Shown here: positions 1 to 42,888 of the stretch, piece after piece | How positions within the stretch are numbered: the stretch's first letter is position 1 | Layout of the letters: each line of letters opens with the position of its first letter | IMG/VR virus record: IMGVR_UViG_3300025838_000008 | Reading direction: 5' to 3' (one strand) | DNA length: 42,888 nucleotides | Origin: a virus | Position numbers and translations under genes: made by a program | Notes under the pieces: model-generated | Databases searched by the model: none | Told to the model about the DNA's origin: nothing | Seen by the model: only the letters and a program-made list of their open reading frames with translations

Positions 1-77
1 GAGCGTCGCCGTACACCCAAGCGTTGCCGTACACCCAAGCGTTGCCGTACACCCAAGCGTTGCCGAACACCTGAGCG
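1..77. repeat. terminal direct overlap, identical to 42812..42888 (circular-contig signature)
   Basis: Base-by-base comparison: gagcgtcgccgtacacccaagcgttgccgtacacccaagcgttgccgtacacccaagcgttgccgaacacctgagcg occurs at both window ends. Confidence 0.9.
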
Positions 78-205
78 TCGCCGTACACCCAAGCGTCGCC
101 GTACACCTGAGCGTCGCCGTACACCTGAGCGTTGCCGTACACCCGAGCGCTGCCGTACACCTGAGCGTTGCCGTACACCCGAGCGTTGCCGTACACCCAA
201 GCGTC
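1..205. repeat. 18-bp tandem repeat array (coding), part adjacent to window start
   Basis: Units of gccgtacacc[cy][ag]agcg[tc][tc], period 18 nt, each encoding one [DNS]A[WQR]V[YF]G hexad on the minus strand. Confidence 0.9.
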
Positions 206-505
206 GCCGTCAATGGCAAGGTTACTCTGGCTTTCGACCAGTCCTCCCCTGTCGCCCTTCTTGACCCCAGATCGCACGTCACGTTCAGCAACGATGCGAA
301 ACAGTGGTTTCCCGTTTGGGGCGACCAGATCGGTCTTGTGTAGTGAATACTTGCTGTTCTTCATTTCTTTTTCCTTTTTCACTTCATTCTCCTTTGGTAG
401 TTGTTGGTAATTTACGCAGATCGGTCCCCATTCGTGGGGGTTGCGGATAATCCCATTCAGCGTCAAAATTCCGTGAATCGGGTTGTCGCAGGTTCCGAGT
501 GTCAT
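1..505 (-). CDS. hexapeptide-repeat (beta-helix-like) protein, N-terminal part; ORF runs off position 1 and continues at 42811..42462 across the circular junction
   Basis: Hand translation: minus frame is open from ATG 505 to position 1 with no stop. ATG 505 has an ATGA overlap with the stop of 502..1011 and GGGAGA 4 nt upstream. Sequence reads MTLGTCDNPIHG...SNLAIDG, then DAWVYG NARVYG NAQVYG and further hexads. Alternative starts are GTG 382 (AGGAGA 5 nt upstream) and ATG 364. It is absent from the ORF track because it hits the window edge. It is in frame with 42462..42881 once the 77-nt overlap is collapsed (505+350 nt = 285 codons). Confidence 0.6.
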   Translation of the reverse strand, partial: MTLGTCDNPIHGILTLNGIIRNPHEWGPICVNYQQLPKENEVKKEKEMKNSKYSLHKTDLVAPNGKPLFRIVAERDVRSGVKKGDRGGLVESQSNLAIDGDAWVYGNARVYGNAQVYGSARVYGNAQVYGDAQVYGDAWVYGDAQVFGNAWVYGNAWVYGNAWVYGDA

Positions 506-1011
506 CGTGTCTCCCTAAGTAGGTGCAGAGCACGCTCCGTGGCTGTCAAATAGCCGTTCCAATATTGCGCCCTCTGTACTGACTTGTGTGGGCCATCCCA
601 ATGCTTTGCTGCCAAATTTTTCAACGCTTCGACCCTCGCCAGCACTTCCTCTAGTCGGTCATAGCCGTCAATAGCGTCTTGGATACGTTGGGCGCAGGCT
701 TTGGCTCCGTCAATGGTGGGAAAGTCGGGGCCTATTGTTGGACCATGCCAATCGTCGTTGCTAAGAACCCAACACTTTCCGCCGATTGCGGCCCATTCCT
801 GCCAAATGTAAAACTCCGCATTGGACGCAAACCACGCACCTTCTCGCGTCTCGGTCCACTCCAATACTGTGCGCTCAGTCACGGCATCCTCCTTTTTGCT
901 CCCAACAACCGCCCTGCTGCTTGGCGTTGCATTGACGGCAATATCTGACGTGCTTTGGGTTGCCCCAAATGTCTGTCCACCCACAGTCCCAACTCCCCCA
1001 TTCGTGACCAT
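502..1011 (-). CDS. hypothetical protein
   Basis: ORF-track 169 aa. The stop overlaps the next start (ATGA). An alternative internal start is GTG about 882, preceded by AAGGAGG at 5 nt. No motif recognised. Confidence 0.55.
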   Translation of the reverse strand: MVTNGGVGTVGGQTFGATQSTSDIAVNATPSSRAVVGSKKEDAVTERTVLEWTETREGAWFASNAEFYIWQEWAAIGGKCWVLSNDDWHGPTIGPDFPTIDGAKACAQRIQDAIDGYDRLEEVLARVEALKNLAAKHWDGPHKSVQRAQYWNGYLTATERALHLLRETR

Positions 1012-1035
1012 TCAGCCAACAAGATAAACGGCTGC

Positions 1036-1383
1036 TCATCGGAACCTCAATCCTGCTGCCTCGTCATCATCCCTTTGGTACTCCAAGGCTTGTGCTTCGT
1101 CACACTCAGGGCATAGGTCGTTGGAGTGGTTGAAGATGTAGATGAGGTCGGAGTGCAACTGTGCAAACTCTTTGAGTTCGTCGGGGGTGGATTCCTTGAT
1201 GCCGGGCGCAGCCTCCACGCTAAATGAGGACCACAGGCCGCCGTGTTCAATCTCGTATTCGTCGCACCGCCACCAACCTTTGCCCTTCTCCACCCACTCA
1301 AGTACGGGCGGTTCCACTTCTCGATGTTGTCCACACTCAGGGCAGACGAGTTCGTGGCGTGCGAGGTTATCGGAGAGGGTCAT
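1036..1383 (-). CDS. zinc-ribbon protein (CPEC...CPEC)
   Basis: Inner ATG of ORF 1036..1458 (MTLSDNLARHELVCPECG...LCPECDEA). ATGA overlap with the stop of the upstream gene at 1380..1383. Two CxxC pairs. Confidence 0.6.
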   Translation of the reverse strand: MTLSDNLARHELVCPECGQHREVEPPVLEWVEKGKGWWRCDEYEIEHGGLWSSFSVEAAPGIKESTPDELKEFAQLHSDLIYIFNHSNDLCPECDEAQALEYQRDDDEAAGLRFR

Positions 1384-1541
1384 TGTCCGCTCCCCTCTGC
1401 CTGCATGACCTGTTGAGCTACGTCCAGCAGCGCGGAGATGTAACCCGACACCCGGCATTGCTCCGCAAGGTTCGGGGCGGTCTTGTTGCGTTTCGCTGCC
1501 TCGTCCAGCAGACGGTTGTACGCTTCCATGTTGAAATTCAC
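1380..1541 (-). CDS. hypothetical small protein
   Basis: GTG 1541 in a GTGA overlap with the stop of the upstream small ORF. GAGGGGAG lies 5 nt upstream. Sequence VNFNMEAYNRLLDEAAKRNK.... Confidence 0.45.
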   Translation of the reverse strand: MNFNMEAYNRLLDEAAKRNKTAPNLAEQCRVSGYISALLDVAQQVMQAEGSGQ

Positions 1542-1627
1542 TTGAACTCCCCTCGAAGAATTGCGGCGATGGTCATAAACGCCACGAACGCGACGTTCAA
1601 TGCCAGCCATGCGTAAATCCAAATCAT
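1538..1627 (-). CDS. small membrane protein (29 aa)
   Basis: MIWIYAWLALNVAFVAFMTIAAILRGEFK. AAAGGGGAAAG lies directly upstream of the ATG. One hydrophobic helix. Shorter than the ORF-track entry 1538..1753. Confidence 0.4.
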   Translation of the reverse strand: MIWIYAWLALNVAFVAFMTIAAILRGEFK

Positions 1628-1637
1628 CTTTCCCCTT

Positions 1638-2078
1638 TCACCACGGAGCGCAGCCATGCTGGTCCGGTACTTGCCCTGGCGCTCCCACTGAGGCCATGAG
1701 TTTTGTTGCCACTTCGATCTGAGCTTGGGGCGACACATCTGCACCACCACCAAACGTTTCCCAATTCCGCGCCGTGATGCCGAGGGAGTCTGGATACGCC
1801 GGTCCCGACCAGCCGACCCATCCCCCTTCTTCGCACACGGCTACCTTTGTCCACTCGGCTAAAACAAGTCGACCAATTCGCGCACGTCGCACAACCGACA
1901 CACGCGCTCGGGGTGCCGGCGTTCGTTCTGCTCGGTGTACCTCCACCGGTGCCACCCAATTCGACACCGCCACCGCTGCTTTCCCATGTGTTTCTTCTTT
2001 CTGCCGGTGAATGGCCGGCACCAAAATAAGTAATGCGCTTACGAATGCTGCTGCGATAATTCGCTTTCTGTCTTGCAT
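1638..2078 (-). CDS. membrane-anchored or secreted transglycosylase-like (Rpf-like) protein
   Basis: Start at ATG 2078 (CAGGAG 4 nt upstream). N-terminal hydrophobic segment RIIAAAFVSALLILVPAI. C-terminal EWTKVAVCEEGGW...LGITARNWETFGG...QIEVATKL...C.PW resembles the Rpf/transglycosylase-like W..VA.CE.GG.W...G..LQ...W...GG...QI.VA motif. Confidence 0.55.
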   Translation of the reverse strand: MQDRKRIIAAAFVSALLILVPAIHRQKEETHGKAAVAVSNWVAPVEVHRAERTPAPRARVSVVRRARIGRLVLAEWTKVAVCEEGGWVGWSGPAYPDSLGITARNWETFGGGADVSPQAQIEVATKLMASVGAPGQVPDQHGCAPW

Positions 2079-2105
2079 GAGACTCCTGAGAACTGCCAAT
2101 GGGAC

Positions 2106-2279
2106 TTACTGCGAAGGTGCGTTGTCATCCCTGCCTTTCTCCCAAGGTCCAAATTCATCTTGAAACCACCACTGGCCGTCGCTGGTTTCTTGCCACACGC
2201 GCACGTTGCGGTAACTGTGCACCTTGCGCCAGCGCCATCCCTGCCGGCTGATTCGACGCCACGCGAGCCAGCGCCTCAT
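2106..2279 (-). CDS. small Trp/Arg-rich protein (57 aa)
   Basis: Hand-translated MRRWLAWRRISRQGWRWRKVHSYRNVRVWQETSDGQWWFQDEFGPWEKGRDDNAPSQ. The ATG shares one base with the RecT stop (TGATG). It fills an otherwise empty 180-nt gap. Below the ORF-track size cutoff. Confidence 0.4.
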   Translation of the reverse strand: MRRWLAWRRISRQGWRWRKVHSYRNVRVWQETSDGQWWFQDEFGPWEKGRDDNAPSQ

Positions 2280-3106
2280 CAGACAATCTCCCCATCAAAG
2301 ATCTCGTCCTCGTCAAAGACGACTTCGGGTTCTTCGTCGACGGTGATGCGTGACACAAACCCTTCGTCGACGGTGCTCGCGAGCGTGATTTTCGTCGACC
2401 CCACGGGGCTCCACGTCTTTGCTCGGAGAAACGCCGTCTTGCGCGCCATCGCGTCAAAGTCCGTGGCCCACGGGCCGACGACTTTGCCGTCCGATTTAGG
2501 AGCGTGCTTCTTCATGTGCGCGATCGCTTCTTCTTTGGTCAGCACTTCCCAAATGACACCGCCGGCCAACGTGCGAATGATCGCGTAGTACGCAATCGCC
2601 ATCCCTCGGTTCTCACGGGCCGGGACGTGGTGCAAGCGTTCTTCGAGGCCGCGCGAGTAATCGAATTCGTCGTTCTCGTAGACCACCTGGGCCGTCAGTG
2701 ACTTGATCTGGCCTGAGTTGTACGCGAGCTGCGCCCAGCCTTTGTAGCCAATCGTCAACTGCACTTCGTCGACGCCACGGTTCTTGCGCGGAATCATGTA
2801 CGCCTGACCCATCGGGCCGAACTCCAAGCCCAACTGCGCCACCGTCAACACCGCTCCGAGGAACGACGACGGCGTGCATTGCATCAACTTCGGCGTTTTG
2901 CTGAGTTCGGTCTTGACGACGCGAACAAAGTGCATCTCGTCGATACCTGTGCCCGCGAGGGCTTTCTTGATTTCGTTGGCACTCGCCTCCACCAATGTCT
3001 TGTTGGTTTGCTTGGCAATCTCCGCGCCTGAACCAGCACTTGCCGCTGCCACCAAGTCGCGCGCGGCGCTGGCTTTGTTGTCCGTTCTTTCCGGTTGTCC
3101 AATCAT
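2279..3106 (-). CDS. recT: RecT-family single-strand annealing recombinase
   Basis: AQLGLEFGPMGQAYMIPRKN...VQLTIGYKGWAQLAYNSGQIKSLTAQVVYENDEF matches the RecT core pattern. Start taken at ATG 3106 (ATGA overlap with the exonuclease stop) rather than the ORF-track 3193. Confidence 0.8.
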   Translation of the reverse strand: MIGQPERTDNKASAARDLVAAASAGSGAEIAKQTNKTLVEASANEIKKALAGTGIDEMHFVRVVKTELSKTPKLMQCTPSSFLGAVLTVAQLGLEFGPMGQAYMIPRKNRGVDEVQLTIGYKGWAQLAYNSGQIKSLTAQVVYENDEFDYSRGLEERLHHVPARENRGMAIAYYAIIRTLAGGVIWEVLTKEEAIAHMKKHAPKSDGKVVGPWATDFDAMARKTAFLRAKTWSPVGSTKITLASTVDEGFVSRITVDEEPEVVFDEDEIFDGEIV

Positions 3107-4020
3107 TGCTTTTCTTCTTTCTGTTTGGGGAAATGAAGTTTCCTGAATGTCGATTCTTTGACTTCGTGGGCTTTGCGTGTTTGCGATTTCCACGTTGCGA
3201 TAACAACGCCGTCGACCATGCCTGCTTCGGCGTCACCCAACATGGCCTTGATCTTGTTGTCGACTTCCTTGAGCTTGTCGTTTTCCATCTTGACGATCTT
3301 TTCGCGCGCGTCGCGCTCCGTCACGAGGTCAAGCAACGCTGGCCCACATTCGACAGCCTCGACCTTGACGTCGGAATAGCGATTCGCAATTGCCTTGGCC
3401 GTAATGTCGCTGCCGTCAATGTCGGGCATCCGGCCCATCTGCACCATCGTCCAGAACTTTTCGGTCCCAGCCACGATGGACTCGATGAGCATTTCGTCGC
3501 GCTCGAGGTAGTAGTGGACGAACCGGTTGCCGCCGATAAGCGCGGCAATGTAGCCGTGCGTGTAGTCGGGACCGAGGACGGCCAAGTACGTCATAAATTG
3601 GATCCGCGCGTGCAGCGGCGGCCCATCTCTCCACTCGCTCGCTTGGGAAACGTCGACGTTCTTGCACTCGACGATGCCGTTGGGGATGAACCGGTCAGGG
3701 TTGCCGGCCAGCCATGACCACCGCGTCGATGCGACCATCACGGGGTCGTAGATGATGTTGACGCCAACGCGTCGGCCAAGTTCTTGAGCGATGGTTTCCT
3801 CTTGAACGTTGCCCCAATACATGCGCTCGGTTTCCTCGCGCTCGTCGTCCTCGGGCAACGGATCGACCTTCTCCGCGTATAACTTCACGGGGTTGGAGTA
3901 GGGCGACAAGTTCAGCGCCGCATCTGCGTCCGAACCGCACACGTACTGACGGCGCAGTTCAAGCCACTCGTGACGCGTTATGGCCTTGGTGTCGGGGCAG
4001 ACAATTGTGAAGTCGCTCAT
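3103..4020 (-). CDS. YqaJ/RecE-like PD-(D/E)XK recombination exonuclease
   Basis: GSDADAALNLSPYSNPVKLY..., WGNVQEETIAQEL and AGNPDRF...VECKN fit YqaJ-type viral exonucleases. It lies directly upstream of recT. Start at ATG 4020 (ATGA overlap). Confidence 0.8.
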   Translation of the reverse strand: MSDFTIVCPDTKAITRHEWLELRRQYVCGSDADAALNLSPYSNPVKLYAEKVDPLPEDDEREETERMYWGNVQEETIAQELGRRVGVNIIYDPVMVASTRWSWLAGNPDRFIPNGIVECKNVDVSQASEWRDGPPLHARIQFMTYLAVLGPDYTHGYIAALIGGNRFVHYYLERDEMLIESIVAGTEKFWTMVQMGRMPDIDGSDITAKAIANRYSDVKVEAVECGPALLDLVTERDAREKIVKMENDKLKEVDNKIKAMLGDAEAGMVDGVVIATWKSQTRKAHEVKESTFRKLHFPKQKEEKQ

Positions 4021-4223
4021 ATCGTGGGCAACTCCCGTGCAAGGGCCTTGAGGCCGTCGAGGTAGCCAACCCAATAGTCCGTGACGTGTGAGGAATTGCT
4101 GGGGTCGTCGCGACGCATACGCGCGAACTCATTGAGTTTTGAGTACGCCGAACGCGTCTTGCCGAACGGGTCGGTGAATTCGGTTGGCTTATCCACGATC
4201 GCGCTTCCCTTCGTGATAGCCAC
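4017..4223 (-). CDS. hypothetical protein
   Basis: ORF-track 68 aa (GTG start). A possible alternative is GTG 4196 after GAAGGGAAG. The stop is coupled to the exonuclease start. Confidence 0.5.
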   Translation of the reverse strand: MAITKGSAIVDKPTEFTDPFGKTRSAYSKLNEFARMRRDDPSNSSHVTDYWVGYLDGLKALARELPTI

Positions 4224-4278
4224 AGGCGTATGTGAAAGCCGCGGTCACGGTAATGATGAGGCCGAGGACAAGGTTCAT
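4195..4278 (-). CDS. possible small membrane protein (27 aa)
   Basis: ATG 4278 in an ATGA overlap with the stop of 4275..4631. Sequence MNLVLGLIITVTAAFTYACGYHEGKRDRG. It overlaps the 5' end of the next ORF if that ORF starts at 4223. Confidence 0.3.
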
Positions 4279-4631
4279 CGCTCGTCCTTCAACGCACGCA
4301 ACTCGAAGCAACCGCGCAGGTCATCTTCCTCGTTCATCATGCGCGCGTAACGCGAGATGTAGGAGTTGTTGACCTTCCACACTTCGTTGTCGTCGGCCTG
4401 CATCTCGTAGTCCCAGCGCACGCGCTCCGCGACGGCCTTGGCCCCAATGCGGATTCGGTTGCGCCCTTTGGTGCGCTGTGTCCACACCGCTTCGCGTGCG
4501 TAGCGCAGCAACGCCTTGTAGACCCACGGGTTCGCCTCGTGGAAACGACGGAACCGTTCGTCTAGCGTCAGTTCGGTGTCGCTGGGGTCCGGCTCGACGA
4601 ACGCGGGAAGGCTCGGTTGTACCAGTGTCAC
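4275..4631 (-). CDS. hypothetical protein
   Basis: GTG 4631 in a GTGA overlap with the upstream stop. Sequence VTLVQPSLPAF...FHEANPWVYKALLRYAREA.... No family confidently recognised. Confidence 0.6.
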   Translation of the reverse strand: MTLVQPSLPAFVEPDPSDTELTLDERFRRFHEANPWVYKALLRYAREAVWTQRTKGRNRIRIGAKAVAERVRWDYEMQADDNEVWKVNNSYISRYARMMNEEDDLRGCFELRALKDER

Positions 4632-4807
4632 GCTTCCTCCCTGTTCTTGAACCACGTGCGCACGCCTTCGCGCCCGATCTTCATACCCGACTTCTGTGAC
4701 AGCTCAGTGGCTATCTCGTCGAACGTCTTGCCTTGTGCCCTCATGTCCAGCGCTCGTTTTACGAGGCTGGGCTTGGTCTTTTCGAGAACCTTCATAACGC
4801 TTATCAT
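4628..4807 (-). CDS. helix-turn-helix DNA-binding protein
   Basis: ATG 4807 with GAAAGGG 6 nt upstream. MRAQGKTFDEIATELSQKSGMKIGREGVRTWF looks like a resolvase/terminase-small-type HTH. First gene behind promoter 4833..4861. Confidence 0.6.
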   Translation of the reverse strand: MISVMKVLEKTKPSLVKRALDMRAQGKTFDEIATELSQKSGMKIGREGVRTWFKNREEA

Positions 4808-4832
4808 GTACGCCCTTTCGTTGGTTGAACCA

Positions 4833-4861
4833 ACCATACATACTGCCAGCATTGGTGTCAA
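4833..4861 (-). promoter_or_regulatory. sigma-70/SigA-type promoter for the minus-strand early operon
   Basis: On the minus strand: TTGACA (4861..4856), 17-nt spacer, TATGGT (4838..4833). About 25 nt upstream of ATG 4807. Confidence 0.6.
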
Positions 4862-4892
4862 GCATTACGCCACAATTTTTGCGTTCAGAATG

Positions 4893-4936
4893 CACAAAGC
4901 CCCCGACGCAAGGGGGTGGGCGTCGGGGGCTTTGTG
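4893..4936 (-). terminator. intrinsic terminator hairpin ending the late operon
   Basis: Perfect 17-bp inverted repeat cacaaagcccccgacgc / gcgtcgggggctttgtg with a 10-nt loop. It lies 21 nt after the stop of 4957..5217 and has no long U-tract. Confidence 0.7.
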
Positions 4937-4956
4937 TGCCGCGGTGGAACGGCGTG

Positions 4957-5217
4957 CTAGGCGGTGGCTGCCGCCTGAGGGTCGACCTTCTTGAGAACGT
5001 CGGCGGTGAGGGCCGTCAATTCCTCGTGCTGTGCAGGAGTGACCTTGCCCTCGATGCGGTGAATGAAGTCGAACACGTCATCGACGTACTTGTGCAGGAT
5101 CGAAACATGCTCGATCGCTTCGACGCCATCCACGACGGCACCAGGAATGTTGCCTTCGACGCCGGCTTCGACGGCCTTGACCGCATCTTCCGCTGCAACT
5201 GCGTTTTCGTCAGTCAT
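4957..5217 (-). CDS. hypothetical acidic protein
   Basis: ORF-track 86 aa. AAGGAG upstream of the ATG. Last gene of the late operon. Confidence 0.6.
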   Translation of the reverse strand: MTDENAVAAEDAVKAVEAGVEGNIPGAVVDGVEAIEHVSILHKYVDDVFDFIHRIEGKVTPAQHEELTALTADVLKKVDPQAAATA

Positions 5218-5236
5218 TTTGCTGCTCCTTGTTCTA

Positions 5237-5260
5237 ATGCCCTAGAGCGCTCTAGGGCAT
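5237..5260. promoter_or_regulatory. 24-bp perfect palindrome (hairpin, attenuator or protein-binding site)
   Basis: atgccctagagc|gctctagggcat, located between the stop at 5273 and the RBS of 4957..5217. Confidence 0.6.
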
Positions 5261-5272
5261 CCTCACCATACC

Positions 5273-5860
5273 TTACGAGCGCGCAGGGGGGCGTTTCTTG
5301 GAAGCAGGGGCCTTGCTGGGGCGTTTGGCCGGCAACGTGGGGTCGGCGGTTGACGTGAATTCCCCAGCCTTAGGTGACAAGGCTTCGACGTGTTCGTGGA
5401 GTTCGTGCAGCATTTTCACCACGATTGACAGTCCGCCCGTGGTGTCGGTGTCCAGTAGATCGACGATGCGCTCAGTGTCCTCAAAGGTTTTGGCGGCGCG
5501 AGCGTCGGACGCTTCGGCTTGAACGTTCTGGCCCACGATGATGACAGGAAGCAGGACGAGCTGCAAAAACGACTGGGCAATCCACGACACTAGGGCAACG
5601 ATGCTCACCTTCACGATGGCCTTCGGGAAGTCCCCGTGGAACGCCGCGAACATGCTCAGGATCGCCGGCAAACTGCACAGCGCGAGCAGACAAAACAGGT
5701 AGGCCGCCGTCATGGATCCGACCGCTTTGGTAATGGCGACCGCCGCGCGCTTGTTGAAACGTGCGTAGGCGCTGTGGTCGGCCAGATGGTCCGAAGTCTT
5801 GGCGTGGACCTTGTGCCCCAACTTGGTAACGCCGTGGGTGGGCGGCTTATTCGTGGTCAT
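5273..5860 (-). CDS. membrane protein with two TM helices and a charged tail (DUF1003-like; lysis-cassette associated)
   Basis: ATG 5860 with AAGGAGAA upstream. Hydrophobic segments AAYLFCLLALCSLPAILSMFAAF and VSIVALVSWIAQSFLQLVLLPVIIV, followed by GQNVQAEASDARA. It lies downstream of the endolysin. Confidence 0.6.
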   Translation of the reverse strand: MTTNKPPTHGVTKLGHKVHAKTSDHLADHSAYARFNKRAAVAITKAVGSMTAAYLFCLLALCSLPAILSMFAAFHGDFPKAIVKVSIVALVSWIAQSFLQLVLLPVIIVGQNVQAEASDARAAKTFEDTERIVDLLDTDTTGGLSIVVKMLHELHEHVEALSPKAGEFTSTADPTLPAKRPSKAPASKKRPPARS

Positions 5861-6218
5861 GCGGTTCTCCTTCATCTAGCCATGTTCCATTTGCCTCGGC
5901 GTTGCGCCGAAGAATGTCCCCGATGTTGTTGGTGTTCCCACCGTTGGGGGTGATCTTCTTGTCAATGGCAATGACCATCTCGAGCGTCGCTTTGGCAACT
6001 TGCTCGATGTTGGACAACCGAACGGCGGCCGGCAGCACTTCGGGGGTAATCAACGTCGCTGGCACGCCGGTCAGAAACTTGTGATTTTCGTCAGCTTCGG
6101 CGCGCTCCTTTGCGCGCTTGCGCAGGCGAGGCTGAACGAATGAGACTTGCACGGCTACGCCCGCTCCGAGGGCTGTGCCAATGGCAATTGTTGGATCGAC
6201 CCAATCAAACTTCCACAT
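5847..6218 (-). CDS. membrane-anchored protein, possible holin or lysis accessory
   Basis: ORF-track 123 aa. N-terminal TM PTIAIGTALGAGVAVQVSFV followed by a basic stretch. It lies immediately after the endolysin gene. Confidence 0.5.
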   Translation of the reverse strand: MWKFDWVDPTIAIGTALGAGVAVQVSFVQPRLRKRAKERAEADENHKFLTGVPATLITPEVLPAAVRLSNIEQVAKATLEMVIAIDKKITPNGGNTNNIGDILRRNAEANGTWLDEGEPHDHE

Positions 6219-6256
6219 GGCTTAGGACCAAACATTGTCGTGACTGACCTTCATAG

Positions 6257-7123
6257 TTATTTCGTCCCCCCGAGCAGCGAACGCCACGTTTCGGAGCCGA
6301 CAACGCCGTCAACCGTGAGGTGGTTGCGTGTTTGGTACAAAACCACCGCCACGTAGGTTTTGTTCCCAAAGATTCCGCTCGGAAACAGCCCCAGTTTCTT
6401 TTGCAGCACCGAAACGCTGGACCCTTTAGACCCCTTTTGGATGGTCGGACGGCCCAAAGGGATGAATGGGCCCGCTGGCTTGGCCGGAGCGGGGGCCAGA
6501 TTGGGCTGTACGGGCTTCGGGGCAGGGGTCGAGGCCGGTTGGATTGGGGCAGGCGCTACCGGGGGCTTAGGGGGGATGGTGACGTGCGCCGTGGGCGCAA
6601 GGTGTTCGACCCCCACAATGTCATAGTTCGGTCGGAGAAAGGTCCGCGGCGTGCGCGTGTCGATGGCGTGGCCGTTTTGGTGTTGAGTGATGGGCGCGTG
6701 CGACCACACGTAGTTCGGGTCGCCCTGCTCGCCGTGAGAAATGGTCAAAATGTCCGGTCCCCACACTCCGACAATGAGCGCCACGTGCCAGCCAGTTCCA
6801 TCTCCGTACACCACAAGGTCGCCCACTTGGGGGTCCGTGACGTGGGGCAGGTGCGCCAGCAACGTCCCCGTGTAGCCCTCGCGGTGGCACACGTACTGGC
6901 CCTTCTCGATCGTGTAGGCGGTCCCACCGTTGGGGTCCAGACAACCGGATACCCACAGGATCCACGTCACAAAAGCCGAGCAATCGAAATTCAGTGGCAA
7001 CTTCGGGGGCCACACGCCGATTGCGCTCATGCGCTCTGGCCCTTCGGTGTAATTGGCGTGGGCGCGATTTTCAACAGCCCACTTTGCCCACGCTTGCGAA
7101 TTGACCAGTCCACTGTTTGCCAT
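6257..7123 (-). CDS. endolysin: NlpC/P60- or CHAP-like cysteine peptidase, Pro-rich linker, peptidoglycan-binding domain
   Basis: DCSAFVTWILW (Cys nucleophile context), GWHVALIV (His), a PKPPVAPAPIQPASTPAPKP linker, and C-terminal VSVLQKKLG...FGNKTYVAVVLYQ...LTVDGVVGSETW, which is PG_binding_1-like. Confidence 0.8.
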   Translation of the reverse strand: MANSGLVNSQAWAKWAVENRAHANYTEGPERMSAIGVWPPKLPLNFDCSAFVTWILWVSGCLDPNGGTAYTIEKGQYVCHREGYTGTLLAHLPHVTDPQVGDLVVYGDGTGWHVALIVGVWGPDILTISHGEQGDPNYVWSHAPITQHQNGHAIDTRTPRTFLRPNYDIVGVEHLAPTAHVTIPPKPPVAPAPIQPASTPAPKPVQPNLAPAPAKPAGPFIPLGRPTIQKGSKGSSVSVLQKKLGLFPSGIFGNKTYVAVVLYQTRNHLTVDGVVGSETWRSLLGGTK

Positions 7124-7161
7124 GTGAAGAACCCTACCTTTTGATGGGCATTAGTGGGTGG

Positions 7162-8550
7162 TTAGTCGATCGTGAGCGACGTGTTGAAGTAGACCGAAGC
7201 GGTGCTTGAGTTGATGTAGGGCTTGACTGTTCCGTCCGAGCCCACCAACAAGAAAGCGCCTTCGTAGTTTCCAGACCCCGCCGACGAGCCGTTTGCCGCG
7301 GAAGCAATGTATTGCGACCCCGAAGGCCGGTAACCGGCCGGCAACGTAAACGCGGACGTCGTGCCCGAGCCGGACCCTGCTTGGCCGTTGAATCGCAAAA
7401 TATTGCCGGTCAGTCGATACGACACCCCACCGGACCACGAGTTCGTCAACGTGGCCGAGATCCAGCCTGAGTCTTGGGCCCCTTCGACGATGTACCAGTT
7501 GGTTCCGTCGGCAAACAAAGTGACGTGAGCTCCGGTCGCCCCGAGCAAAATGCTGGTTGCGCTTGCAGCAACGCCCAAGCCCTTGATGTTTCCGCTTGCA
7601 GCCGTGACCGTAGTGGGTGCGGACCCGGTGCCGTTGGCCGACATGACGCGCACGACTGTCCCGAGGGTTGGGGTCGGCAACGTGACGGTGTACGCGCCCG
7701 ACATAAGAACGCTGTCGCCCGCCGAAGCCGTGTAGTTCGCGCTTTTTGCCGTCCAGTTGTTGACGCTTACGGTTGCAGCGGTTCCAGCGGCGTCAAAATC
7801 TGTCGTCGCGTGAGTCGCAGCCGTCCCGAGGCCGAGGCTCGATCGAGCCGCGGACGCACTCGCAAGGTCGGACAGGTTTGCGGATTTGGCGGCGGCGGCG
7901 TTCGCGGTTGCTTGGGCTGCGGATTCGGCCGCGCGCGCGGTCGCCGCTTCTGCGGTGAGGTTGGTCTGCACCGTTGCTGCGGCTCCTGCCGCATCGAAGT
8001 CCGTTGACGCGTGCGTGGCGGCAGTTCCCAGCCCGAGGCTCGACCTCGAGGCCGAAGCACTTGCCACGTCGCTCAGGTTGTTGGCAATCAAAAGCCCGGG
8101 GTTCGACACCCACGTCGGGATTGACCCGTTCGATTGCAGAATGTAGTTGGCCGACCCGATGCCGATGCGCGACCACACCGCGCCAGTGGCGTTGCTGAGG
8201 TACACCATGTCGCCCGCCGTGGTCATCGCCCACAACTTTGTTTGCATGTCGGTCAATGTCGTCGCGTCAGGAGTGTGGACAACGGGCGCGCCAGCCAAGT
8301 GCGTCTGCGCCGTGGTGCCGTCCCACCCGCGCTGGTCCACGGTCACGGTCGTCCCCGAGTACGACACAACGCGCACGGTTTCCTGCAAGTTGGCATCGCC
8401 CTGGTCGATGGTCAAAGAGAACGCGGTCCCCGACGCCGGCCACCCTGTCGTTGACACAACGGTAAACGTGGTCGCCGTGGTGGACGTGATCGCCGCGGCC
8501 AGTGTGGTCGAAACGGCCCCACCTGCGTACTGCATCTTTACGTTTGCCAC
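7162..8550 (-). CDS. tail fiber protein
   Basis: Two copies of the NLSD[VL]ASASA.RSSLGLGTAATHA.TDFDAAG motif typical of phage fibers. Ala/Thr/Ser-rich. Located between the tail genes and the lysis cassette. Confidence 0.7.
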   Translation of the reverse strand: MANVKMQYAGGAVSTTLAAAITSTTATTFTVVSTTGWPASGTAFSLTIDQGDANLQETVRVVSYSGTTVTVDQRGWDGTTAQTHLAGAPVVHTPDATTLTDMQTKLWAMTTAGDMVYLSNATGAVWSRIGIGSANYILQSNGSIPTWVSNPGLLIANNLSDVASASASRSSLGLGTAATHASTDFDAAGAAATVQTNLTAEAATARAAESAAQATANAAAAKSANLSDLASASAARSSLGLGTAATHATTDFDAAGTAATVSVNNWTAKSANYTASAGDSVLMSGAYTVTLPTPTLGTVVRVMSANGTGSAPTTVTAASGNIKGLGVAASATSILLGATGAHVTLFADGTNWYIVEGAQDSGWISATLTNSWSGGVSYRLTGNILRFNGQAGSGSGTTSAFTLPAGYRPSGSQYIASAANGSSAGSGNYEGAFLLVGSDGTVKPYINSSTASVYFNTSLTID

Positions 8551-8559
8551 TTGTATCTC

Positions 8560-10833
8560 CTAAGTAGTCAGCGAAATAAGTTTGACAGTCAATTTGCCGT
8601 TGAACCAGTCGCGGTTGTCGTTCGGGCGTTCGGGGACGAACTTGATTTGGTCGATGACCGCTTGACGAGAATACGAGCCCATTGTGAGCTGCACGACTTC
8701 GCCCGATTCTTCCAAACCCTTGAGGTACGCGTATTCGTTCCACGTGTCAAGGGATTTGGTGTCCCCGTTTATGTCGCGCACGCGGTCGGCCCACAAAAGC
8801 TGCAGCGTGATTTGGTCTTGGCGCGGAGCGACCACCAACGCTTTCAGAATGTGGCTGGTGAAGTACGGCGATTGCGTCGGGTCCGACCCTTGGGTGAGCG
8901 TGATAATCGGCATGAACCGGTCGCCCACGGTAAGGCCGGCCGAGAACGGGTTGTCGAGGCCGGTCGAACTGGTGACGGAATTGGATCCGGCGTGCGTGGT
9001 GGTGGACATGTCCTGAGCCACGACGTCATAGGAAACCGTCGCACCGTCGGGCAACGGTTCGTGCTGAATGTCTACGTCGACGAGGATCTTGGACTCAAGT
9101 GTTCCGTAGCGCACCCAACCCGGCTCCAACCAACCGGACGCGACCACACTGGTCGAGGGCACGTACAGCGTGTAAGTCCCCGAATTGTTGACCACAAAAT
9201 ACGGTTGCCCGTTGACGATGGTGACCTGCGTAGTGACGCCGGCGGTTGCGCCCACCATGTCGGTTGCGTAGGCCGGAATGCCGGGATCTGTGTATTGGCT
9301 AAGGTCGCAACGCCCCACGCCACCTACCGTCGTGCGCGATGCCCATGCTTCGGACATGTTCATGTTGGACCAGCCGAAATACCCGTACTGGCCGTAGCAC
9401 GCCACCGCCTCGACGCTGCCGGGGTCGCTGATAACAGGGCCAACGTTGAAAACGCCAAGGCTGTCCGGCTTGGACCCTTGACGAATTCCACGCGACGTTC
9501 CGAGCAGGACCGCACCGGCTTCGTAGACAATCGAGTTGATTTGTTCTCCAACCCCTAACGACGTCGCCCATACAGGGGGAGCAAGCGTAGCCCCCGAGGT
9601 CGCGCTGTCGGGGGCTACGGCCCCGATGTACGACACCGTTCCGGCGTACCCCCCAACAAGGATCGCTGTTTCACACTCGCAACCGGTGGTAAAGGTGAAC
9701 GAGGGATTGACGTGCTGGTAGATGAAAGTCGTGTTGCCGCTCGCCAGAATCTCCACGAGGTCGCGGCCAGTCGAAGCCAGCAAATGACCTTTGGCGTACA
9801 GCAACCACGTCGCAGGGTACGGAGTCGTGCCCGTGCCGTCCGTGGTGGGGTGGGATTGCGTGGTCCCGGTTGCCGAACCATCGTCCACAAATGAGGGAAT
9901 GGCCCCCGTGTAGACCAGCGTGTTCGTGCCGCGGTAAACGTTGAACGCCGTGGCGTTGGTGTTCGCTGCCCACGTCAAGGAAATGGGCGTGCCGGCAACG
10001 GTGACCGTGGCGCTAGTCGCCGCCGTTTCGTTGCCAAAAGCATCGACGGCGCTGACATAGTACGTCGTTGATCCGTCAGGAAGGTTGGTCGCGTTCTTGG
10101 TGCCGGTGGCTTCGGCGGCAACGGTCAAGCTTTGCGGAGCGGTCAGGTGCGCCGGAGTCGCGGCGGCGGTCACCGTCCACGTGCCAGCGGTTAGGACAAA
10201 GACGCCCTGGCTTCCGCACGCAAACCACAGACGCGTGCCGTCCGTTGCAAGGCTGGTGATGACGTTGGTGTTGGTGACGCCGCTGGTTACTTTGGTCCAC
10301 GTCGAAGTCCCATGCACCACGGGGGACGCGGTGTAGTAAATGTCCTTGCCGTCCGTGCGAATGATGTAGTTGCCTACCTGCGCGATCAACAAGTTCGAGG
10401 TTGACGTCGCTTCCGCGTTGGTGCCGGGGAGCAACGAAAACGAACCGTAGTTCCACACGTTGACGCCTTGTGATTTCCAAAAGCGCGTTCGGATCGACGG
10501 CAATTCTCCCGAGTGCAGGTACACGCCGGCCATTGCGAACCGGTTGTCCATGTATTTCTGACCGGCACCGAGGAACCAATTGTCTTGAGCGCGTGGGAAC
10601 AAACCCGCCGCCGACAACGTTTGCTCGCCGGGCTCAGGGGAATCGTCAATGGACTGGCGCCGAATGGGAAGCGTCGTGATTTCAGTCGCCGCGTTCGGGC
10701 CCCACTCGAGTTCGTAGGGGTGCGAGTTGATGGACACGGAGTAAACAAACGGCACTTCGCTTGGTGCCGAGCCACCCGTGAAGTAATTGAACGGGGTGTG
10801 GAAGGGATTGTGGAAGGTCTTGAACTTCGCCAC
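8560..10833 (-). CDS. large tail structural protein (tubular-tail B/nozzle-like by position), with an FN3-like segment
   Basis: ORF-track 757 aa. Its position after the 317-aa protein and before the fiber mirrors the T7-like order. The segment SLTWAANTNATAFNVYRG looks FN3-like. Confidence 0.5.
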   Translation of the reverse strand: MAKFKTFHNPFHTPFNYFTGGSAPSEVPFVYSVSINSHPYELEWGPNAATEITTLPIRRQSIDDSPEPGEQTLSAAGLFPRAQDNWFLGAGQKYMDNRFAMAGVYLHSGELPSIRTRFWKSQGVNVWNYGSFSLLPGTNAEATSTSNLLIAQVGNYIIRTDGKDIYYTASPVVHGTSTWTKVTSGVTNTNVITSLATDGTRLWFACGSQGVFVLTAGTWTVTAAATPAHLTAPQSLTVAAEATGTKNATNLPDGSTTYYVSAVDAFGNETAATSATVTVAGTPISLTWAANTNATAFNVYRGTNTLVYTGAIPSFVDDGSATGTTQSHPTTDGTGTTPYPATWLLYAKGHLLASTGRDLVEILASGNTTFIYQHVNPSFTFTTGCECETAILVGGYAGTVSYIGAVAPDSATSGATLAPPVWATSLGVGEQINSIVYEAGAVLLGTSRGIRQGSKPDSLGVFNVGPVISDPGSVEAVACYGQYGYFGWSNMNMSEAWASRTTVGGVGRCDLSQYTDPGIPAYATDMVGATAGVTTQVTIVNGQPYFVVNNSGTYTLYVPSTSVVASGWLEPGWVRYGTLESKILVDVDIQHEPLPDGATVSYDVVAQDMSTTTHAGSNSVTSSTGLDNPFSAGLTVGDRFMPIITLTQGSDPTQSPYFTSHILKALVVAPRQDQITLQLLWADRVRDINGDTKSLDTWNEYAYLKGLEESGEVVQLTMGSYSRQAVIDQIKFVPERPNDNRDWFNGKLTVKLISLTT

Positions 10834-10841
10834 TGGCCCTC

Positions 10842-11795
10842 CTAGAAGTTCGTTGAGCGGTACGGCCAGTCAGTCAATTGGCGCTCGCGCACGTCGGCCA
10901 AGCGCAAGTCGGCCGTGCGCCGGTACTCCGTCGCAGCCTGCCCGATGGTCGCCATTGACACGTCCTGATCTTCGCGAGATTGGCCCATGACGTTGAGCAT
11001 GGAACGGCGCACCATCATGGACTTGAGCAAGCGCGCGATAGCCCCGAACTTGGGAATGTCGAGGTCGCGGCTGTCAAGCCCCACCTGCGTCAGCATGTCG
11101 GTCGAATCGTTCCAACTGGTGTCGACGTCGAACGCGCACGAGTAGATGACGTTGATGTTGCCGTTGTACGCCGGTGTCGCGTCGGTGAAGTAGATGGCCC
11201 TGCCCGATGGGAACACGCTGGTGTCGGCCTTGGCGTCGTAGCGAAACGGGTATTCCTGAATGGCCTGCGTGGTGTTCGAGTTGATCATTAGGTTCCAGCC
11301 GTACAACGGGTCATACGTCGGAACTTGCTGCGCGGTTATGCGCAGCACGTCGATCACTTGGTCACTCACGGAGAAGTCGTACCCGCGCTGGTTGAGAACC
11401 ATTGTGAGCTCGGTTTGCTTGATGGCAAACACTTGCGGGCCCCACGAACGGATCTCGTCGCGGATCCGCTGCGTCACCACCGAGCGCGTCCACGGCGGGT
11501 CCACCAAAACGGACGCCCCGAGAGCAGCGGTCGCCGGCGTGGTGTTGTCCCATCCTCGAACAACGACGGCGGTGAGGGCCGAGGGGTTCGTGGTGATGAC
11601 GTAGAGGGTTTCGTCTCCTACGACCAGCGTGGAGTTCGGAACGATACCCCCAAGGTCGTAGGAGAACGAGATGGTTTCCTGCGTTCCAGCCGAAGGCGCG
11701 TCAAGGGCGGCCGCCAAAAAGTTGATTTGGTCGCGCGTGGTGCCACGGAGTTCGTCAAAGCAATCGTCCACCAACTGTTTCAGGGTGAACGACAT
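10842..11795 (-). CDS. tail/adaptor structural protein (tubular-tail A-like by position)
   Basis: ORF-track 317 aa, tightly packed within the structural module. No motif recognised. Confidence 0.4.
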   Translation of the reverse strand: MSFTLKQLVDDCFDELRGTTRDQINFLAAALDAPSAGTQETISFSYDLGGIVPNSTLVVGDETLYVITTNPSALTAVVVRGWDNTTPATAALGASVLVDPPWTRSVVTQRIRDEIRSWGPQVFAIKQTELTMVLNQRGYDFSVSDQVIDVLRITAQQVPTYDPLYGWNLMINSNTTQAIQEYPFRYDAKADTSVFPSGRAIYFTDATPAYNGNINVIYSCAFDVDTSWNDSTDMLTQVGLDSRDLDIPKFGAIARLLKSMMVRRSMLNVMGQSREDQDVSMATIGQAATEYRRTADLRLADVRERQLTDWPYRSTNF

Positions 11796-11798
11796 GGG

Positions 11799-12617
11799 TT
11801 ACTTGACCTTGATCGTTGCGCGGCGCATGGCGCGGTTGGGGACAATGATGCGTTGCTCGGTTAGTTCGATCGCTTGCGGCGGTGGGGCCACGGGCGTCAG
11901 GTTCGATTGACCGGTGCGCCACATCGTTTCGTCCAGCAACACGGTTTTGTGGTGCCCGACTTTGGCGGAGGTGGCAACGTAGATCGGCCACGCGTTTGTT
12001 CCGTCGCCCGTTCGCACGCGCATACAGAATGTCCAGTCCTCTCCGAAGGTCCGACCGGCGTACACGCCTTCGGCAAACCACGGGTGGGGGTCGCCGTGGA
12101 GCCCACCAAGGATCTCGAGGATCCCCCGGTGGATGAGCAGGAAGGCCGCGCCAGTGGCGTCGACTTCAACAAACTCGCCTTCCTTCCATTCAGTGACGAT
12201 GCCAACGGGAGAACCGTTGTTCGTCGCTGGGTCGACGACACGGTACGTCGTCGGCATGATCTGGCCGTGGCCTCCCCCGAAGCACAGGCCACCGACGACA
12301 GGGTGCGTGACCTTGCCCTCGGTGTTCCGCATCCCGCGGAACAGTTCTTCAATGGCGCTGGGGTGCCAACTCATGTCGGCGTCCACCATCAGCAACCATT
12401 CGACGTCCTTCCAGTCCTCACGGGTCAGGAAAGAACGAACAATGTCGTTACGAGCTTCCGCGATGCGCGGCCCCGACTCGACGCGAAAGTGCCCTCGGTA
12501 AATGTCCGTGCCCGCGGCGCGCAACGTTTCCTGCAAAGAATGGGCAAACCAGCCGGAAACTTGTCCGGGGTCTGCCCATCCAATGACAAACGGTTCGACA
12601 ACAGGGGAATCGGTCAC
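11799..12617 (-). CDS. GT-A/GT2-like glycosyltransferase
   Basis: GTG 12617 in a GTGA overlap with the upstream stop. WLLMVDADMSW (DxD), DATGAAFLLIHR and GEDWTFCMR are typical GT2 signatures. The first 117 codons of ORF 11799..12968 overlap another gene and are discounted. Confidence 0.7.
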   Translation of the reverse strand: MTDSPVVEPFVIGWADPGQVSGWFAHSLQETLRAAGTDIYRGHFRVESGPRIAEARNDIVRSFLTREDWKDVEWLLMVDADMSWHPSAIEELFRGMRNTEGKVTHPVVGGLCFGGGHGQIMPTTYRVVDPATNNGSPVGIVTEWKEGEFVEVDATGAAFLLIHRGILEILGGLHGDPHPWFAEGVYAGRTFGEDWTFCMRVRTGDGTNAWPIYVATSAKVGHHKTVLLDETMWRTGQSNLTPVAPPPQAIELTEQRIIVPNRAMRRATIKVK

Positions 12618-12928
12618 CGGTAAAAGACCGACCCTACGCAGCCCGAAGCACCCGTTTTCACGAAGCACCCGTTGGTCAGGTAAATCCCCTGCTCTGCAAG
12701 GAATTCCTTGGACGAGTTCGCCGGCACGGTGATGCTGAAAATCTTGTCGCCGCTTGCGCTTGGCGCGGCTGGCGCTCGACCGTCTGTGGTGCCGTCCACC
12801 GTGTAGAAGTCCACGATGACGGCTGAACCTGACGTGTTGTTGAGAACCCAACCGCAAATGAGAACCTGGTACGGGGCCATCGGAGGGCCGATGATTTCGC
12901 CCGTGTTGTCTACTTTCTGCGCCTTCAT
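12614..12928 (-). CDS. hypothetical virion-module protein
   Basis: ATG 12928 with AAGGAG 4 nt upstream. 104 aa. Directly downstream of the capsid gene. Confidence 0.55.
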   Translation of the reverse strand: MKAQKVDNTGEIIGPPMAPYQVLICGWVLNNTSGSAVIVDFYTVDGTTDGRAPAAPSASGDKIFSITVPANSSKEFLAEQGIYLTNGCFVKTGASGCVGSVFYR

Positions 12929-12949
12929 GTGACTCCTTTGCAAAGACCA

Positions 12950-12988
12950 AACGGGCTGGCCTACCCACGAAGGATAGACCAGCCCGTT
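12950..12988 (-). terminator. hairpin (partial terminator) after the major capsid gene
   Basis: aacgggctgg / ccagcccgtt form a 10-bp stem with a 19-nt loop. On the minus strand it is followed by UUGGUCUUUG. Confidence 0.5.
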
Positions 12989-13001
12989 CGACCTGTGGTG
13001 G

Positions 13002-14120
13002 CTAGGTCAGTGCGTTGAACTGCGCACCGTGCAACTGACGGCGCACCTTCAACGTGGACTCACCGACAACCTGACCCTTGATGGAGTCACCGGTCTTGGC
13101 GAGCATCTCGAACCCGAACGGGCGAAGGTGGCAAAGTTCCACCTGCTCGCGGGCAAAGATGAACGCCTGATTCGGCAAGCACCAGCGGTCGAGGATGATC
13201 GACATGCGCCCGAAGTCCGAGTCGTAGAAGTCCACGATCTGACCACGGCCGTTCTCCTGGCGTCCGAATCGGATATTGCCCGACTGGACCTGAGAGAACG
13301 TCTGCTTCTGCTTCGCACCAACGAGGAAACGGTCAGGCCGCCCACCGTTGTTGAAGCAGTTGGTCAGCTGCGTGAGGACCGCCGACTCGGAAATCGTCGT
13401 GGTGGACGAGTCCACGTTCGACGACAACCAGTAGGACAGACCGCCCATCGAGCGACCGACTGAGCCGGTGCCGACGTAGCGCTGACCGTTGATGATTGCC
13501 TGCTCACGGGTGACCGCCTGCTCCTGCAAACGGCGCATGACCTGGTGGTCAAACTCCGTGGTCGGAATGCCGTACTTCTGCACGACATTTTCGGTGGCCG
13601 ACAGCGTGATCGCCACGGGACCGAAAATCTGCGTGTAGTTGTAGACGTCCACGCGGTCCTTCATGCGGGCCGGCGGCGGGTCGGAACCTTCGGCCAAAGC
13701 CGAACCAACGCCAATGATCGTTGCGCCAGTGGCGGCGGTCGCAGCGGTGGTCGAAGCCCAGCCTCGAGTCACGGTGAGCGCACCACCGGAAATGCCGGTG
13801 ATGTTCATTTGCTCGGAGCCAACCTGAACCACGTCACCGGTCTGGAATCGCAAACCATCGGCCGTGGCGACGTTGATCGTCGTGGCCGTGGTCGTCGAAA
13901 TCTGAGACGACAGCGTGGTCTTGGGCAGGAGCAGGTTTTCCTCGAGCCATTCGACTTTGACCTCAGTGGCTTCTCCGACAGCAAGGGCCGAAAGGCCGTC
14001 TGCGCCGTACATGCCCTGTAGGGCGACCTCGAACGGGTCAAGCGTGGTGATGAAGTTCTCGATATCGAGACGTACACCAGTGGGGAGGTCATATGACTGA
14101 CCAGTACCCGGATTTGCCAT
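13002..14120 (-). CDS. major capsid protein (HK97-fold, SU10/DUF5309-like)
   Basis: 372 aa directly after the scaffold-like gene. VKVEWLEENL..., FQTGDVVQVGSEQMNITGISGGALTVTRGW... and AEGSDPP resemble the SU10-type capsid family pattern as I recall it. A terminator hairpin follows. Confidence 0.7.
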   Translation of the reverse strand: MANPGTGQSYDLPTGVRLDIENFITTLDPFEVALQGMYGADGLSALAVGEATEVKVEWLEENLLLPKTTLSSQISTTTATTINVATADGLRFQTGDVVQVGSEQMNITGISGGALTVTRGWASTTAATAATGATIIGVGSALAEGSDPPPARMKDRVDVYNYTQIFGPVAITLSATENVVQKYGIPTTEFDHQVMRRLQEQAVTREQAIINGQRYVGTGSVGRSMGGLSYWLSSNVDSSTTTISESAVLTQLTNCFNNGGRPDRFLVGAKQKQTFSQVQSGNIRFGRQENGRGQIVDFYDSDFGRMSIILDRWCLPNQAFIFAREQVELCHLRPFGFEMLAKTGDSIKGQVVGESTLKVRRQLHGAQFNALT

Positions 14121-14129
14121 GATCTTTCC

Positions 14130-14462
14130 TTAGTTTTGAGGGGACGAACTGGCGTTTGCCAGCCGCTTTCTGTTTTCTTCGATGACACGGCGCTTGGAGT
14201 CGTACTCTTTTTGACCCATGATTTCGCCATCACTTCGGAGATACGGCATCACTGACCCATCGGGCCGGTGTGATACCGGGATCCCTGCCTCATAGGAATT
14301 GCTGGAACCTCGCGGGGGGGTTTTGGAATACGTGCGCGTTGGAAAGTCCGAGGGCTTCCCAAGTCGAACGCCTTGGATGACGCACTTGAAACAATCTCCG
14401 TACTCGCGAGTTCCGCACAAAGCGTCGTCGTGAGGCGGTCGGTTGCTGGGCGTCAGAGCCAT
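14130..14462 (-). CDS. hypothetical protein between scaffold and capsid
   Basis: ATG 14462, 5 nt after the scaffold stop (TAAGGAAATG). 110 aa. The ORF-track extension to 14546 overlaps the scaffold gene. Confidence 0.5.
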   Translation of the reverse strand: MALTPSNRPPHDDALCGTREYGDCFKCVIQGVRLGKPSDFPTRTYSKTPPRGSSNSYEAGIPVSHRPDGSVMPYLRSDGEIMGQKEYDSKRRVIEENRKRLANASSSPQN

Positions 14463-14466
14463 TTCC

Positions 14467-15003
14467 TTAGTTCCCGTTGATCTCAGCGAACTTGGCCTGA
14501 ACTTGCATGGCAAACGCAGCTGCGCGGGCGGTGTCCTGAGGGGCACCGCTGCGAATTGCGTTCTGATAGAAGTCGTGGCTGGCCTGCACGGGGTCCGGGG
14601 GGGCGAGCGTTCCAGAGTTGGCCCCGTCCGTCAGAGCGTTGCGCTCGGCGGTTCCGGTGGGTTCGTTGGTCGGCGTGCCTTCCGTTGTCGTGGTGGCCGT
14701 GTTGTTCCCTTCGGTCGTGGTGGCGGCAGGTGTCGACTGTCCGGCGATGATCGTCGGGTCGAACTCCGCGGCATCGGCCAGAATCGCGTCCTTGCTCTTA
14801 ATGTCGCCCTTGAAAGTCTCGGCAAAGGCTTGGCCCTTTCGGGTGGACAAGTCAATACCGGCTTCCATGAGAGCAACTTTGCGCTCAAGTTCTGCGGCTC
14901 GTGCCTCAGCCTCCGACGCCTTCTGGCTGGCGGTTACTGCGAAAGTACGCAGTTGGCTACCAGCATCCGGGTCGTTGAGGTCAATGTCGTCAATTCCTGC
15001 CAT
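14467..15003 (-). CDS. scaffolding protein (positional)
   Basis: 178 aa, acidic, with a predicted coiled-coil N-terminus (SEAEARAAELERKVALMEAG) and a Thr-rich middle. It lies immediately upstream of the capsid gene. Confidence 0.55.
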   Translation of the reverse strand: MAGIDDIDLNDPDAGSQLRTFAVTASQKASEAEARAAELERKVALMEAGIDLSTRKGQAFAETFKGDIKSKDAILADAAEFDPTIIAGQSTPAATTTEGNNTATTTTEGTPTNEPTGTAERNALTDGANSGTLAPPDPVQASHDFYQNAIRSGAPQDTARAAAFAMQVQAKFAEINGN

Positions 15004-15119
15004 GTCATCTCCGTTTCTACGCCCGTGACGTGGAGATACGCCACGAGGATTGGGTTTCGGTGAAAATCAGAGTCCCCTCGCTACCGAGGACGCGAGGCTC
15101 CGCTGGTCTGCATACGCAA

Positions 15120-15141
15120 ACAGGGGCGACGAACCCCCTGT
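15120..15141 (-). terminator. intrinsic terminator after the tailspike gene
   Basis: ACAGGGG-N8-CCCCUGU followed by UUGCGU on the minus strand, inside the 200-nt spacer 15004..15205. Confidence 0.55.
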
Positions 15142-15205
15142 CCGGGGTGTCGGCCATCAAGGGATTTCTCCCGACAGCTCCAACGATCAGGAGTGTAGCG
15201 CACGC

Positions 15206-18031
15206 CTACACCGAGGCAATGCACCGCCATTTGGACGTTGCCCCGTTAAATTGGAACGTCACCGTTTTGGGTAGCGTCGTGGACCCGTTGGAAGTGGTGG
15301 GAGCCGACACGGTTGAGTTCTCCGTGTTGGTCCAACCGATTGTCTGACTCGCAGCGGAGAAATCGTAAACGCGCACGATCATTACTTGACCGTCGACAGC
15401 GCCGCTCGTGGCGAGGGTGATCGCCATCGTCGCCGCCGACGAGTTAGTAAAGTTGGCTGTCCCTGCCGTGACCGGCACGGTCCCAGCGTTGGATGCGACC
15501 GTGACCGTCGTCACTCCTGCAATCGCTGTAGGTGCCGCTTGCGATGTGAGAACGACTTGGCCCACCGTGGCGACATCCGAACTTGCCGCGCCAGCCGCGA
15601 AACCAGTTCCGCGTTGGCCGCCGCCCGTTACGCCTGATGTCGAAAGACCCAGCGTCGCTGCCGCTGCGTTTGGGGCTACCCATGCGCTCGACGAGTTGGT
15701 GGAAATGGAGAAGCACGAAGCCCAGTAGACGTTGCCGACCGGCGTGTAAGCGCCCGACCCTTGGATGTAGCAAGCCGCTGTGACCGGAGTGACGGTTGAT
15801 ATGGGGCTCATCCCCGTGATCGATTGCGCTCCCGTTGCCAGCGCGTTCGAGATGGTAAGCGAATACCCCGAACCCGAAAGCCCCGACGCGAGGACTGTCC
15901 ATGAGCCATTTAGGACCGCGAGCGCACCCGTAAAGCCGGACAGCGTAACCGCTTGACCGGAGGTGTAGGTATTGGTCTGGGTGAACGCGACGGTGGTTGA
16001 GTTGGTGACCGACACCGCCGTAATGGCTCCGATGGAGGTTGCCGGCGTGGTCGTGGAGGTCATCTGGGTCCACGTTGACGAATTGACAGTCACGCCGGCG
16101 CTCAACGTCCCTGCGGTCAACGCCGAAATGTATTTGTTGTTCGAGTCGTAGTACGCCAGTCCGATTCGGAATTGCCCGTTCAAGCCGGAACTAAGGACGT
16201 TCGATGCCGCCCCGATGATGTACGCCATTGAGGTGAGAGCCGTCCCAACCGTCACGGGCGTGCGGTTCGTCGCTGAGTTGTAGTTCGCAAACCCCGGACC
16301 GGCCGCCGTCGCCACCGTCACCTTCAGCGCATAGCCAAAGGTCCCTGCGTTTGAGAACGGGGACTGGACCGTCGTGTCGCGTGCGACCGTGGCGTTGGAG
16401 AACGCTCCCCAGTCGCCTAGGCCCGTGAGCAAGTACGCATCGTTCAAAGCGTTCGCCAGCGTTCCCGTGGGGTAGTTGCCGATGTTGTTTGGACCGGCGT
16501 TCAGGGGAACGGTGACCGAGGACGACGCCGAAAACGACGAAACGGACAAAGTGCCGGGGATGTTGGTCTGGCCGGCGTCGACATAAAACCCAGCCGCCAG
16601 TCCCGACGTGCCGGTGTACCGATTCAGAGTGTTCGACCAGTCGACTCCTGCCACGGCCACCGAATTGACCGCGTACCCGGCGAAGGCTATTCCTGCGCCC
16701 GTGGTGTTTTGAATTGTCCCGCCGAGGACCGAGACGGAGTTTGCGTTGCCGGTCAGAGTGATGGCTGCTGCCTTCCAGCCGTACTGGACTCCAACCGATG
16801 TGATCGAGCCGCCTTGCCACGCGATCCACGTTCCCGACGTGGCATCCCCCAGCCAGCCGCCTTGAATGGTGCAGGCGGTGTTGATTGGATTGGCAGAACT
16901 AAAGCCGGGCGCGTCAGCGTCGGCAACAAGAAACTTGGCGACCAAGGAAGGCGTCGGTTCAGAAACGGGCGAAACAATGAGCGCGCCTTCGCCGGGATTG
17001 TGGATGGTGGGTCCAGCGAAACTGGTGAAGCCGCACCCGATCAGGCTAAGGCCGTTGGTGTAGTTGTAGACGATGTTTGTCGTGCCGGACGTCGAGGACG
17101 CACCTTCGACGGCGGTGTAGCCGTAGGTGAAATCAACGTCGTAGAAGCCGACAAGGTAGGAGTTGTTGCACCTCACGAGGTAAGCGGTGGTGTTGCCCGC
17201 AACGGCCCCGATCACGCCGCCGTGGAATCTAATGTGGGACGCGATCCCGGACGATACCGATTGCCCCGAAATATCAATAAACGTCCCAGCGAAAGAGGCG
17301 TCCGTGACGTTGTAGTCAATGTCATAGGAAGTGAACCCGACAATGGAATTACCAATAAGAATCTTGTTCCACACCTGCGCCCCGCTGGCGACGCTCGCGA
17401 TGAATGATCCCGTCGTGAGATACAGAATCCCGCCGGCGACGTAGTAGGTGATGGACTGGTCGCCGCCCGTGGTTTCGATGGTCCCGACCAAGGGGGAGCC
17501 GGCCGAGCCGGCCGCCAGCGTGCCCGTGTTCACCGCGACGGACGTGCCGCCGGCCGAAGCCGTGCCAGAAGTTGTTGTGGACCCTAGACCCGTTCCGGTG
17601 TATTTGAGTTGCGAACCGTGAGCAGGTGAGTACCCACCAGCCGACGCGCCTCGAATTGTGACGTTGGATTGGAGTTGGATTTGCCCCGTGAACCGGTACG
17701 TTCCAGCGTCAAGGAATCCTTCTCTACCCGTTGAGTTGCACGCAGCCAACCATGAGTTGATCGCAGCAGTGTTGTCGGATGACGATGTTGACACGCTGTA
17801 GTCAGACGCGCGTAAGAACGGTAAAGCCGAGGGCGAATACGACGTTGCCGTGGCCGAAATCGACGTAAGAACGCCACTCGCGTCGACGGTGATGACAGGG
17901 GTTTGGCCCGCGCCGCCGTAGGTGCCAGGGTTGACACCCGTGGTTTTAAGGACGAGGGACGGCTGTGCGCCTACCTTGGGAACGCCGAAAATGTCCGTCC
18001 ACTTGTGCTTGTGGCCGGGGATTCCGCTCAT
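15206..18031 (-). CDS. tailspike/tail fiber with a pectate-lyase-like beta-helix (putative depolymerase)
   Basis: N-terminal GHKHKWTDI (fiber HxH motif). SSSDNTAAINSWLAACNSTGREGFLDAGTYRFTGQIQLQSNVTIRG matches the Pectate_lyase_3-type beta-helix entry motif. 941 aa, Gly/Thr/Ser-rich. Confidence 0.65.
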   Translation of the reverse strand: MSGIPGHKHKWTDIFGVPKVGAQPSLVLKTTGVNPGTYGGAGQTPVITVDASGVLTSISATATSYSPSALPFLRASDYSVSTSSSDNTAAINSWLAACNSTGREGFLDAGTYRFTGQIQLQSNVTIRGASAGGYSPAHGSQLKYTGTGLGSTTTSGTASAGGTSVAVNTGTLAAGSAGSPLVGTIETTGGDQSITYYVAGGILYLTTGSFIASVASGAQVWNKILIGNSIVGFTSYDIDYNVTDASFAGTFIDISGQSVSSGIASHIRFHGGVIGAVAGNTTAYLVRCNNSYLVGFYDVDFTYGYTAVEGASSTSGTTNIVYNYTNGLSLIGCGFTSFAGPTIHNPGEGALIVSPVSEPTPSLVAKFLVADADAPGFSSANPINTACTIQGGWLGDATSGTWIAWQGGSITSVGVQYGWKAAAITLTGNANSVSVLGGTIQNTTGAGIAFAGYAVNSVAVAGVDWSNTLNRYTGTSGLAAGFYVDAGQTNIPGTLSVSSFSASSSVTVPLNAGPNNIGNYPTGTLANALNDAYLLTGLGDWGAFSNATVARDTTVQSPFSNAGTFGYALKVTVATAAGPGFANYNSATNRTPVTVGTALTSMAYIIGAASNVLSSGLNGQFRIGLAYYDSNNKYISALTAGTLSAGVTVNSSTWTQMTSTTTPATSIGAITAVSVTNSTTVAFTQTNTYTSGQAVTLSGFTGALAVLNGSWTVLASGLSGSGYSLTISNALATGAQSITGMSPISTVTPVTAACYIQGSGAYTPVGNVYWASCFSISTNSSSAWVAPNAAAATLGLSTSGVTGGGQRGTGFAAGAASSDVATVGQVVLTSQAAPTAIAGVTTVTVASNAGTVPVTAGTANFTNSSAATMAITLATSGAVDGQVMIVRVYDFSAASQTIGWTNTENSTVSAPTTSNGSTTLPKTVTFQFNGATSKWRCIASV

Positions 18032-18059
18032 GCGCCCACGCTACTTGTGTGGGCGAGGG

Positions 18060-18587
18060 TCAGGCTGGCGTGATGCCGTTGGCTTCGAGGCGTGCCTTGG
18101 CCGCTTCGACGTCGGCCGTCTGAGTGTCGTCAAGGACTTCACCAGCCTCGAACGCGGCAAGCGCGAACGCCACGACCTCGTTGTCGTGGGTCGGGTCGTA
18201 GGCGGGCTCAACGGGGGCCGTAGGCGCTTCGGCGGGCTCGGCCGGAGTCTCGGGGGCAACCGGCTCGGCAAGTGCTTCGGGGGCGACAGGGGCTTCCACA
18301 GGGGCCGGAGCAGGAACAACGGGCGGCACCGTGTAACTCGTTTCGACGTGTATTTCGATGGCCGTCGCCTGTCCGGGGACGACCGTGTTGTCAATGCCGT
18401 TAAACGACACGATGTACGGGCCGGGGGGCAGCACGTCGACAAGAGCCTTAGCCGCTGCAAACGCGGCGGGGATGAAAGTGCCCGATTCCAGTTCGCTCAT
18501 GCCGTTGTTGCTCACCACTTCGGCGGTGATGGAGTCAGCGGTGAACGCTTCGGCGTTCTGAGGGTTAACGGTGATCCTGAACGACAT
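18060..18587 (-). CDS. hypothetical virion protein with a Pro/Ala-rich linker
   Basis: ATG 18587 with AGGAGA upstream. MSFRITVNPQNAEAF... then PAPAPVEAPVAPEALAEPVAPETPAEP. The ORF-track N-terminal extension is Arg/His-rich and discounted. Confidence 0.55.
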   Translation of the reverse strand: MSFRITVNPQNAEAFTADSITAEVVSNNGMSELESGTFIPAAFAAAKALVDVLPPGPYIVSFNGIDNTVVPGQATAIEIHVETSYTVPPVVPAPAPVEAPVAPEALAEPVAPETPAEPAEAPTAPVEPAYDPTHDNEVVAFALAAFEAGEVLDDTQTADVEAAKARLEANGITPA

Positions 18588-18621
18588 GGGTTCTCCTTCT
18601 GTTCGATGCTGATGGTAGCAG

Positions 18622-18939
18622 TTAGGGCAACGGGAACGGTGATTGCGGCCCGTTGAATGGTGGCGGCGTGGTCGCGGTGTCAATCGGCACGGTCGTATTG
18701 GCTTGGTCGAGTCCGGCAATGCGGAACTCTTTTTCGTTGGCAGCGTTGGCAGCGTTGGTTTTTTGCACGTTGGACCAGAAATTTGCTCGGGCGGCGAGGG
18801 TTTCGTAGGACGGCTCTTTGCGGTCGGCTCGAATCATCTGAGCGTAACGACGTTCTTGGGGGGCGTGCAGGGGGTCGGCTTTGCGCGTGGGCTTTTGTGC
18901 GCCCTTGGACCCCGATGGCTTTTTAGGGGTCCGGTGCAT
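18622..18939 (-). CDS. hypothetical basic protein
   Basis: ORF-track 105 aa. The start shares one base with the upstream stop. Confidence 0.5.
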   Translation of the reverse strand: MHRTPKKPSGSKGAQKPTRKADPLHAPQERRYAQMIRADRKEPSYETLAARANFWSNVQKTNAANAANEKEFRIAGLDQANTTVPIDTATTPPPFNGPQSPFPLP

Positions 18940-19889
18940 CAGGCTTGGACTTTCGCAGATCCGAGTCCGAGGGCTTCGCCACCGTTACCCGTGATAGCCC
19001 CACCACCGCCACGGAATTCATCTTGGCGTGCGAGGGCGGCTTGCTTGACCTGTTGGTTCGCGTTGGCGTCGAGCCCGAATACGTCGGCAACCCCTTGGTT
19101 GGCCGCTGTCAATGGCGTGTTCATGTTCTGAGTGCCAGGGACCGGCGTTTGGCTGGCTTGCTCACCGACCGTCTGCTGGAATAGACCGGCTTCTTGGGTC
19201 AGGGTGTTGAACTTGCTTCGAGCTGACGACAGAGTTTCGCCCATGTCCGCGAGGCGTTGGGACAGACCGGCGCTGATGGGTAGGTTTGACTCGGCCGCGG
19301 CCCCTCGAATCTGTGCCCCGTTCAGCATCTTGAACAACGTGGTCGGGTCGATGTGGGGGTTGAGGAACACCGTTGCCGCTGCTGACGGAGCCTTGTCAGC
19401 CCCAAATTGCTGTAGAAAATAGTTCTGCACTTCGGCGGGCGCGTTGAGGTAGGTGTCGTAGCCCTGAGTCACCCGTTGCTGCACTTCGTTCGGGCTGAGT
19501 CCAAGGGCGATCATGTTGCCGATGGTTTCGGGCGTGTTCAGCGCGTCGGGGATGCCGCCTTGTTTGAGAACGTTCGAGATGCCTTCTTCCGCTTGGACGT
19601 ACTGACCGGGGTTGGTGACGTGACCGGCACGCACCGCGTCGTTGTAGCCGGGGTACGCCTTTTGGAACTGGCCCGTGGCTGGGAGAACGGCGTTAATCAT
19701 GTCGCCAGCAACGGTGGGGTCGGTGATCCCTTGCGTGGTAATCATGCCCCACAGGTAGCCAGCCAGCGTTTGCGTCGAGCCGTCCGGCTGGACCGCGCTC
19801 GAGGTCGGGTCGAGGCCAATGAGTTGCAGCGTCGAGTTGATGATGGCCGAAGCCGTGGAAAAGTCCAATGACGTCGAGGCAACGGTCAT
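18939..19889 (-). CDS. hypothetical virion protein
   Basis: ORF-track 316 aa. 4-nt overlap with the upstream gene. Confidence 0.55.
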   Translation of the reverse strand: MTVASTSLDFSTASAIINSTLQLIGLDPTSSAVQPDGSTQTLAGYLWGMITTQGITDPTVAGDMINAVLPATGQFQKAYPGYNDAVRAGHVTNPGQYVQAEEGISNVLKQGGIPDALNTPETIGNMIALGLSPNEVQQRVTQGYDTYLNAPAEVQNYFLQQFGADKAPSAAATVFLNPHIDPTTLFKMLNGAQIRGAAAESNLPISAGLSQRLADMGETLSSARSKFNTLTQEAGLFQQTVGEQASQTPVPGTQNMNTPLTAANQGVADVFGLDANANQQVKQAALARQDEFRGGGGAITGNGGEALGLGSAKVQA

Positions 19890-21196
19890 AGTCCAAATCC
19901 TTTCTTGATCGCGTCAGCAACGCCCCACGCCATGTTCTTCCCCATGTTGGTCGACTGGAACTGTGGGGTTTGCATGAGGTACGTCTGCAACTGGTCGGCG
20001 CTGGCAAGCGTCGGAGCCGAGTTGGACGCCGAGGACGAGGACGATGTGCCGGTCGCGGCAGCGGTCGCGGCCGATGTGGACGGTGGGGTCTTGCCAGCCA
20101 AGTACCAACTCCACTGAGGGTCGGTCAGGTCCACCATGTCGCCCGAGGCTTTGCCCGTGTATTGGGCAATCATGTTGCGGATCGGGGCAAGCGCGGCGTA
20201 GGGCGTGTTGTCGGTGCCGACCGACGTGGACGTGCCGATCACGCCTGCAAGCGCGGGGTACAGAATTTTGGCCGCTTGCTGGGCTTGGTCGGTGAAACCT
20301 GCAATGGCCCCTTGGATAAAATTGCCTTGGCCGGTGTTTGTCGCGAGCGCTTCTTGGACTTTCTGCGCCAATTGCTGCGGCGTCCAGTTCAAGTAGTAAT
20401 TGCGCGAAATGGACGCAAACTGGTTGTAGAGCGTCGAAGCATCGCCCGTGGCTGCGGACGCGCCTGGTGCTGCGCTGGCTGGGGCTGACTGGCTACCGAG
20501 GAACTGTTCAGCGTTGAACTTGTCCGTCACCATTTGGTAGATCTGAGCGTCGGCAAATTGGGTGTTGGAGTAAACCCCCGTTTTGGTAACGGAATTCGAC
20601 GCCACTGTTGACGCCATTGAGTTGATCGTGGCCGCGTCAAGGTTGACGCCGAGGGAATTGGCGATCGACTGGACGCGGGAAGCCGCTTCGCCAATCGCAG
20701 CTTGAGCCTGCGCGGGGTCGTTGGCTTGAGTTTCCTGCCACATGCGCTGGTTGTCGTTAGTCGACTTCCACCATTGCGTGTTCTGAATCAGGCTTTGGAA
20801 TTCGTTGGGGTCGTTGTGGAGCCCCATGTAGGTGCCGACAACAAGCGCGGTGCGGACTTCGGGTATGGACGCAGCCCACGCGTCTTGCGAGTAGTTCTGA
20901 TAAATGTCGGCCATCATCTGCTGCTCGAGGGCAGGGTTGTTGGCCCAATGGTCGATTGCCGCGCGCGCTTGCGGCATCAAGTCGGCAGGGATGGCGCTGA
21001 GATCCCAGCCACGGTACGCGCCGGGGCCGGTGTATGTGGCGTGCATTGACGCTGACACGGCGGCCTTAGGAGCGTTCGCTGCGGCAGCGGCTTGGGCTTG
21101 GGCCGTCTGCGCTGCTTCGTCCTTTGCCTTCTGAGCGTCAATGGCCGCTTGGACGGCGGCGGCTTGCTGGGCGGCGGTTTGGGTGGGCTTTGCCAT
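19886..21196 (-). CDS. hypothetical virion protein
   Basis: ORF-track 436 aa. Ala/Gln-rich N-terminus. Coupled on both sides. Confidence 0.55.
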   Translation of the reverse strand: MAKPTQTAAQQAAAVQAAIDAQKAKDEAAQTAQAQAAAAANAPKAAVSASMHATYTGPGAYRGWDLSAIPADLMPQARAAIDHWANNPALEQQMMADIYQNYSQDAWAASIPEVRTALVVGTYMGLHNDPNEFQSLIQNTQWWKSTNDNQRMWQETQANDPAQAQAAIGEAASRVQSIANSLGVNLDAATINSMASTVASNSVTKTGVYSNTQFADAQIYQMVTDKFNAEQFLGSQSAPASAAPGASAATGDASTLYNQFASISRNYYLNWTPQQLAQKVQEALATNTGQGNFIQGAIAGFTDQAQQAAKILYPALAGVIGTSTSVGTDNTPYAALAPIRNMIAQYTGKASGDMVDLTDPQWSWYLAGKTPPSTSAATAAATGTSSSSSASNSAPTLASADQLQTYLMQTPQFQSTNMGKNMAWGVADAIKKGFGL

Positions 21197-22326
21197 TACA
21201 GACCTGCCATCGGTGTTGTGACTACCGCCGCGCCAGCCGGAGTCAACGACGTCGGTGAGGCGGGCGAGGTTTGGTTGGACGGGTTGCCGTTGAGCATGTT
21301 CACCAGTTGGCCGTACAAGTAGGACGCACCGGTCGCGGCGTACTGAGCAGGGTTGGCTTGCTGGGCGGCGGCAATCGCTTCGGCGTCAAGGTTGGGGGCC
21401 GTCTTGGTCGCCACGGTAGTCGGGCCCGCTTGAAGCCGATCCGCGGCAGCTGCGTTCATGTTGCCACCAATGACGTCTTGACGAGCCTTTTCGAGATTAC
21501 CCGCCGACGCGATCAGGTTTTGCTTGGCAGCGTTGGCTTCGTCCACCGTGGCGTTGACTTCGGCGGCGTGAAAACCGGACACAAATTTGTCAACCCATCC
21601 CTGCGGCGGCGCTCCAAGGCCCATTGACTCCCACGCGGTTGCGGCGGTCTGCGCGATCTTGTTGGGGTCAGTCAGCGTCACGTTGGAATTAGTCACCGCC
21701 GCGGCTTGGGCTTGGGCGCTGGTGATGGATTTGTTGACGTCGGTAAGTTCCGACACAAGGTTTGGGTCTTGTTTGCCCGCCGCGAGCAAAACGCTGGCGC
21801 TGATGGCACCAGTCGCGTTTTTGCCCAGCGTTTCCCACGCTGATTTTGTAGCGGCGTCGAGGTCGCCGTCGACGGTGTGCGACTTAGACAAAAGGCCAGC
21901 GTCTTGCAGGTACATCTGCACCATCGCAATTTGCGATTTGTTGCTTTGCTGGTTGATGATTGCTTGGTTCCATTCCGAACCGGTCATGGTGCGCACGCCA
22001 TTGGCTCCCACCGACCCGGCGGAAAACTTGAACCCGAACACGTTGGACTTGTCGTTTCCCACGTTGACGGTGGCCGAATTGAAATTGCTGACAGACGCGC
22101 CGGTCGGCAGCAACCCCGTGGCCGAACCAGCGGTCAACCCGTTCAATTGTTGCGTTTGCTGCGCAATTGTCGAAGTTGAGTTTGACGCGTTGTTCGGGTC
22201 GTTTTGCGCCACCAATAACTCTTGAAGCAACGTTGAGATCTGAGCTTGTTGAGCTTTCGAGGGGTTCTTGACTTTTTGCAACTTTTGGAGTTGCTTTGTC
22301 AGCACTAACGGATCCGGCGTCACCAT
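21196..22326 (-). CDS. virion protein with a peptidoglycan-binding-like segment
   Basis: Probable start is ATG 22326, 13 nt after the giant gene's stop; the ORF-track TTG start at 22386 would overlap it. IAMVQMYLQDAGLLSKSHTVDGDLDAATKSAWETL resembles a PG_binding_1 repeat. Confidence 0.5.
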   Translation of the reverse strand: MVTPDPLVLTKQLQKLQKVKNPSKAQQAQISTLLQELLVAQNDPNNASNSTSTIAQQTQQLNGLTAGSATGLLPTGASVSNFNSATVNVGNDKSNVFGFKFSAGSVGANGVRTMTGSEWNQAIINQQSNKSQIAMVQMYLQDAGLLSKSHTVDGDLDAATKSAWETLGKNATGAISASVLLAAGKQDPNLVSELTDVNKSITSAQAQAAAVTNSNVTLTDPNKIAQTAATAWESMGLGAPPQGWVDKFVSGFHAAEVNATVDEANAAKQNLIASAGNLEKARQDVIGGNMNAAAADRLQAGPTTVATKTAPNLDAEAIAAAQQANPAQYAATGASYLYGQLVNMLNGNPSNQTSPASPTSLTPAGAAVVTTPMAGL

Positions 22327-22339
22327 AGTTCTTAGTATC

Positions 22340-25300
22340 TCATCCGGGGACGTTCTGAGAGAGAACGCCATTCCAAAGAGGGGCAACTACGGGGTAGTCC
22401 TGGGCAAAAGCGTTGCCGTAGGCGATCATTTGCAACTTGGCTTCGCGGTGCTGCTGGGCGTAAGCGCTGTTTCCCGCCGTTTGGTTGTACGCGTCAACCG
22501 TTTGGTTGTAAACCGCCATCAGTTCTCCGAGGCGCTGGGACAATTCGCCTTGGGGCAACGCGTCAGCAACAAGGGCTTGGTTGATTTCACCAATGATGGC
22601 TGTGCGGCGGTTTTTGGCGGTGGGATCGGTCAACATGGACGCGAAAATTGGGTGGCTGTTCTTGAACGACGTCGACCAGTTGTGCCATTCCTGACGAAGC
22701 GTGGCAACGTCGGCCCCAGGTTGGGCTTCGGCGGTTTTGACGGCGGCCTCCATTGGGAAGTAGACGTTGGCCCCTTCGGAGTATTTGAGTTGGTTGTACC
22801 AACCCGTGTGACCGATGGCGTCGTACAACGGCCGTTCGCCGCGAAGGTGAAGGTTGAGTTCTTGCTGATATGCGGTGCCGCTAAACGCCCCCTGAGCGGT
22901 GCTGGCCGGCATGAGCCACGGGGCCAACTGCGGATAATTGGACACGAATGTTGCGTTGCTGGTGAGCCAGTTGGCGGCGGCTTCGGTTGCCGGAACGTAG
23001 GTGCCGCTTTCGCGGTCGCCCGCCGTGGTGGATGAGAACAACGTGTACGCCGTGGCGTTGGGGTGCGCTTTGATGAAAGCTGCGATGGCGTCGGAGTACG
23101 TAAATGTGCTGTTTGTGTTCGCGAGAAGTGCTTGAAGTTGTGCGCCAAGGCCGTTGTCGTTGAACTTGAACGTCGGCGTAGCCGGTCCAAAGAACCCAGC
23201 CATTGTGCGGAACAGCATAAGGTTTTGCGCCCAATTGGAAATGCGGTCGATGTAGTTCTGCGTTTGCGTGGGGTTGGCGTTTGCGGGCAACCCGTGGCCG
23301 TTGGCCTCGAGGTACTGGGCGGCTTGAATCATGGATTGCATGTAGATCGACTGGACCGTGGGGTTTGAGGCTTGGTTCGCAATGGATGACGTAAGCCATT
23401 GTTGAGTGCGATACTCAATCGACGGAAGTAACTGGTTGATCGCGTCCGTTTTCCAGTTCCCGTGTTCGTTGACCGGCGGCGCAGACGGCCCGAGCATTTT
23501 CTGAACAAGGCCGTCCGTCGAAGGGAACAAGCCCCCGGCGACAATCATGGGGATGGTGGCGATTGGGCCCCACGCCGGCCACGGTTCGGCGCCGGTGGCG
23601 AGCGATGGGTTGAGTTGGTTGATTTCACCGGTCAATCCGACGCTGACCGGCAGGTCGGCCCCAAACACTTTGGACAGCAAGTGCAGCATTGCCTGAGATC
23701 CGGGGTACACGAACGAGTCCTGCCCGTAGGAGTCTTTGGTGACAAAGCCCACCGAACGCAGCCCGTTCATGGTTTGCTGCAACTTGTACCAGGCTTCGGG
23801 GTACGTTCCGAAAAGACGGCTCCAACGCTTGTACCACTGTTCCTGCGCGAACCAAAACGGCATGAGGTTGCGAGTCACTTCGGCAAACTGGCTGCGCGCG
23901 CGAGGGTCGTGCAAGTACGTAATGGTTTCGTTGGTCGCGCGCTCCATTGAGATTTCGTGAGCAAGGTCGCCGGATTTGTCAACGATTCCTCGAGCCTTGA
24001 GCAACGCGTCGACTTCGCGGCGGCTCATGGCGTAGTTGTAGAGGAAGGCCGGTTGACGGCTCATCCAGTCGGCAGGTCGGCCCACGATGGCCCTCATGCC
24101 TTTGTCGACGATCGAGGCCACGGGGTTCGCGCCCTTGATCGTCACAATGCGCGCAGGGGCGGTGATGTTTTCGGGCACGTGGATACTTTCAATGCGCGAC
24201 AGTTCGCTGGTGTCGGGGGTAACGCCGGGCATCCCTCGTTCACCGGTACGCGCGATTTCGCCAATAATGGTGCGCTTGGTTTCCTCGCTCGATTTGGCAA
24301 GTCCAATGTCGCCAGACTCGAAACTTCCCATGTGCTTTGGGGGCTTGCCGAACGTGTTGGCCCCTGCCTGCTGGTCGTCCATAAGGCCGCGAATGTGTCG
24401 ATCGAGAACGTCGCCCGACGAGCCGGCCGCTAACTGCTCCCGAGCGGACGTCAATTGCGCGTCAAGTGTCTTGAGGTTCTTCTGAGCAATGTGGACGTCT
24501 TTGATGGCAGCCGATGCTTCTTTTGCGCTTCCAAGTTCACTCTTGATTCGGTTGAGGTTTTCGACCGCCGTGCGTTCCGCGCTGACAGCGTTTGCGTGCG
24601 ATTCTTCGAACTGCGGCAGGCGTTCGCGGAGTTCGGCAAGGCGCGCATCTTCTTGGGCGGTAATGACGTCATCAGGAGCGTGAGGGTGGTATTTGTAGTA
24701 CGCCTTCAAGTTCTTGGCGGGCACGTCAATTTGGTAAACGTCACCATCTTCCCCAGCGTGGCGCGACGCGCGCTCATAACTTGGGCTCCATGATCGTCCA
24801 GGTGCTACTTCCGTGGAAAAGTCCGCGCCGGTAGTGGCGTCGACATTGCGACCGTGGAACAACCGAACGTGGCCTTTGGGGACGCCAAAGTACGCGGTGC
24901 TTTCGTCGGCAAGGTTGATGGGGCGTCCGGTGTCGCCATTTACGATTTGCCAGAACATTCTGCCGGGAACAGTGTCCGGCAAACGGATAGGTTCGGATTC
25001 GCCAGCGACAGGGATCCGCTGGGCTTCGCCGTCGACGTCCTCGAAATCTTGGCCGTGGGGGGTAAACGTCAGCGTCTTGACTTCGCGCCACACGTCCTCG
25101 GCCCATTGGCGAATTGCGAGGTCGCGCGTCGTTTCGCCGGTCAGCACCCGTTCGCCATTGACCGACGAGTACCGAGGGGAGTTCTTCAACAAACTTTCGT
25201 GGCGCGTCAAGCGCCCTTGCAGCGATTTGGCATAACCCAGCAATTCTTTTGTGCGTTCTTCTTGTTCAGGGTTGCCTTTGCCAGAAAACGACGCCATGTG

Positions 25301-28300
25301 CTCGTCGAGAGTTTTTTGGTTTTCTTCGATTTTGTTGCGAAGCCCACGCGCCGAAAGAAAGTCGATCGCTCCTTGAATCGCTCCTTGTTCGCCACCAGCC
25401 ATGTACCCCTTTGCCGCGGCACGCGCAATGGGGTCGTTGGTGAGCCCGCTCAAACGGAAGTGCCAGTTGCCAATTTCGTCGGAACCGACAACGCCGCCTT
25501 TGGACCCTCGTGGGGCGGTTGCGTAATCCATTGAGTTCGTGATGCTGACCGGCAACCCTTCGTCGGTGCGAATCCCCTTTACCTCGTCGCCCAAGTAAGT
25601 CGAGCCGTGGCTGAGATACGCACTAACGCGGTCACCAAATGATGTGTCCCATGTCCCACGTTGGGCTAGTTCGTGCGCGTAATCAAGAATGTCGTTGGGC
25701 GTGAGCGCGCGGTACAAGCCGACGCGCAGACCATTGGCCCACTTGATCGCAGGAAAGGCGTGGATGACGGCGAGATAGCGGTCGCGCTTGTTGAGCAACG
25801 ACGCGTCTTTGCCTTGCCAAAAACTGTCGTGCCAGATTTCTTCCGGGACGTCGGTGGCAAGGGCGTCGAACAAACGCTTGGCGTCAAGCATGTTGATTTC
25901 GCTAATGCCTTTGGCGCTGTCGGGGATCAGCCCTTGCGTCTGAGCTTTGCGAAGCAACGGCCCCCACGTGTCGAGCGGATTGCCAAATTCGTCCAAATTG
26001 TCGACAGAGTTTGCGCGGTTGAGAACCGCCATGACTCGAGATTCTTGGCGTGCGTTGAGCGCACCTTCGGCGGTGCGCGCCATCCCCGATTGCACCAGTG
26101 ATTTGATGCCGTTGCGCAAAACGAAGTTGAGATCTTCTTCGCCAGCAAAACGGAACGCAAACCCCGAGCGCAACAACAACGCCGGCTTCCAGTACGCCGA
26201 CATGAATTTGTCTACCCACTGAGCGTTGAGCCCTGCGTGAAACAACGACATGAACCACGATTTCTTCGCAAACTTGTACCACTCGCGGAAATCCGGCAAC
26301 GACATGGCATCGGCAAATTGCGTGGTCAACAACGCGGCCGGAATGCGCGGCCCTTCGCGGTCAAAAGGGTTGACAATGAGGTCGTTGTCGTCGGTGCCGT
26401 AGGCGCGCGCTTGCCAACGCTCCATGAAATCGCGTCCGGCTTGCGAGTCAGTGACGCCCGAAACGTATGCCATGTTGTTGATAAGCCCCATGACAAAGGC
26501 GCGTTGGAGCCCGCGTTCTTCGGTGGGAATCGCTGCGTACCCATTTATTGCGGCAGCGACGTCTTGCTTTGGCAACGCGAACGACGCGAGCCGTTCGATT
26601 GTTGTCAGGTTGTTAGGCGCAAGCGCTTCCGGGGATTCAATGGCCCCGGCCTTGAATAAGGCTTTGGCGGCGTCGGTCGGATCCGCGCCAAACGAAATGA
26701 ACTTTTGCAACGGCACGAGCGTCGTGACGCGCTGAGTAAAGCGCACCGGCGCGGTCAACGGCAACGCGGCTTTGGCGTCAGCAATGCCTTCTTCGGTCAA
26801 TTGCGGCCCGAGCAATTCGGTCGATGCCTGAGTTGGTGTCAACTTGTCAATGTTGAAACGTCGGCCAGTCCAGCCGGTCGATTCCGCATCAAAGCCCATG
26901 ATCTTGTCGCGGATCGCTTGGGGCAGCGTGACGTGAGGGAACACCGTGGAGTTGTGGAAGAACTTGCCCGAACGCCCCATAAAGGTTTGCACCATCGCGT
27001 CGGACGACGCCATCATTTGCGCAATAGCCGTTTCGGGGTGCCCTTCGTCAGCCGCTTTTTTGATTTCGGGGAACCAGCGCGCGATTTGGTCGATTTGGCC
27101 TTGGCTTTCAATGGGTACGCCGGCTTCGCGCGCGAGGGCGATGTTGGGTTCGTCGGTGACAAGTTCACCGTTGCGCATGAACGGCGTGACCAACGAACGC
27201 GCGGCTTTGACGGCGAAGTCTTGCGCCGAAGGGACGTTGGCATAATGCGCCATGACGTCCTCGGCAGTTCCGGCGCTTTGGAACGTCGCCATCGAGTGAA
27301 TGGCAGATTTGTACGCGCCCGCTCCGACCAACGCTTGCTGCAAAGGGTTGCCGTACCACGAAACAAACCCATCGGCTACACCCGACAATGGGTGAATCGC
27401 TGCGCCAAACGGGGCCATCGTTGTTGACTGGTCGACAGTTTCACCGGACAATTGGCTTGCGGCAATGCCGGCGGCTCCTGAACCAAGGATCCCCGTGGCG
27501 GCGACGGTGCGCGCGGTGCCAAGCCCTGAAACGATGCCGCGCACGCCGCCGGCGGCTTCGGCCCCGCCTTCGGCAGCGCCAGCGGTGCCACCGGACACAG
27601 CAACGGCACCAATTTCGCCACCGATCGTCGCGGCTTGGGCGGCAACGGGCGTGATGTTGTCAAGCGCGGAATTGCTACCAGGCTCGAGCTTCTTGAACTG
27701 TGTGGGGTTGAGGCCGCCGAACACCATCTGGCCCAATGACAAGTGCGAGTCGGACAGCAATTGAACGGCTTGGCCGAAATCTTTGTTGGACTGAATTAGC
27801 CCGTAGGCGTTGGCGCGTTCGTTAGCGGGCAATGACGCGAGGGTCGCTTGCAGCGAACCCGTGGCTGCGTAAGTTTTGGCAAGTTGAAGGGTCGCGTCGT
27901 CAGGGATAAGAAATTTCTTGACGTAGGCGAGGGCTTCGGGCTGGAAAGACGATTGCCCGTTGGACACGCTGTTCCAGTGTTGGAGAATGTCAACGGGGTT
28001 GAGGACTTCGTACCACTTGTCCCACCCGTTTGAGGACGGCGAGTTTAGGATTTGGTCTTGCGCGTTGGCGAAAGAGGCGCGCTCGAGTTGACCAATCGGC
28101 GCGGCGGCTGCGTTGAAAACGTCACCTGCGTAGTGCGCGACTTCGCCCACGGTGTCGTGTAGCGCCGTTGACCCAGCGTGCCGAATGTCGTCAAGGCCGT
28201 GGACAAACGTGTTCCAGATTCCGCTGCCTTGTGGCGCGGGGGCGGTGGGAGGCTTGTACCCGAATGACCCGATCAGTGATTTGACGGCGTTGCTGGCTTT

Positions 28301-28531
28301 GTTCCACCACTGAGTCTGAAATTCCTCAGACTGTTGGGTGAGTTCAGTTGACAGCGATTGCGCGAGGGCCGCTTGCTGCGTAGCGATGGCTTTGACCGAG
28401 GCGTCAATGGGACCGTTGGCGGTTGCGGCGACGCCAGCCACGGCGTCGGGGGTCAGCAAAGGGGCTGAATTGGTTGCGGCCGAAACGTTGGAAGCGTTGA
28501 TGGCGGGGTCGTTGGGTTGAAGAATCGTCAC
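22340..28531 (-). CDS. giant virion-associated protein (2063 aa; internal/ejection or tape-measure-like)
   Basis: Single uninterrupted ORF with a 4-nt overlap with the upstream gene. Gly/Ala-rich hydrophobic stretch GGEIGAVAVSGGTAGAAEGGAEAAGG...GILGSGAAGIAASQL. A coiled-coil segment lies around AELRERLPQFEESHANAVSAERTAVENLNRIKSEL. No catalytic motif confidently recognised. Confidence 0.6.
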   Translation of the reverse strand: MTILQPNDPAINASNVSAATNSAPLLTPDAVAGVAATANGPIDASVKAIATQQAALAQSLSTELTQQSEEFQTQWWNKASNAVKSLIGSFGYKPPTAPAPQGSGIWNTFVHGLDDIRHAGSTALHDTVGEVAHYAGDVFNAAAAPIGQLERASFANAQDQILNSPSSNGWDKWYEVLNPVDILQHWNSVSNGQSSFQPEALAYVKKFLIPDDATLQLAKTYAATGSLQATLASLPANERANAYGLIQSNKDFGQAVQLLSDSHLSLGQMVFGGLNPTQFKKLEPGSNSALDNITPVAAQAATIGGEIGAVAVSGGTAGAAEGGAEAAGGVRGIVSGLGTARTVAATGILGSGAAGIAASQLSGETVDQSTTMAPFGAAIHPLSGVADGFVSWYGNPLQQALVGAGAYKSAIHSMATFQSAGTAEDVMAHYANVPSAQDFAVKAARSLVTPFMRNGELVTDEPNIALAREAGVPIESQGQIDQIARWFPEIKKAADEGHPETAIAQMMASSDAMVQTFMGRSGKFFHNSTVFPHVTLPQAIRDKIMGFDAESTGWTGRRFNIDKLTPTQASTELLGPQLTEEGIADAKAALPLTAPVRFTQRVTTLVPLQKFISFGADPTDAAKALFKAGAIESPEALAPNNLTTIERLASFALPKQDVAAAINGYAAIPTEERGLQRAFVMGLINNMAYVSGVTDSQAGRDFMERWQARAYGTDDNDLIVNPFDREGPRIPAALLTTQFADAMSLPDFREWYKFAKKSWFMSLFHAGLNAQWVDKFMSAYWKPALLLRSGFAFRFAGEEDLNFVLRNGIKSLVQSGMARTAEGALNARQESRVMAVLNRANSVDNLDEFGNPLDTWGPLLRKAQTQGLIPDSAKGISEINMLDAKRLFDALATDVPEEIWHDSFWQGKDASLLNKRDRYLAVIHAFPAIKWANGLRVGLYRALTPNDILDYAHELAQRGTWDTSFGDRVSAYLSHGSTYLGDEVKGIRTDEGLPVSITNSMDYATAPRGSKGGVVGSDEIGNWHFRLSGLTNDPIARAAAKGYMAGGEQGAIQGAIDFLSARGLRNKIEENQKTLDEHMASFSGKGNPEQEERTKELLGYAKSLQGRLTRHESLLKNSPRYSSVNGERVLTGETTRDLAIRQWAEDVWREVKTLTFTPHGQDFEDVDGEAQRIPVAGESEPIRLPDTVPGRMFWQIVNGDTGRPINLADESTAYFGVPKGHVRLFHGRNVDATTGADFSTEVAPGRSWSPSYERASRHAGEDGDVYQIDVPAKNLKAYYKYHPHAPDDVITAQEDARLAELRERLPQFEESHANAVSAERTAVENLNRIKSELGSAKEASAAIKDVHIAQKNLKTLDAQLTSAREQLAAGSSGDVLDRHIRGLMDDQQAGANTFGKPPKHMGSFESGDIGLAKSSEETKRTIIGEIARTGERGMPGVTPDTSELSRIESIHVPENITAPARIVTIKGANPVASIVDKGMRAIVGRPADWMSRQPAFLYNYAMSRREVDALLKARGIVDKSGDLAHEISMERATNETITYLHDPRARSQFAEVTRNLMPFWFAQEQWYKRWSRLFGTYPEAWYKLQQTMNGLRSVGFVTKDSYGQDSFVYPGSQAMLHLLSKVFGADLPVSVGLTGEINQLNPSLATGAEPWPAWGPIATIPMIVAGGLFPSTDGLVQKMLGPSAPPVNEHGNWKTDAINQLLPSIEYRTQQWLTSSIANQASNPTVQSIYMQSMIQAAQYLEANGHGLPANANPTQTQNYIDRISNWAQNLMLFRTMAGFFGPATPTFKFNDNGLGAQLQALLANTNSTFTYSDAIAAFIKAHPNATAYTLFSSTTAGDRESGTYVPATEAAANWLTSNATFVSNYPQLAPWLMPASTAQGAFSGTAYQQELNLHLRGERPLYDAIGHTGWYNQLKYSEGANVYFPMEAAVKTAEAQPGADVATLRQEWHNWSTSFKNSHPIFASMLTDPTAKNRRTAIIGEINQALVADALPQGELSQRLGELMAVYNQTVDAYNQTAGNSAYAQQHREAKLQMIAYGNAFAQDYPVVAPLWNGVLSQNVPG

Positions 28532-29016
28532 AGAACCGGCCCGCTGCTTGTGGTGGTCGCGGCCTTTTCAGCGAGAGCGCGCAGCGTGGGTGAGTTGACC
28601 GCTTGGGCCGCGTTTTGGAGAATCGACAGTACCGATTGGTCGGGCGTGCCGGCGTTGGGAACCGCAAGCGCGGCGGTGGGACCTGGTGCCAACGGAGATC
28701 CGGCGGTGACGTGTTCCCACGGGCGTTCGGTTGGCGCGTTGAGCGGCGTTACGGGGTTGGCCGCTAAGTGCTGCGCAATGGCGACGTGGGCATTGTGCGC
28801 GACCGGTGTGACACCAGCCGGCATCGGGGTTTGAGCTGCGGCGTCGGTCAGCGCCGTGGCTTCGCCGTATTGCATCGGCCCACCAGCACCAGCGGCCGCG
28901 GCTTGAGCCGACATGACGCCACGCGGTCCACCGTTGGGTTGCGGCGACGGGTTGGGGACGCCAGTGGCGATTCCATCGGCGCGAACTTGAGGGCGTGGGG
29001 GTGCTTTGCGCGGCAT
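28528..29016 (-). CDS. hypothetical Pro/Ala-rich protein
   Basis: ORF-track 162 aa. Coupled starts and stops on both sides. Confidence 0.5.
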   Translation of the reverse strand: MPRKAPPRPQVRADGIATGVPNPSPQPNGGPRGVMSAQAAAAGAGGPMQYGEATALTDAAAQTPMPAGVTPVAHNAHVAIAQHLAANPVTPLNAPTERPWEHVTAGSPLAPGPTAALAVPNAGTPDQSVLSILQNAAQAVNSPTLRALAEKAATTTSSGPVL

Positions 29017-29219
29017 CAGTTACCTTCAATCGCGACCATTGCGTGCGTCATCCCGTAACGAGGTTCGGGGTGGCCGTCCTCCCACGCACATTGGTGAGTC
29101 GGAACAGCCACCGGTTCGCCGGACGCTGGCACAATTGAAAATCCGTACATCATGGCGGGGCACCGCTGCGGTTCGGCGGTGCGTTCGAGAACGGCGTTGA
29201 TGGAATCGAGTTCGTTCAT
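29016..29219 (-). CDS. hypothetical small protein
   Basis: ORF-track 67 aa. ATGA overlap with the portal stop. Confidence 0.5.
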   Translation of the reverse strand: MNELDSINAVLERTAEPQRCPAMMYGFSIVPASGEPVAVPTHQCAWEDGHPEPRYGMTHAMVAIEGN

Positions 29220-31060
29220 GTCGCGTTCGGGCTCACGTTGATGTTCATGCCTTGGACGACGTGACGGAAGTTCATCAAAGCGGGGTTCGGCGGGGGGACC
29301 GAATCGGGAGCGCCGCCTTGCTGCGGTCCACCGTTGGCGGCAAGCATCGCAGCCATGCCTGACGGAAGCGGAGATCCGTCCGGTCCTGTCGGCGGTTGAG
29401 GCGCACCGGGGCTGCCCGGAGCGGGCGCGGCGGTCTGCGCTTCGGCCATCGCGTCGATGAAGGCTTTGGCAAGCGTTTCCCCCGTTTCCAGTTTGGAGAG
29501 AAAGTGAGCGACCGTGACGGCGGTGACCGGCGACCCCGGAGTCGCGATTTCTTGCACGATTCCCCCGAGCAGCGCATCTTCGACTTTTTGGATGGCGACT
29601 TTTTGGCCCATTGCTTTCGAGTCGCCCACTAAAGGGTGCATGTCGCGCGCGGTGTCGCGGTCAATGACGTCGGTGGCCGTGAGTTGCGTGATGGCGACGG
29701 CGAGGCGGTTGGGGTCAGACCCCGGCATCGTGTAATGGACCACGTTGTCATCGCGCTTCAAGTGCTTTTCGGGCGTGTAAGTGACCGTCTTGGACGACCC
29801 CGGCAATCCTAGGTAGACCGTGCGCTTGCGCTTGGGGAAGTACCCGTTTTCAACAGCGACGACGGCACGGTTTACTTCGGCCAAGGCGTATTGCATGATG
29901 ACGTTGAGTTCTGCCGCCATTGGGTTTGCCGCGAAATCGCCCAGCGCGTCGACGCCAGCGCCCGTGCGCATTCCCCCGTTGGATCCGGCGTACAACTGGC
30001 TTGCGCCCGACGTCCCTCGAATGTGCTGGTCGACCATTTGCAACATGGGGATGGTGCCGGGACCAGGTTCCTTAGAAATTGTTTCGACCACGCCGTCGAT
30101 GACGACGTTGACTTTTCCGGTGCGACCGTCTTTCCACTCGTTACCGAGCAACTTGGGCGGCGTTCCGGTGCGCGACAACACCACCATGTCAGGGAAGATT
30201 GCTTTTTCGGTCGCCACCATTTGCAGGTTGAGCATTCGGGAGTACGTGTCCGACAGCCCAATGATGCCGTTCATCTGGCCCATGATGCGGTTCATGGTCA
30301 CTCGACGCGGAACGACGGCGGGCACGATGCCTGCCTTGTTGGGGTATCGCGAAAGTTCGACCGTCATTGACGGCTGCGGAATGGCGACGTTCATCACTTG
30401 GTTTGGGCTTTGCGGCCCAATGACGCCGATGACGATGTAGTCCTCGTCCAGCCACTCGACGACGTTCCACAAGGTTTCCCATTGCTGGTTTCCTTGGCCG
30501 ATCCATTTGGGGGCTGTCGGGAAATGGTCGCGGATCCACGCGGCTGAGCGCGGAAACACAAAGCCCACGTTCTTTGGCGTGCGAATGTCGTCAGCGGCTC
30601 GGAGTTCGGGGTACGCGGTCAACGGATCGCGGAGTTGAATGTCGACGCGCTGGTTCTTTTCGTCGGGGACGACGACAAAGCAAAAAGTTCCGTACCCGGC
30701 GGCGTGGCGATACGCGCGTCCGAGTTTGATTTGCAACTGCGATTCGTGCCATGCGCTGTAGAGAACGCCCTGGCGGATCTCCGCGATTTTGGAACTGGCG
30801 GGGTCGTCGGGGTTTTCGATGGGGCAAGTGATTTTGGGAAGATTGGCGTTGGCAATACGCGCCACGCCGTCGATACCTTCGACAAAGAAGTTTGGGCCCG
30901 GGCGGTTGGCGGCGGGAATGCCCGTGACGTCGGGCTGCAAAACGACCAAATCGCCGTTGTAACGCAACTGCGTTGCGGTCATTTGGCGAATGAAAGGGTC
31001 GTCGGCCATCATGCGTTGTCGCATGATCGACGCGATTTGGTCGATCGAGTAGTAGGCCAT
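29216..31060 (-). CDS. portal protein (positional)
   Basis: 614 aa from ATG 31060, which shares one base with the terminase stop (TAATG). The size and position directly after TerL fit a portal. The ORF-track start at 31093 would overlap the terminase. Confidence 0.6.
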   Translation of the reverse strand: MAYYSIDQIASIMRQRMMADDPFIRQMTATQLRYNGDLVVLQPDVTGIPAANRPGPNFFVEGIDGVARIANANLPKITCPIENPDDPASSKIAEIRQGVLYSAWHESQLQIKLGRAYRHAAGYGTFCFVVVPDEKNQRVDIQLRDPLTAYPELRAADDIRTPKNVGFVFPRSAAWIRDHFPTAPKWIGQGNQQWETLWNVVEWLDEDYIVIGVIGPQSPNQVMNVAIPQPSMTVELSRYPNKAGIVPAVVPRRVTMNRIMGQMNGIIGLSDTYSRMLNLQMVATEKAIFPDMVVLSRTGTPPKLLGNEWKDGRTGKVNVVIDGVVETISKEPGPGTIPMLQMVDQHIRGTSGASQLYAGSNGGMRTGAGVDALGDFAANPMAAELNVIMQYALAEVNRAVVAVENGYFPKRKRTVYLGLPGSSKTVTYTPEKHLKRDDNVVHYTMPGSDPNRLAVAITQLTATDVIDRDTARDMHPLVGDSKAMGQKVAIQKVEDALLGGIVQEIATPGSPVTAVTVAHFLSKLETGETLAKAFIDAMAEAQTAAPAPGSPGAPQPPTGPDGSPLPSGMAAMLAANGGPQQGGAPDSVPPPNPALMNFRHVVQGMNINVSPNAT

Positions 31061-33195
31061 TAGGCCCCGACCTTGTAACTTGGCGGCGTCCAAATTGGTG
31101 TCATCGGTGGCCGCGCTCCTTCTCCGAGGTTCACTACTGCGCCATCGTACATGGTGACCGCGCTAAGTCCTTGTCTGGTCCATTGTTCGCCGTAGGTGCT
31201 TTCCGCCACGTCGCGCAAGTTTTTCCACACGAGGTAGCAGAACCACAAACTCATTAGTGAGTCCTGCCGAAGTCGACGCGTGGGAATGTCCGAACGCCAC
31301 GACATGAGTTGGTCGAACAGAAGCGCCATGTCCGTGTCGTTTTCGGTGACGCGAGGGAAACGGATTTCTCCGCGCACGATGGCGTTCATCATTGGGGGAA
31401 TTCCCATTGACTCGTCGAGCTTGTTGCGCCCGGTGTGGTGAGGAACTGCCGAAAACCCGAATTGCTCTTGGATTTTGAGGAACGCGTCGTCGGTGAGGAA
31501 CGTTGATTGGAGCGTGTTGTTTTCGATTACCCAATAGTCGGGGCCGAACTTGGCACTCGAGGTTTCGATTTCTTGAAAAATGCGCTGGCTGGTGGTTGCC
31601 TTGAACAAGTCTTTGGTGTTGATGACGTACAGGTAGTCCGCGTCGTAAGCGCAGTACGTGAAAGCTGCGTGCGCGTGGAGACTGGGATCGAGCCCGGCGA
31701 TGCGCCCAATGCCCAACGTCTGTCCGTCGACAATGGTTTGACCGACGACGCGCTCGCGGTCAGTGGCTTTGCCAATGTCGTCGGCCGTGACGTATGCCTC
31801 TTGCGACGATTGGGGCTGCATCATGTAGACGCGGCTCCATTGGTCCTCGCCAATCTTGGCGCGGCGCTGGGCCAAGTCCTCGTCGTCCCAGCCAAGTTGG
31901 TTGCCTTTGTCGTCGCACAACGGCGCGCGGTCGCCGTTTGGCAGGTCAATCCATTGACGAGGAAAGTTTGACTGGAATCCGACCGGCTTGCTGAGGTCGA
32001 GCGCGGGGATGCACACGAACTCGTCCAAAAATCCGGGGATTTTTTCCATTTCTTCGTACACGTCGCCCTTGGCAACGCGGTTGCAAATGAAGATGATGCG
32101 TCCGTTTTTGCCCGGTCGAGTGATGACGTCGCCCTGGATGATTTCAAGGAAACGCTTGGTGTCGCCTTTGGTTTTGAGCGATTGAATGTCGTCGAGAACG
32201 ATCCAGTCCCAGCGCGCACCACGAATCTGACCGGTAATGCCGACTGTGACGACCGAGGGGTCGGCCTCGTCGTGGGTGGATTTTGCCAACGTGATTTCGT
32301 CGGCGTTCCATTTTTTGCTTCTTTCACCGCTCGGTGGTTGGAACGGCCCAAAATGCGCGTACAAAGGGGGGATTTTTGAGGCGTTGTCCCATTCCAAGCG
32401 CCGTTGTAGGCGTCCCATCTGCTTTCGAGCGAAGTCTTGGTTTTCCCCGATGTACGCGAAACGCACGTCGGGGTTCGCGCAAAGTTCGGCCACCATAATG
32501 TCGTTCAGACTGGTGGACTTCATCCATTCGGGCGGTATCTGAATCATGGTGATGCCACCGAGAGGGGCGTTTTCGATGGCCTCAAACAGTTTCCAGATGT
32601 GGGGGAACGTGTCGAAATTGAAGTACGCCTTGCGGAAAGCGGCCCAATACGCCGCGCGAGTCTTGAATTGCTCGGGGCGAACCGGCTCGAAGTCGTCGTG
32701 GTTGGGCCGCGGAGTCTCGAGCTCGGCCATCATCCGGCGGCGTTCGGCTTCCGCCATCGCTTCGGCGGCTTGACGCTTGAATTTTGGCGAGTTGTATTGC
32801 CACGCATACCAGGTTTGGGTCGATCGTTTGACCTCGCGCATGGCGTCGGCGGGTGCCATGCCCGCGCTGACGAGTTTGAGAACCTTCATTTTTGCCATGT
32901 CCGCGGCGTCGGAGCGCTGTTTGCGCCCGAAGTTCAACCCTTCGACGTTGAAATTGCTGATTTCGGTGCGCTTGGTTTCGGGCAGTTTGTCCAGAACGTC
33001 CTGCAAATCGTTGGCGATTTTGGTTTCAGCCGGCGTGGGCGGCGTGTTCGCCGCGGCAGCTGCGCGCGCGGCACGGTTGGCGGCGGCGGCGGCACGGGCT
33101 TTTTTGAGAGATTCGAGTTGTTTCGCTCGAGCGGCAACGGGATCTTTGGGCGGCGTATAGCCGGGGTAGATCTTGCGTGGTTCCTCGTCGCTCAC
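31060..33195 (-). CDS. terL: terminase large subunit with an N-terminal extension of about 190 aa that contains an HTH
   Basis: P-loop-like IQIPPEWMKSTS, Walker B WDWIVLDDIQ and a nuclease-domain-like AGLDPSLHAHAAFTYCAYD. The N-terminal MKVLKLVSAGMAPADAMREVKRSTQTWYAW looks like a small-terminase HTH. GTG start in a GTGA overlap with the whiB-like stop. Confidence 0.8.
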   Translation of the reverse strand: MSDEEPRKIYPGYTPPKDPVAARAKQLESLKKARAAAAANRAARAAAAANTPPTPAETKIANDLQDVLDKLPETKRTEISNFNVEGLNFGRKQRSDAADMAKMKVLKLVSAGMAPADAMREVKRSTQTWYAWQYNSPKFKRQAAEAMAEAERRRMMAELETPRPNHDDFEPVRPEQFKTRAAYWAAFRKAYFNFDTFPHIWKLFEAIENAPLGGITMIQIPPEWMKSTSLNDIMVAELCANPDVRFAYIGENQDFARKQMGRLQRRLEWDNASKIPPLYAHFGPFQPPSGERSKKWNADEITLAKSTHDEADPSVVTVGITGQIRGARWDWIVLDDIQSLKTKGDTKRFLEIIQGDVITRPGKNGRIIFICNRVAKGDVYEEMEKIPGFLDEFVCIPALDLSKPVGFQSNFPRQWIDLPNGDRAPLCDDKGNQLGWDDEDLAQRRAKIGEDQWSRVYMMQPQSSQEAYVTADDIGKATDRERVVGQTIVDGQTLGIGRIAGLDPSLHAHAAFTYCAYDADYLYVINTKDLFKATTSQRIFQEIETSSAKFGPDYWVIENNTLQSTFLTDDAFLKIQEQFGFSAVPHHTGRNKLDESMGIPPMMNAIVRGEIRFPRVTENDTDMALLFDQLMSWRSDIPTRRLRQDSLMSLWFCYLVWKNLRDVAESTYGEQWTRQGLSAVTMYDGAVVNLGEGARPPMTPIWTPPSYKVGA

Positions 33196-33455
33196 GACGC
33201 CAGCCTACGCCGAAGGGACCTCAATTTGCGGCGCTGGCGCGCGGACATGCCTCCCCACACGCCGAAATCCTCAAAGTTGACAAGGGCGCACTCAAGACAT
33301 TCATCTCGAACTGAACACATTGCGCAGATCGAAAGGGCTTCGTCGAGCGGTTGTTGGCTTGTGGGGAAAAAGATGTTGGGATCGGCGTTTTTGCATTGCG
33401 CGTCGTCGCGCCAATCGTGGTCTGAGCCTTGCGTCCAGCGGTTGCCATCGCCCAC
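33192..33455 (-). CDS. whiB: WhiB-family Fe-S transcription factor
   Basis: Four Cys (C..., CAMCSVRDEC), a GVWGG turn and a basic C-terminal tail RQRRKLRSLRRR: the canonical WhiB-like layout. Confidence 0.85.
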   Translation of the reverse strand: MGDGNRWTQGSDHDWRDDAQCKNADPNIFFPTSQQPLDEALSICAMCSVRDECLECALVNFEDFGVWGGMSARQRRKLRSLRRRLAS

Positions 33456-33464
33456 GAGCGAACC

Positions 33465-33605
33465 TTACAGGTCAAATGCTTCCTGATCGGGGCTTACTTG
33501 AGTGGGTTCGTGGCGTTCGCAGTAATACATGTCGTCAATGCACGCGCTTGCGAAGGTGCCGCACCCCTCGACGTCGCATACCGGAATGTCAAAATCGGTC
33601 ATCAT
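33465..33605 (-). CDS. small Cys-rich protein (46 aa)
   Basis: Hand-translated MMTDFDIPVCDVEGCGTFASACIDDMYYCERHEPTQVSPDQEAFDL. ATGA overlap with the upstream stop. C10/C15/C22/C29/H32 suggest a zinc site. Below the ORF-track cutoff. Confidence 0.45.
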   Translation of the reverse strand: MMTDFDIPVCDVEGCGTFASACIDDMYYCERHEPTQVSPDQEAFDL

Positions 33606-33871
33606 TTTTTGGTCTTTCGGGTTGCCATGCGTTCGTAGGAACGGTTGATGGCGGTTTCGATGATGCTTGCGACGGCTTTGTTGGCGTCGCGGTGCAGTTT
33701 GTCGCTGCGTTTGGTGGCATCACGCATTATTTTGGCAATGTCACAGTCAACCGGCATGTTTTCTAAGCGTGCCGTAATCGCCAAATCGACGAATTCCCTG
33801 GGCACGAGATTGTCCATCGAATCGTTTTTGGTGAGAGATTTCAATGCCGGCATGATTCCGTCGAAATTCAT
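33602..33871 (-). CDS. hypothetical protein, first (leaderless) gene of the late operon
   Basis: ATG 33871 lies 6 nt after the -10 hexamer of promoter 33878..33906 and has no SD. The ORF-track GTG at 33931 would lie upstream of that promoter. Confidence 0.5.
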   Translation of the reverse strand: MNFDGIMPALKSLTKNDSMDNLVPREFVDLAITARLENMPVDCDIAKIMRDATKRSDKLHRDANKAVASIIETAINRSYERMATRKTKK

Positions 33872-33877
33872 GCGGTC

Positions 33878-33906
33878 AAAGTAGCGCGTGGGAACGTGTT
33901 TGTCAA
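33878..33906 (-). promoter_or_regulatory. late-operon promoter (leaderless geometry)
   Basis: Minus strand: TTGACA (33906..33901), 17 nt, TACTTT (33883..33878), 6 nt, ATG 33871. Confidence 0.55.
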
Positions 33907-33919
33907 TGATATATTGACA
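33901..33919. promoter_or_regulatory. palindrome TGTCAAT-N5-ATTGACA shared by divergent promoters (candidate operator)
   Basis: 7-bp perfect arms. Each arm reads TTGACA in the outward direction. The central GATAT is part of the plus-strand extended -10. Confidence 0.55.
33907..33915 (+). promoter_or_regulatory. extended -10 promoter (TGATATATT) for leaderless HTH gene
   Basis: TGn-TATATT, 7 nt, then ATG 33923. No convincing -35 hexamer. Confidence 0.45.
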
Positions 33920-33922
33920 CTG

Positions 33923-34150
33923 ATGACCCACGAAATGAAGATCCGGCGCGCAAACAGCCTTTTGGCAACACGACGTCGAGCTCTTTCAGCCGCGGTGCAG
34001 GTTGCTCGAGCCGAGGGTGTGCCCTGGCGCACGATTGGTAAGTGGCTTGGGGTCAGCGGACAGGCCGCGCAGCAGCGTTTTGGGCGTGACAGTGAGAATG
34101 AGTCTCAATATTGTCAACCATCCATTGACGTGAACGACGCGCAAAGGTAG
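33923..34150 (+). CDS. helix-turn-helix regulator (Cro/repressor-like candidate)
   Basis: VPWRTIGKWLGVSGQAAQQRFG is a classic HTH/sigma-region-4-like segment. Start chosen at ATG 33923 from the promoter geometry. ATG 33935 and the ORF-track GTG 33896 are alternatives. Confidence 0.55.
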   Translation: MTHEMKIRRANSLLATRRRALSAAVQVARAEGVPWRTIGKWLGVSGQAAQQRFGRDSENESQYCQPSIDVNDAQR

Positions 34151-34159
34151 ATTGAGCTC

Positions 34160-34357
34160 ATGGCAAAGGCTCCCAAGACCTACAAGAAGCGCAAGCCCCC
34201 GCGTAAGAGCGCGAAGCAGGTGCGCCAGGAGTTGCGCGCCGAGGAAAAGGCGTGGGTCGCACAGTCGAGCGCCGTCACCGTTCGTAAGGCCACTATCAAG
34301 CGCGAGTGGGATCCGATCAAGCGCCGGTATGTGTTGCGCGAGTTGGTGAGCGCGTGA
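34160..34357 (+). CDS. hypothetical basic protein
   Basis: ORF-track 65 aa, Lys/Arg-rich N-terminus. Confidence 0.5.
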   Translation: MAKAPKTYKKRKPPRKSAKQVRQELRAEEKAWVAQSSAVTVRKATIKREWDPIKRRYVLRELVSA

Positions 34358-34494
34358 CAAACGAATTGGCACGTTTGATGGACCAACGGGCGCAGACGAT
34401 TTTGGATGACCCTAAGTATCAGAAAAGGCTGTCCTACGTTTTGGACAATCACGGCAACGACGACTTTTTTGAGGTTGTCCAACTTCCGCTTTGA
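34354..34494 (+). CDS. hypothetical small protein (46 aa)
   Basis: GTG 34354 in a GTGA overlap with the upstream stop. Sequence VTNELARLMDQRAQTILDDPKYQKRLSYVLDNHGNDDFFEVVQLPL. Confidence 0.45.
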   Translation: MTNELARLMDQRAQTILDDPKYQKRLSYVLDNHGNDDFFEVVQLPL

Positions 34495-34543
34495 TCTAGA
34501 CTGAACAGCGTTTACGAAGCGCACGTCACTTTCGAGACAGGAG

Positions 34544-34571
34544 CCCACCCTTCGGGGTGGGTTTTCTGTTT
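34544..34571 (+). terminator. rho-independent terminator
   Basis: CCCACCC-UUCG-GGGUGGG followed by UUUUCUGUUU. Confidence 0.75.
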
Positions 34572-34596
34572 GTGCGTTGGCGTTGTCGAGGGTGTC

Positions 34597-34625
34597 TTGA
34601 CACGCATGTTGCGTCGACATATTCT
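34597..34625 (+). promoter_or_regulatory. near-consensus promoter driving the ORF-poor region
   Basis: TTGACA (34597..34602), 17 nt, TATTCT (34620..34625). The spacer contains the palindrome ACGCA-TGT-TGCGT. Flanked by TGTCGA/TCGACA. Confidence 0.6.
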
Positions 34626-34631
34626 GATGCC

Positions 34632-35540
34632 CTCAGCCGGTGCAGCTGATGTGGGTGCGAATCCCCTCCGGGTACGAGCGAGTGACGCGTAGCGCCTCCT
34701 AGACCGGAAGTGTCCCCGGTTAGAGCGGGATCAAGTACCCCGCGCCTCGAGTTGAACGACAGTCCTCGTGGTGATGTGTTGGAATCCCATCGTGAGAAAC
34801 TGACCGGCTTCGGGGATGCGGTGGATTGCAAACGTCAAAAGCGTTGAGGACACTCAGGTGAACTAGATCTTCGGTGCTCGAGAACTACCTGACGCCTCGC
34901 TTCGCTCGTTGTCCTAGCGCGCCTAACGGCTTGCTCCCATGTGAAGCCAAATGAGAATGAGTCTCAAAGCCGTGGATCTTGTCGACGTCAAAGGTCGTCA
35001 CTGGGGCTTGAGAAGGCGTGTGAATGTGCCCGAATGGTGCGATCGAAACGCTCAGGATGCGAAAAATACCGAGAATTTTCGGAGGGGGACAGAACGAACA
35101 AAGCCCTGAGCGGTGAGACACATGCCGGGTTACAACACCAGACACTCAAGCAGGCGGCTCAACCTCGTGTCCGCTCAGGGCTCGGGGTCAGATGCGACTG
35201 CCACCCTCAGACACTCTCGAAACTGCAAGTCACAGCAAACTCGCAGAGTCATGTTTCACGTGGAACACCAACTGGTCACGCCACCGGTCAACACCATCGA
35301 CTCACACTCGCCTCACTCACATTCTGCTGATGAATGAGGTATGTGGGGCGCAGCCGAAATGAAGGGTCGCGGCACGCGCCGCTCCCGTCGAACACGTTGA
35401 CAGCACGCGAGCGTCGCAGACAGCAACACGCCGAGACGGTCGCCGTTGCACCCACGAACAGCACGACCGCAAACCAACCAACGCGCCCAACCCTCAGCTA
35501 GTCCAACTCGGGACAAAACCACCAGGGACTACCGAAAACA
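34632..35540 (+). ncRNA. candidate long structured non-coding transcript or 5' leader
   Basis: About 0.9 kb with only short or compositionally odd ORFs. GC3 of the longest, 34941..35330, is about 50% by my count. It lies behind a strong promoter and has several long helices (for example 35102..35182). No known RNA family recognised. Confidence 0.3.
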
Positions 35541-35541
35541 C

Positions 35542-35570
35542 TTGACAGCGCGCCAACACTATGCCAGAAT
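35542..35570 (+). promoter_or_regulatory. promoter with leaderless geometry for the plus-strand operon
   Basis: TTGACA (35542..35547), 17 nt, CAGAAT (35565..35570), 6 nt, ATG 35577. No SD upstream of the ATG. Confidence 0.5.
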
Positions 35571-35576
35571 ATACGC

Positions 35577-36023
35577 ATGACAACACACGGAGCCACCACC
35601 ACACCAACAACGCGCGCATGGAAAACAGCGCTAACCGCAAACGGATTTTACAACGTGTTCGAGGAAGACCTCGCAGGTGGGATCTGGTGCCTCCACGCCG
35701 AATTTGGCGAAGGTGGCGACAGACTCGCAGAAATACGCATCATGGGAGCGACACCCGAAACAGAACGCAGCAACTCAGAACTATGGACATACCACTACCC
35801 CACACCCCACGACACCCACACGTGTCACGCGCTCTACATCAGCAAGCCACGCGCGCAATGGACACCAGAGGAACACCAACACGGACCGGAAACGTACGAA
35901 GTACAAGACGACCCAAACGACAGCATCACACCAAACACGCCAGACGCAACCACAGCGCGCGCGATCCTACACCACGCCATACGAACCTACCAGCGCGCAA
36001 CAAAAGGAGAACTCGCCTACTAA
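35577..36023 (+). CDS. hypothetical protein (148 aa)
   Basis: All three forward frames are open here because the strand is T-poor. This frame has the only protein-like composition (…FYNVFEEDLAGGIWCLHAEFGEGGDRLAEIRIMG…) and its ATG fits the leaderless promoter. Confidence 0.55.
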   Translation: MTTHGATTTPTTRAWKTALTANGFYNVFEEDLAGGIWCLHAEFGEGGDRLAEIRIMGATPETERSNSELWTYHYPTPHDTHTCHALYISKPRAQWTPEEHQHGPETYEVQDDPNDSITPNTPDATTARAILHHAIRTYQRATKGELAY

Positions 36024-36115
36024 CAACACGTCGCGCAGTGTGCAGACACCACCGACCCACGACCGGAGCGCGACACTCTGACAACACCGTCAGAACAACA
36101 GAACAGGAAACCACA

Positions 36116-36739
36116 ATGAGCATCGACACCCAAACCACAACGACAACGCTCAGCATGAGCGCGACCGAACTACGACACCTCGCGACGATCGCGAACTACG
36201 CAAGCAAAGACGAAGCACGCCCATTACTCACCTACGTGAGACTGACGCCCAACGGAGACACGTGCGAAGCCATCACGACGGACAGTTACGTACTGGCGCG
36301 AATAATCGTCGACGTTAAAACCAGCGACCACACCAACACGACGCCTATCTACGTGCGCGCCGAACTACTAGAGCGCGCTGTAAAAACCTTCGCAAACAGT
36401 CGCACGCGCGCCACCGGAACAATCACCATCACAGACGACGGGCACAACACGACCGTTACCAGCAACAACTACCCCGACACAATCGGCGCGCCCAGCATGA
36501 CAGACACATACCCCGACGTAGATAGGTTGATCCCAAGCGCCCGAGGAATCAGCGAAGTCACCACGGGAGTAGCCCTAAACCCCCACTTTCTCGCCAAACT
36601 CGCGAAATTGTACCCGTGGAACGAAGACAAGACGAGCGGCGCCATCATCCGAACCATCACCGACGCAACACGCCCAATCGTCATCGAATCGCGCGACGGA
36701 CGGACGACCGTTCTACAAATGCCGATGCGACTTCCATAG
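36116..36739 (+). CDS. DNA polymerase III beta sliding-clamp-like protein (short form)
   Basis: ATG 36116 after AGGAAA. ...ASKDEARPLLTYVRLTP...AITTDSYVLAR (DnaN-like TDxxRLA motif) and C-terminal ALNPHFLAKLAKL...RTTVLQMPMRLP (DnaN-like ...vlMPmRl end). The upstream 185 codons of ORF 35561..36739 are discounted. Confidence 0.6.
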   Translation: MSIDTQTTTTTLSMSATELRHLATIANYASKDEARPLLTYVRLTPNGDTCEAITTDSYVLARIIVDVKTSDHTNTTPIYVRAELLERAVKTFANSRTRATGTITITDDGHNTTVTSNNYPDTIGAPSMTDTYPDVDRLIPSARGISEVTTGVALNPHFLAKLAKLYPWNEDKTSGAIIRTITDATRPIVIESRDGRTTVLQMPMRLP

Positions 36740-36790
36740 GACGAAACGCGCGCGAGCGCGTCCACTGGTAATGCCAGTGCTGATGAGTCC
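36739..36790 (+). ncRNA. type II hammerhead ribozyme, copy 1
   Basis: GGAC|GAAA|CGCGC-GCGA-GCGCG|U|C^|CACUGG-UAAUG-CCAGUG|CUGAUGA|GUCC. The core is complete. Stem III has 6 bp including A15.1-U16.1 and a GNRA loop. Stem I has 6 bp. Open stem II has 4 bp with G10.1-C11.1. Predicted cleavage is after C36762. Confidence 0.85.
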
Positions 36791-36809
36791 AAACAGGGAG
36801 ACAACAACA

Positions 36810-37166
36810 ATGACCACAACAACCAACCACACCACCGAAACGCTAGCGACACTTGCCGCCGCTATTACGTGGCACAGCGACAACGGGCACGGATGGCTAC
36901 AGATCGACGGCCACCGAGCGCCCGCACTGATGCTGTTGGCCCGCGAGTGTTCGACCGGCTACGACTACGCACACGACGGGAGTATCTACCTCGAAGAAGA
37001 TTGCTCAGTCGGGGTATTCGCTCGCACCATCAGCGCGCGCTACAACATCGACCCCGATAACGTGCGCGCGACGATCAGCGCGGCCGACGATATCTACACG
37101 AACGGAGATTCACCGGTACGCACCTACAGCCGCCTAGCCGCCGGCCGGATCGGGAAAAACTACTAA
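36810..37166 (+). CDS. hypothetical protein (118 aa)
   Basis: ATG 36810, 8 nt after AGGGAGA. The ORF-track start at 36771 lies inside the ribozyme stem I loop. Confidence 0.6.
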   Translation: MTTTTNHTTETLATLAAAITWHSDNGHGWLQIDGHRAPALMLLARECSTGYDYAHDGSIYLEEDCSVGVFARTISARYNIDPDNVRATISAADDIYTNGDSPVRTYSRLAAGRIGKNY

Positions 37167-37169
37167 CCA

Positions 37170-37220
37170 GATCGAAACGGGCTTAGCCCGTCGTCGCGTG
37201 ATGCGCGGCCTGATGAGATC
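37170..37220 (+). ncRNA. type II hammerhead ribozyme, copy 2
   Basis: GAUC|GAAA|CGGGC-UUA-GCCCG|U|C^|GUCGCG-UGAUG-CGCGGC|CUGAUGA|GAUC. Predicted cleavage is after C37192. Confidence 0.85.
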
Positions 37221-37241
37221 AGCGAACAGGGAGATACAGAA

Positions 37242-37745
37242 ATGACCACACACGAAACCCGAACCGGCGCCGAAATGGTGCGCGACGTGTTCAACGAATA
37301 CGTTGCAGCACTTGACGGAATCGACGTACTGACAAGCGCGCTTGACATGCTCGACGCACGCAACATGGAGCTAACCCTACGCAACGCGCGGACGGCTGCG
37401 CGCGCGTTCACCCAAGACCCAACCGAGCGCAAAAACGCGCTACGTGTCATCGACGACACCGAGCACGCCACCACCGAACCGGAGGACAGCGTAGCCATGG
37501 CCTATTTCGAGGACATACTCGAAGCCGTCATACACGGACAGCGCACCCTCGGCGGAGAATGGCGCGCCACCGAACTTGAATTCTTACTTGCCTACGGCGG
37601 CCCGACAGTACGCATGACCAACAACGGCAGCGCAGAATACGTACGCCTCACCGTCACATGGGCCGGCGACGAACACAGCGCGCGCGTGTACGCGCCAGCC
37701 ACGGCAGCGTTCATGAGTGAGATGCTCGACGCCTACGCCGAGTAG
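37242..37745 (+). CDS. hypothetical protein (167 aa)
   Basis: ORF track; AGGGAGA 7 nt upstream. Confidence 0.65.
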   Translation: MTTHETRTGAEMVRDVFNEYVAALDGIDVLTSALDMLDARNMELTLRNARTAARAFTQDPTERKNALRVIDDTEHATTEPEDSVAMAYFEDILEAVIHGQRTLGGEWRATELEFLLAYGGPTVRMTNNGSAEYVRLTVTWAGDEHSARVYAPATAAFMSEMLDAYAE

Positions 37746-37867
37746 CCCAGCGCGCCCAGCGCGCACGACCCCCGACCCCACCAGGCCGGAGCTCGTGCGG
37801 GCCGAGTGAGCCCGAGCAATTCGCAACGATGCGAGCAACGCAATAGCAAAACAGGGAGATGCGAGAA

Positions 37868-38431
37868 ATGGCGATACACGAAACAACAGCGGCACCGACA
37901 CCGGAAAACTGCGGTCCGCTCAACCAATGCGAGCGCTGCCGGAACCTAACCGCCGTCGAGGAACTGCGCGAGTCTGGCGACACGGTGGAACTCGACAACG
38001 GGCGCGCGATCCGGCTGACTATCGAACCGGATTACGACACCGAACTAAATGACTTCCCCGACTGCTACGGGCTGGTCGAATTCGCGCGGCGCAATCGCAA
38101 TTACGGTGGATGGGTCCGGCCCGAGGGATTCGACGGCAACGCCGAGGTAATGAGTTGCGGGAATTCCGACCCGTACTGGTGGCAACCGCCAGCAGACGTA
38201 AAGCGCGGCACTGAGGGATTCGAGAAACTGCGTCGAACGGTGCGCGAGCTTGTGGAATTCGGATTCGTCGGGGTCGTTGTGGAATTGCGAGAAACGCTTA
38301 GCGATTCTCACGGCAACCCACACGTCGTCACGGTGGACACGAATTCGTTGTGGGGGATCGAATGGGGGGTCACGGGTGACTACCTCGCCGGCACGATTCG
38401 CGACCTGGTGGACGGCTGGATAGGCGAGTAA
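37868..38431 (+). CDS. hypothetical protein (187 aa)
   Basis: ATG 37868, 8 nt after AGGGAGA; the ORF-track start at 37859 overlaps the SD. Confidence 0.6.
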   Translation: MAIHETTAAPTPENCGPLNQCERCRNLTAVEELRESGDTVELDNGRAIRLTIEPDYDTELNDFPDCYGLVEFARRNRNYGGWVRPEGFDGNAEVMSCGNSDPYWWQPPADVKRGTEGFEKLRRTVRELVEFGFVGVVVELRETLSDSHGNPHVVTVDTNSLWGIEWGVTGDYLAGTIRDLVDGWIGE

Positions 38432-38434
38432 CAA

Positions 38435-38484
38435 GAACGAAACGCCTACGGGCGTCCGCGGGTGATTCTCGCGCTGATGAGTTC
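38435..38484 (+). ncRNA. type II hammerhead ribozyme, copy 3
   Basis: GAAC|GAAA|CGCC-UACG-GGCG|U|C^|CGCGGG-UGAUU-CUCGCG|CUGAUGA|GUUC. The stem III loop is of UNCG type. Predicted cleavage is after C38456. Confidence 0.85.
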
Positions 38485-38504
38485 AGAAAATAGGGAGAAA
38501 TGAA

Positions 38505-38711
38505 ATGCACACCGAGAAAGTTCAAGGATTCAAGGTACGGTGCCGGACCTGCCGGACCACACCGCAGGCCGAGAGCGCGGCACGCGGCGTCTTTCAGCAC
38601 GCCGTAGTAATGCGAGAAACGCTCTACGCATGGGCTGACGGACCACACAACGGCCACGACGTTGTTGCCGAGCCCGCGACCATCGAGGTCATCGTTGGGG
38701 ATGTGGCGTGA
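38505..38711 (+). CDS. hypothetical protein (68 aa)
   Basis: ORF track; AGGGAGA 6 nt upstream. Confidence 0.55.
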   Translation: MHTEKVQGFKVRCRTCRTTPQAESAARGVFQHAVVMRETLYAWADGPHNGHDVVAEPATIEVIVGDVA

Positions 38712-39001
38712 TGACTTGGTACTACCGGATCAACGCGCCACACGACGAGCTCGAAGATGACGGCACCAGCCACGGGCTAGTTCCAATCAACGAAGCCACC
38801 GAATTTGTCGCCAATTCCTTGGCGTGCTTATGGCGCGAAAATGGCGACGAGAGCTACCTGCACGCCATCGCTGACGTCCTAAGCCCCGATCGGACACGGG
38901 ACGGTTGGCGCGACGCCGCCAGTATCCCCGACCTGACGGCATGGAAAAAAAACGTGGATGGCAAGCTGTGGACCATCACCGGAGAGGAAGTCCCAGCGTG
39001 A
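38708..39001 (+). CDS. hypothetical protein (97 aa)
   Basis: ORF track. GTG 38708 or ATG 38711 overlaps the upstream stop. Confidence 0.55.
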   Translation: MMTWYYRINAPHDELEDDGTSHGLVPINEATEFVANSLACLWRENGDESYLHAIADVLSPDRTRDGWRDAASIPDLTAWKKNVDGKLWTITGEEVPA

Positions 39002-39177
39002 GAGCCGTTCAGTACGTCGAAACGGGCGAGCCCGACCGCCTATGCGATTCGTGTATCGCGGACTTGGGGGGGCGCGTCGAAGTCATCTCGCGCGCTATCG
39101 TTGCCGTCGAGGGGCAACGGTGCGCCGGATGCTGGCAGACGGTCTACACCGACTCGGTGGGGAAGGAAAGAAAGTAG
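38998..39177 (+). CDS. small zinc-ribbon protein (59 aa)
   Basis: GTG 38998 in a GTGA overlap. Sequence VRAVQYVETGEPDRLCDSCIADLGG...QRCAGCWQ, with two CxxC pairs. Confidence 0.5.
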   Translation: MRAVQYVETGEPDRLCDSCIADLGGRVEVISRAIVAVEGQRCAGCWQTVYTDSVGKERK

Positions 39178-39182
39178 GATTA

Positions 39183-39201
39183 TCGCGCTCGCTGAGCGCG
39201 A
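39183..39201. terminator. terminator hairpin between convergent operons
   Basis: tcgcgctc-gct-gagcgcga. Confidence 0.55.
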
Positions 39202-39239
39202 GCCGCCGTCAGGTTCCATCCCTGTTCCCTGACGGCGGC
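39202..39239. terminator. second, 12-bp terminator hairpin between convergent operons
   Basis: gccgccgtcagg / cctgacggcggc with a 14-nt loop. Confidence 0.6.
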
Positions 39240-39273
39240 TCAGGCCCAGCGGATCAAGATTTAGCGATGCGAG

Positions 39274-39774
39274 TTAGGCTTTGCGGGCCTTCTTAGCCTC
39301 GGCCTTCAACATTTCACGGTCGACAAACTCGTCGTCGCTGTCATCGAACAACATGATTGACGCGCCGATTTGTTGCGAGCCACGCGCGTACCGCTTTTCA
39401 GCTCGGATCGAATACAAGAGCGAGTCGTCCTTGAGCAACCCGCTATTGACCAAGGCATCCCCAACGCTGCGAATCAACTTGTCGAGGTCCGGCGCGGTCG
39501 TGTGCCGTGTCCTGTGAGGGTCCGATTTGGGTAATGGTAGGTAGAACGTCACTTCGAGTTCTGTCGGCCCTGAGAACGGCGTTGCGCGCCCGTTGAGAGC
39601 GTTCTGAGCGGCCACCATGACGTCGTTGCGCCAGTTGTGGTGCTTTTCTCGGCCTACTTTGCTCGATCCGTCCACGATGACCGCTCGGCCCCCTCGGACA
39701 TAAGCCGACTTGGATCCCTGTGGCGCTGGAAGGCCAGCCACGAAGAAGAACGATACTGACGTCGCCGCGCCCAC
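39274..39774 (-). CDS. rusA: RusA-family Holliday junction resolvase
   Basis: GTG 39774 shares one base with the upstream stop (TAGTG). FFVAGLPAPQGSKS..., LEVTFYLPLPKS and APDLDKLIRSVGDALVNSGLLKDDS match the RusA pattern. The ORF-track N-terminal 62 aa are discounted. Confidence 0.75.
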   Translation of the reverse strand: MGAATSVSFFFVAGLPAPQGSKSAYVRGGRAVIVDGSSKVGREKHHNWRNDVMVAAQNALNGRATPFSGPTELEVTFYLPLPKSDPHRTRHTTAPDLDKLIRSVGDALVNSGLLKDDSLLYSIRAEKRYARGSQQIGASIMLFDDSDDEFVDREMLKAEAKKARKA

Positions 39775-39995
39775 TACTCGGCCACCATGACGCGCATTTC
39801 CAAACCGATGTACCGGTCGCCCTGAGCGTTGTCGAACCACTCCGACATTTCCTTGGGGGACACGACTTCGCGTTGCTCGATGGCACGCGAGCTCGAGTTG
39901 GTGAGCGCGTGCCTCCATTCGTGGTTGATGCGTACTACGGCAGTACGACAAACGTTGCATAATCCGCCGTCTGCGTCAATTTCGTGGTCAACCAT
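39774..39995 (-). CDS. hypothetical protein (73 aa)
   Basis: ATG 39995 overlaps the methyltransferase stop by 8 nt. Sequence MVDHEIDADGGLCNVCRTAV.... Confidence 0.5.
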   Translation of the reverse strand: MVDHEIDADGGLCNVCRTAVVRINHEWRHALTNSSSRAIEQREVVSPKEMSEWFDNAQGDRYIGLEMRVMVAE

Positions 39996-40308
39996 GTAAC
40001 CCCACCAACCGATCAACAATGAACTGCACCACTGGCACAGCAACCGCATTGCCCATCTGCTTGTAGCGGTGGCTGTCGGCTTGCGAATCGGTCCAGTCGT
40101 CGGGGAATCCCTGCAACCGCTCGCACTCCCTCGGAGTAAGCCTGCGCACCGAAACGTCGGTAGCAGACACGACCGTAGCCCGAGCCTCTCCTGTGTTATC
40201 CATTGCGTTCAAGGTCGGACAGACCCCCCCCTGTCGCCAAACCTCGGGCGGCAGGTTGCCCTCCGCGTCCCTGGCCCCCGACCTCACCACCTTCACAAAC
40301 CACAACAT
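39988..40308 (-). CDS. dcm: C5 cytosine DNA methyltransferase, C-terminal portion (motifs IX-X), in a different frame from the N-terminal portion
   Basis: CPTLNA, RRLTPRECERLQGFPDDWT and YKQMGNAVAVPVV. ATG 40308 is preceded by GGAGGA. It overlaps the 3' end of 40196..41239 by 113 nt in another frame. Confidence 0.7.
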   Translation of the reverse strand: MLWFVKVVRSGARDAEGNLPPEVWRQGGVCPTLNAMDNTGEARATVVSATDVSVRRLTPRECERLQGFPDDWTDSQADSHRYKQMGNAVAVPVVQFIVDRLVGLHG

Positions 40309-41239
40309 TGTCCTCCGCTCGCTTGTAATCCGTTGCTGACAAGGTTTTCACCTGCCCTTCGCTGTATCGGGCGTACCCTGTTTGTCCGTAGAGACGACCA
40401 CTAGGCTTCCCTGTAGGACTTCCTGTAGGTTGCTGTAGTTCTTCGCCCCGAAAGTCGGCCCAATCGTGCCTACTCTCTCTCTCTCTCTCGGCTACAACGT
40501 AAGTTTCGTCAGCGTTGATTCGCCCCCCTCGTTGGAGTGCTGTGGCGATGCCCCCCCCACCGCCCTCAAAGCCGACTCCAAACTCGGTGGCAACTTCTTC
40601 CCCCGTCGAGTCGCTCGCCTCAGAATCCCCTCGCAGGCTTTCGGTGAGAGCGAGTATTTCGGCGGCACGTTCTCCGTCTCCAAAACATCCGACAATGAAC
40701 ACGCGACGACGACGCTGGGGGACTCCAAAGTTTTGAGCGTCAAGCACTCGCCACGCCAGACCGTACCCGAGTTCATCCAGCGCACTGAGGACGATTCCAA
40801 AGTCGCGTCCTTGATTGCTGGTAAGTAAGCCAGGGACGTTTTCGAGGATGACGTACTTGGGGGTAAGTTCCTCCAAGAGTCGAACAATCTCCCAAAATAG
40901 GCCGGAACGCGCCCCGGCAAGGCCAGCACGTTTTCCCGCAACCGATAAGTCCTGACAAGGGAATCCCCCTGTAATGATCCCATGTTCGGGAATGAACCCT
41001 GCATCTCTAAGCTCCTGTCCTGTAACCGTTGTTACATCATTGAATAGTTGGGTGTCGGAAAAGTGGCGTGCCAAAACCCCCCGTGCGTGCTTGTCAATCT
41101 CCACCGCTGCACAGACTTTTACGCCAGCGCGTTCTAGAGCGAGGTCAAACCCTCCCACCCCAGCAAACAACGAAACTGCCGTAAGTTGTGGGCGTGGCGG
41201 GCCGACGTGCAGAACAATGCTGCCGAGGTCGTAGCTCAT
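40196..41239 (-). CDS. dcm: C5 cytosine DNA methyltransferase, N-terminal portion (motifs I-VIII plus part of the target-recognition region)
   Basis: FAGVGG (I), GGFPCQDLSVAGKR (IV), ENVPGL (VI), QRRRRVFIVG (VIII) and TLSATDYK. The last 35 or so codons have poor GC3 and are probably out of frame. Confidence 0.75.
   Translation of the reverse strand: MSYDLGSIVLHVGPPRPQLTAVSLFAGVGGFDLALERAGVKVCAAVEIDKHARGVLARHFSDTQLFNDVTTVTGQELRDAGFIPEHGIITGGFPCQDLSVAGKRAGLAGARSGLFWEIVRLLEELTPKYVILENVPGLLTSNQGRDFGIVLSALDELGYGLAWRVLDAQNFGVPQRRRRVFIVGCFGDGERAAEILALTESLRGDSEASDSTGEEVATEFGVGFEGGGGGIATALQRGGRINADETYVVAERERESRHDWADFRGEELQQPTGSPTGKPSGRLYGQTGYARYSEGQVKTLSATDYKRAEDNVVVCEGGEVGGQGRGGQPAARGLATGGGLSDLERNG
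40473..40489. repeat. (CT)8.5 dinucleotide microsatellite inside the methyltransferase gene
   Basis: ctctctctctctctctc; on the coding strand it reads (GA)n and encodes ERERES. Confidence 0.9.
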
Positions 41240-41493
41240 TCCCCCTCCCCTAGAGCAGCCACGGTGGAGGTGCCTTTCAGCGCACGCAAAATCTCTAACA
41301 AGTCCATTGCTCTCTCAGGGCCGGGGTTCCGTTCAGCCAAATCCGGCTGAAACTTGACGCGCTTGTTTTGGTCACACACGCCACAAATTCGACCAGAACA
41401 TCCGTCGTCAAATCGCACCATGACCATCACGTGCTCACGGTGGGTGCACCCAATCAGAATGTCCTCGTGTCGGATGTAATCAACGCAGTTCAT
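41236..41493 (-). CDS. hypothetical Cys-rich protein ending in VAALGEGE
   Basis: ORF-track 85 aa. The stop overlaps the methyltransferase start (ATGA). Confidence 0.55.
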   Translation of the reverse strand: MNCVDYIRHEDILIGCTHREHVMVMVRFDDGCSGRICGVCDQNKRVKFQPDLAERNPGPERAMDLLEILRALKGTSTVAALGEGE

Positions 41494-41494
41494 T

Positions 41495-42139
41495 TCACTC
41501 CCCTTCCCCTAGAGCAGCCACCAGATTGAACAAATCTTCTAAGTCGCTCAAAGACACGCCGTAAGTAACAGAATCGCTGGATGCAGACCGCGCCAAGTCT
41601 CTAAGGTCAGAAACCTCCGCTTGCACCCTCTCCACCTGCTCCCGCAGTCGTGCGTTCTCACTGGAAATGTCGAGCCACGATTCCAATGCTTCCTCCTGCG
41701 TCACGCCTTCGCGCTTCATGTAATCAAACGTCGCCACGGTTTGCCGTAGTCGTGCGTTCTCAGCCAGTAGGTAGCGGAGGTCGTCGGGGGCGTTCAGGAT
41801 GAATCGAGCGCGTGGCCACGGTTGTTCCCCGTCGTAGCATTCAGCAAAAAGCGTTCGATACGTTTCTTGTCCGTCATCCGTGTTGCGTGACGTAATTCGC
41901 TGGAATCCATCGCGCATCGGGCCAAGTTGCAAATCTTTGGCCTGCGCTGCATCCAGTCGAGCCTGTATCTCTTGTTCGCGTGTCATTGGGCCGTTGTGCC
42001 CTTTACCCTTACACTCGTCACATACGACGGTAACCGGACAAGTAATGCACGAACCGTCGTGCTTACTGTGCTGATTCTCCGGCGCGTGATCTAGCCGGTA
42101 GCCTTTGCCCTCGCATTTTTGACATTGTTCGCGTGTCAC
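41495..42139 (-). CDS. protein with two DnaJ-type CxxCxGxG zinc-finger motifs and a coiled-coil, ending in VAALGEGE
   Basis: GTG 42139 in a GTGA overlap. CQKCEGKG and CDECKGKG. Repeated ENARLR heptad-like segments. Confidence 0.55.
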   Translation of the reverse strand: MTREQCQKCEGKGYRLDHAPENQHSKHDGSCITCPVTVVCDECKGKGHNGPMTREQEIQARLDAAQAKDLQLGPMRDGFQRITSRNTDDGQETYRTLFAECYDGEQPWPRARFILNAPDDLRYLLAENARLRQTVATFDYMKREGVTQEEALESWLDISSENARLREQVERVQAEVSDLRDLARSASSDSVTYGVSLSDLEDLFNLVAALGEGE

Positions 42140-42465
42140 TGGTCCTCCCCCTCTCTGGCAAGCAGGTCGGCGCACAAGCCCGTAACTTCTCCGAACAACA
42201 CGGAACCTACGTTGAACGCCCATCTTTTAATTGTGGCCGCTTCCACTTCCACGCTCTCGCTGTCTCCCGTAGGTCCGGTGAGGGTCAGGGTGTAGGTGGT
42301 GGGGATGGGCTCCCAAACGTGCGGTGTGCGCACATAAGGTTCTCCAAAGTGATCCTCAATAATCGGTCGCCCATTTCTGTTCAAGCCGTGGAAAATGCCG
42401 ACGGTTGCTTGATTGTCCCCGTAGCGCACCTTCGTTCCTGGCTTTACTTGTGTCCAGTCGGTCAC
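42136..42465 (-). CDS. hypothetical protein (109 aa)
   Basis: ORF track. ATGA overlap with the hexapeptide-repeat gene's stop. Confidence 0.55.
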   Translation of the reverse strand: MTDWTQVKPGTKVRYGDNQATVGIFHGLNRNGRPIIEDHFGEPYVRTPHVWEPIPTTYTLTLTGPTGDSESVEVEAATIKRWAFNVGSVLFGEVTGLCADLLAREGEDQ

Positions 42466-42888
42466 TTCGTCACCTCGCGCAGCTCATATTGTTTGCCGTC
42501 GATTTCCACAATCTTTCCGGCGCACGTCGGTTCTTCCTTGACCGGCTCGAACACTCCGTCTTTGACCAGTGTGACGTAATCACCCACCTGAATTTCCGTG
42601 ATGTCCCAATCGGGGTGCTTGGTAGCAAATGCCCAGCCCGAAACAATGCGGTGGTCGCCGTACACCCGAGCGTCGCCGTACACCCAAGCGTTGCCGAACA
42701 CCCAAGCGTTGCCGTACACCCAAGCGTTGCCGAACACCTGAGCGTCGCCGTACACCTGAGCGTCGCCGTACACCTGAGCGTTGCCGTACACCCGAGCGCT
42801 GCCGTACACCTGAGCGTCGCCGTACACCCAAGCGTTGCCGTACACCCAAGCGTTGCCGTACACCCAAGCGTTGCCGAACACCTGAGCG
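42462..42888 (-). CDS. hexapeptide-repeat protein, C-terminal part (5' end lies across the junction at 505..1)
   Basis: The frame of ORF-track 42462..42881 stays open to the window end. It has 12 further [DNS]A[WQR]V[YF]G hexads, then a non-repeat 70-aa tail (…HRIVSGWAFATKHPDWDITEIQVGDYVTLVKDG…). Confidence 0.65.
   Translation of the reverse strand, partial: AQVFGNAWVYGNAWVYGNAWVYGDAQVYGSARVYGNAQVYGDAQVYGDAQVFGNAWVYGNAWVFGNAWVYGDARVYGDHRIVSGWAFATKHPDWDITEIQVGDYVTLVKDGVFEPVKEEPTCAGKIVEIDGKQYELREVTK
42657..42888. repeat. 18-bp tandem repeat array (coding), part adjacent to window end
   Basis: Same 18-nt unit as 1..205. After removing the 77-nt overlap the two parts make 360 nt, or 20 units. 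Confidence 0.9.

Follow-up and report, generated by a model that had tools for sequence, protein, structure and literature searches.

The locus described here is the kilobase between positions 34572 and 35576 of a phage contig of 42,888 bp, which looks circular, has a G+C content of 59% and is referred to in its full length as the window. Nearly all genes of the window lie on the minus strand, and an island on the plus strand, extending from 33896 to about 39300, encloses the ORF-free kilobase, the only sizeable non-coding stretch of this genome. Pfam calls place a WhiB gene upstream of the gene for the large terminase (TerL), which carries an N-terminal HTH domain (PF13384/PF13518) throughout the phage family and is 26% identical in the window to TerL proteins of Streptomyces phages, including Immanuel3. 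The window also encodes RecE/RecT, RusA, a methylase and a half-size clamp-like protein; no polymerase, primase, helicase, initiator or integrase was recognised among its genes. On the plus strand, a small operon with an HTH protein of 84 aa and products of 65 aa and 46–62 aa precedes the gap, and the first early gene, a leaderless gene for an orphan protein of 148 aa without homologues, follows it at 35577–36023. The only tandem repeat of the genome, an 18-bp array at the contig ends, encodes (V/F)YGNA(W/Q) hexapeptide repeats and was therefore rejected as a replication origin. The phages of this family are uncultured and tailed, come from freshwater and are probably actinobacterial. Eight identical copies of the window phage are present across JGI, ENA and Logan assemblies, including the JGI metagenome records 3300004806 and 3300006126. 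Since these copies, from different samples, are 100% identical over 33196–36116, microdiversity is uninformative.

The stretch 34572–35576 contains no credible gene. All ORFs of at least 30 aa between 34570 and 35580 have codon-usage log-odds of −0.2 to −0.48, equal to those of known wrong frames, compared to +0.27 for the clamp gene. The ribosome-binding site used in the island, CAGGGAGA-N7-8-ATG, is missing from every ORF of the stretch, and a Pfam search of these ORFs returned nothing at E≤1 beyond noise. The longest ORF (34941–35330, 129 aa) is rich in S, R, G, L and Q and has a GC3 of 0.50, compared to 0.70–0.74 in real genes of the phage. Codon usage, ribosome-binding sites and Pfam thus agree with the earlier note on this DNA, which had called the roughly 1 kb ORF-poor and this ORF compositionally implausible at a GC3 of about 50%.

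The upstream border of the gap is formed by an intrinsic terminator (34540–34571, +) with an 11-pair stem and a UUCG loop (34540–34565) followed by a T-run, which shows a local folding z-score of −3.3 and ends the small plus-strand operon. It is followed by promoter P1 (34597–34625, +), TTGACA-17-TATTCT, which matches the consensus at 10 of 12 positions and has a predicted +1 at about 34632. The bases 6–8 nt past its −10 element are C/T/C, so that a start codon is absent at +1. Promoter P2 (35542–35570, +), TTGACA-17-(TGc)CAGAAT, carries a TGn extension and closes the gap; the ATG at 35577 lies exactly 6 nt past its −10 element, rendering the gene leaderless, and the same geometry is seen in a second leaderless pair at 34125–34160. 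The scan and the sequence thereby bear out three features already read from the letters in the earlier note, namely a canonical terminator at the start of the stretch, P1 without a start codon at +1, and a second promoter driving a leaderless gene at 35577. Strong sigma-70-type promoters, with matches of 10/12, occur at only three sites on both strands of the 42,888 bp, P1, P2 and position 4861 (−), which indicates that P1 and P2 are not background noise. The site at 4861, like P1, lies directly after a terminator, and it heads the recombination operon. Six relatives were scanned, and all six carry promoter-like sites 340–550 nt upstream of the conserved core described below and in the same orientation (with good −10 hexamers, TAGACT and TACAAT), which are weak matches to the consensus; most of the six also have P2-like sites before the island genes.

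The data do not support an 'ornate' or otherwise large structured RNA that would span about 1 kb. The fold of the whole region is unremarkable (z = +0.39 against dinucleotide shuffles), with 150-nt sliding windows ranging from +1.2 to −1.7. The whole window gave no match at the gathering threshold to Rfam 15, which includes GOLLD, ROOL, HEARO, raiA, riboswitches and ribozymes, so that the comparison by cmsearch proposed previously left the stretch without a match to a large ornate RNA or any other family. At E≤10, positions 34300–35800 yielded only noise, located at the terminator, and the sole Rfam match in eight relatives was a tRNA in L028, outside the core; the window holds no tRNA or tmRNA. 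Of the long helices and internal repeats reported before, one perfect 12-bp inverted repeat (35102–35113/35171–35182) stands; there is no repeated k-mer family, and the stability of the region does not exceed that of shuffled sequence. We also found neither iterons nor an AT-rich stretch or unwinding element in the region, where GC stays at 53–65%, and rejected an iteron-type origin, defined by several 15–22-bp direct repeats next to an AT-rich stretch. A search for a long-range helix enclosing the core was negative. From about 35050 the composition shifts to A/C-rich, and the spacer at 35200–35541 (+), with 4–16% T, is predicted to be almost unstructured as RNA and resembles in composition the sense strand of the downstream early genes. 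Consequently, from the options of a non-coding RNA, leader, origin or packaging site put forward in the earlier note, the 1-kb structured RNA and an origin of the iteron type find no support, while an element of about 130 nt within the predicted P1 transcript persists.

This element became visible by comparison with relatives. Close relatives are missing from the databases. Neither the clamp protein nor the alignment gave a match in IMG/VR, JGI metagenome contigs or GTDB genomes, and blastn of the region in near and distant settings against 50,697 phage records found nothing, as did the consensus motif. The clamp protein has only three homologues, whereas around 40 TerL homologues were found at 29–58% identity (most at 47–58%), and contigs of several of these were obtained, plus one from IMG/VR. 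The core is present in eight genomes (the window, L012, L013, L014, L023, L025/L027, L028/L029 and L034), with TerL 47–53% identical. The layout of the relatives is that of the window: terminase-side genes, a gene-free gap and then a divergent early island with clamp-like, ArdA and other small genes. Gap lengths are about 1.0–1.3 kb in L012, L013, L014, L023 and L025; L028 has about 1.6 kb, part of which is taken up by a gene call (190 aa or HNH). In L008, which is related through its clamp protein, the gap measures about 0.9 kb and the core is missing. Blastn between the gaps gave short collinear matches to the window at 34893–34911, here termed block A, and at about 35064–35127, and apart from such collinear conserved blocks the eight genomes have no common nucleotide similarity.

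The core (35064–35198, +) comprises, in this order, GAAAUnC...UUUUCGGAGGGGGACAUAACG, a spacer of exactly 22 nt, CACAU(G)cc, an apical region of 40–60 nt, the 3' arm of a helix, 7–8 nt and GAYGCGAC. In the window, the first motif AAAUACCGAGAAUUUUCGGAGGGGGACAGAACGAACAA occupies 35064–35101 (+) and contains the near-invariant UUUUCGGAGGGGGACAKAACG at 35076–35096, while the apical motif GACACAUGCCG lies at 35117–35127 (+) on the 5' side of the loop. The final motif GAUGCGAC (35191–35198, +) follows the base of the helix after 7–8 nt, with the same spacing in seven of the eight genomes, and is missing in L013. A nhmmer profile of the 5' half of the core finds one copy per genome, with E-values of 1e-12 to 1e-15 in six genomes and 1e-5 in L028; likewise, the covariance model R1 gives a single match of 30–48 bits in each core genome and no match in L008, L022, L024, L026 and Immanuel3. 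Every copy lies inside the gap and faces the early island, 450–620 nt before the first island gene; L028 is the exception at 218 nt, with an HNH gene inserted behind the core. Searches with the DNA pattern of the motif gave no match in metagenome and genome collections (185,579 GTDB genomes). In IMG/VR, the sole true match was a twin of L013, and six matches to a loose pattern were noise from a ribosome-binding site plus ATG. The core is an undescribed conserved element that matches no known RNA family. We also considered an attP site or a host-derived fragment and rejected both, since there is no integrase among the Pfam calls and the motif is missing from the 185,579 GTDB genomes. The AUG within CACAUG was rejected as a start codon, since it is not conserved: L023, L025, L028 and L034 have CACAUA or CACAUC instead. 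In addition, L023 has a 1-nt deletion in the G-run of the core, and this indel together with the loss of the AUG in four genomes indicates that the core block is not coding.

The inverted repeat of the window forms the stem of the core. Its 5' arm AGCCCUGAGCGG (35102–35113, +) lies within the fixed 22-nt spacer between AACG and CACAU and pairs with the 3' arm CCGCUCAGGGCU (35171–35182, +) in a perfect 12-bp helix. The sequence of this stem is wholly different among the phages, and its complementarity is kept: AGCCCTGAGCGG / CCGCTCAGGGCT in the window (12 bp), GCCGAGCGAGCGGC / GCCGCTCGCTCGGC in L012 (14 bp), AGCAGTCGTCGTCGCC / GGCGACGACGACTGCT in L013 (16 bp) and GCAGCCGCTGA / TTAGCGGCTGC plus AAGAC / GTCTT in L025 (11 + 5 bp). 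The stem of L023 has 10 bp with a 2-nt bulge plus AAGGC / GCCTT (10 + 5 bp), those of L028 (8 + 5 bp) and L034 (7 + 4 bp) are interrupted, and L014 pairs GCCGCGG / CCGCGGC (7–9 bp). Perfect helices as long as those of 12, 14, 16 and 11 bp arose in at most 2 of 1000 shuffles of the downstream sequence (2/1000 for the window), and pairing of a 5' arm with the downstream sequence of another phage is weaker than with its own arm. We counted pairs in a gapless, loop-trimmed alignment of seven sequences (A5), in which the 3' register was set for each sequence from its own best helix. Double-sided changes occur in 16 of 17 pairs, and 73.9% of the cells are paired compared to 47.7% after shuffling, where it should be noted that the per-sequence register inflates the percentage paired and leaves the diversity of pair types unaffected. 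None of 500 shuffles reached any of five covariation measures, and slid registers were 31–46% paired. MAFFT failed on the 3' arms of full-length cores, and an eighth trimmed sequence broke the register. The covariance model derived from A5 served as a detector only, and alignment A6, which put the 3' half on the loop, was excluded from the pair counts. Folded on their own, the hairpin domains of seven genomes have z-scores of −2.65 (window), −5.15, −4.84, −3.08, −3.03, −3.25 and −2.01. Conservation in eight phages together with compensatory stem changes strongly supports this smaller, predicted structured element of about 130 nt at 35064–35198, and the earlier proposal to look for conservation and covariation among relatives has thus been answered in the affirmative.

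The same observations bear on the simplest reading of the region, a mere spacer with two promoters or a decayed or unrecognised protein gene. In its favour, the region as a whole folds unremarkably, its A/C-rich 3' third (4–13% T) matches the sense strand of the neighbouring genes in base composition, and JGI gene callers put ORFs here in some copies. However, these calls differ between identical copies and include one length not divisible by three, and the ENA gene calls (L002) leave the same 1.16 kb empty. All ORFs fail the tests for codon usage, ribosome-binding site and Pfam domains, an indel and AUG losses fall within the conserved block, and a mere spacer or gene remnant would have to account for collinear conserved blocks and a covarying stem in eight genomes without other nucleotide similarity. 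A protein-coding gene was rejected on these grounds, and we consider the whole reading very improbable and already largely refuted. Instead, the ORF-free kilobase is best explained as a control region between the late (terminase) operon and the divergent early-gene island.

Whether the core works as RNA or as DNA is addressed by the form of the hairpin. Its loop length varies between 42 and 57 nt, bulges and internal loops are tolerated, and the conserved loop sequence lies on one side only. The apical structure is not conserved, save for GACAC/GUGUC or GCCG/CGGC in some genomes. In the clear helices, as read from RNAfold, there are two G–U wobbles and no A–C mismatch. The variable loop, the interrupted stems and the asymmetric loop conservation fit a folded strand better than a DNA palindrome bound by a protein dimer. 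Taken together with the compensatory stems, the wobbles without A–C and the promoter aimed at the core, they point to a folded single strand, most simply RNA. Against certainty stand the covariation of only one helix in the core and the similar folding energy of the plus- and minus-strand hairpins, which favours neither strand. An intrinsic terminator was rejected for the core hairpin, given its loop of 42–57 nt and the absence of a T-run past the 3' arm in any genome. Since the core lies inside the predicted P1 transcript, a structured RNA or regulatory leader is the best reading, and we infer that the core is transcribed and that the RNA rather than the DNA is active, and the same goes for its role.

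For such an arrangement there is precedent in the cluster A mycobacteriophages L5, D29 and StarStuff, in which an ORF-free RNA of about 500 nt is made between Pleft and the first early gene; this RNA is very abundant, stable, processed and toxic, and its role is still unknown (PMC5712189). The likeness of the unit described here is one of architecture: a strong early sigma-A-type promoter is followed by about 500 ORF-free nt before the first early gene, the unit adjoins the terminase end of the circularised genome, and the host group, Actinobacteria, is probably the same. In contrast, blastn against the 50,697 phage records detects no sequence similarity, which does not support homology, the window phage has the second promoter P2 between the unit and the genes, and no covarying hairpin core is reported for the L5 RNA. 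The Streptomyces phage Immanuel3, with its related TerL, likewise has an ORF-free leader of about 500 nt past its early promoters. By this analogy, the core may be a structured element in an untranslated early RNA driven by P1, comparable to the Pleft RNA of L5 and D29, a reading to which we assign about an even chance.

We propose a model in which host RNA polymerase would start at P1 (+1 at about 34632) and produce an untranslated RNA that would carry the conserved module some 430–570 nt from its start. The module would present an exposed purine-rich strand UUUUCGGAGGGGGACAUAACG, a hairpin of 12–19 bp, an apical region opening with GACACAUGCC and, 8 nt past the stem, GAUGCGAC. It could act in cis on the transcript running into the early genes, in processing, stabilisation or anti-termination, or alternatively be the part that confers function on an abundant early non-coding RNA of the L5/D29 Pleft type, with P2 separately supplying the leaderless mRNA of the early genes. 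A more specific version, in which the core represents a new family of phage RNA, transcribed from the strongest early promoter and built from an exposed, Shine-Dalgarno-like strand of purines, a long hairpin with covariation and a GAYGCGAC box, is tentative and in our estimate falls a little short of an even chance. The target of such an RNA would be either RNA polymerase or the host, where it might for instance titrate ribosomes or an RNA-binding factor; no RNA family with a role of this kind is described so far.

With respect to anti-termination, the core recalls cis-acting RNAs in the early-operon leaders of lambdoid phages. HK022 put and the lambda nut boxA/boxB combine a short conserved single-stranded box with a phage-specific hairpin, whose stem drifts while the structure is kept, and the core shares this combination. 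However, the two hairpins of put together span about 70 nt and the boxB of nut 15 nt, whereas the core has one stem of 12–19 bp with an apical region of 40–60 nt, located 430 nt from the promoter. In the window, no N-like protein was identified and the scan found no terminator between the core and the early genes. With a single long hairpin 430 nt from P1 and no terminator on the way to the early genes, an antiterminator RNA of the HK022 put type was not accepted.

The gap is the only large non-coding DNA of the genome, so the cis-acting DNA sites of the phage, such as the packaging site and the origin, must be somewhere near. A DNA role of the core in packaging or replication, taken jointly, is therefore a serious possibility, though one we hold at clearly less than even. 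For packaging, the core would be the site of terminase recognition or cutting, or the boundary of a terminal repeat, with the hairpin forming in DNA during end processing. Its location in the sole large non-coding gap, 1.1–2.2 kb upstream of the gene for the large terminase, and the N-terminal HTH domain of the TerL family are consistent with this, and a cut site would be expected to look like a near-invariant motif of 21 nt that is kept while the terminases are 50% identical. A comparison is offered by Immanuel3, a Streptomyces phage of the Beephvirinae with a related TerL. It shares the divergent architecture of early genes, long gap and terminase, with G-run/C-run motifs and GGACAT-like repeats in the gap. 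Its 275-bp direct terminal repeats, and hence its physical ends, lie inside this equivalent gap, and their boundaries GTCCCATCTCCCTC and GGGAGGGGGGAGTG and nearby GGACATG repeats are loosely similar to GTCCCCCTCC, GGACAT and GACACATG within the core. This likeness, however, is short, based on G/C-runs and seen by eye, the covariance model R1 finds nothing in Immanuel3, and TerL identity is only 26%. Furthermore, no relative's contig ends at the core, although such contig ends are uninformative about the physical ones, and phage-specific stems with variable loops of 42–57 nt are not a known feature of terminase sites. We consider the packaging site unlikely on balance.

Replication provides the second DNA role, with the core as an origin or part of one, either as a transcription-primed origin with an R-loop formed by the G-rich P1 transcript or as a single-stranded DNA hairpin serving as a primosome or HUH-type nick site. 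Initiation must use host functions, since the genome has no recognised polymerase, primase, helicase or initiator of its own. In ColE1 RNA II and mitochondrial CSB II, the transcript contains a conserved G-run a few hundred nt downstream of its promoter, and host enzymes suffice. The window is similar in its dependence on host enzymes and in its strong promoter 450 nt upstream of a G-run, which has only 5–6 G here; R-loop formation and RNase H processing would be hypothetical in this phage. With its fixed 8 nt between stem and GAYGCGAC, the core imitates the arrangement of hairpin and nick at oriT and Rep origins; neither a Rep nor a relaxase gene was seen. The cumulative GC-skew of the window has its maximum 27 nt from the core, and in six of six relatives the cumulative AT-skew has its minimum 78–278 nt upstream of it. 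This is weak evidence, as a skew switch is expected at any divergent transcription boundary. That the sole tandem repeat is coding leaves the core free of a competing candidate of this kind, whereas the missing iterons and AT-rich unwinding element at a GC of 53–65% speak against an origin, and many early genes are unannotated, so that an initiator may exist and act elsewhere. We regard an origin as improbable.

Under the preferred reading as RNA, the core would add a new motif to the RNAs of phages and open a way into the study of early host takeover. If it acts as DNA, it would pinpoint the site of packaging or replication in a family of phages that is known from metagenomes only, and would aid in orienting and completing their genomes. 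Actinobacteriophages such as L5, D29 and Immanuel3 repeatedly have long leaders without ORFs behind their early promoters, and the function of these leaders is obscure. The leader of the window has what the others lack, a compact core that survives amid divergence and a compensatory stem, and with its length of about 130 nt this core is a defined target for probing of its structure, for binding assays and for searches with a covariance model.

Two further conserved sites accompany the core within the gap. A near-perfect palindrome, GTTTCACGTGGAAC, is unique in the window at 35253–35266 and is a candidate protein-binding site. The 12-mer TTYCACGTGRAA (35254–35265) forms the centre of GTTTCACGTGAAAC and has a single occurrence in the window and in each of L013, L023, L025 and L034, always within the gap, upstream of the core in three of these genomes and downstream in two. 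Being single, conserved in sequence and mobile, it looks like a protein-binding DNA site, and judged from these features the palindrome is likely a protein operator. Its switching of sides relative to the core is easier to reconcile with a DNA site than with an RNA domain. The second site, block A CGCCTCGCTTCGCTCGTTG (34893–34911, +), is present once in the window; in the relatives it lies 160–235 nt upstream of the core, with two to three copies in L012, L013 and L014.

Among the clamp-related phages L008 and L010, the conserved hairpin element of about 130 nt (window 35064–35198) was absent, and the corresponding gap of both (L008 9560–9720; L010 1–120) instead holds tandem TGTGGAAAAG and CCCTACAGGGA repeats plus an AT-rich stretch, which together may constitute an iteron-like alternative. 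Terminase-related phages that carry the element also harbour mobile or extra elements, namely a LAGLIDADG intein within the terminase of L023 (8001–10997), a gene for a tRNA within the gap of L028, close to the terminase-side genes (5241–5312), and an HNH gene call of L029 located in the gap past the element (3864–4457), where the sequence of L028 is identical, yet called as a 190-aa gene on the opposite strand. Within the gap of the window phage itself, one JGI copy (L006 3080–3624, corresponding to window 34957–35501) bears a gene, called as '181-aa', that crosses stop codons and has a length that is not a multiple of three. Since gene calls at this position differ between identical copies, we rejected this gene as a gene-caller artefact.

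ORF-free long early leaders may be common in the terminase lineage that the window phage shares with Streptomyces phage Immanuel3 (NC_048686). The latter features direct terminal repeats of 275 bp; its non-coding sequence extends over 678 nt ahead of TerL and over 1,480 nt at the right end, and its first early gene is preceded, about 500 nt upstream, by two near-identical TTGACA promoters. In the early island of the window phage (35050–38000), the sense strand is enriched in A+C and exceedingly poor in T, which falls as low as 4–6% per 100 nt. Hardly any structure is predicted for the island RNA, and the island genes have a fixed ribosome-binding site in common, CAGGGAGA-N7–8-ATG. A second leaderless arrangement was observed at 34125–34160 (TTGACG-17-TAGATT), where ATG 34160 lies 6 bases past the −10 element and heads a gene for a very basic protein of 65 aa. 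The third strong promoter (TTGACA-17-TATGGT; in the stretch 4833–4940, minus strand) is located 35 nt past a terminator hairpin, the same terminator-then-promoter layout as at 34540–34625, and heads the RecE/RecT operon, the first gene of which encodes a small HTH protein.

An 18-bp tandem array of about 24 copies spans the contig junction (window 1–210 and 42657–42888), and the break in the assembly falls within it. This array is coding sequence: the minus-strand ORF 42462–42881, matching phrog_7964/5070, opens with (V/F)YGNA(W/Q) hexapeptide repeats. Additionally, window position 39937 is where each of two independent Logan contigs (SRR5260927 and SRR5204520) stops, and this shared end suggests a strain-variable junction or a repeat at that point.

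Follow-up and report, generated by a model that had tools for sequence, protein, structure and literature searches.

Three short spacers in a run of co-oriented plus-strand genes of the IMG/VR virus record IMGVR_UViG_3300025838_000008 were read in an initial annotation as type II hammerheads that would cut the operon transcript, which raises the question of whether these spacers carry self-cleaving ribozymes and what such ribozymes would do to the RNA. The window, by which we mean the whole stretch of DNA that was analysed (42,888 nt), is a near-complete uncultured tailed phage and encodes terminase, portal, and major head protein; its host is probably an actinobacterium. The genome is virulent-looking and known only from metagenomes. 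A megablast search of positions 35000-40000 gave no match to GenBank phages, and the terminase is only ~26% identical to Streptomyces phage terminases; therefore, the phage has no annotated close relative. On the basis of the sequence features described below, we consider it likely that the three elements (HH1, HH2, and HH3) are type II hammerhead self-cleaving ribozymes, located in spacers of an early or replication-side operon.

Core, helices, and genomic position of the three elements

HH1 (36739..36790), HH2 (37170..37220), and HH3 (38435..38484) lie on the plus strand and are 50-52 nt long. Read from 5' to 3', the strands of HH1 are GGAC GAAA CGCGC-GCGA-GCGCG U C CACUGG-UAAUG-CCAGUG CUGAUGA GUCC, those of HH2 are GAUC GAAA CGGGC-UUA-GCCCG U C GUCGCG-UGAUG-CGCGGC CUGAUGA GAUC, and those of HH3 are GAAC GAAA CGCC-UACG-GGCG U C CGCGGG-UGAUU-CUCGCG CUGAUGA GUUC. 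The hammerhead core, defined here as C3 U4 G5 A6 N7 G8 A9, G12 A13 A14, A15.1-U16.1, and H17 (not G), is complete in all three, with CUGAUGA (36780-36786 in HH1, 37210-37216 in HH2, and 38474-38480 in HH3), GAAA, and U-C, the C being C17 (36762, 37192, and 38456, respectively). Stem III of HH1 is closed by A15.1-U16.1. The strand order is that of type II: stems I and III are capped by loops and stem II is open (GGAC/GUCC in HH1, GAUC/GAUC in HH2, and GAAC/GUUC in HH3), with C11.1-G10.1 beside the core, the adjacent stem II pair thus being C-G in each copy. Furthermore, stem I of HH1 and HH2 can be extended to 7 pairs through a U-G pair. Direct reading therefore bears out the shared type II layout that had been claimed for the three spacers, as well as the identity of their cores, since 15/15 core positions agree among copies that are otherwise divergent.

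It had also been claimed that the helices vary in sequence yet keep their pairing, and the alignment of the three copies, which are paralogues of one genome, agrees: standard pairs fill 47/47 pair cells, and both sides have changed in 8/16 pairs. None of 500 shuffles matched the observed pairing together with its compensatory changes, and in a control in which the partner strand was slid, pairing fell to 21-51%. Folded in isolation, each copy has the hammerhead three-way junction as its minimum-free-energy structure (z of -3.1 for HH1). A type II descriptor identified 3 sites in the window, whereas 300 dinucleotide shuffles contained 0.007 sites on average and never more than 1. The CTGATGA motif occurs 7 times in the window, counting both strands, and 3 of these 7 occurrences belong to HH1-3, while those at 33920 and 35327 are devoid of hammerhead helices. 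Neither a relaxed core regex nor a covariance model (R1, see below) run with filters off revealed further or degenerate hammerheads in the window. A 1-kb gene-poor stretch showed no known RNA families and no excess folding energy (z 0.2).

According to the gene calls of public assemblies, HH1-3 occupy the spacers A|B, B|C, and D|E of co-oriented genes. Gene A (36116..36739, plus strand, 207 aa) encodes a sliding-clamp-like or processivity-factor-like protein, as judged by PHROG and Pfam matches. It is followed on the same strand by gene B (36810..37166, 118 aa), which starts 19 nt after HH1 behind the Shine-Dalgarno sequence AGGGAGA (36795-36801), and by gene C (37242..37745, 167 aa), which starts 21 nt after HH2 (Shine-Dalgarno sequence at 37228-37234). 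Gene D (37868..38431, 187 aa), gene E (38505..38711, 68 aa; start 20 nt after HH3, Shine-Dalgarno sequence at 38492-38498), and gene F (38708-39001), which follows gene E and overlaps it, complete the plus-strand series. All three elements lie within 1.75 kb on the gene strand, which places them among clustered phage hammerheads.

Two details of this arrangement depart in part from the initial annotation. Each element was said to start 0-3 nt after a stop codon; HH2 and HH3 indeed begin 3 nt after a TAA, whereas HH1 overlaps the TAG stop of gene A (36737-36739) by 1 nt. The conserved AGGGAGA does follow each element as described, but it is also found at 37853-37859 in the C-D spacer (37746..37867, plus strand), which contains no hammerhead. 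Since the motif also precedes gene D in this way, it is a feature of the operon and not part of the ribozyme; it occurs 4 times on the plus strand of the window, always in the four spacers of the hammerhead operon. The C-D spacer (113 nt) is GC-rich, contains the direct repeat CCAGCGCGC twice, and yielded no Rfam match at E<=10, no R1 match, and a folding z of -1.9.

A promoter-like site on the plus strand (35542..35570, TTGACA-17-TG-CAGAAT), identified by consensus match only, could start a transcript carrying genes A to F. That genes A-F are co-transcribed is presumed only because they share one orientation, are separated by short spacers, and have no terminator-like site on the plus strand between 35600 and 39200.

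Covariance-model matches and related hammerheads in phage contigs

In a 2-kb scan, the Rfam model RF02276 (Hammerhead_II, clan CL00010) matched only the sites of HH1, HH2, and HH3, with 30.3, 29.5, and 27.3 bits, respectively, and aligned end to end (positions 1-66) at each of them. The proposed check with the Rfam type II model thus gave E-values of 0.0012-0.0075 at exactly three sites, but none of the scores reaches the 37-bit gathering threshold, an operational and not a structural criterion. At Rfam gathering thresholds, the whole window gave no match, and the hammerheads surface only under E-value thresholds. The scores fall short because loop I is short and the pseudoknot tail is missing. 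Clear array members in other phage contigs also score 27-36 bits with RF02276 (7/10 in L027 and 4/4 in L064). For the model R1, we used 41 compact type II hammerheads, which had been drawn from unrelated IMG/VR contigs with a pattern modelled on HH1-3. R1 assigned 68.6 bits to HH1, 61.6 to HH2, and 57.9 to HH3, and no other site in the window scored above 11.2 bits. As the underlying descriptor demanded helix pairing, the covariation count of the 41-sequence alignment does not constitute evidence. Taken together, core, topology, compensatory changes, covariance-model matches, and gene context support the central claim of the initial annotation, namely that type II hammerheads lie between genes of the plus-strand operon.

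The compact subclass is defined by a stem I of 6 bp with a 5-nt loop starting with U and by a 4-bp stem II; this grouping stems from our own pattern scan and is not a curated family, and we found no publication describing the compact form as a subclass. HH1-3 have a stem I hairpin of 17 nt and a stem II of 4 bp, lack a pseudoknot, and belong to this subclass as near-consensus members, the loop region being GUaAuGC in the R1 consensus and GUAAUGC in HH1.

In IMG/VR phage contigs, the pattern scan identified at least 188 hammerheads of type II, and the largest arrays comprised 10-11 of them. A same-strand ORF end just upstream combined with an ORF start downstream was found for 145 of the 188 listed matches, compared to 20 on the opposite strand. 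In 139/168 (83%) of the matches listed, 1-7 nt separate the end of the stop codon from G12, the values for HH1, HH2, and HH3 being 3, 7, and 7 nt, respectively. Among the matches listed, the start codon follows the hammerhead at a median distance of 23 nt, compared to 19-21 nt for HH1-3. The compact form makes up about half of the matches listed (89/188) and shows the same tight gene geometry; the first base of loop I is U in at least 90% of the compact set. Since several compact arrays fall below the Rfam gathering threshold, routine annotation probably misses many compact type II hammerheads. The surveyed elements obey a strict geometry of stop codon, ribozyme, ~20 nt, and start codon, and the survey may be more useful than the single case.

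Homologous loci were also inspected. Searching for exact protein matches led only to further copies of this phage, and the hammerheads are identical in 8/8 recovered copies, so that a within-lineage test of selection lacks variation. No orthologous loci emerged when IMG/VR was scanned with the gene D protein alone. The closest gene D homologue (P0002) is 71% identical, and its contig has spacers of 81-91 nt, which is suggestive by length only. At distant gene D homologue loci, hammerheads are absent in L009-L011 and in 11/13 IMG/VR loci; L133 carries one hammerhead 2.4 kb from the gene D homologue, and L134 carries two around it. In other contigs, gene D homologues are found near ArdA and ArdC genes.

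Predicted processing and competing explanations

If HH1-3 act as hammerheads, stems III and I would fold locally as the polycistronic RNA is transcribed, and the junction would close once the polymerase has copied the 3' strand of stem II (4 bp). The RNA would then cut itself 3' of C17, the short stem II would melt, and the halves would part. From the hammerhead numbering, cleavage is predicted on the plus strand at 36762..36763 in HH1, 37192..37193 in HH2, and 38456..38457 in HH3, in agreement with the sites previously proposed. The upstream mRNA would carry a 2',3'-cyclic phosphate and have the stem III hairpin at its 3' end, and the downstream mRNA would start at its 5'-OH with the stem I hairpin, behind which the AGGGAGA Shine-Dalgarno sequence would be accessible. 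Four products would be expected: a piece ending with gene A, gene B alone on a 430-nt fragment (36763-37192), genes C and D together on a 1264-nt fragment (37193-38456), and a piece from gene E onward. This could allow neighbouring genes to differ in stability and translation. The initial annotation had envisaged single-gene units, which would be true of gene B but not of genes C and D, as these share one predicted product because the spacer between them is without a ribozyme.

One alternative, which we regard as unlikely, is that HH1-3 are true hammerheads with slow, incomplete, or conditional cleavage, being either weak or regulated sites or ribozymes whose product is locked by a hairpin after cleavage. 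A pseudoknot of >=4 bp between loop I and the 3' tail is typical of the majority of type II hammerheads, which rely on it to cleave rapidly at physiological Mg2+, though it is not obligatory, and at least 4 loop I/tail pairs are present in 94% of phage hammerheads with a loop I of >=9 nt among the matches listed. For HH1-3, the best loop I/tail complementarity is 2-3 pairs, equal to a mismatched-tail control, and neither a loop I/3'-tail nor a loop I/5'-flank pseudoknot was found above control. Minimal hammerheads without tertiary contacts need high Mg2+. Because the pseudoknot is missing and no other tertiary contact between stems I and II was identified in HH1-3, the rate in vivo could be low.

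Alternative hairpins point in the same direction. In HH2, CUGAU-GAG-AUCAG (37210..37222, plus strand) would pair core positions C3-U7 with the 3' strand of stem II and the tail; it competes with stem II at -21.8 kcal/mol, compared to -21.7 kcal/mol for the hammerhead fold. In HH3, CUGA-UGAGU-UCAG (38474..38486, plus strand) likewise competes with stem II (-20.5 vs -19.1 kcal/mol). With energies at least as favourable, these hairpins replace stem II of HH2 and HH3 in 141-nt context folds. Furthermore, among the matches listed, an AUCAG tail complementary to the core occurs in 15/60 compact hammerheads from other phage contigs but in 0/95 of those with a longer loop I, which suggests a selected feature and not an accident. 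However, the abundance of the compact form (89 of the 188 listed matches) and its tight gene geometry argue for function, the prevalence of U as first loop I base (at least 90% of the compact set) leaves room for an unrecognised tertiary contact, and nearest-neighbour energies leave out what stacking and tertiary structure contribute to the energy of the hammerhead core.

We consider it quite improbable that compact type II hammerheads are coupled to translation and to a conformational switch; if true, this would add a hitherto undescribed level of regulation to a well-known ribozyme. A terminating ribosome would cover or unwind stem II, as the stop codon abuts or overlaps it. The (A)UCAG tail, present in HH2 and shorter in HH3, could hold the ribozyme off until needed or, alternatively, could snap shut after cleavage, so that the cut would be irreversible and the downstream mRNA would begin with a double hairpin.

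Very improbable is the excision of the RNA between neighbouring hammerheads for a circular or spliced product, as in viroid-like or retrozyme systems. A fragment between two hammerheads would carry 5'-OH and 2',3'-cyclic-phosphate ends, which RtcB-type ligases join. Perreault et al. raised this possibility for such clusters, but they sought such products and found none (PMC3088659). In addition, the 5' strand of HH2 (GAUC) pairs in only 2/4 positions with the 3' strand of HH1 (GUCC), and that of HH3 (GAAC) in 3/4 with that of HH2 (GAUC); since stem II strands are complementary within, not between, elements, no chimeric ribozyme would form across the junction.

Finally, that the spacers hold ordinary intergenic hairpins (mRNA stabilisers, RNase sites, protein-binding sites, or terminators) with a coincidental likeness to hammerheads is hardly credible, for although each element has two GC-rich hairpins and, on the minus strand, the HH3 stem III hairpin with GUUUC (complement of the GAAAC core region) scores terminator-like, the 15/15 core positions shared by three divergent copies, the chance expectation of 0.007 per window, and covariance-model matches exactly on HH1-3 all speak against it. 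The terminator reading was rejected: on the plus strand, the hairpins are not followed by a T-run, and no terminator was called.

Comparison with known systems

Self-cleaving hammerheads between genes of a phage operon, the reading that we favour, are not a new arrangement: descriptions date back to 2011 and phage sequences commonly show it, which makes HH1-3 a sound but ordinary example. Perreault et al. (2011) reported clustered hammerheads flanking single genes in prophages, including triple arrangements in Agrobacterium tumefaciens (around ardA), Clostridium scindens, and Azorhizobium caulinodans; such clusters, triple arrangements among them, cleave in vitro and in Escherichia coli, and were proposed to process long phage transcripts into gene-length mRNAs (PMC3088659). 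Processing of a polycistronic mRNA, the role that we infer here, has thus already been proposed for such clusters. In common with them, several hammerheads lie here in the spacers of one phage operon, on the strand of the genes and within ~2 kb, where they flank single genes or short blocks, and the location of gene D homologues beside ArdA/ArdC echoes the ardA link. Unlike them, HH1-3 are all compact and without pseudoknot, and belong to an uncultured, probably actinobacterial phage known from sequence.

The RF02276 consensus has the same core, strand order, capped stems I and III, and open stem II as HH1-3; however, its loop I is ~10 nt long with a pseudoknot, compared to 5 nt without one in HH1-3, where stem II has 4 bp. 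The compact IMG/VR hammerheads share the stop/ribozyme/start geometry with HH1-3, and a quarter of them, among the matches listed, have the (A)UCAG tail of HH2 and HH3. In Desulfovibrio vulgaris, type II hammerheads near phage-like genes, two of them close together, were found active in vivo by cyPhyRNA-seq (PMC8782182); these elements are ~68-70 nt long, compared to 50-52 nt for HH1-3 (PMC8782182).

The present case adds one clean example to the hammerhead-punctuated phage operons described in 2011, and its practical value lies in a 1.8-kb fragment with three ribozymes and predicted products of distinct size (430 and 1264 nt). A parallel from synthetic biology is RiboJ, reportedly introduced by Lou and colleagues in Nat Biotechnol in 2012 as a synthetic ribozyme insulator made of a type III satellite-RNA hammerhead with an added hairpin. 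Although RiboJ is engineered and not a natural phage element, it resembles HH1-3 in placing a ribozyme upstream of a Shine-Dalgarno sequence, which would give the mRNA a defined, hairpin-first 5' end whatever lies upstream.

Sequence, structure and family assignment of the ribozymes

The sequence at three intergenic sites on the plus strand, the candidate ribozymes HH1 (36739-36790), HH2 (37170-37220) and HH3 (38435-38484), agrees with the type II hammerhead layout that the initial annotation had read from them. Each element consists of a 4-nt strand, GAAA, a hairpin closed by an A-U pair, a single C, a 6-bp hairpin with a 5-nt loop, CUGAUGA, and the complement of the first strand, with stem I of HH1 and HH2 also being readable as 7 pairs if a U-G pair is included. 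The claim that the helices differ in sequence yet keep their pairing was confirmed as well: in the three-copy alignment, all 47 pair cells are standard and both sides have changed in 8 of the 16 pairs, and pairing falls to 21-51% when the 3' partner is shifted by 1-3 columns. For each isolated copy, the minimum-free-energy structure is exactly the three-way junction. The type II descriptor, a pattern written for this analysis and used on the window as well as on IMG/VR loci, finds 3 sites in the window compared to 0.007 per dinucleotide-preserving shuffle (300 shuffles), and only seven occurrences of CTGATGA exist in the window when both strands are counted.

Rfam has no match in the window at its gathering thresholds. 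With E-value thresholds, the only credible matches in the window are those of the Hammerhead_II model (RF02276), located exactly at HH1-HH3. The model aligns end to end, with 30.3, 29.5 and 27.3 bits for HH1, HH2 and HH3, respectively, all below the gathering score of 37; a 2-kb scan gives the three copies E-values of 0.0012-0.0075, and HH1 and HH2 have 0.026-0.044 when the whole window is scanned. These scores are low because loop I, which is 5 nt long here, measures approximately 10 nt in the Rfam consensus and pairs there with a 3' tail. Since many members of other phage arrays likewise score 27-36 bits, sub-threshold values are normal for real elements.

Scanning IMG/VR with a pattern common to HH1-HH3 yielded more than 120 loci, in which the type II descriptor identified at least 188 type II hammerheads. 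From these, 41 elements of the same compact build (5-nt loop I, 4-bp stem II, no pseudoknot between loop I and the 3' tail) were aligned and used to train a covariance model, R1. HH1, HH2 and HH3 reach 68.6, 61.6 and 57.9 bits with R1, scores that show the copies to be typical of a widespread form and that are not fully independent evidence, as HH1-HH3 themselves served as the model for the pattern by which the training set was collected. The loop region of HH1, GUAAUGC, corresponds to the R1 consensus. No other matches were found in the window, the next best site scoring 11.2 bits with filters off.

A separate candidate, at 33890-33929, lies where the structural genes on the minus strand diverge from the plus-strand block, and consists of an inverted repeat (TGTCAAT-gatat-ATTGACA) followed by CTGATGA, with GTGGG/CCCAC flanks. 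With only 10.7 bits in R1 (E 0.2), it was rejected as a ribozyme; it resembles a promoter or operator region.

The gene block and its stop codons

The window covers nearly all of the genome of an uncultured tailed phage, with genes for the terminase (31060-33195), portal (29216-31093) and major head protein (13002-14120) on the minus strand, and the same genome was obtained from several independent metagenomes as contigs of 42.8-42.9 kb. The terminase gene adjoins a WhiB-family gene, which points to an actinobacterial host, and no annotated phage is close to the window at the DNA level. Shortly downstream of the portal gene, a minus-strand ORF of 2063 aa (22340-28531) is devoid of PHROG matches at E<=1e-5.

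HH1-HH3 sit in a plus-strand block of small genes, comprising the clamp-like gene A (36116-36739) and genes B (36810-37166), C (37242-37745), D (37868-38431), E (38505-38711) and F (38708-39001). With a promoter-like site upstream of these genes (35542-35570) and no plus-strand terminator-like site within the block, their co-transcription is plausible. The approximately 1 kb before this site (34566-35540) is without a convincing gene call, Rfam and tRNA searches found nothing in it, and its folding energy is not in excess (z 0.2); it is flanked on its other side by a strong terminator-like hairpin (34540-34565, plus strand) and includes a second promoter-like site (34597-34625).

The hammerheads occupy the spacers between genes A and B, B and C, and D and E. 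Only the spacer between C and D (37746-37867) is without one, and neither a hammerhead nor a known RNA family was found there with Rfam and R1. It is GC-rich, measures 113-122 nt, and contains a tandem CCAGCGCGC repeat as well as several short hairpins (folding z -1.9). Two details of the boundaries described in the initial annotation were modified. The elements were said to begin 0-3 nt past a stop codon, which does not apply to HH1, as it overlaps the TAG of its upstream gene by one base. Furthermore, an AGGGAGA Shine-Dalgarno sequence does follow each ribozyme, but the ribozyme-free fourth spacer of the operon also has AGGGAGA (37853-37859).

The end of a long same-strand ORF just upstream and an ORF start downstream accompany 145 of the 188 elements among the IMG/VR matches listed, compared to 20 on the opposite strand. 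Where an upstream ORF is present (168 elements among the matches listed, loci L012-L131), the stop codon ends 1-7 nt before core position G12 in 139 cases. The stop thus directly adjoins the 5' strand of stem II or runs into it, so that a terminating ribosome would cover this stem. Between hammerhead end and start codon, the median distance is 23 nt (interquartile range 17-28; 188 elements among the matches listed). The values for HH1, HH2 and HH3 (3, 7 and 7 nt from stop to G12; 19, 21 and 20 nt from element to start) fit this pattern, and the order of stop, ribozyme and Shine-Dalgarno sequence is therefore the rule for phage type II hammerheads.

Predicted processing and the missing tertiary contact

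The best-supported reading is that HH1-HH3 cleave themselves 3' of the cleavage nucleotide C17 and that the 4-bp stem II then melts. This would leave the stem III hairpin and a cyclic phosphate at the 3' end of the upstream mRNA, and the 5' end of the downstream mRNA would carry a hydroxyl group (5'-OH) and the stem I hairpin, followed by a free Shine-Dalgarno sequence. We infer cleavage, product fate and dosage effects from the established chemistry of the family and from the cluster experiments of 2011 (PMC3088659). The cuts are predicted to yield, in order, a piece with gene A at its end, an mRNA of 430 nt for gene B, one of 1264 nt, and a piece that begins with gene E. While the type II hammerhead interpretation is supported, the proposed cutting into single-gene units does not hold strictly, since no hammerhead separates genes C and D, which share the predicted 1264-nt mRNA. 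The effect of the 5'-OH end on mRNA stability could go either way: such ends escape the 5'-monophosphate-dependent RNase E, and in B. subtilis RNase J1 degrades the 5'-OH product of the glmS ribozyme.

For a majority of type II hammerheads, a contact between loop I and the 3' tail has been reported (PMC3088659). Among the IMG/VR matches listed, at least 4 Watson-Crick pairs between these parts are found in 94% of elements with a loop I of at least 9 nt, compared to 28% in a mismatched control, and no such signal was obtained for the elements with a loop I of at most 5 nt (89 of 188 among the matches listed). HH1-HH3 can form at most 3 pairs and thus lack this tertiary contact; a search for a substitute contact within them identified none. 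In at least 90% of the compact set, loop I begins with U, a hint that this base has some function. The missing contact favors the possibility that HH1-HH3 are weak or conditional ribozymes, which we consider unlikely.

In folds of 141 nt of context, the hammerhead is kept by HH1, and in HH2 and HH3 stem II is replaced by a hairpin between CUGA(U) of the core and (A)UCAG of the tail, the two states being approximately 1.5 kcal/mol apart or less. These core-complementary tails are GAUCAG in HH2 (37217-37222) and UUCAG in HH3 (38482-38486), both on the plus strand. AUCAG, the complement of core positions C3-U7 (CUGAU), follows within 20 nt of the core in 15 of 60 compact elements among the matches listed for L012-L131 (11 at two fixed offsets; e.g., L012, L023, L049, L062, L064, L076, L091, L116 and L129), as compared to 0 of 95 elements with a longer loop I and 2 of 183 upstream control segments. 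The tail may inhibit hammerhead folding or, after cleavage, may form a hairpin that stacks on the stem I now at the 5' terminus, as in predicted folds of the product. To a coupling of the compact tail-bearing hammerheads to translation or to a conformational switch, we assign a small probability.

The context fold of HH1 contains a pairing of its own, between CUUCC at the end of gene A (36731-36735) and GGGAG in the gene B Shine-Dalgarno sequence (36796-36800), which lengthens stem II across internal loops. Due to this extension, cleavage and strand separation would free the Shine-Dalgarno sequence of gene B; however, HH2 and HH3 have no equivalent, so that the pairing may be due to chance.

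Excision and circularisation of the RNA between hammerheads is very improbable, since the stem II strands match within elements and not between neighbours, and Perreault et al. found no such products (PMC3088659). Ordinary hairpins or terminators, finally, would be a scarcely credible description of elements whose motif is far above chance expectation.

Homologous loci and hammerhead arrays in other phages

The hammerheads are identical in all eight recovered copies of the phage, which therefore provide no micro-variation for testing. Gene D homologues occur in other phage-like contigs, at times adjoining ArdA or ArdC genes, and a nearby hammerhead is absent in most of these loci. At L010 (2597-3067) and L011 (844-1881), the homologue is part of blocks with ArdA, ArdC-N/MPTase-PolyVal, DUF2958, PAPS-reductase-like and Uma2 genes, and this neighbourhood suggests that gene D is one of a set of anti-restriction or early genes; the 74-89-nt spacers of both blocks contain no detectable hammerhead. 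An exception is L134, in which a type II hammerhead (2973-3029, plus strand) lies immediately before a homologue with 39% identity, with a second one (3750-3804, plus strand) after the block of this gene and a small gene. Both are pseudoknotted (5-6 bp between loop I and tail), have a CCGAUGA core with C at position 4, and are not reported by Rfam at E<=1 in a 64-kb scan; in the first, the upstream TGA stop forms part of stem II. As most gene D homologues are without a hammerhead and that of L134 has one, the ribozymes behave as movable punctuation and not as fixed partners of particular genes, which agrees with the remark from 2011 that the genes flanking clustered hammerheads are not constant (PMC3088659).

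Among the IMG/VR matches listed, 34 of 115 locus-strands carry at least 2 type II hammerheads and 12 carry at least 3, the largest array identified with the type II descriptor having 10. Rfam counts 11 within 3.9 kb in L081 (2817-6749, minus strand) and 10 in L027 (167-5156, minus strand), where CCGAUGA and CUGAAGA cores also occur; L054 and L064 contain 7 and 4-5, respectively, within a few kb. Many members of these arrays score below 37 bits, so that threshold-based annotation would list only part of each.

Hammerheads that punctuate phage genes are a very common, known arrangement, of which the window is one more instance. The clusters described in prophages were proposed to process long phage transcripts into mRNAs of operon or gene length; three of them cleaved in vitro, and the triple arrangement from A. 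tumefaciens did so in E. coli as well (PMC3088659). A 2019 review restates this idea, calling the purpose still undefined (PMC6765202), and in vivo cleavage has been shown for type II hammerheads close to phage genes in D. vulgaris (PMC8782182). The case of the window would not surprise a specialist and represents a convenient test construct for this known arrangement.
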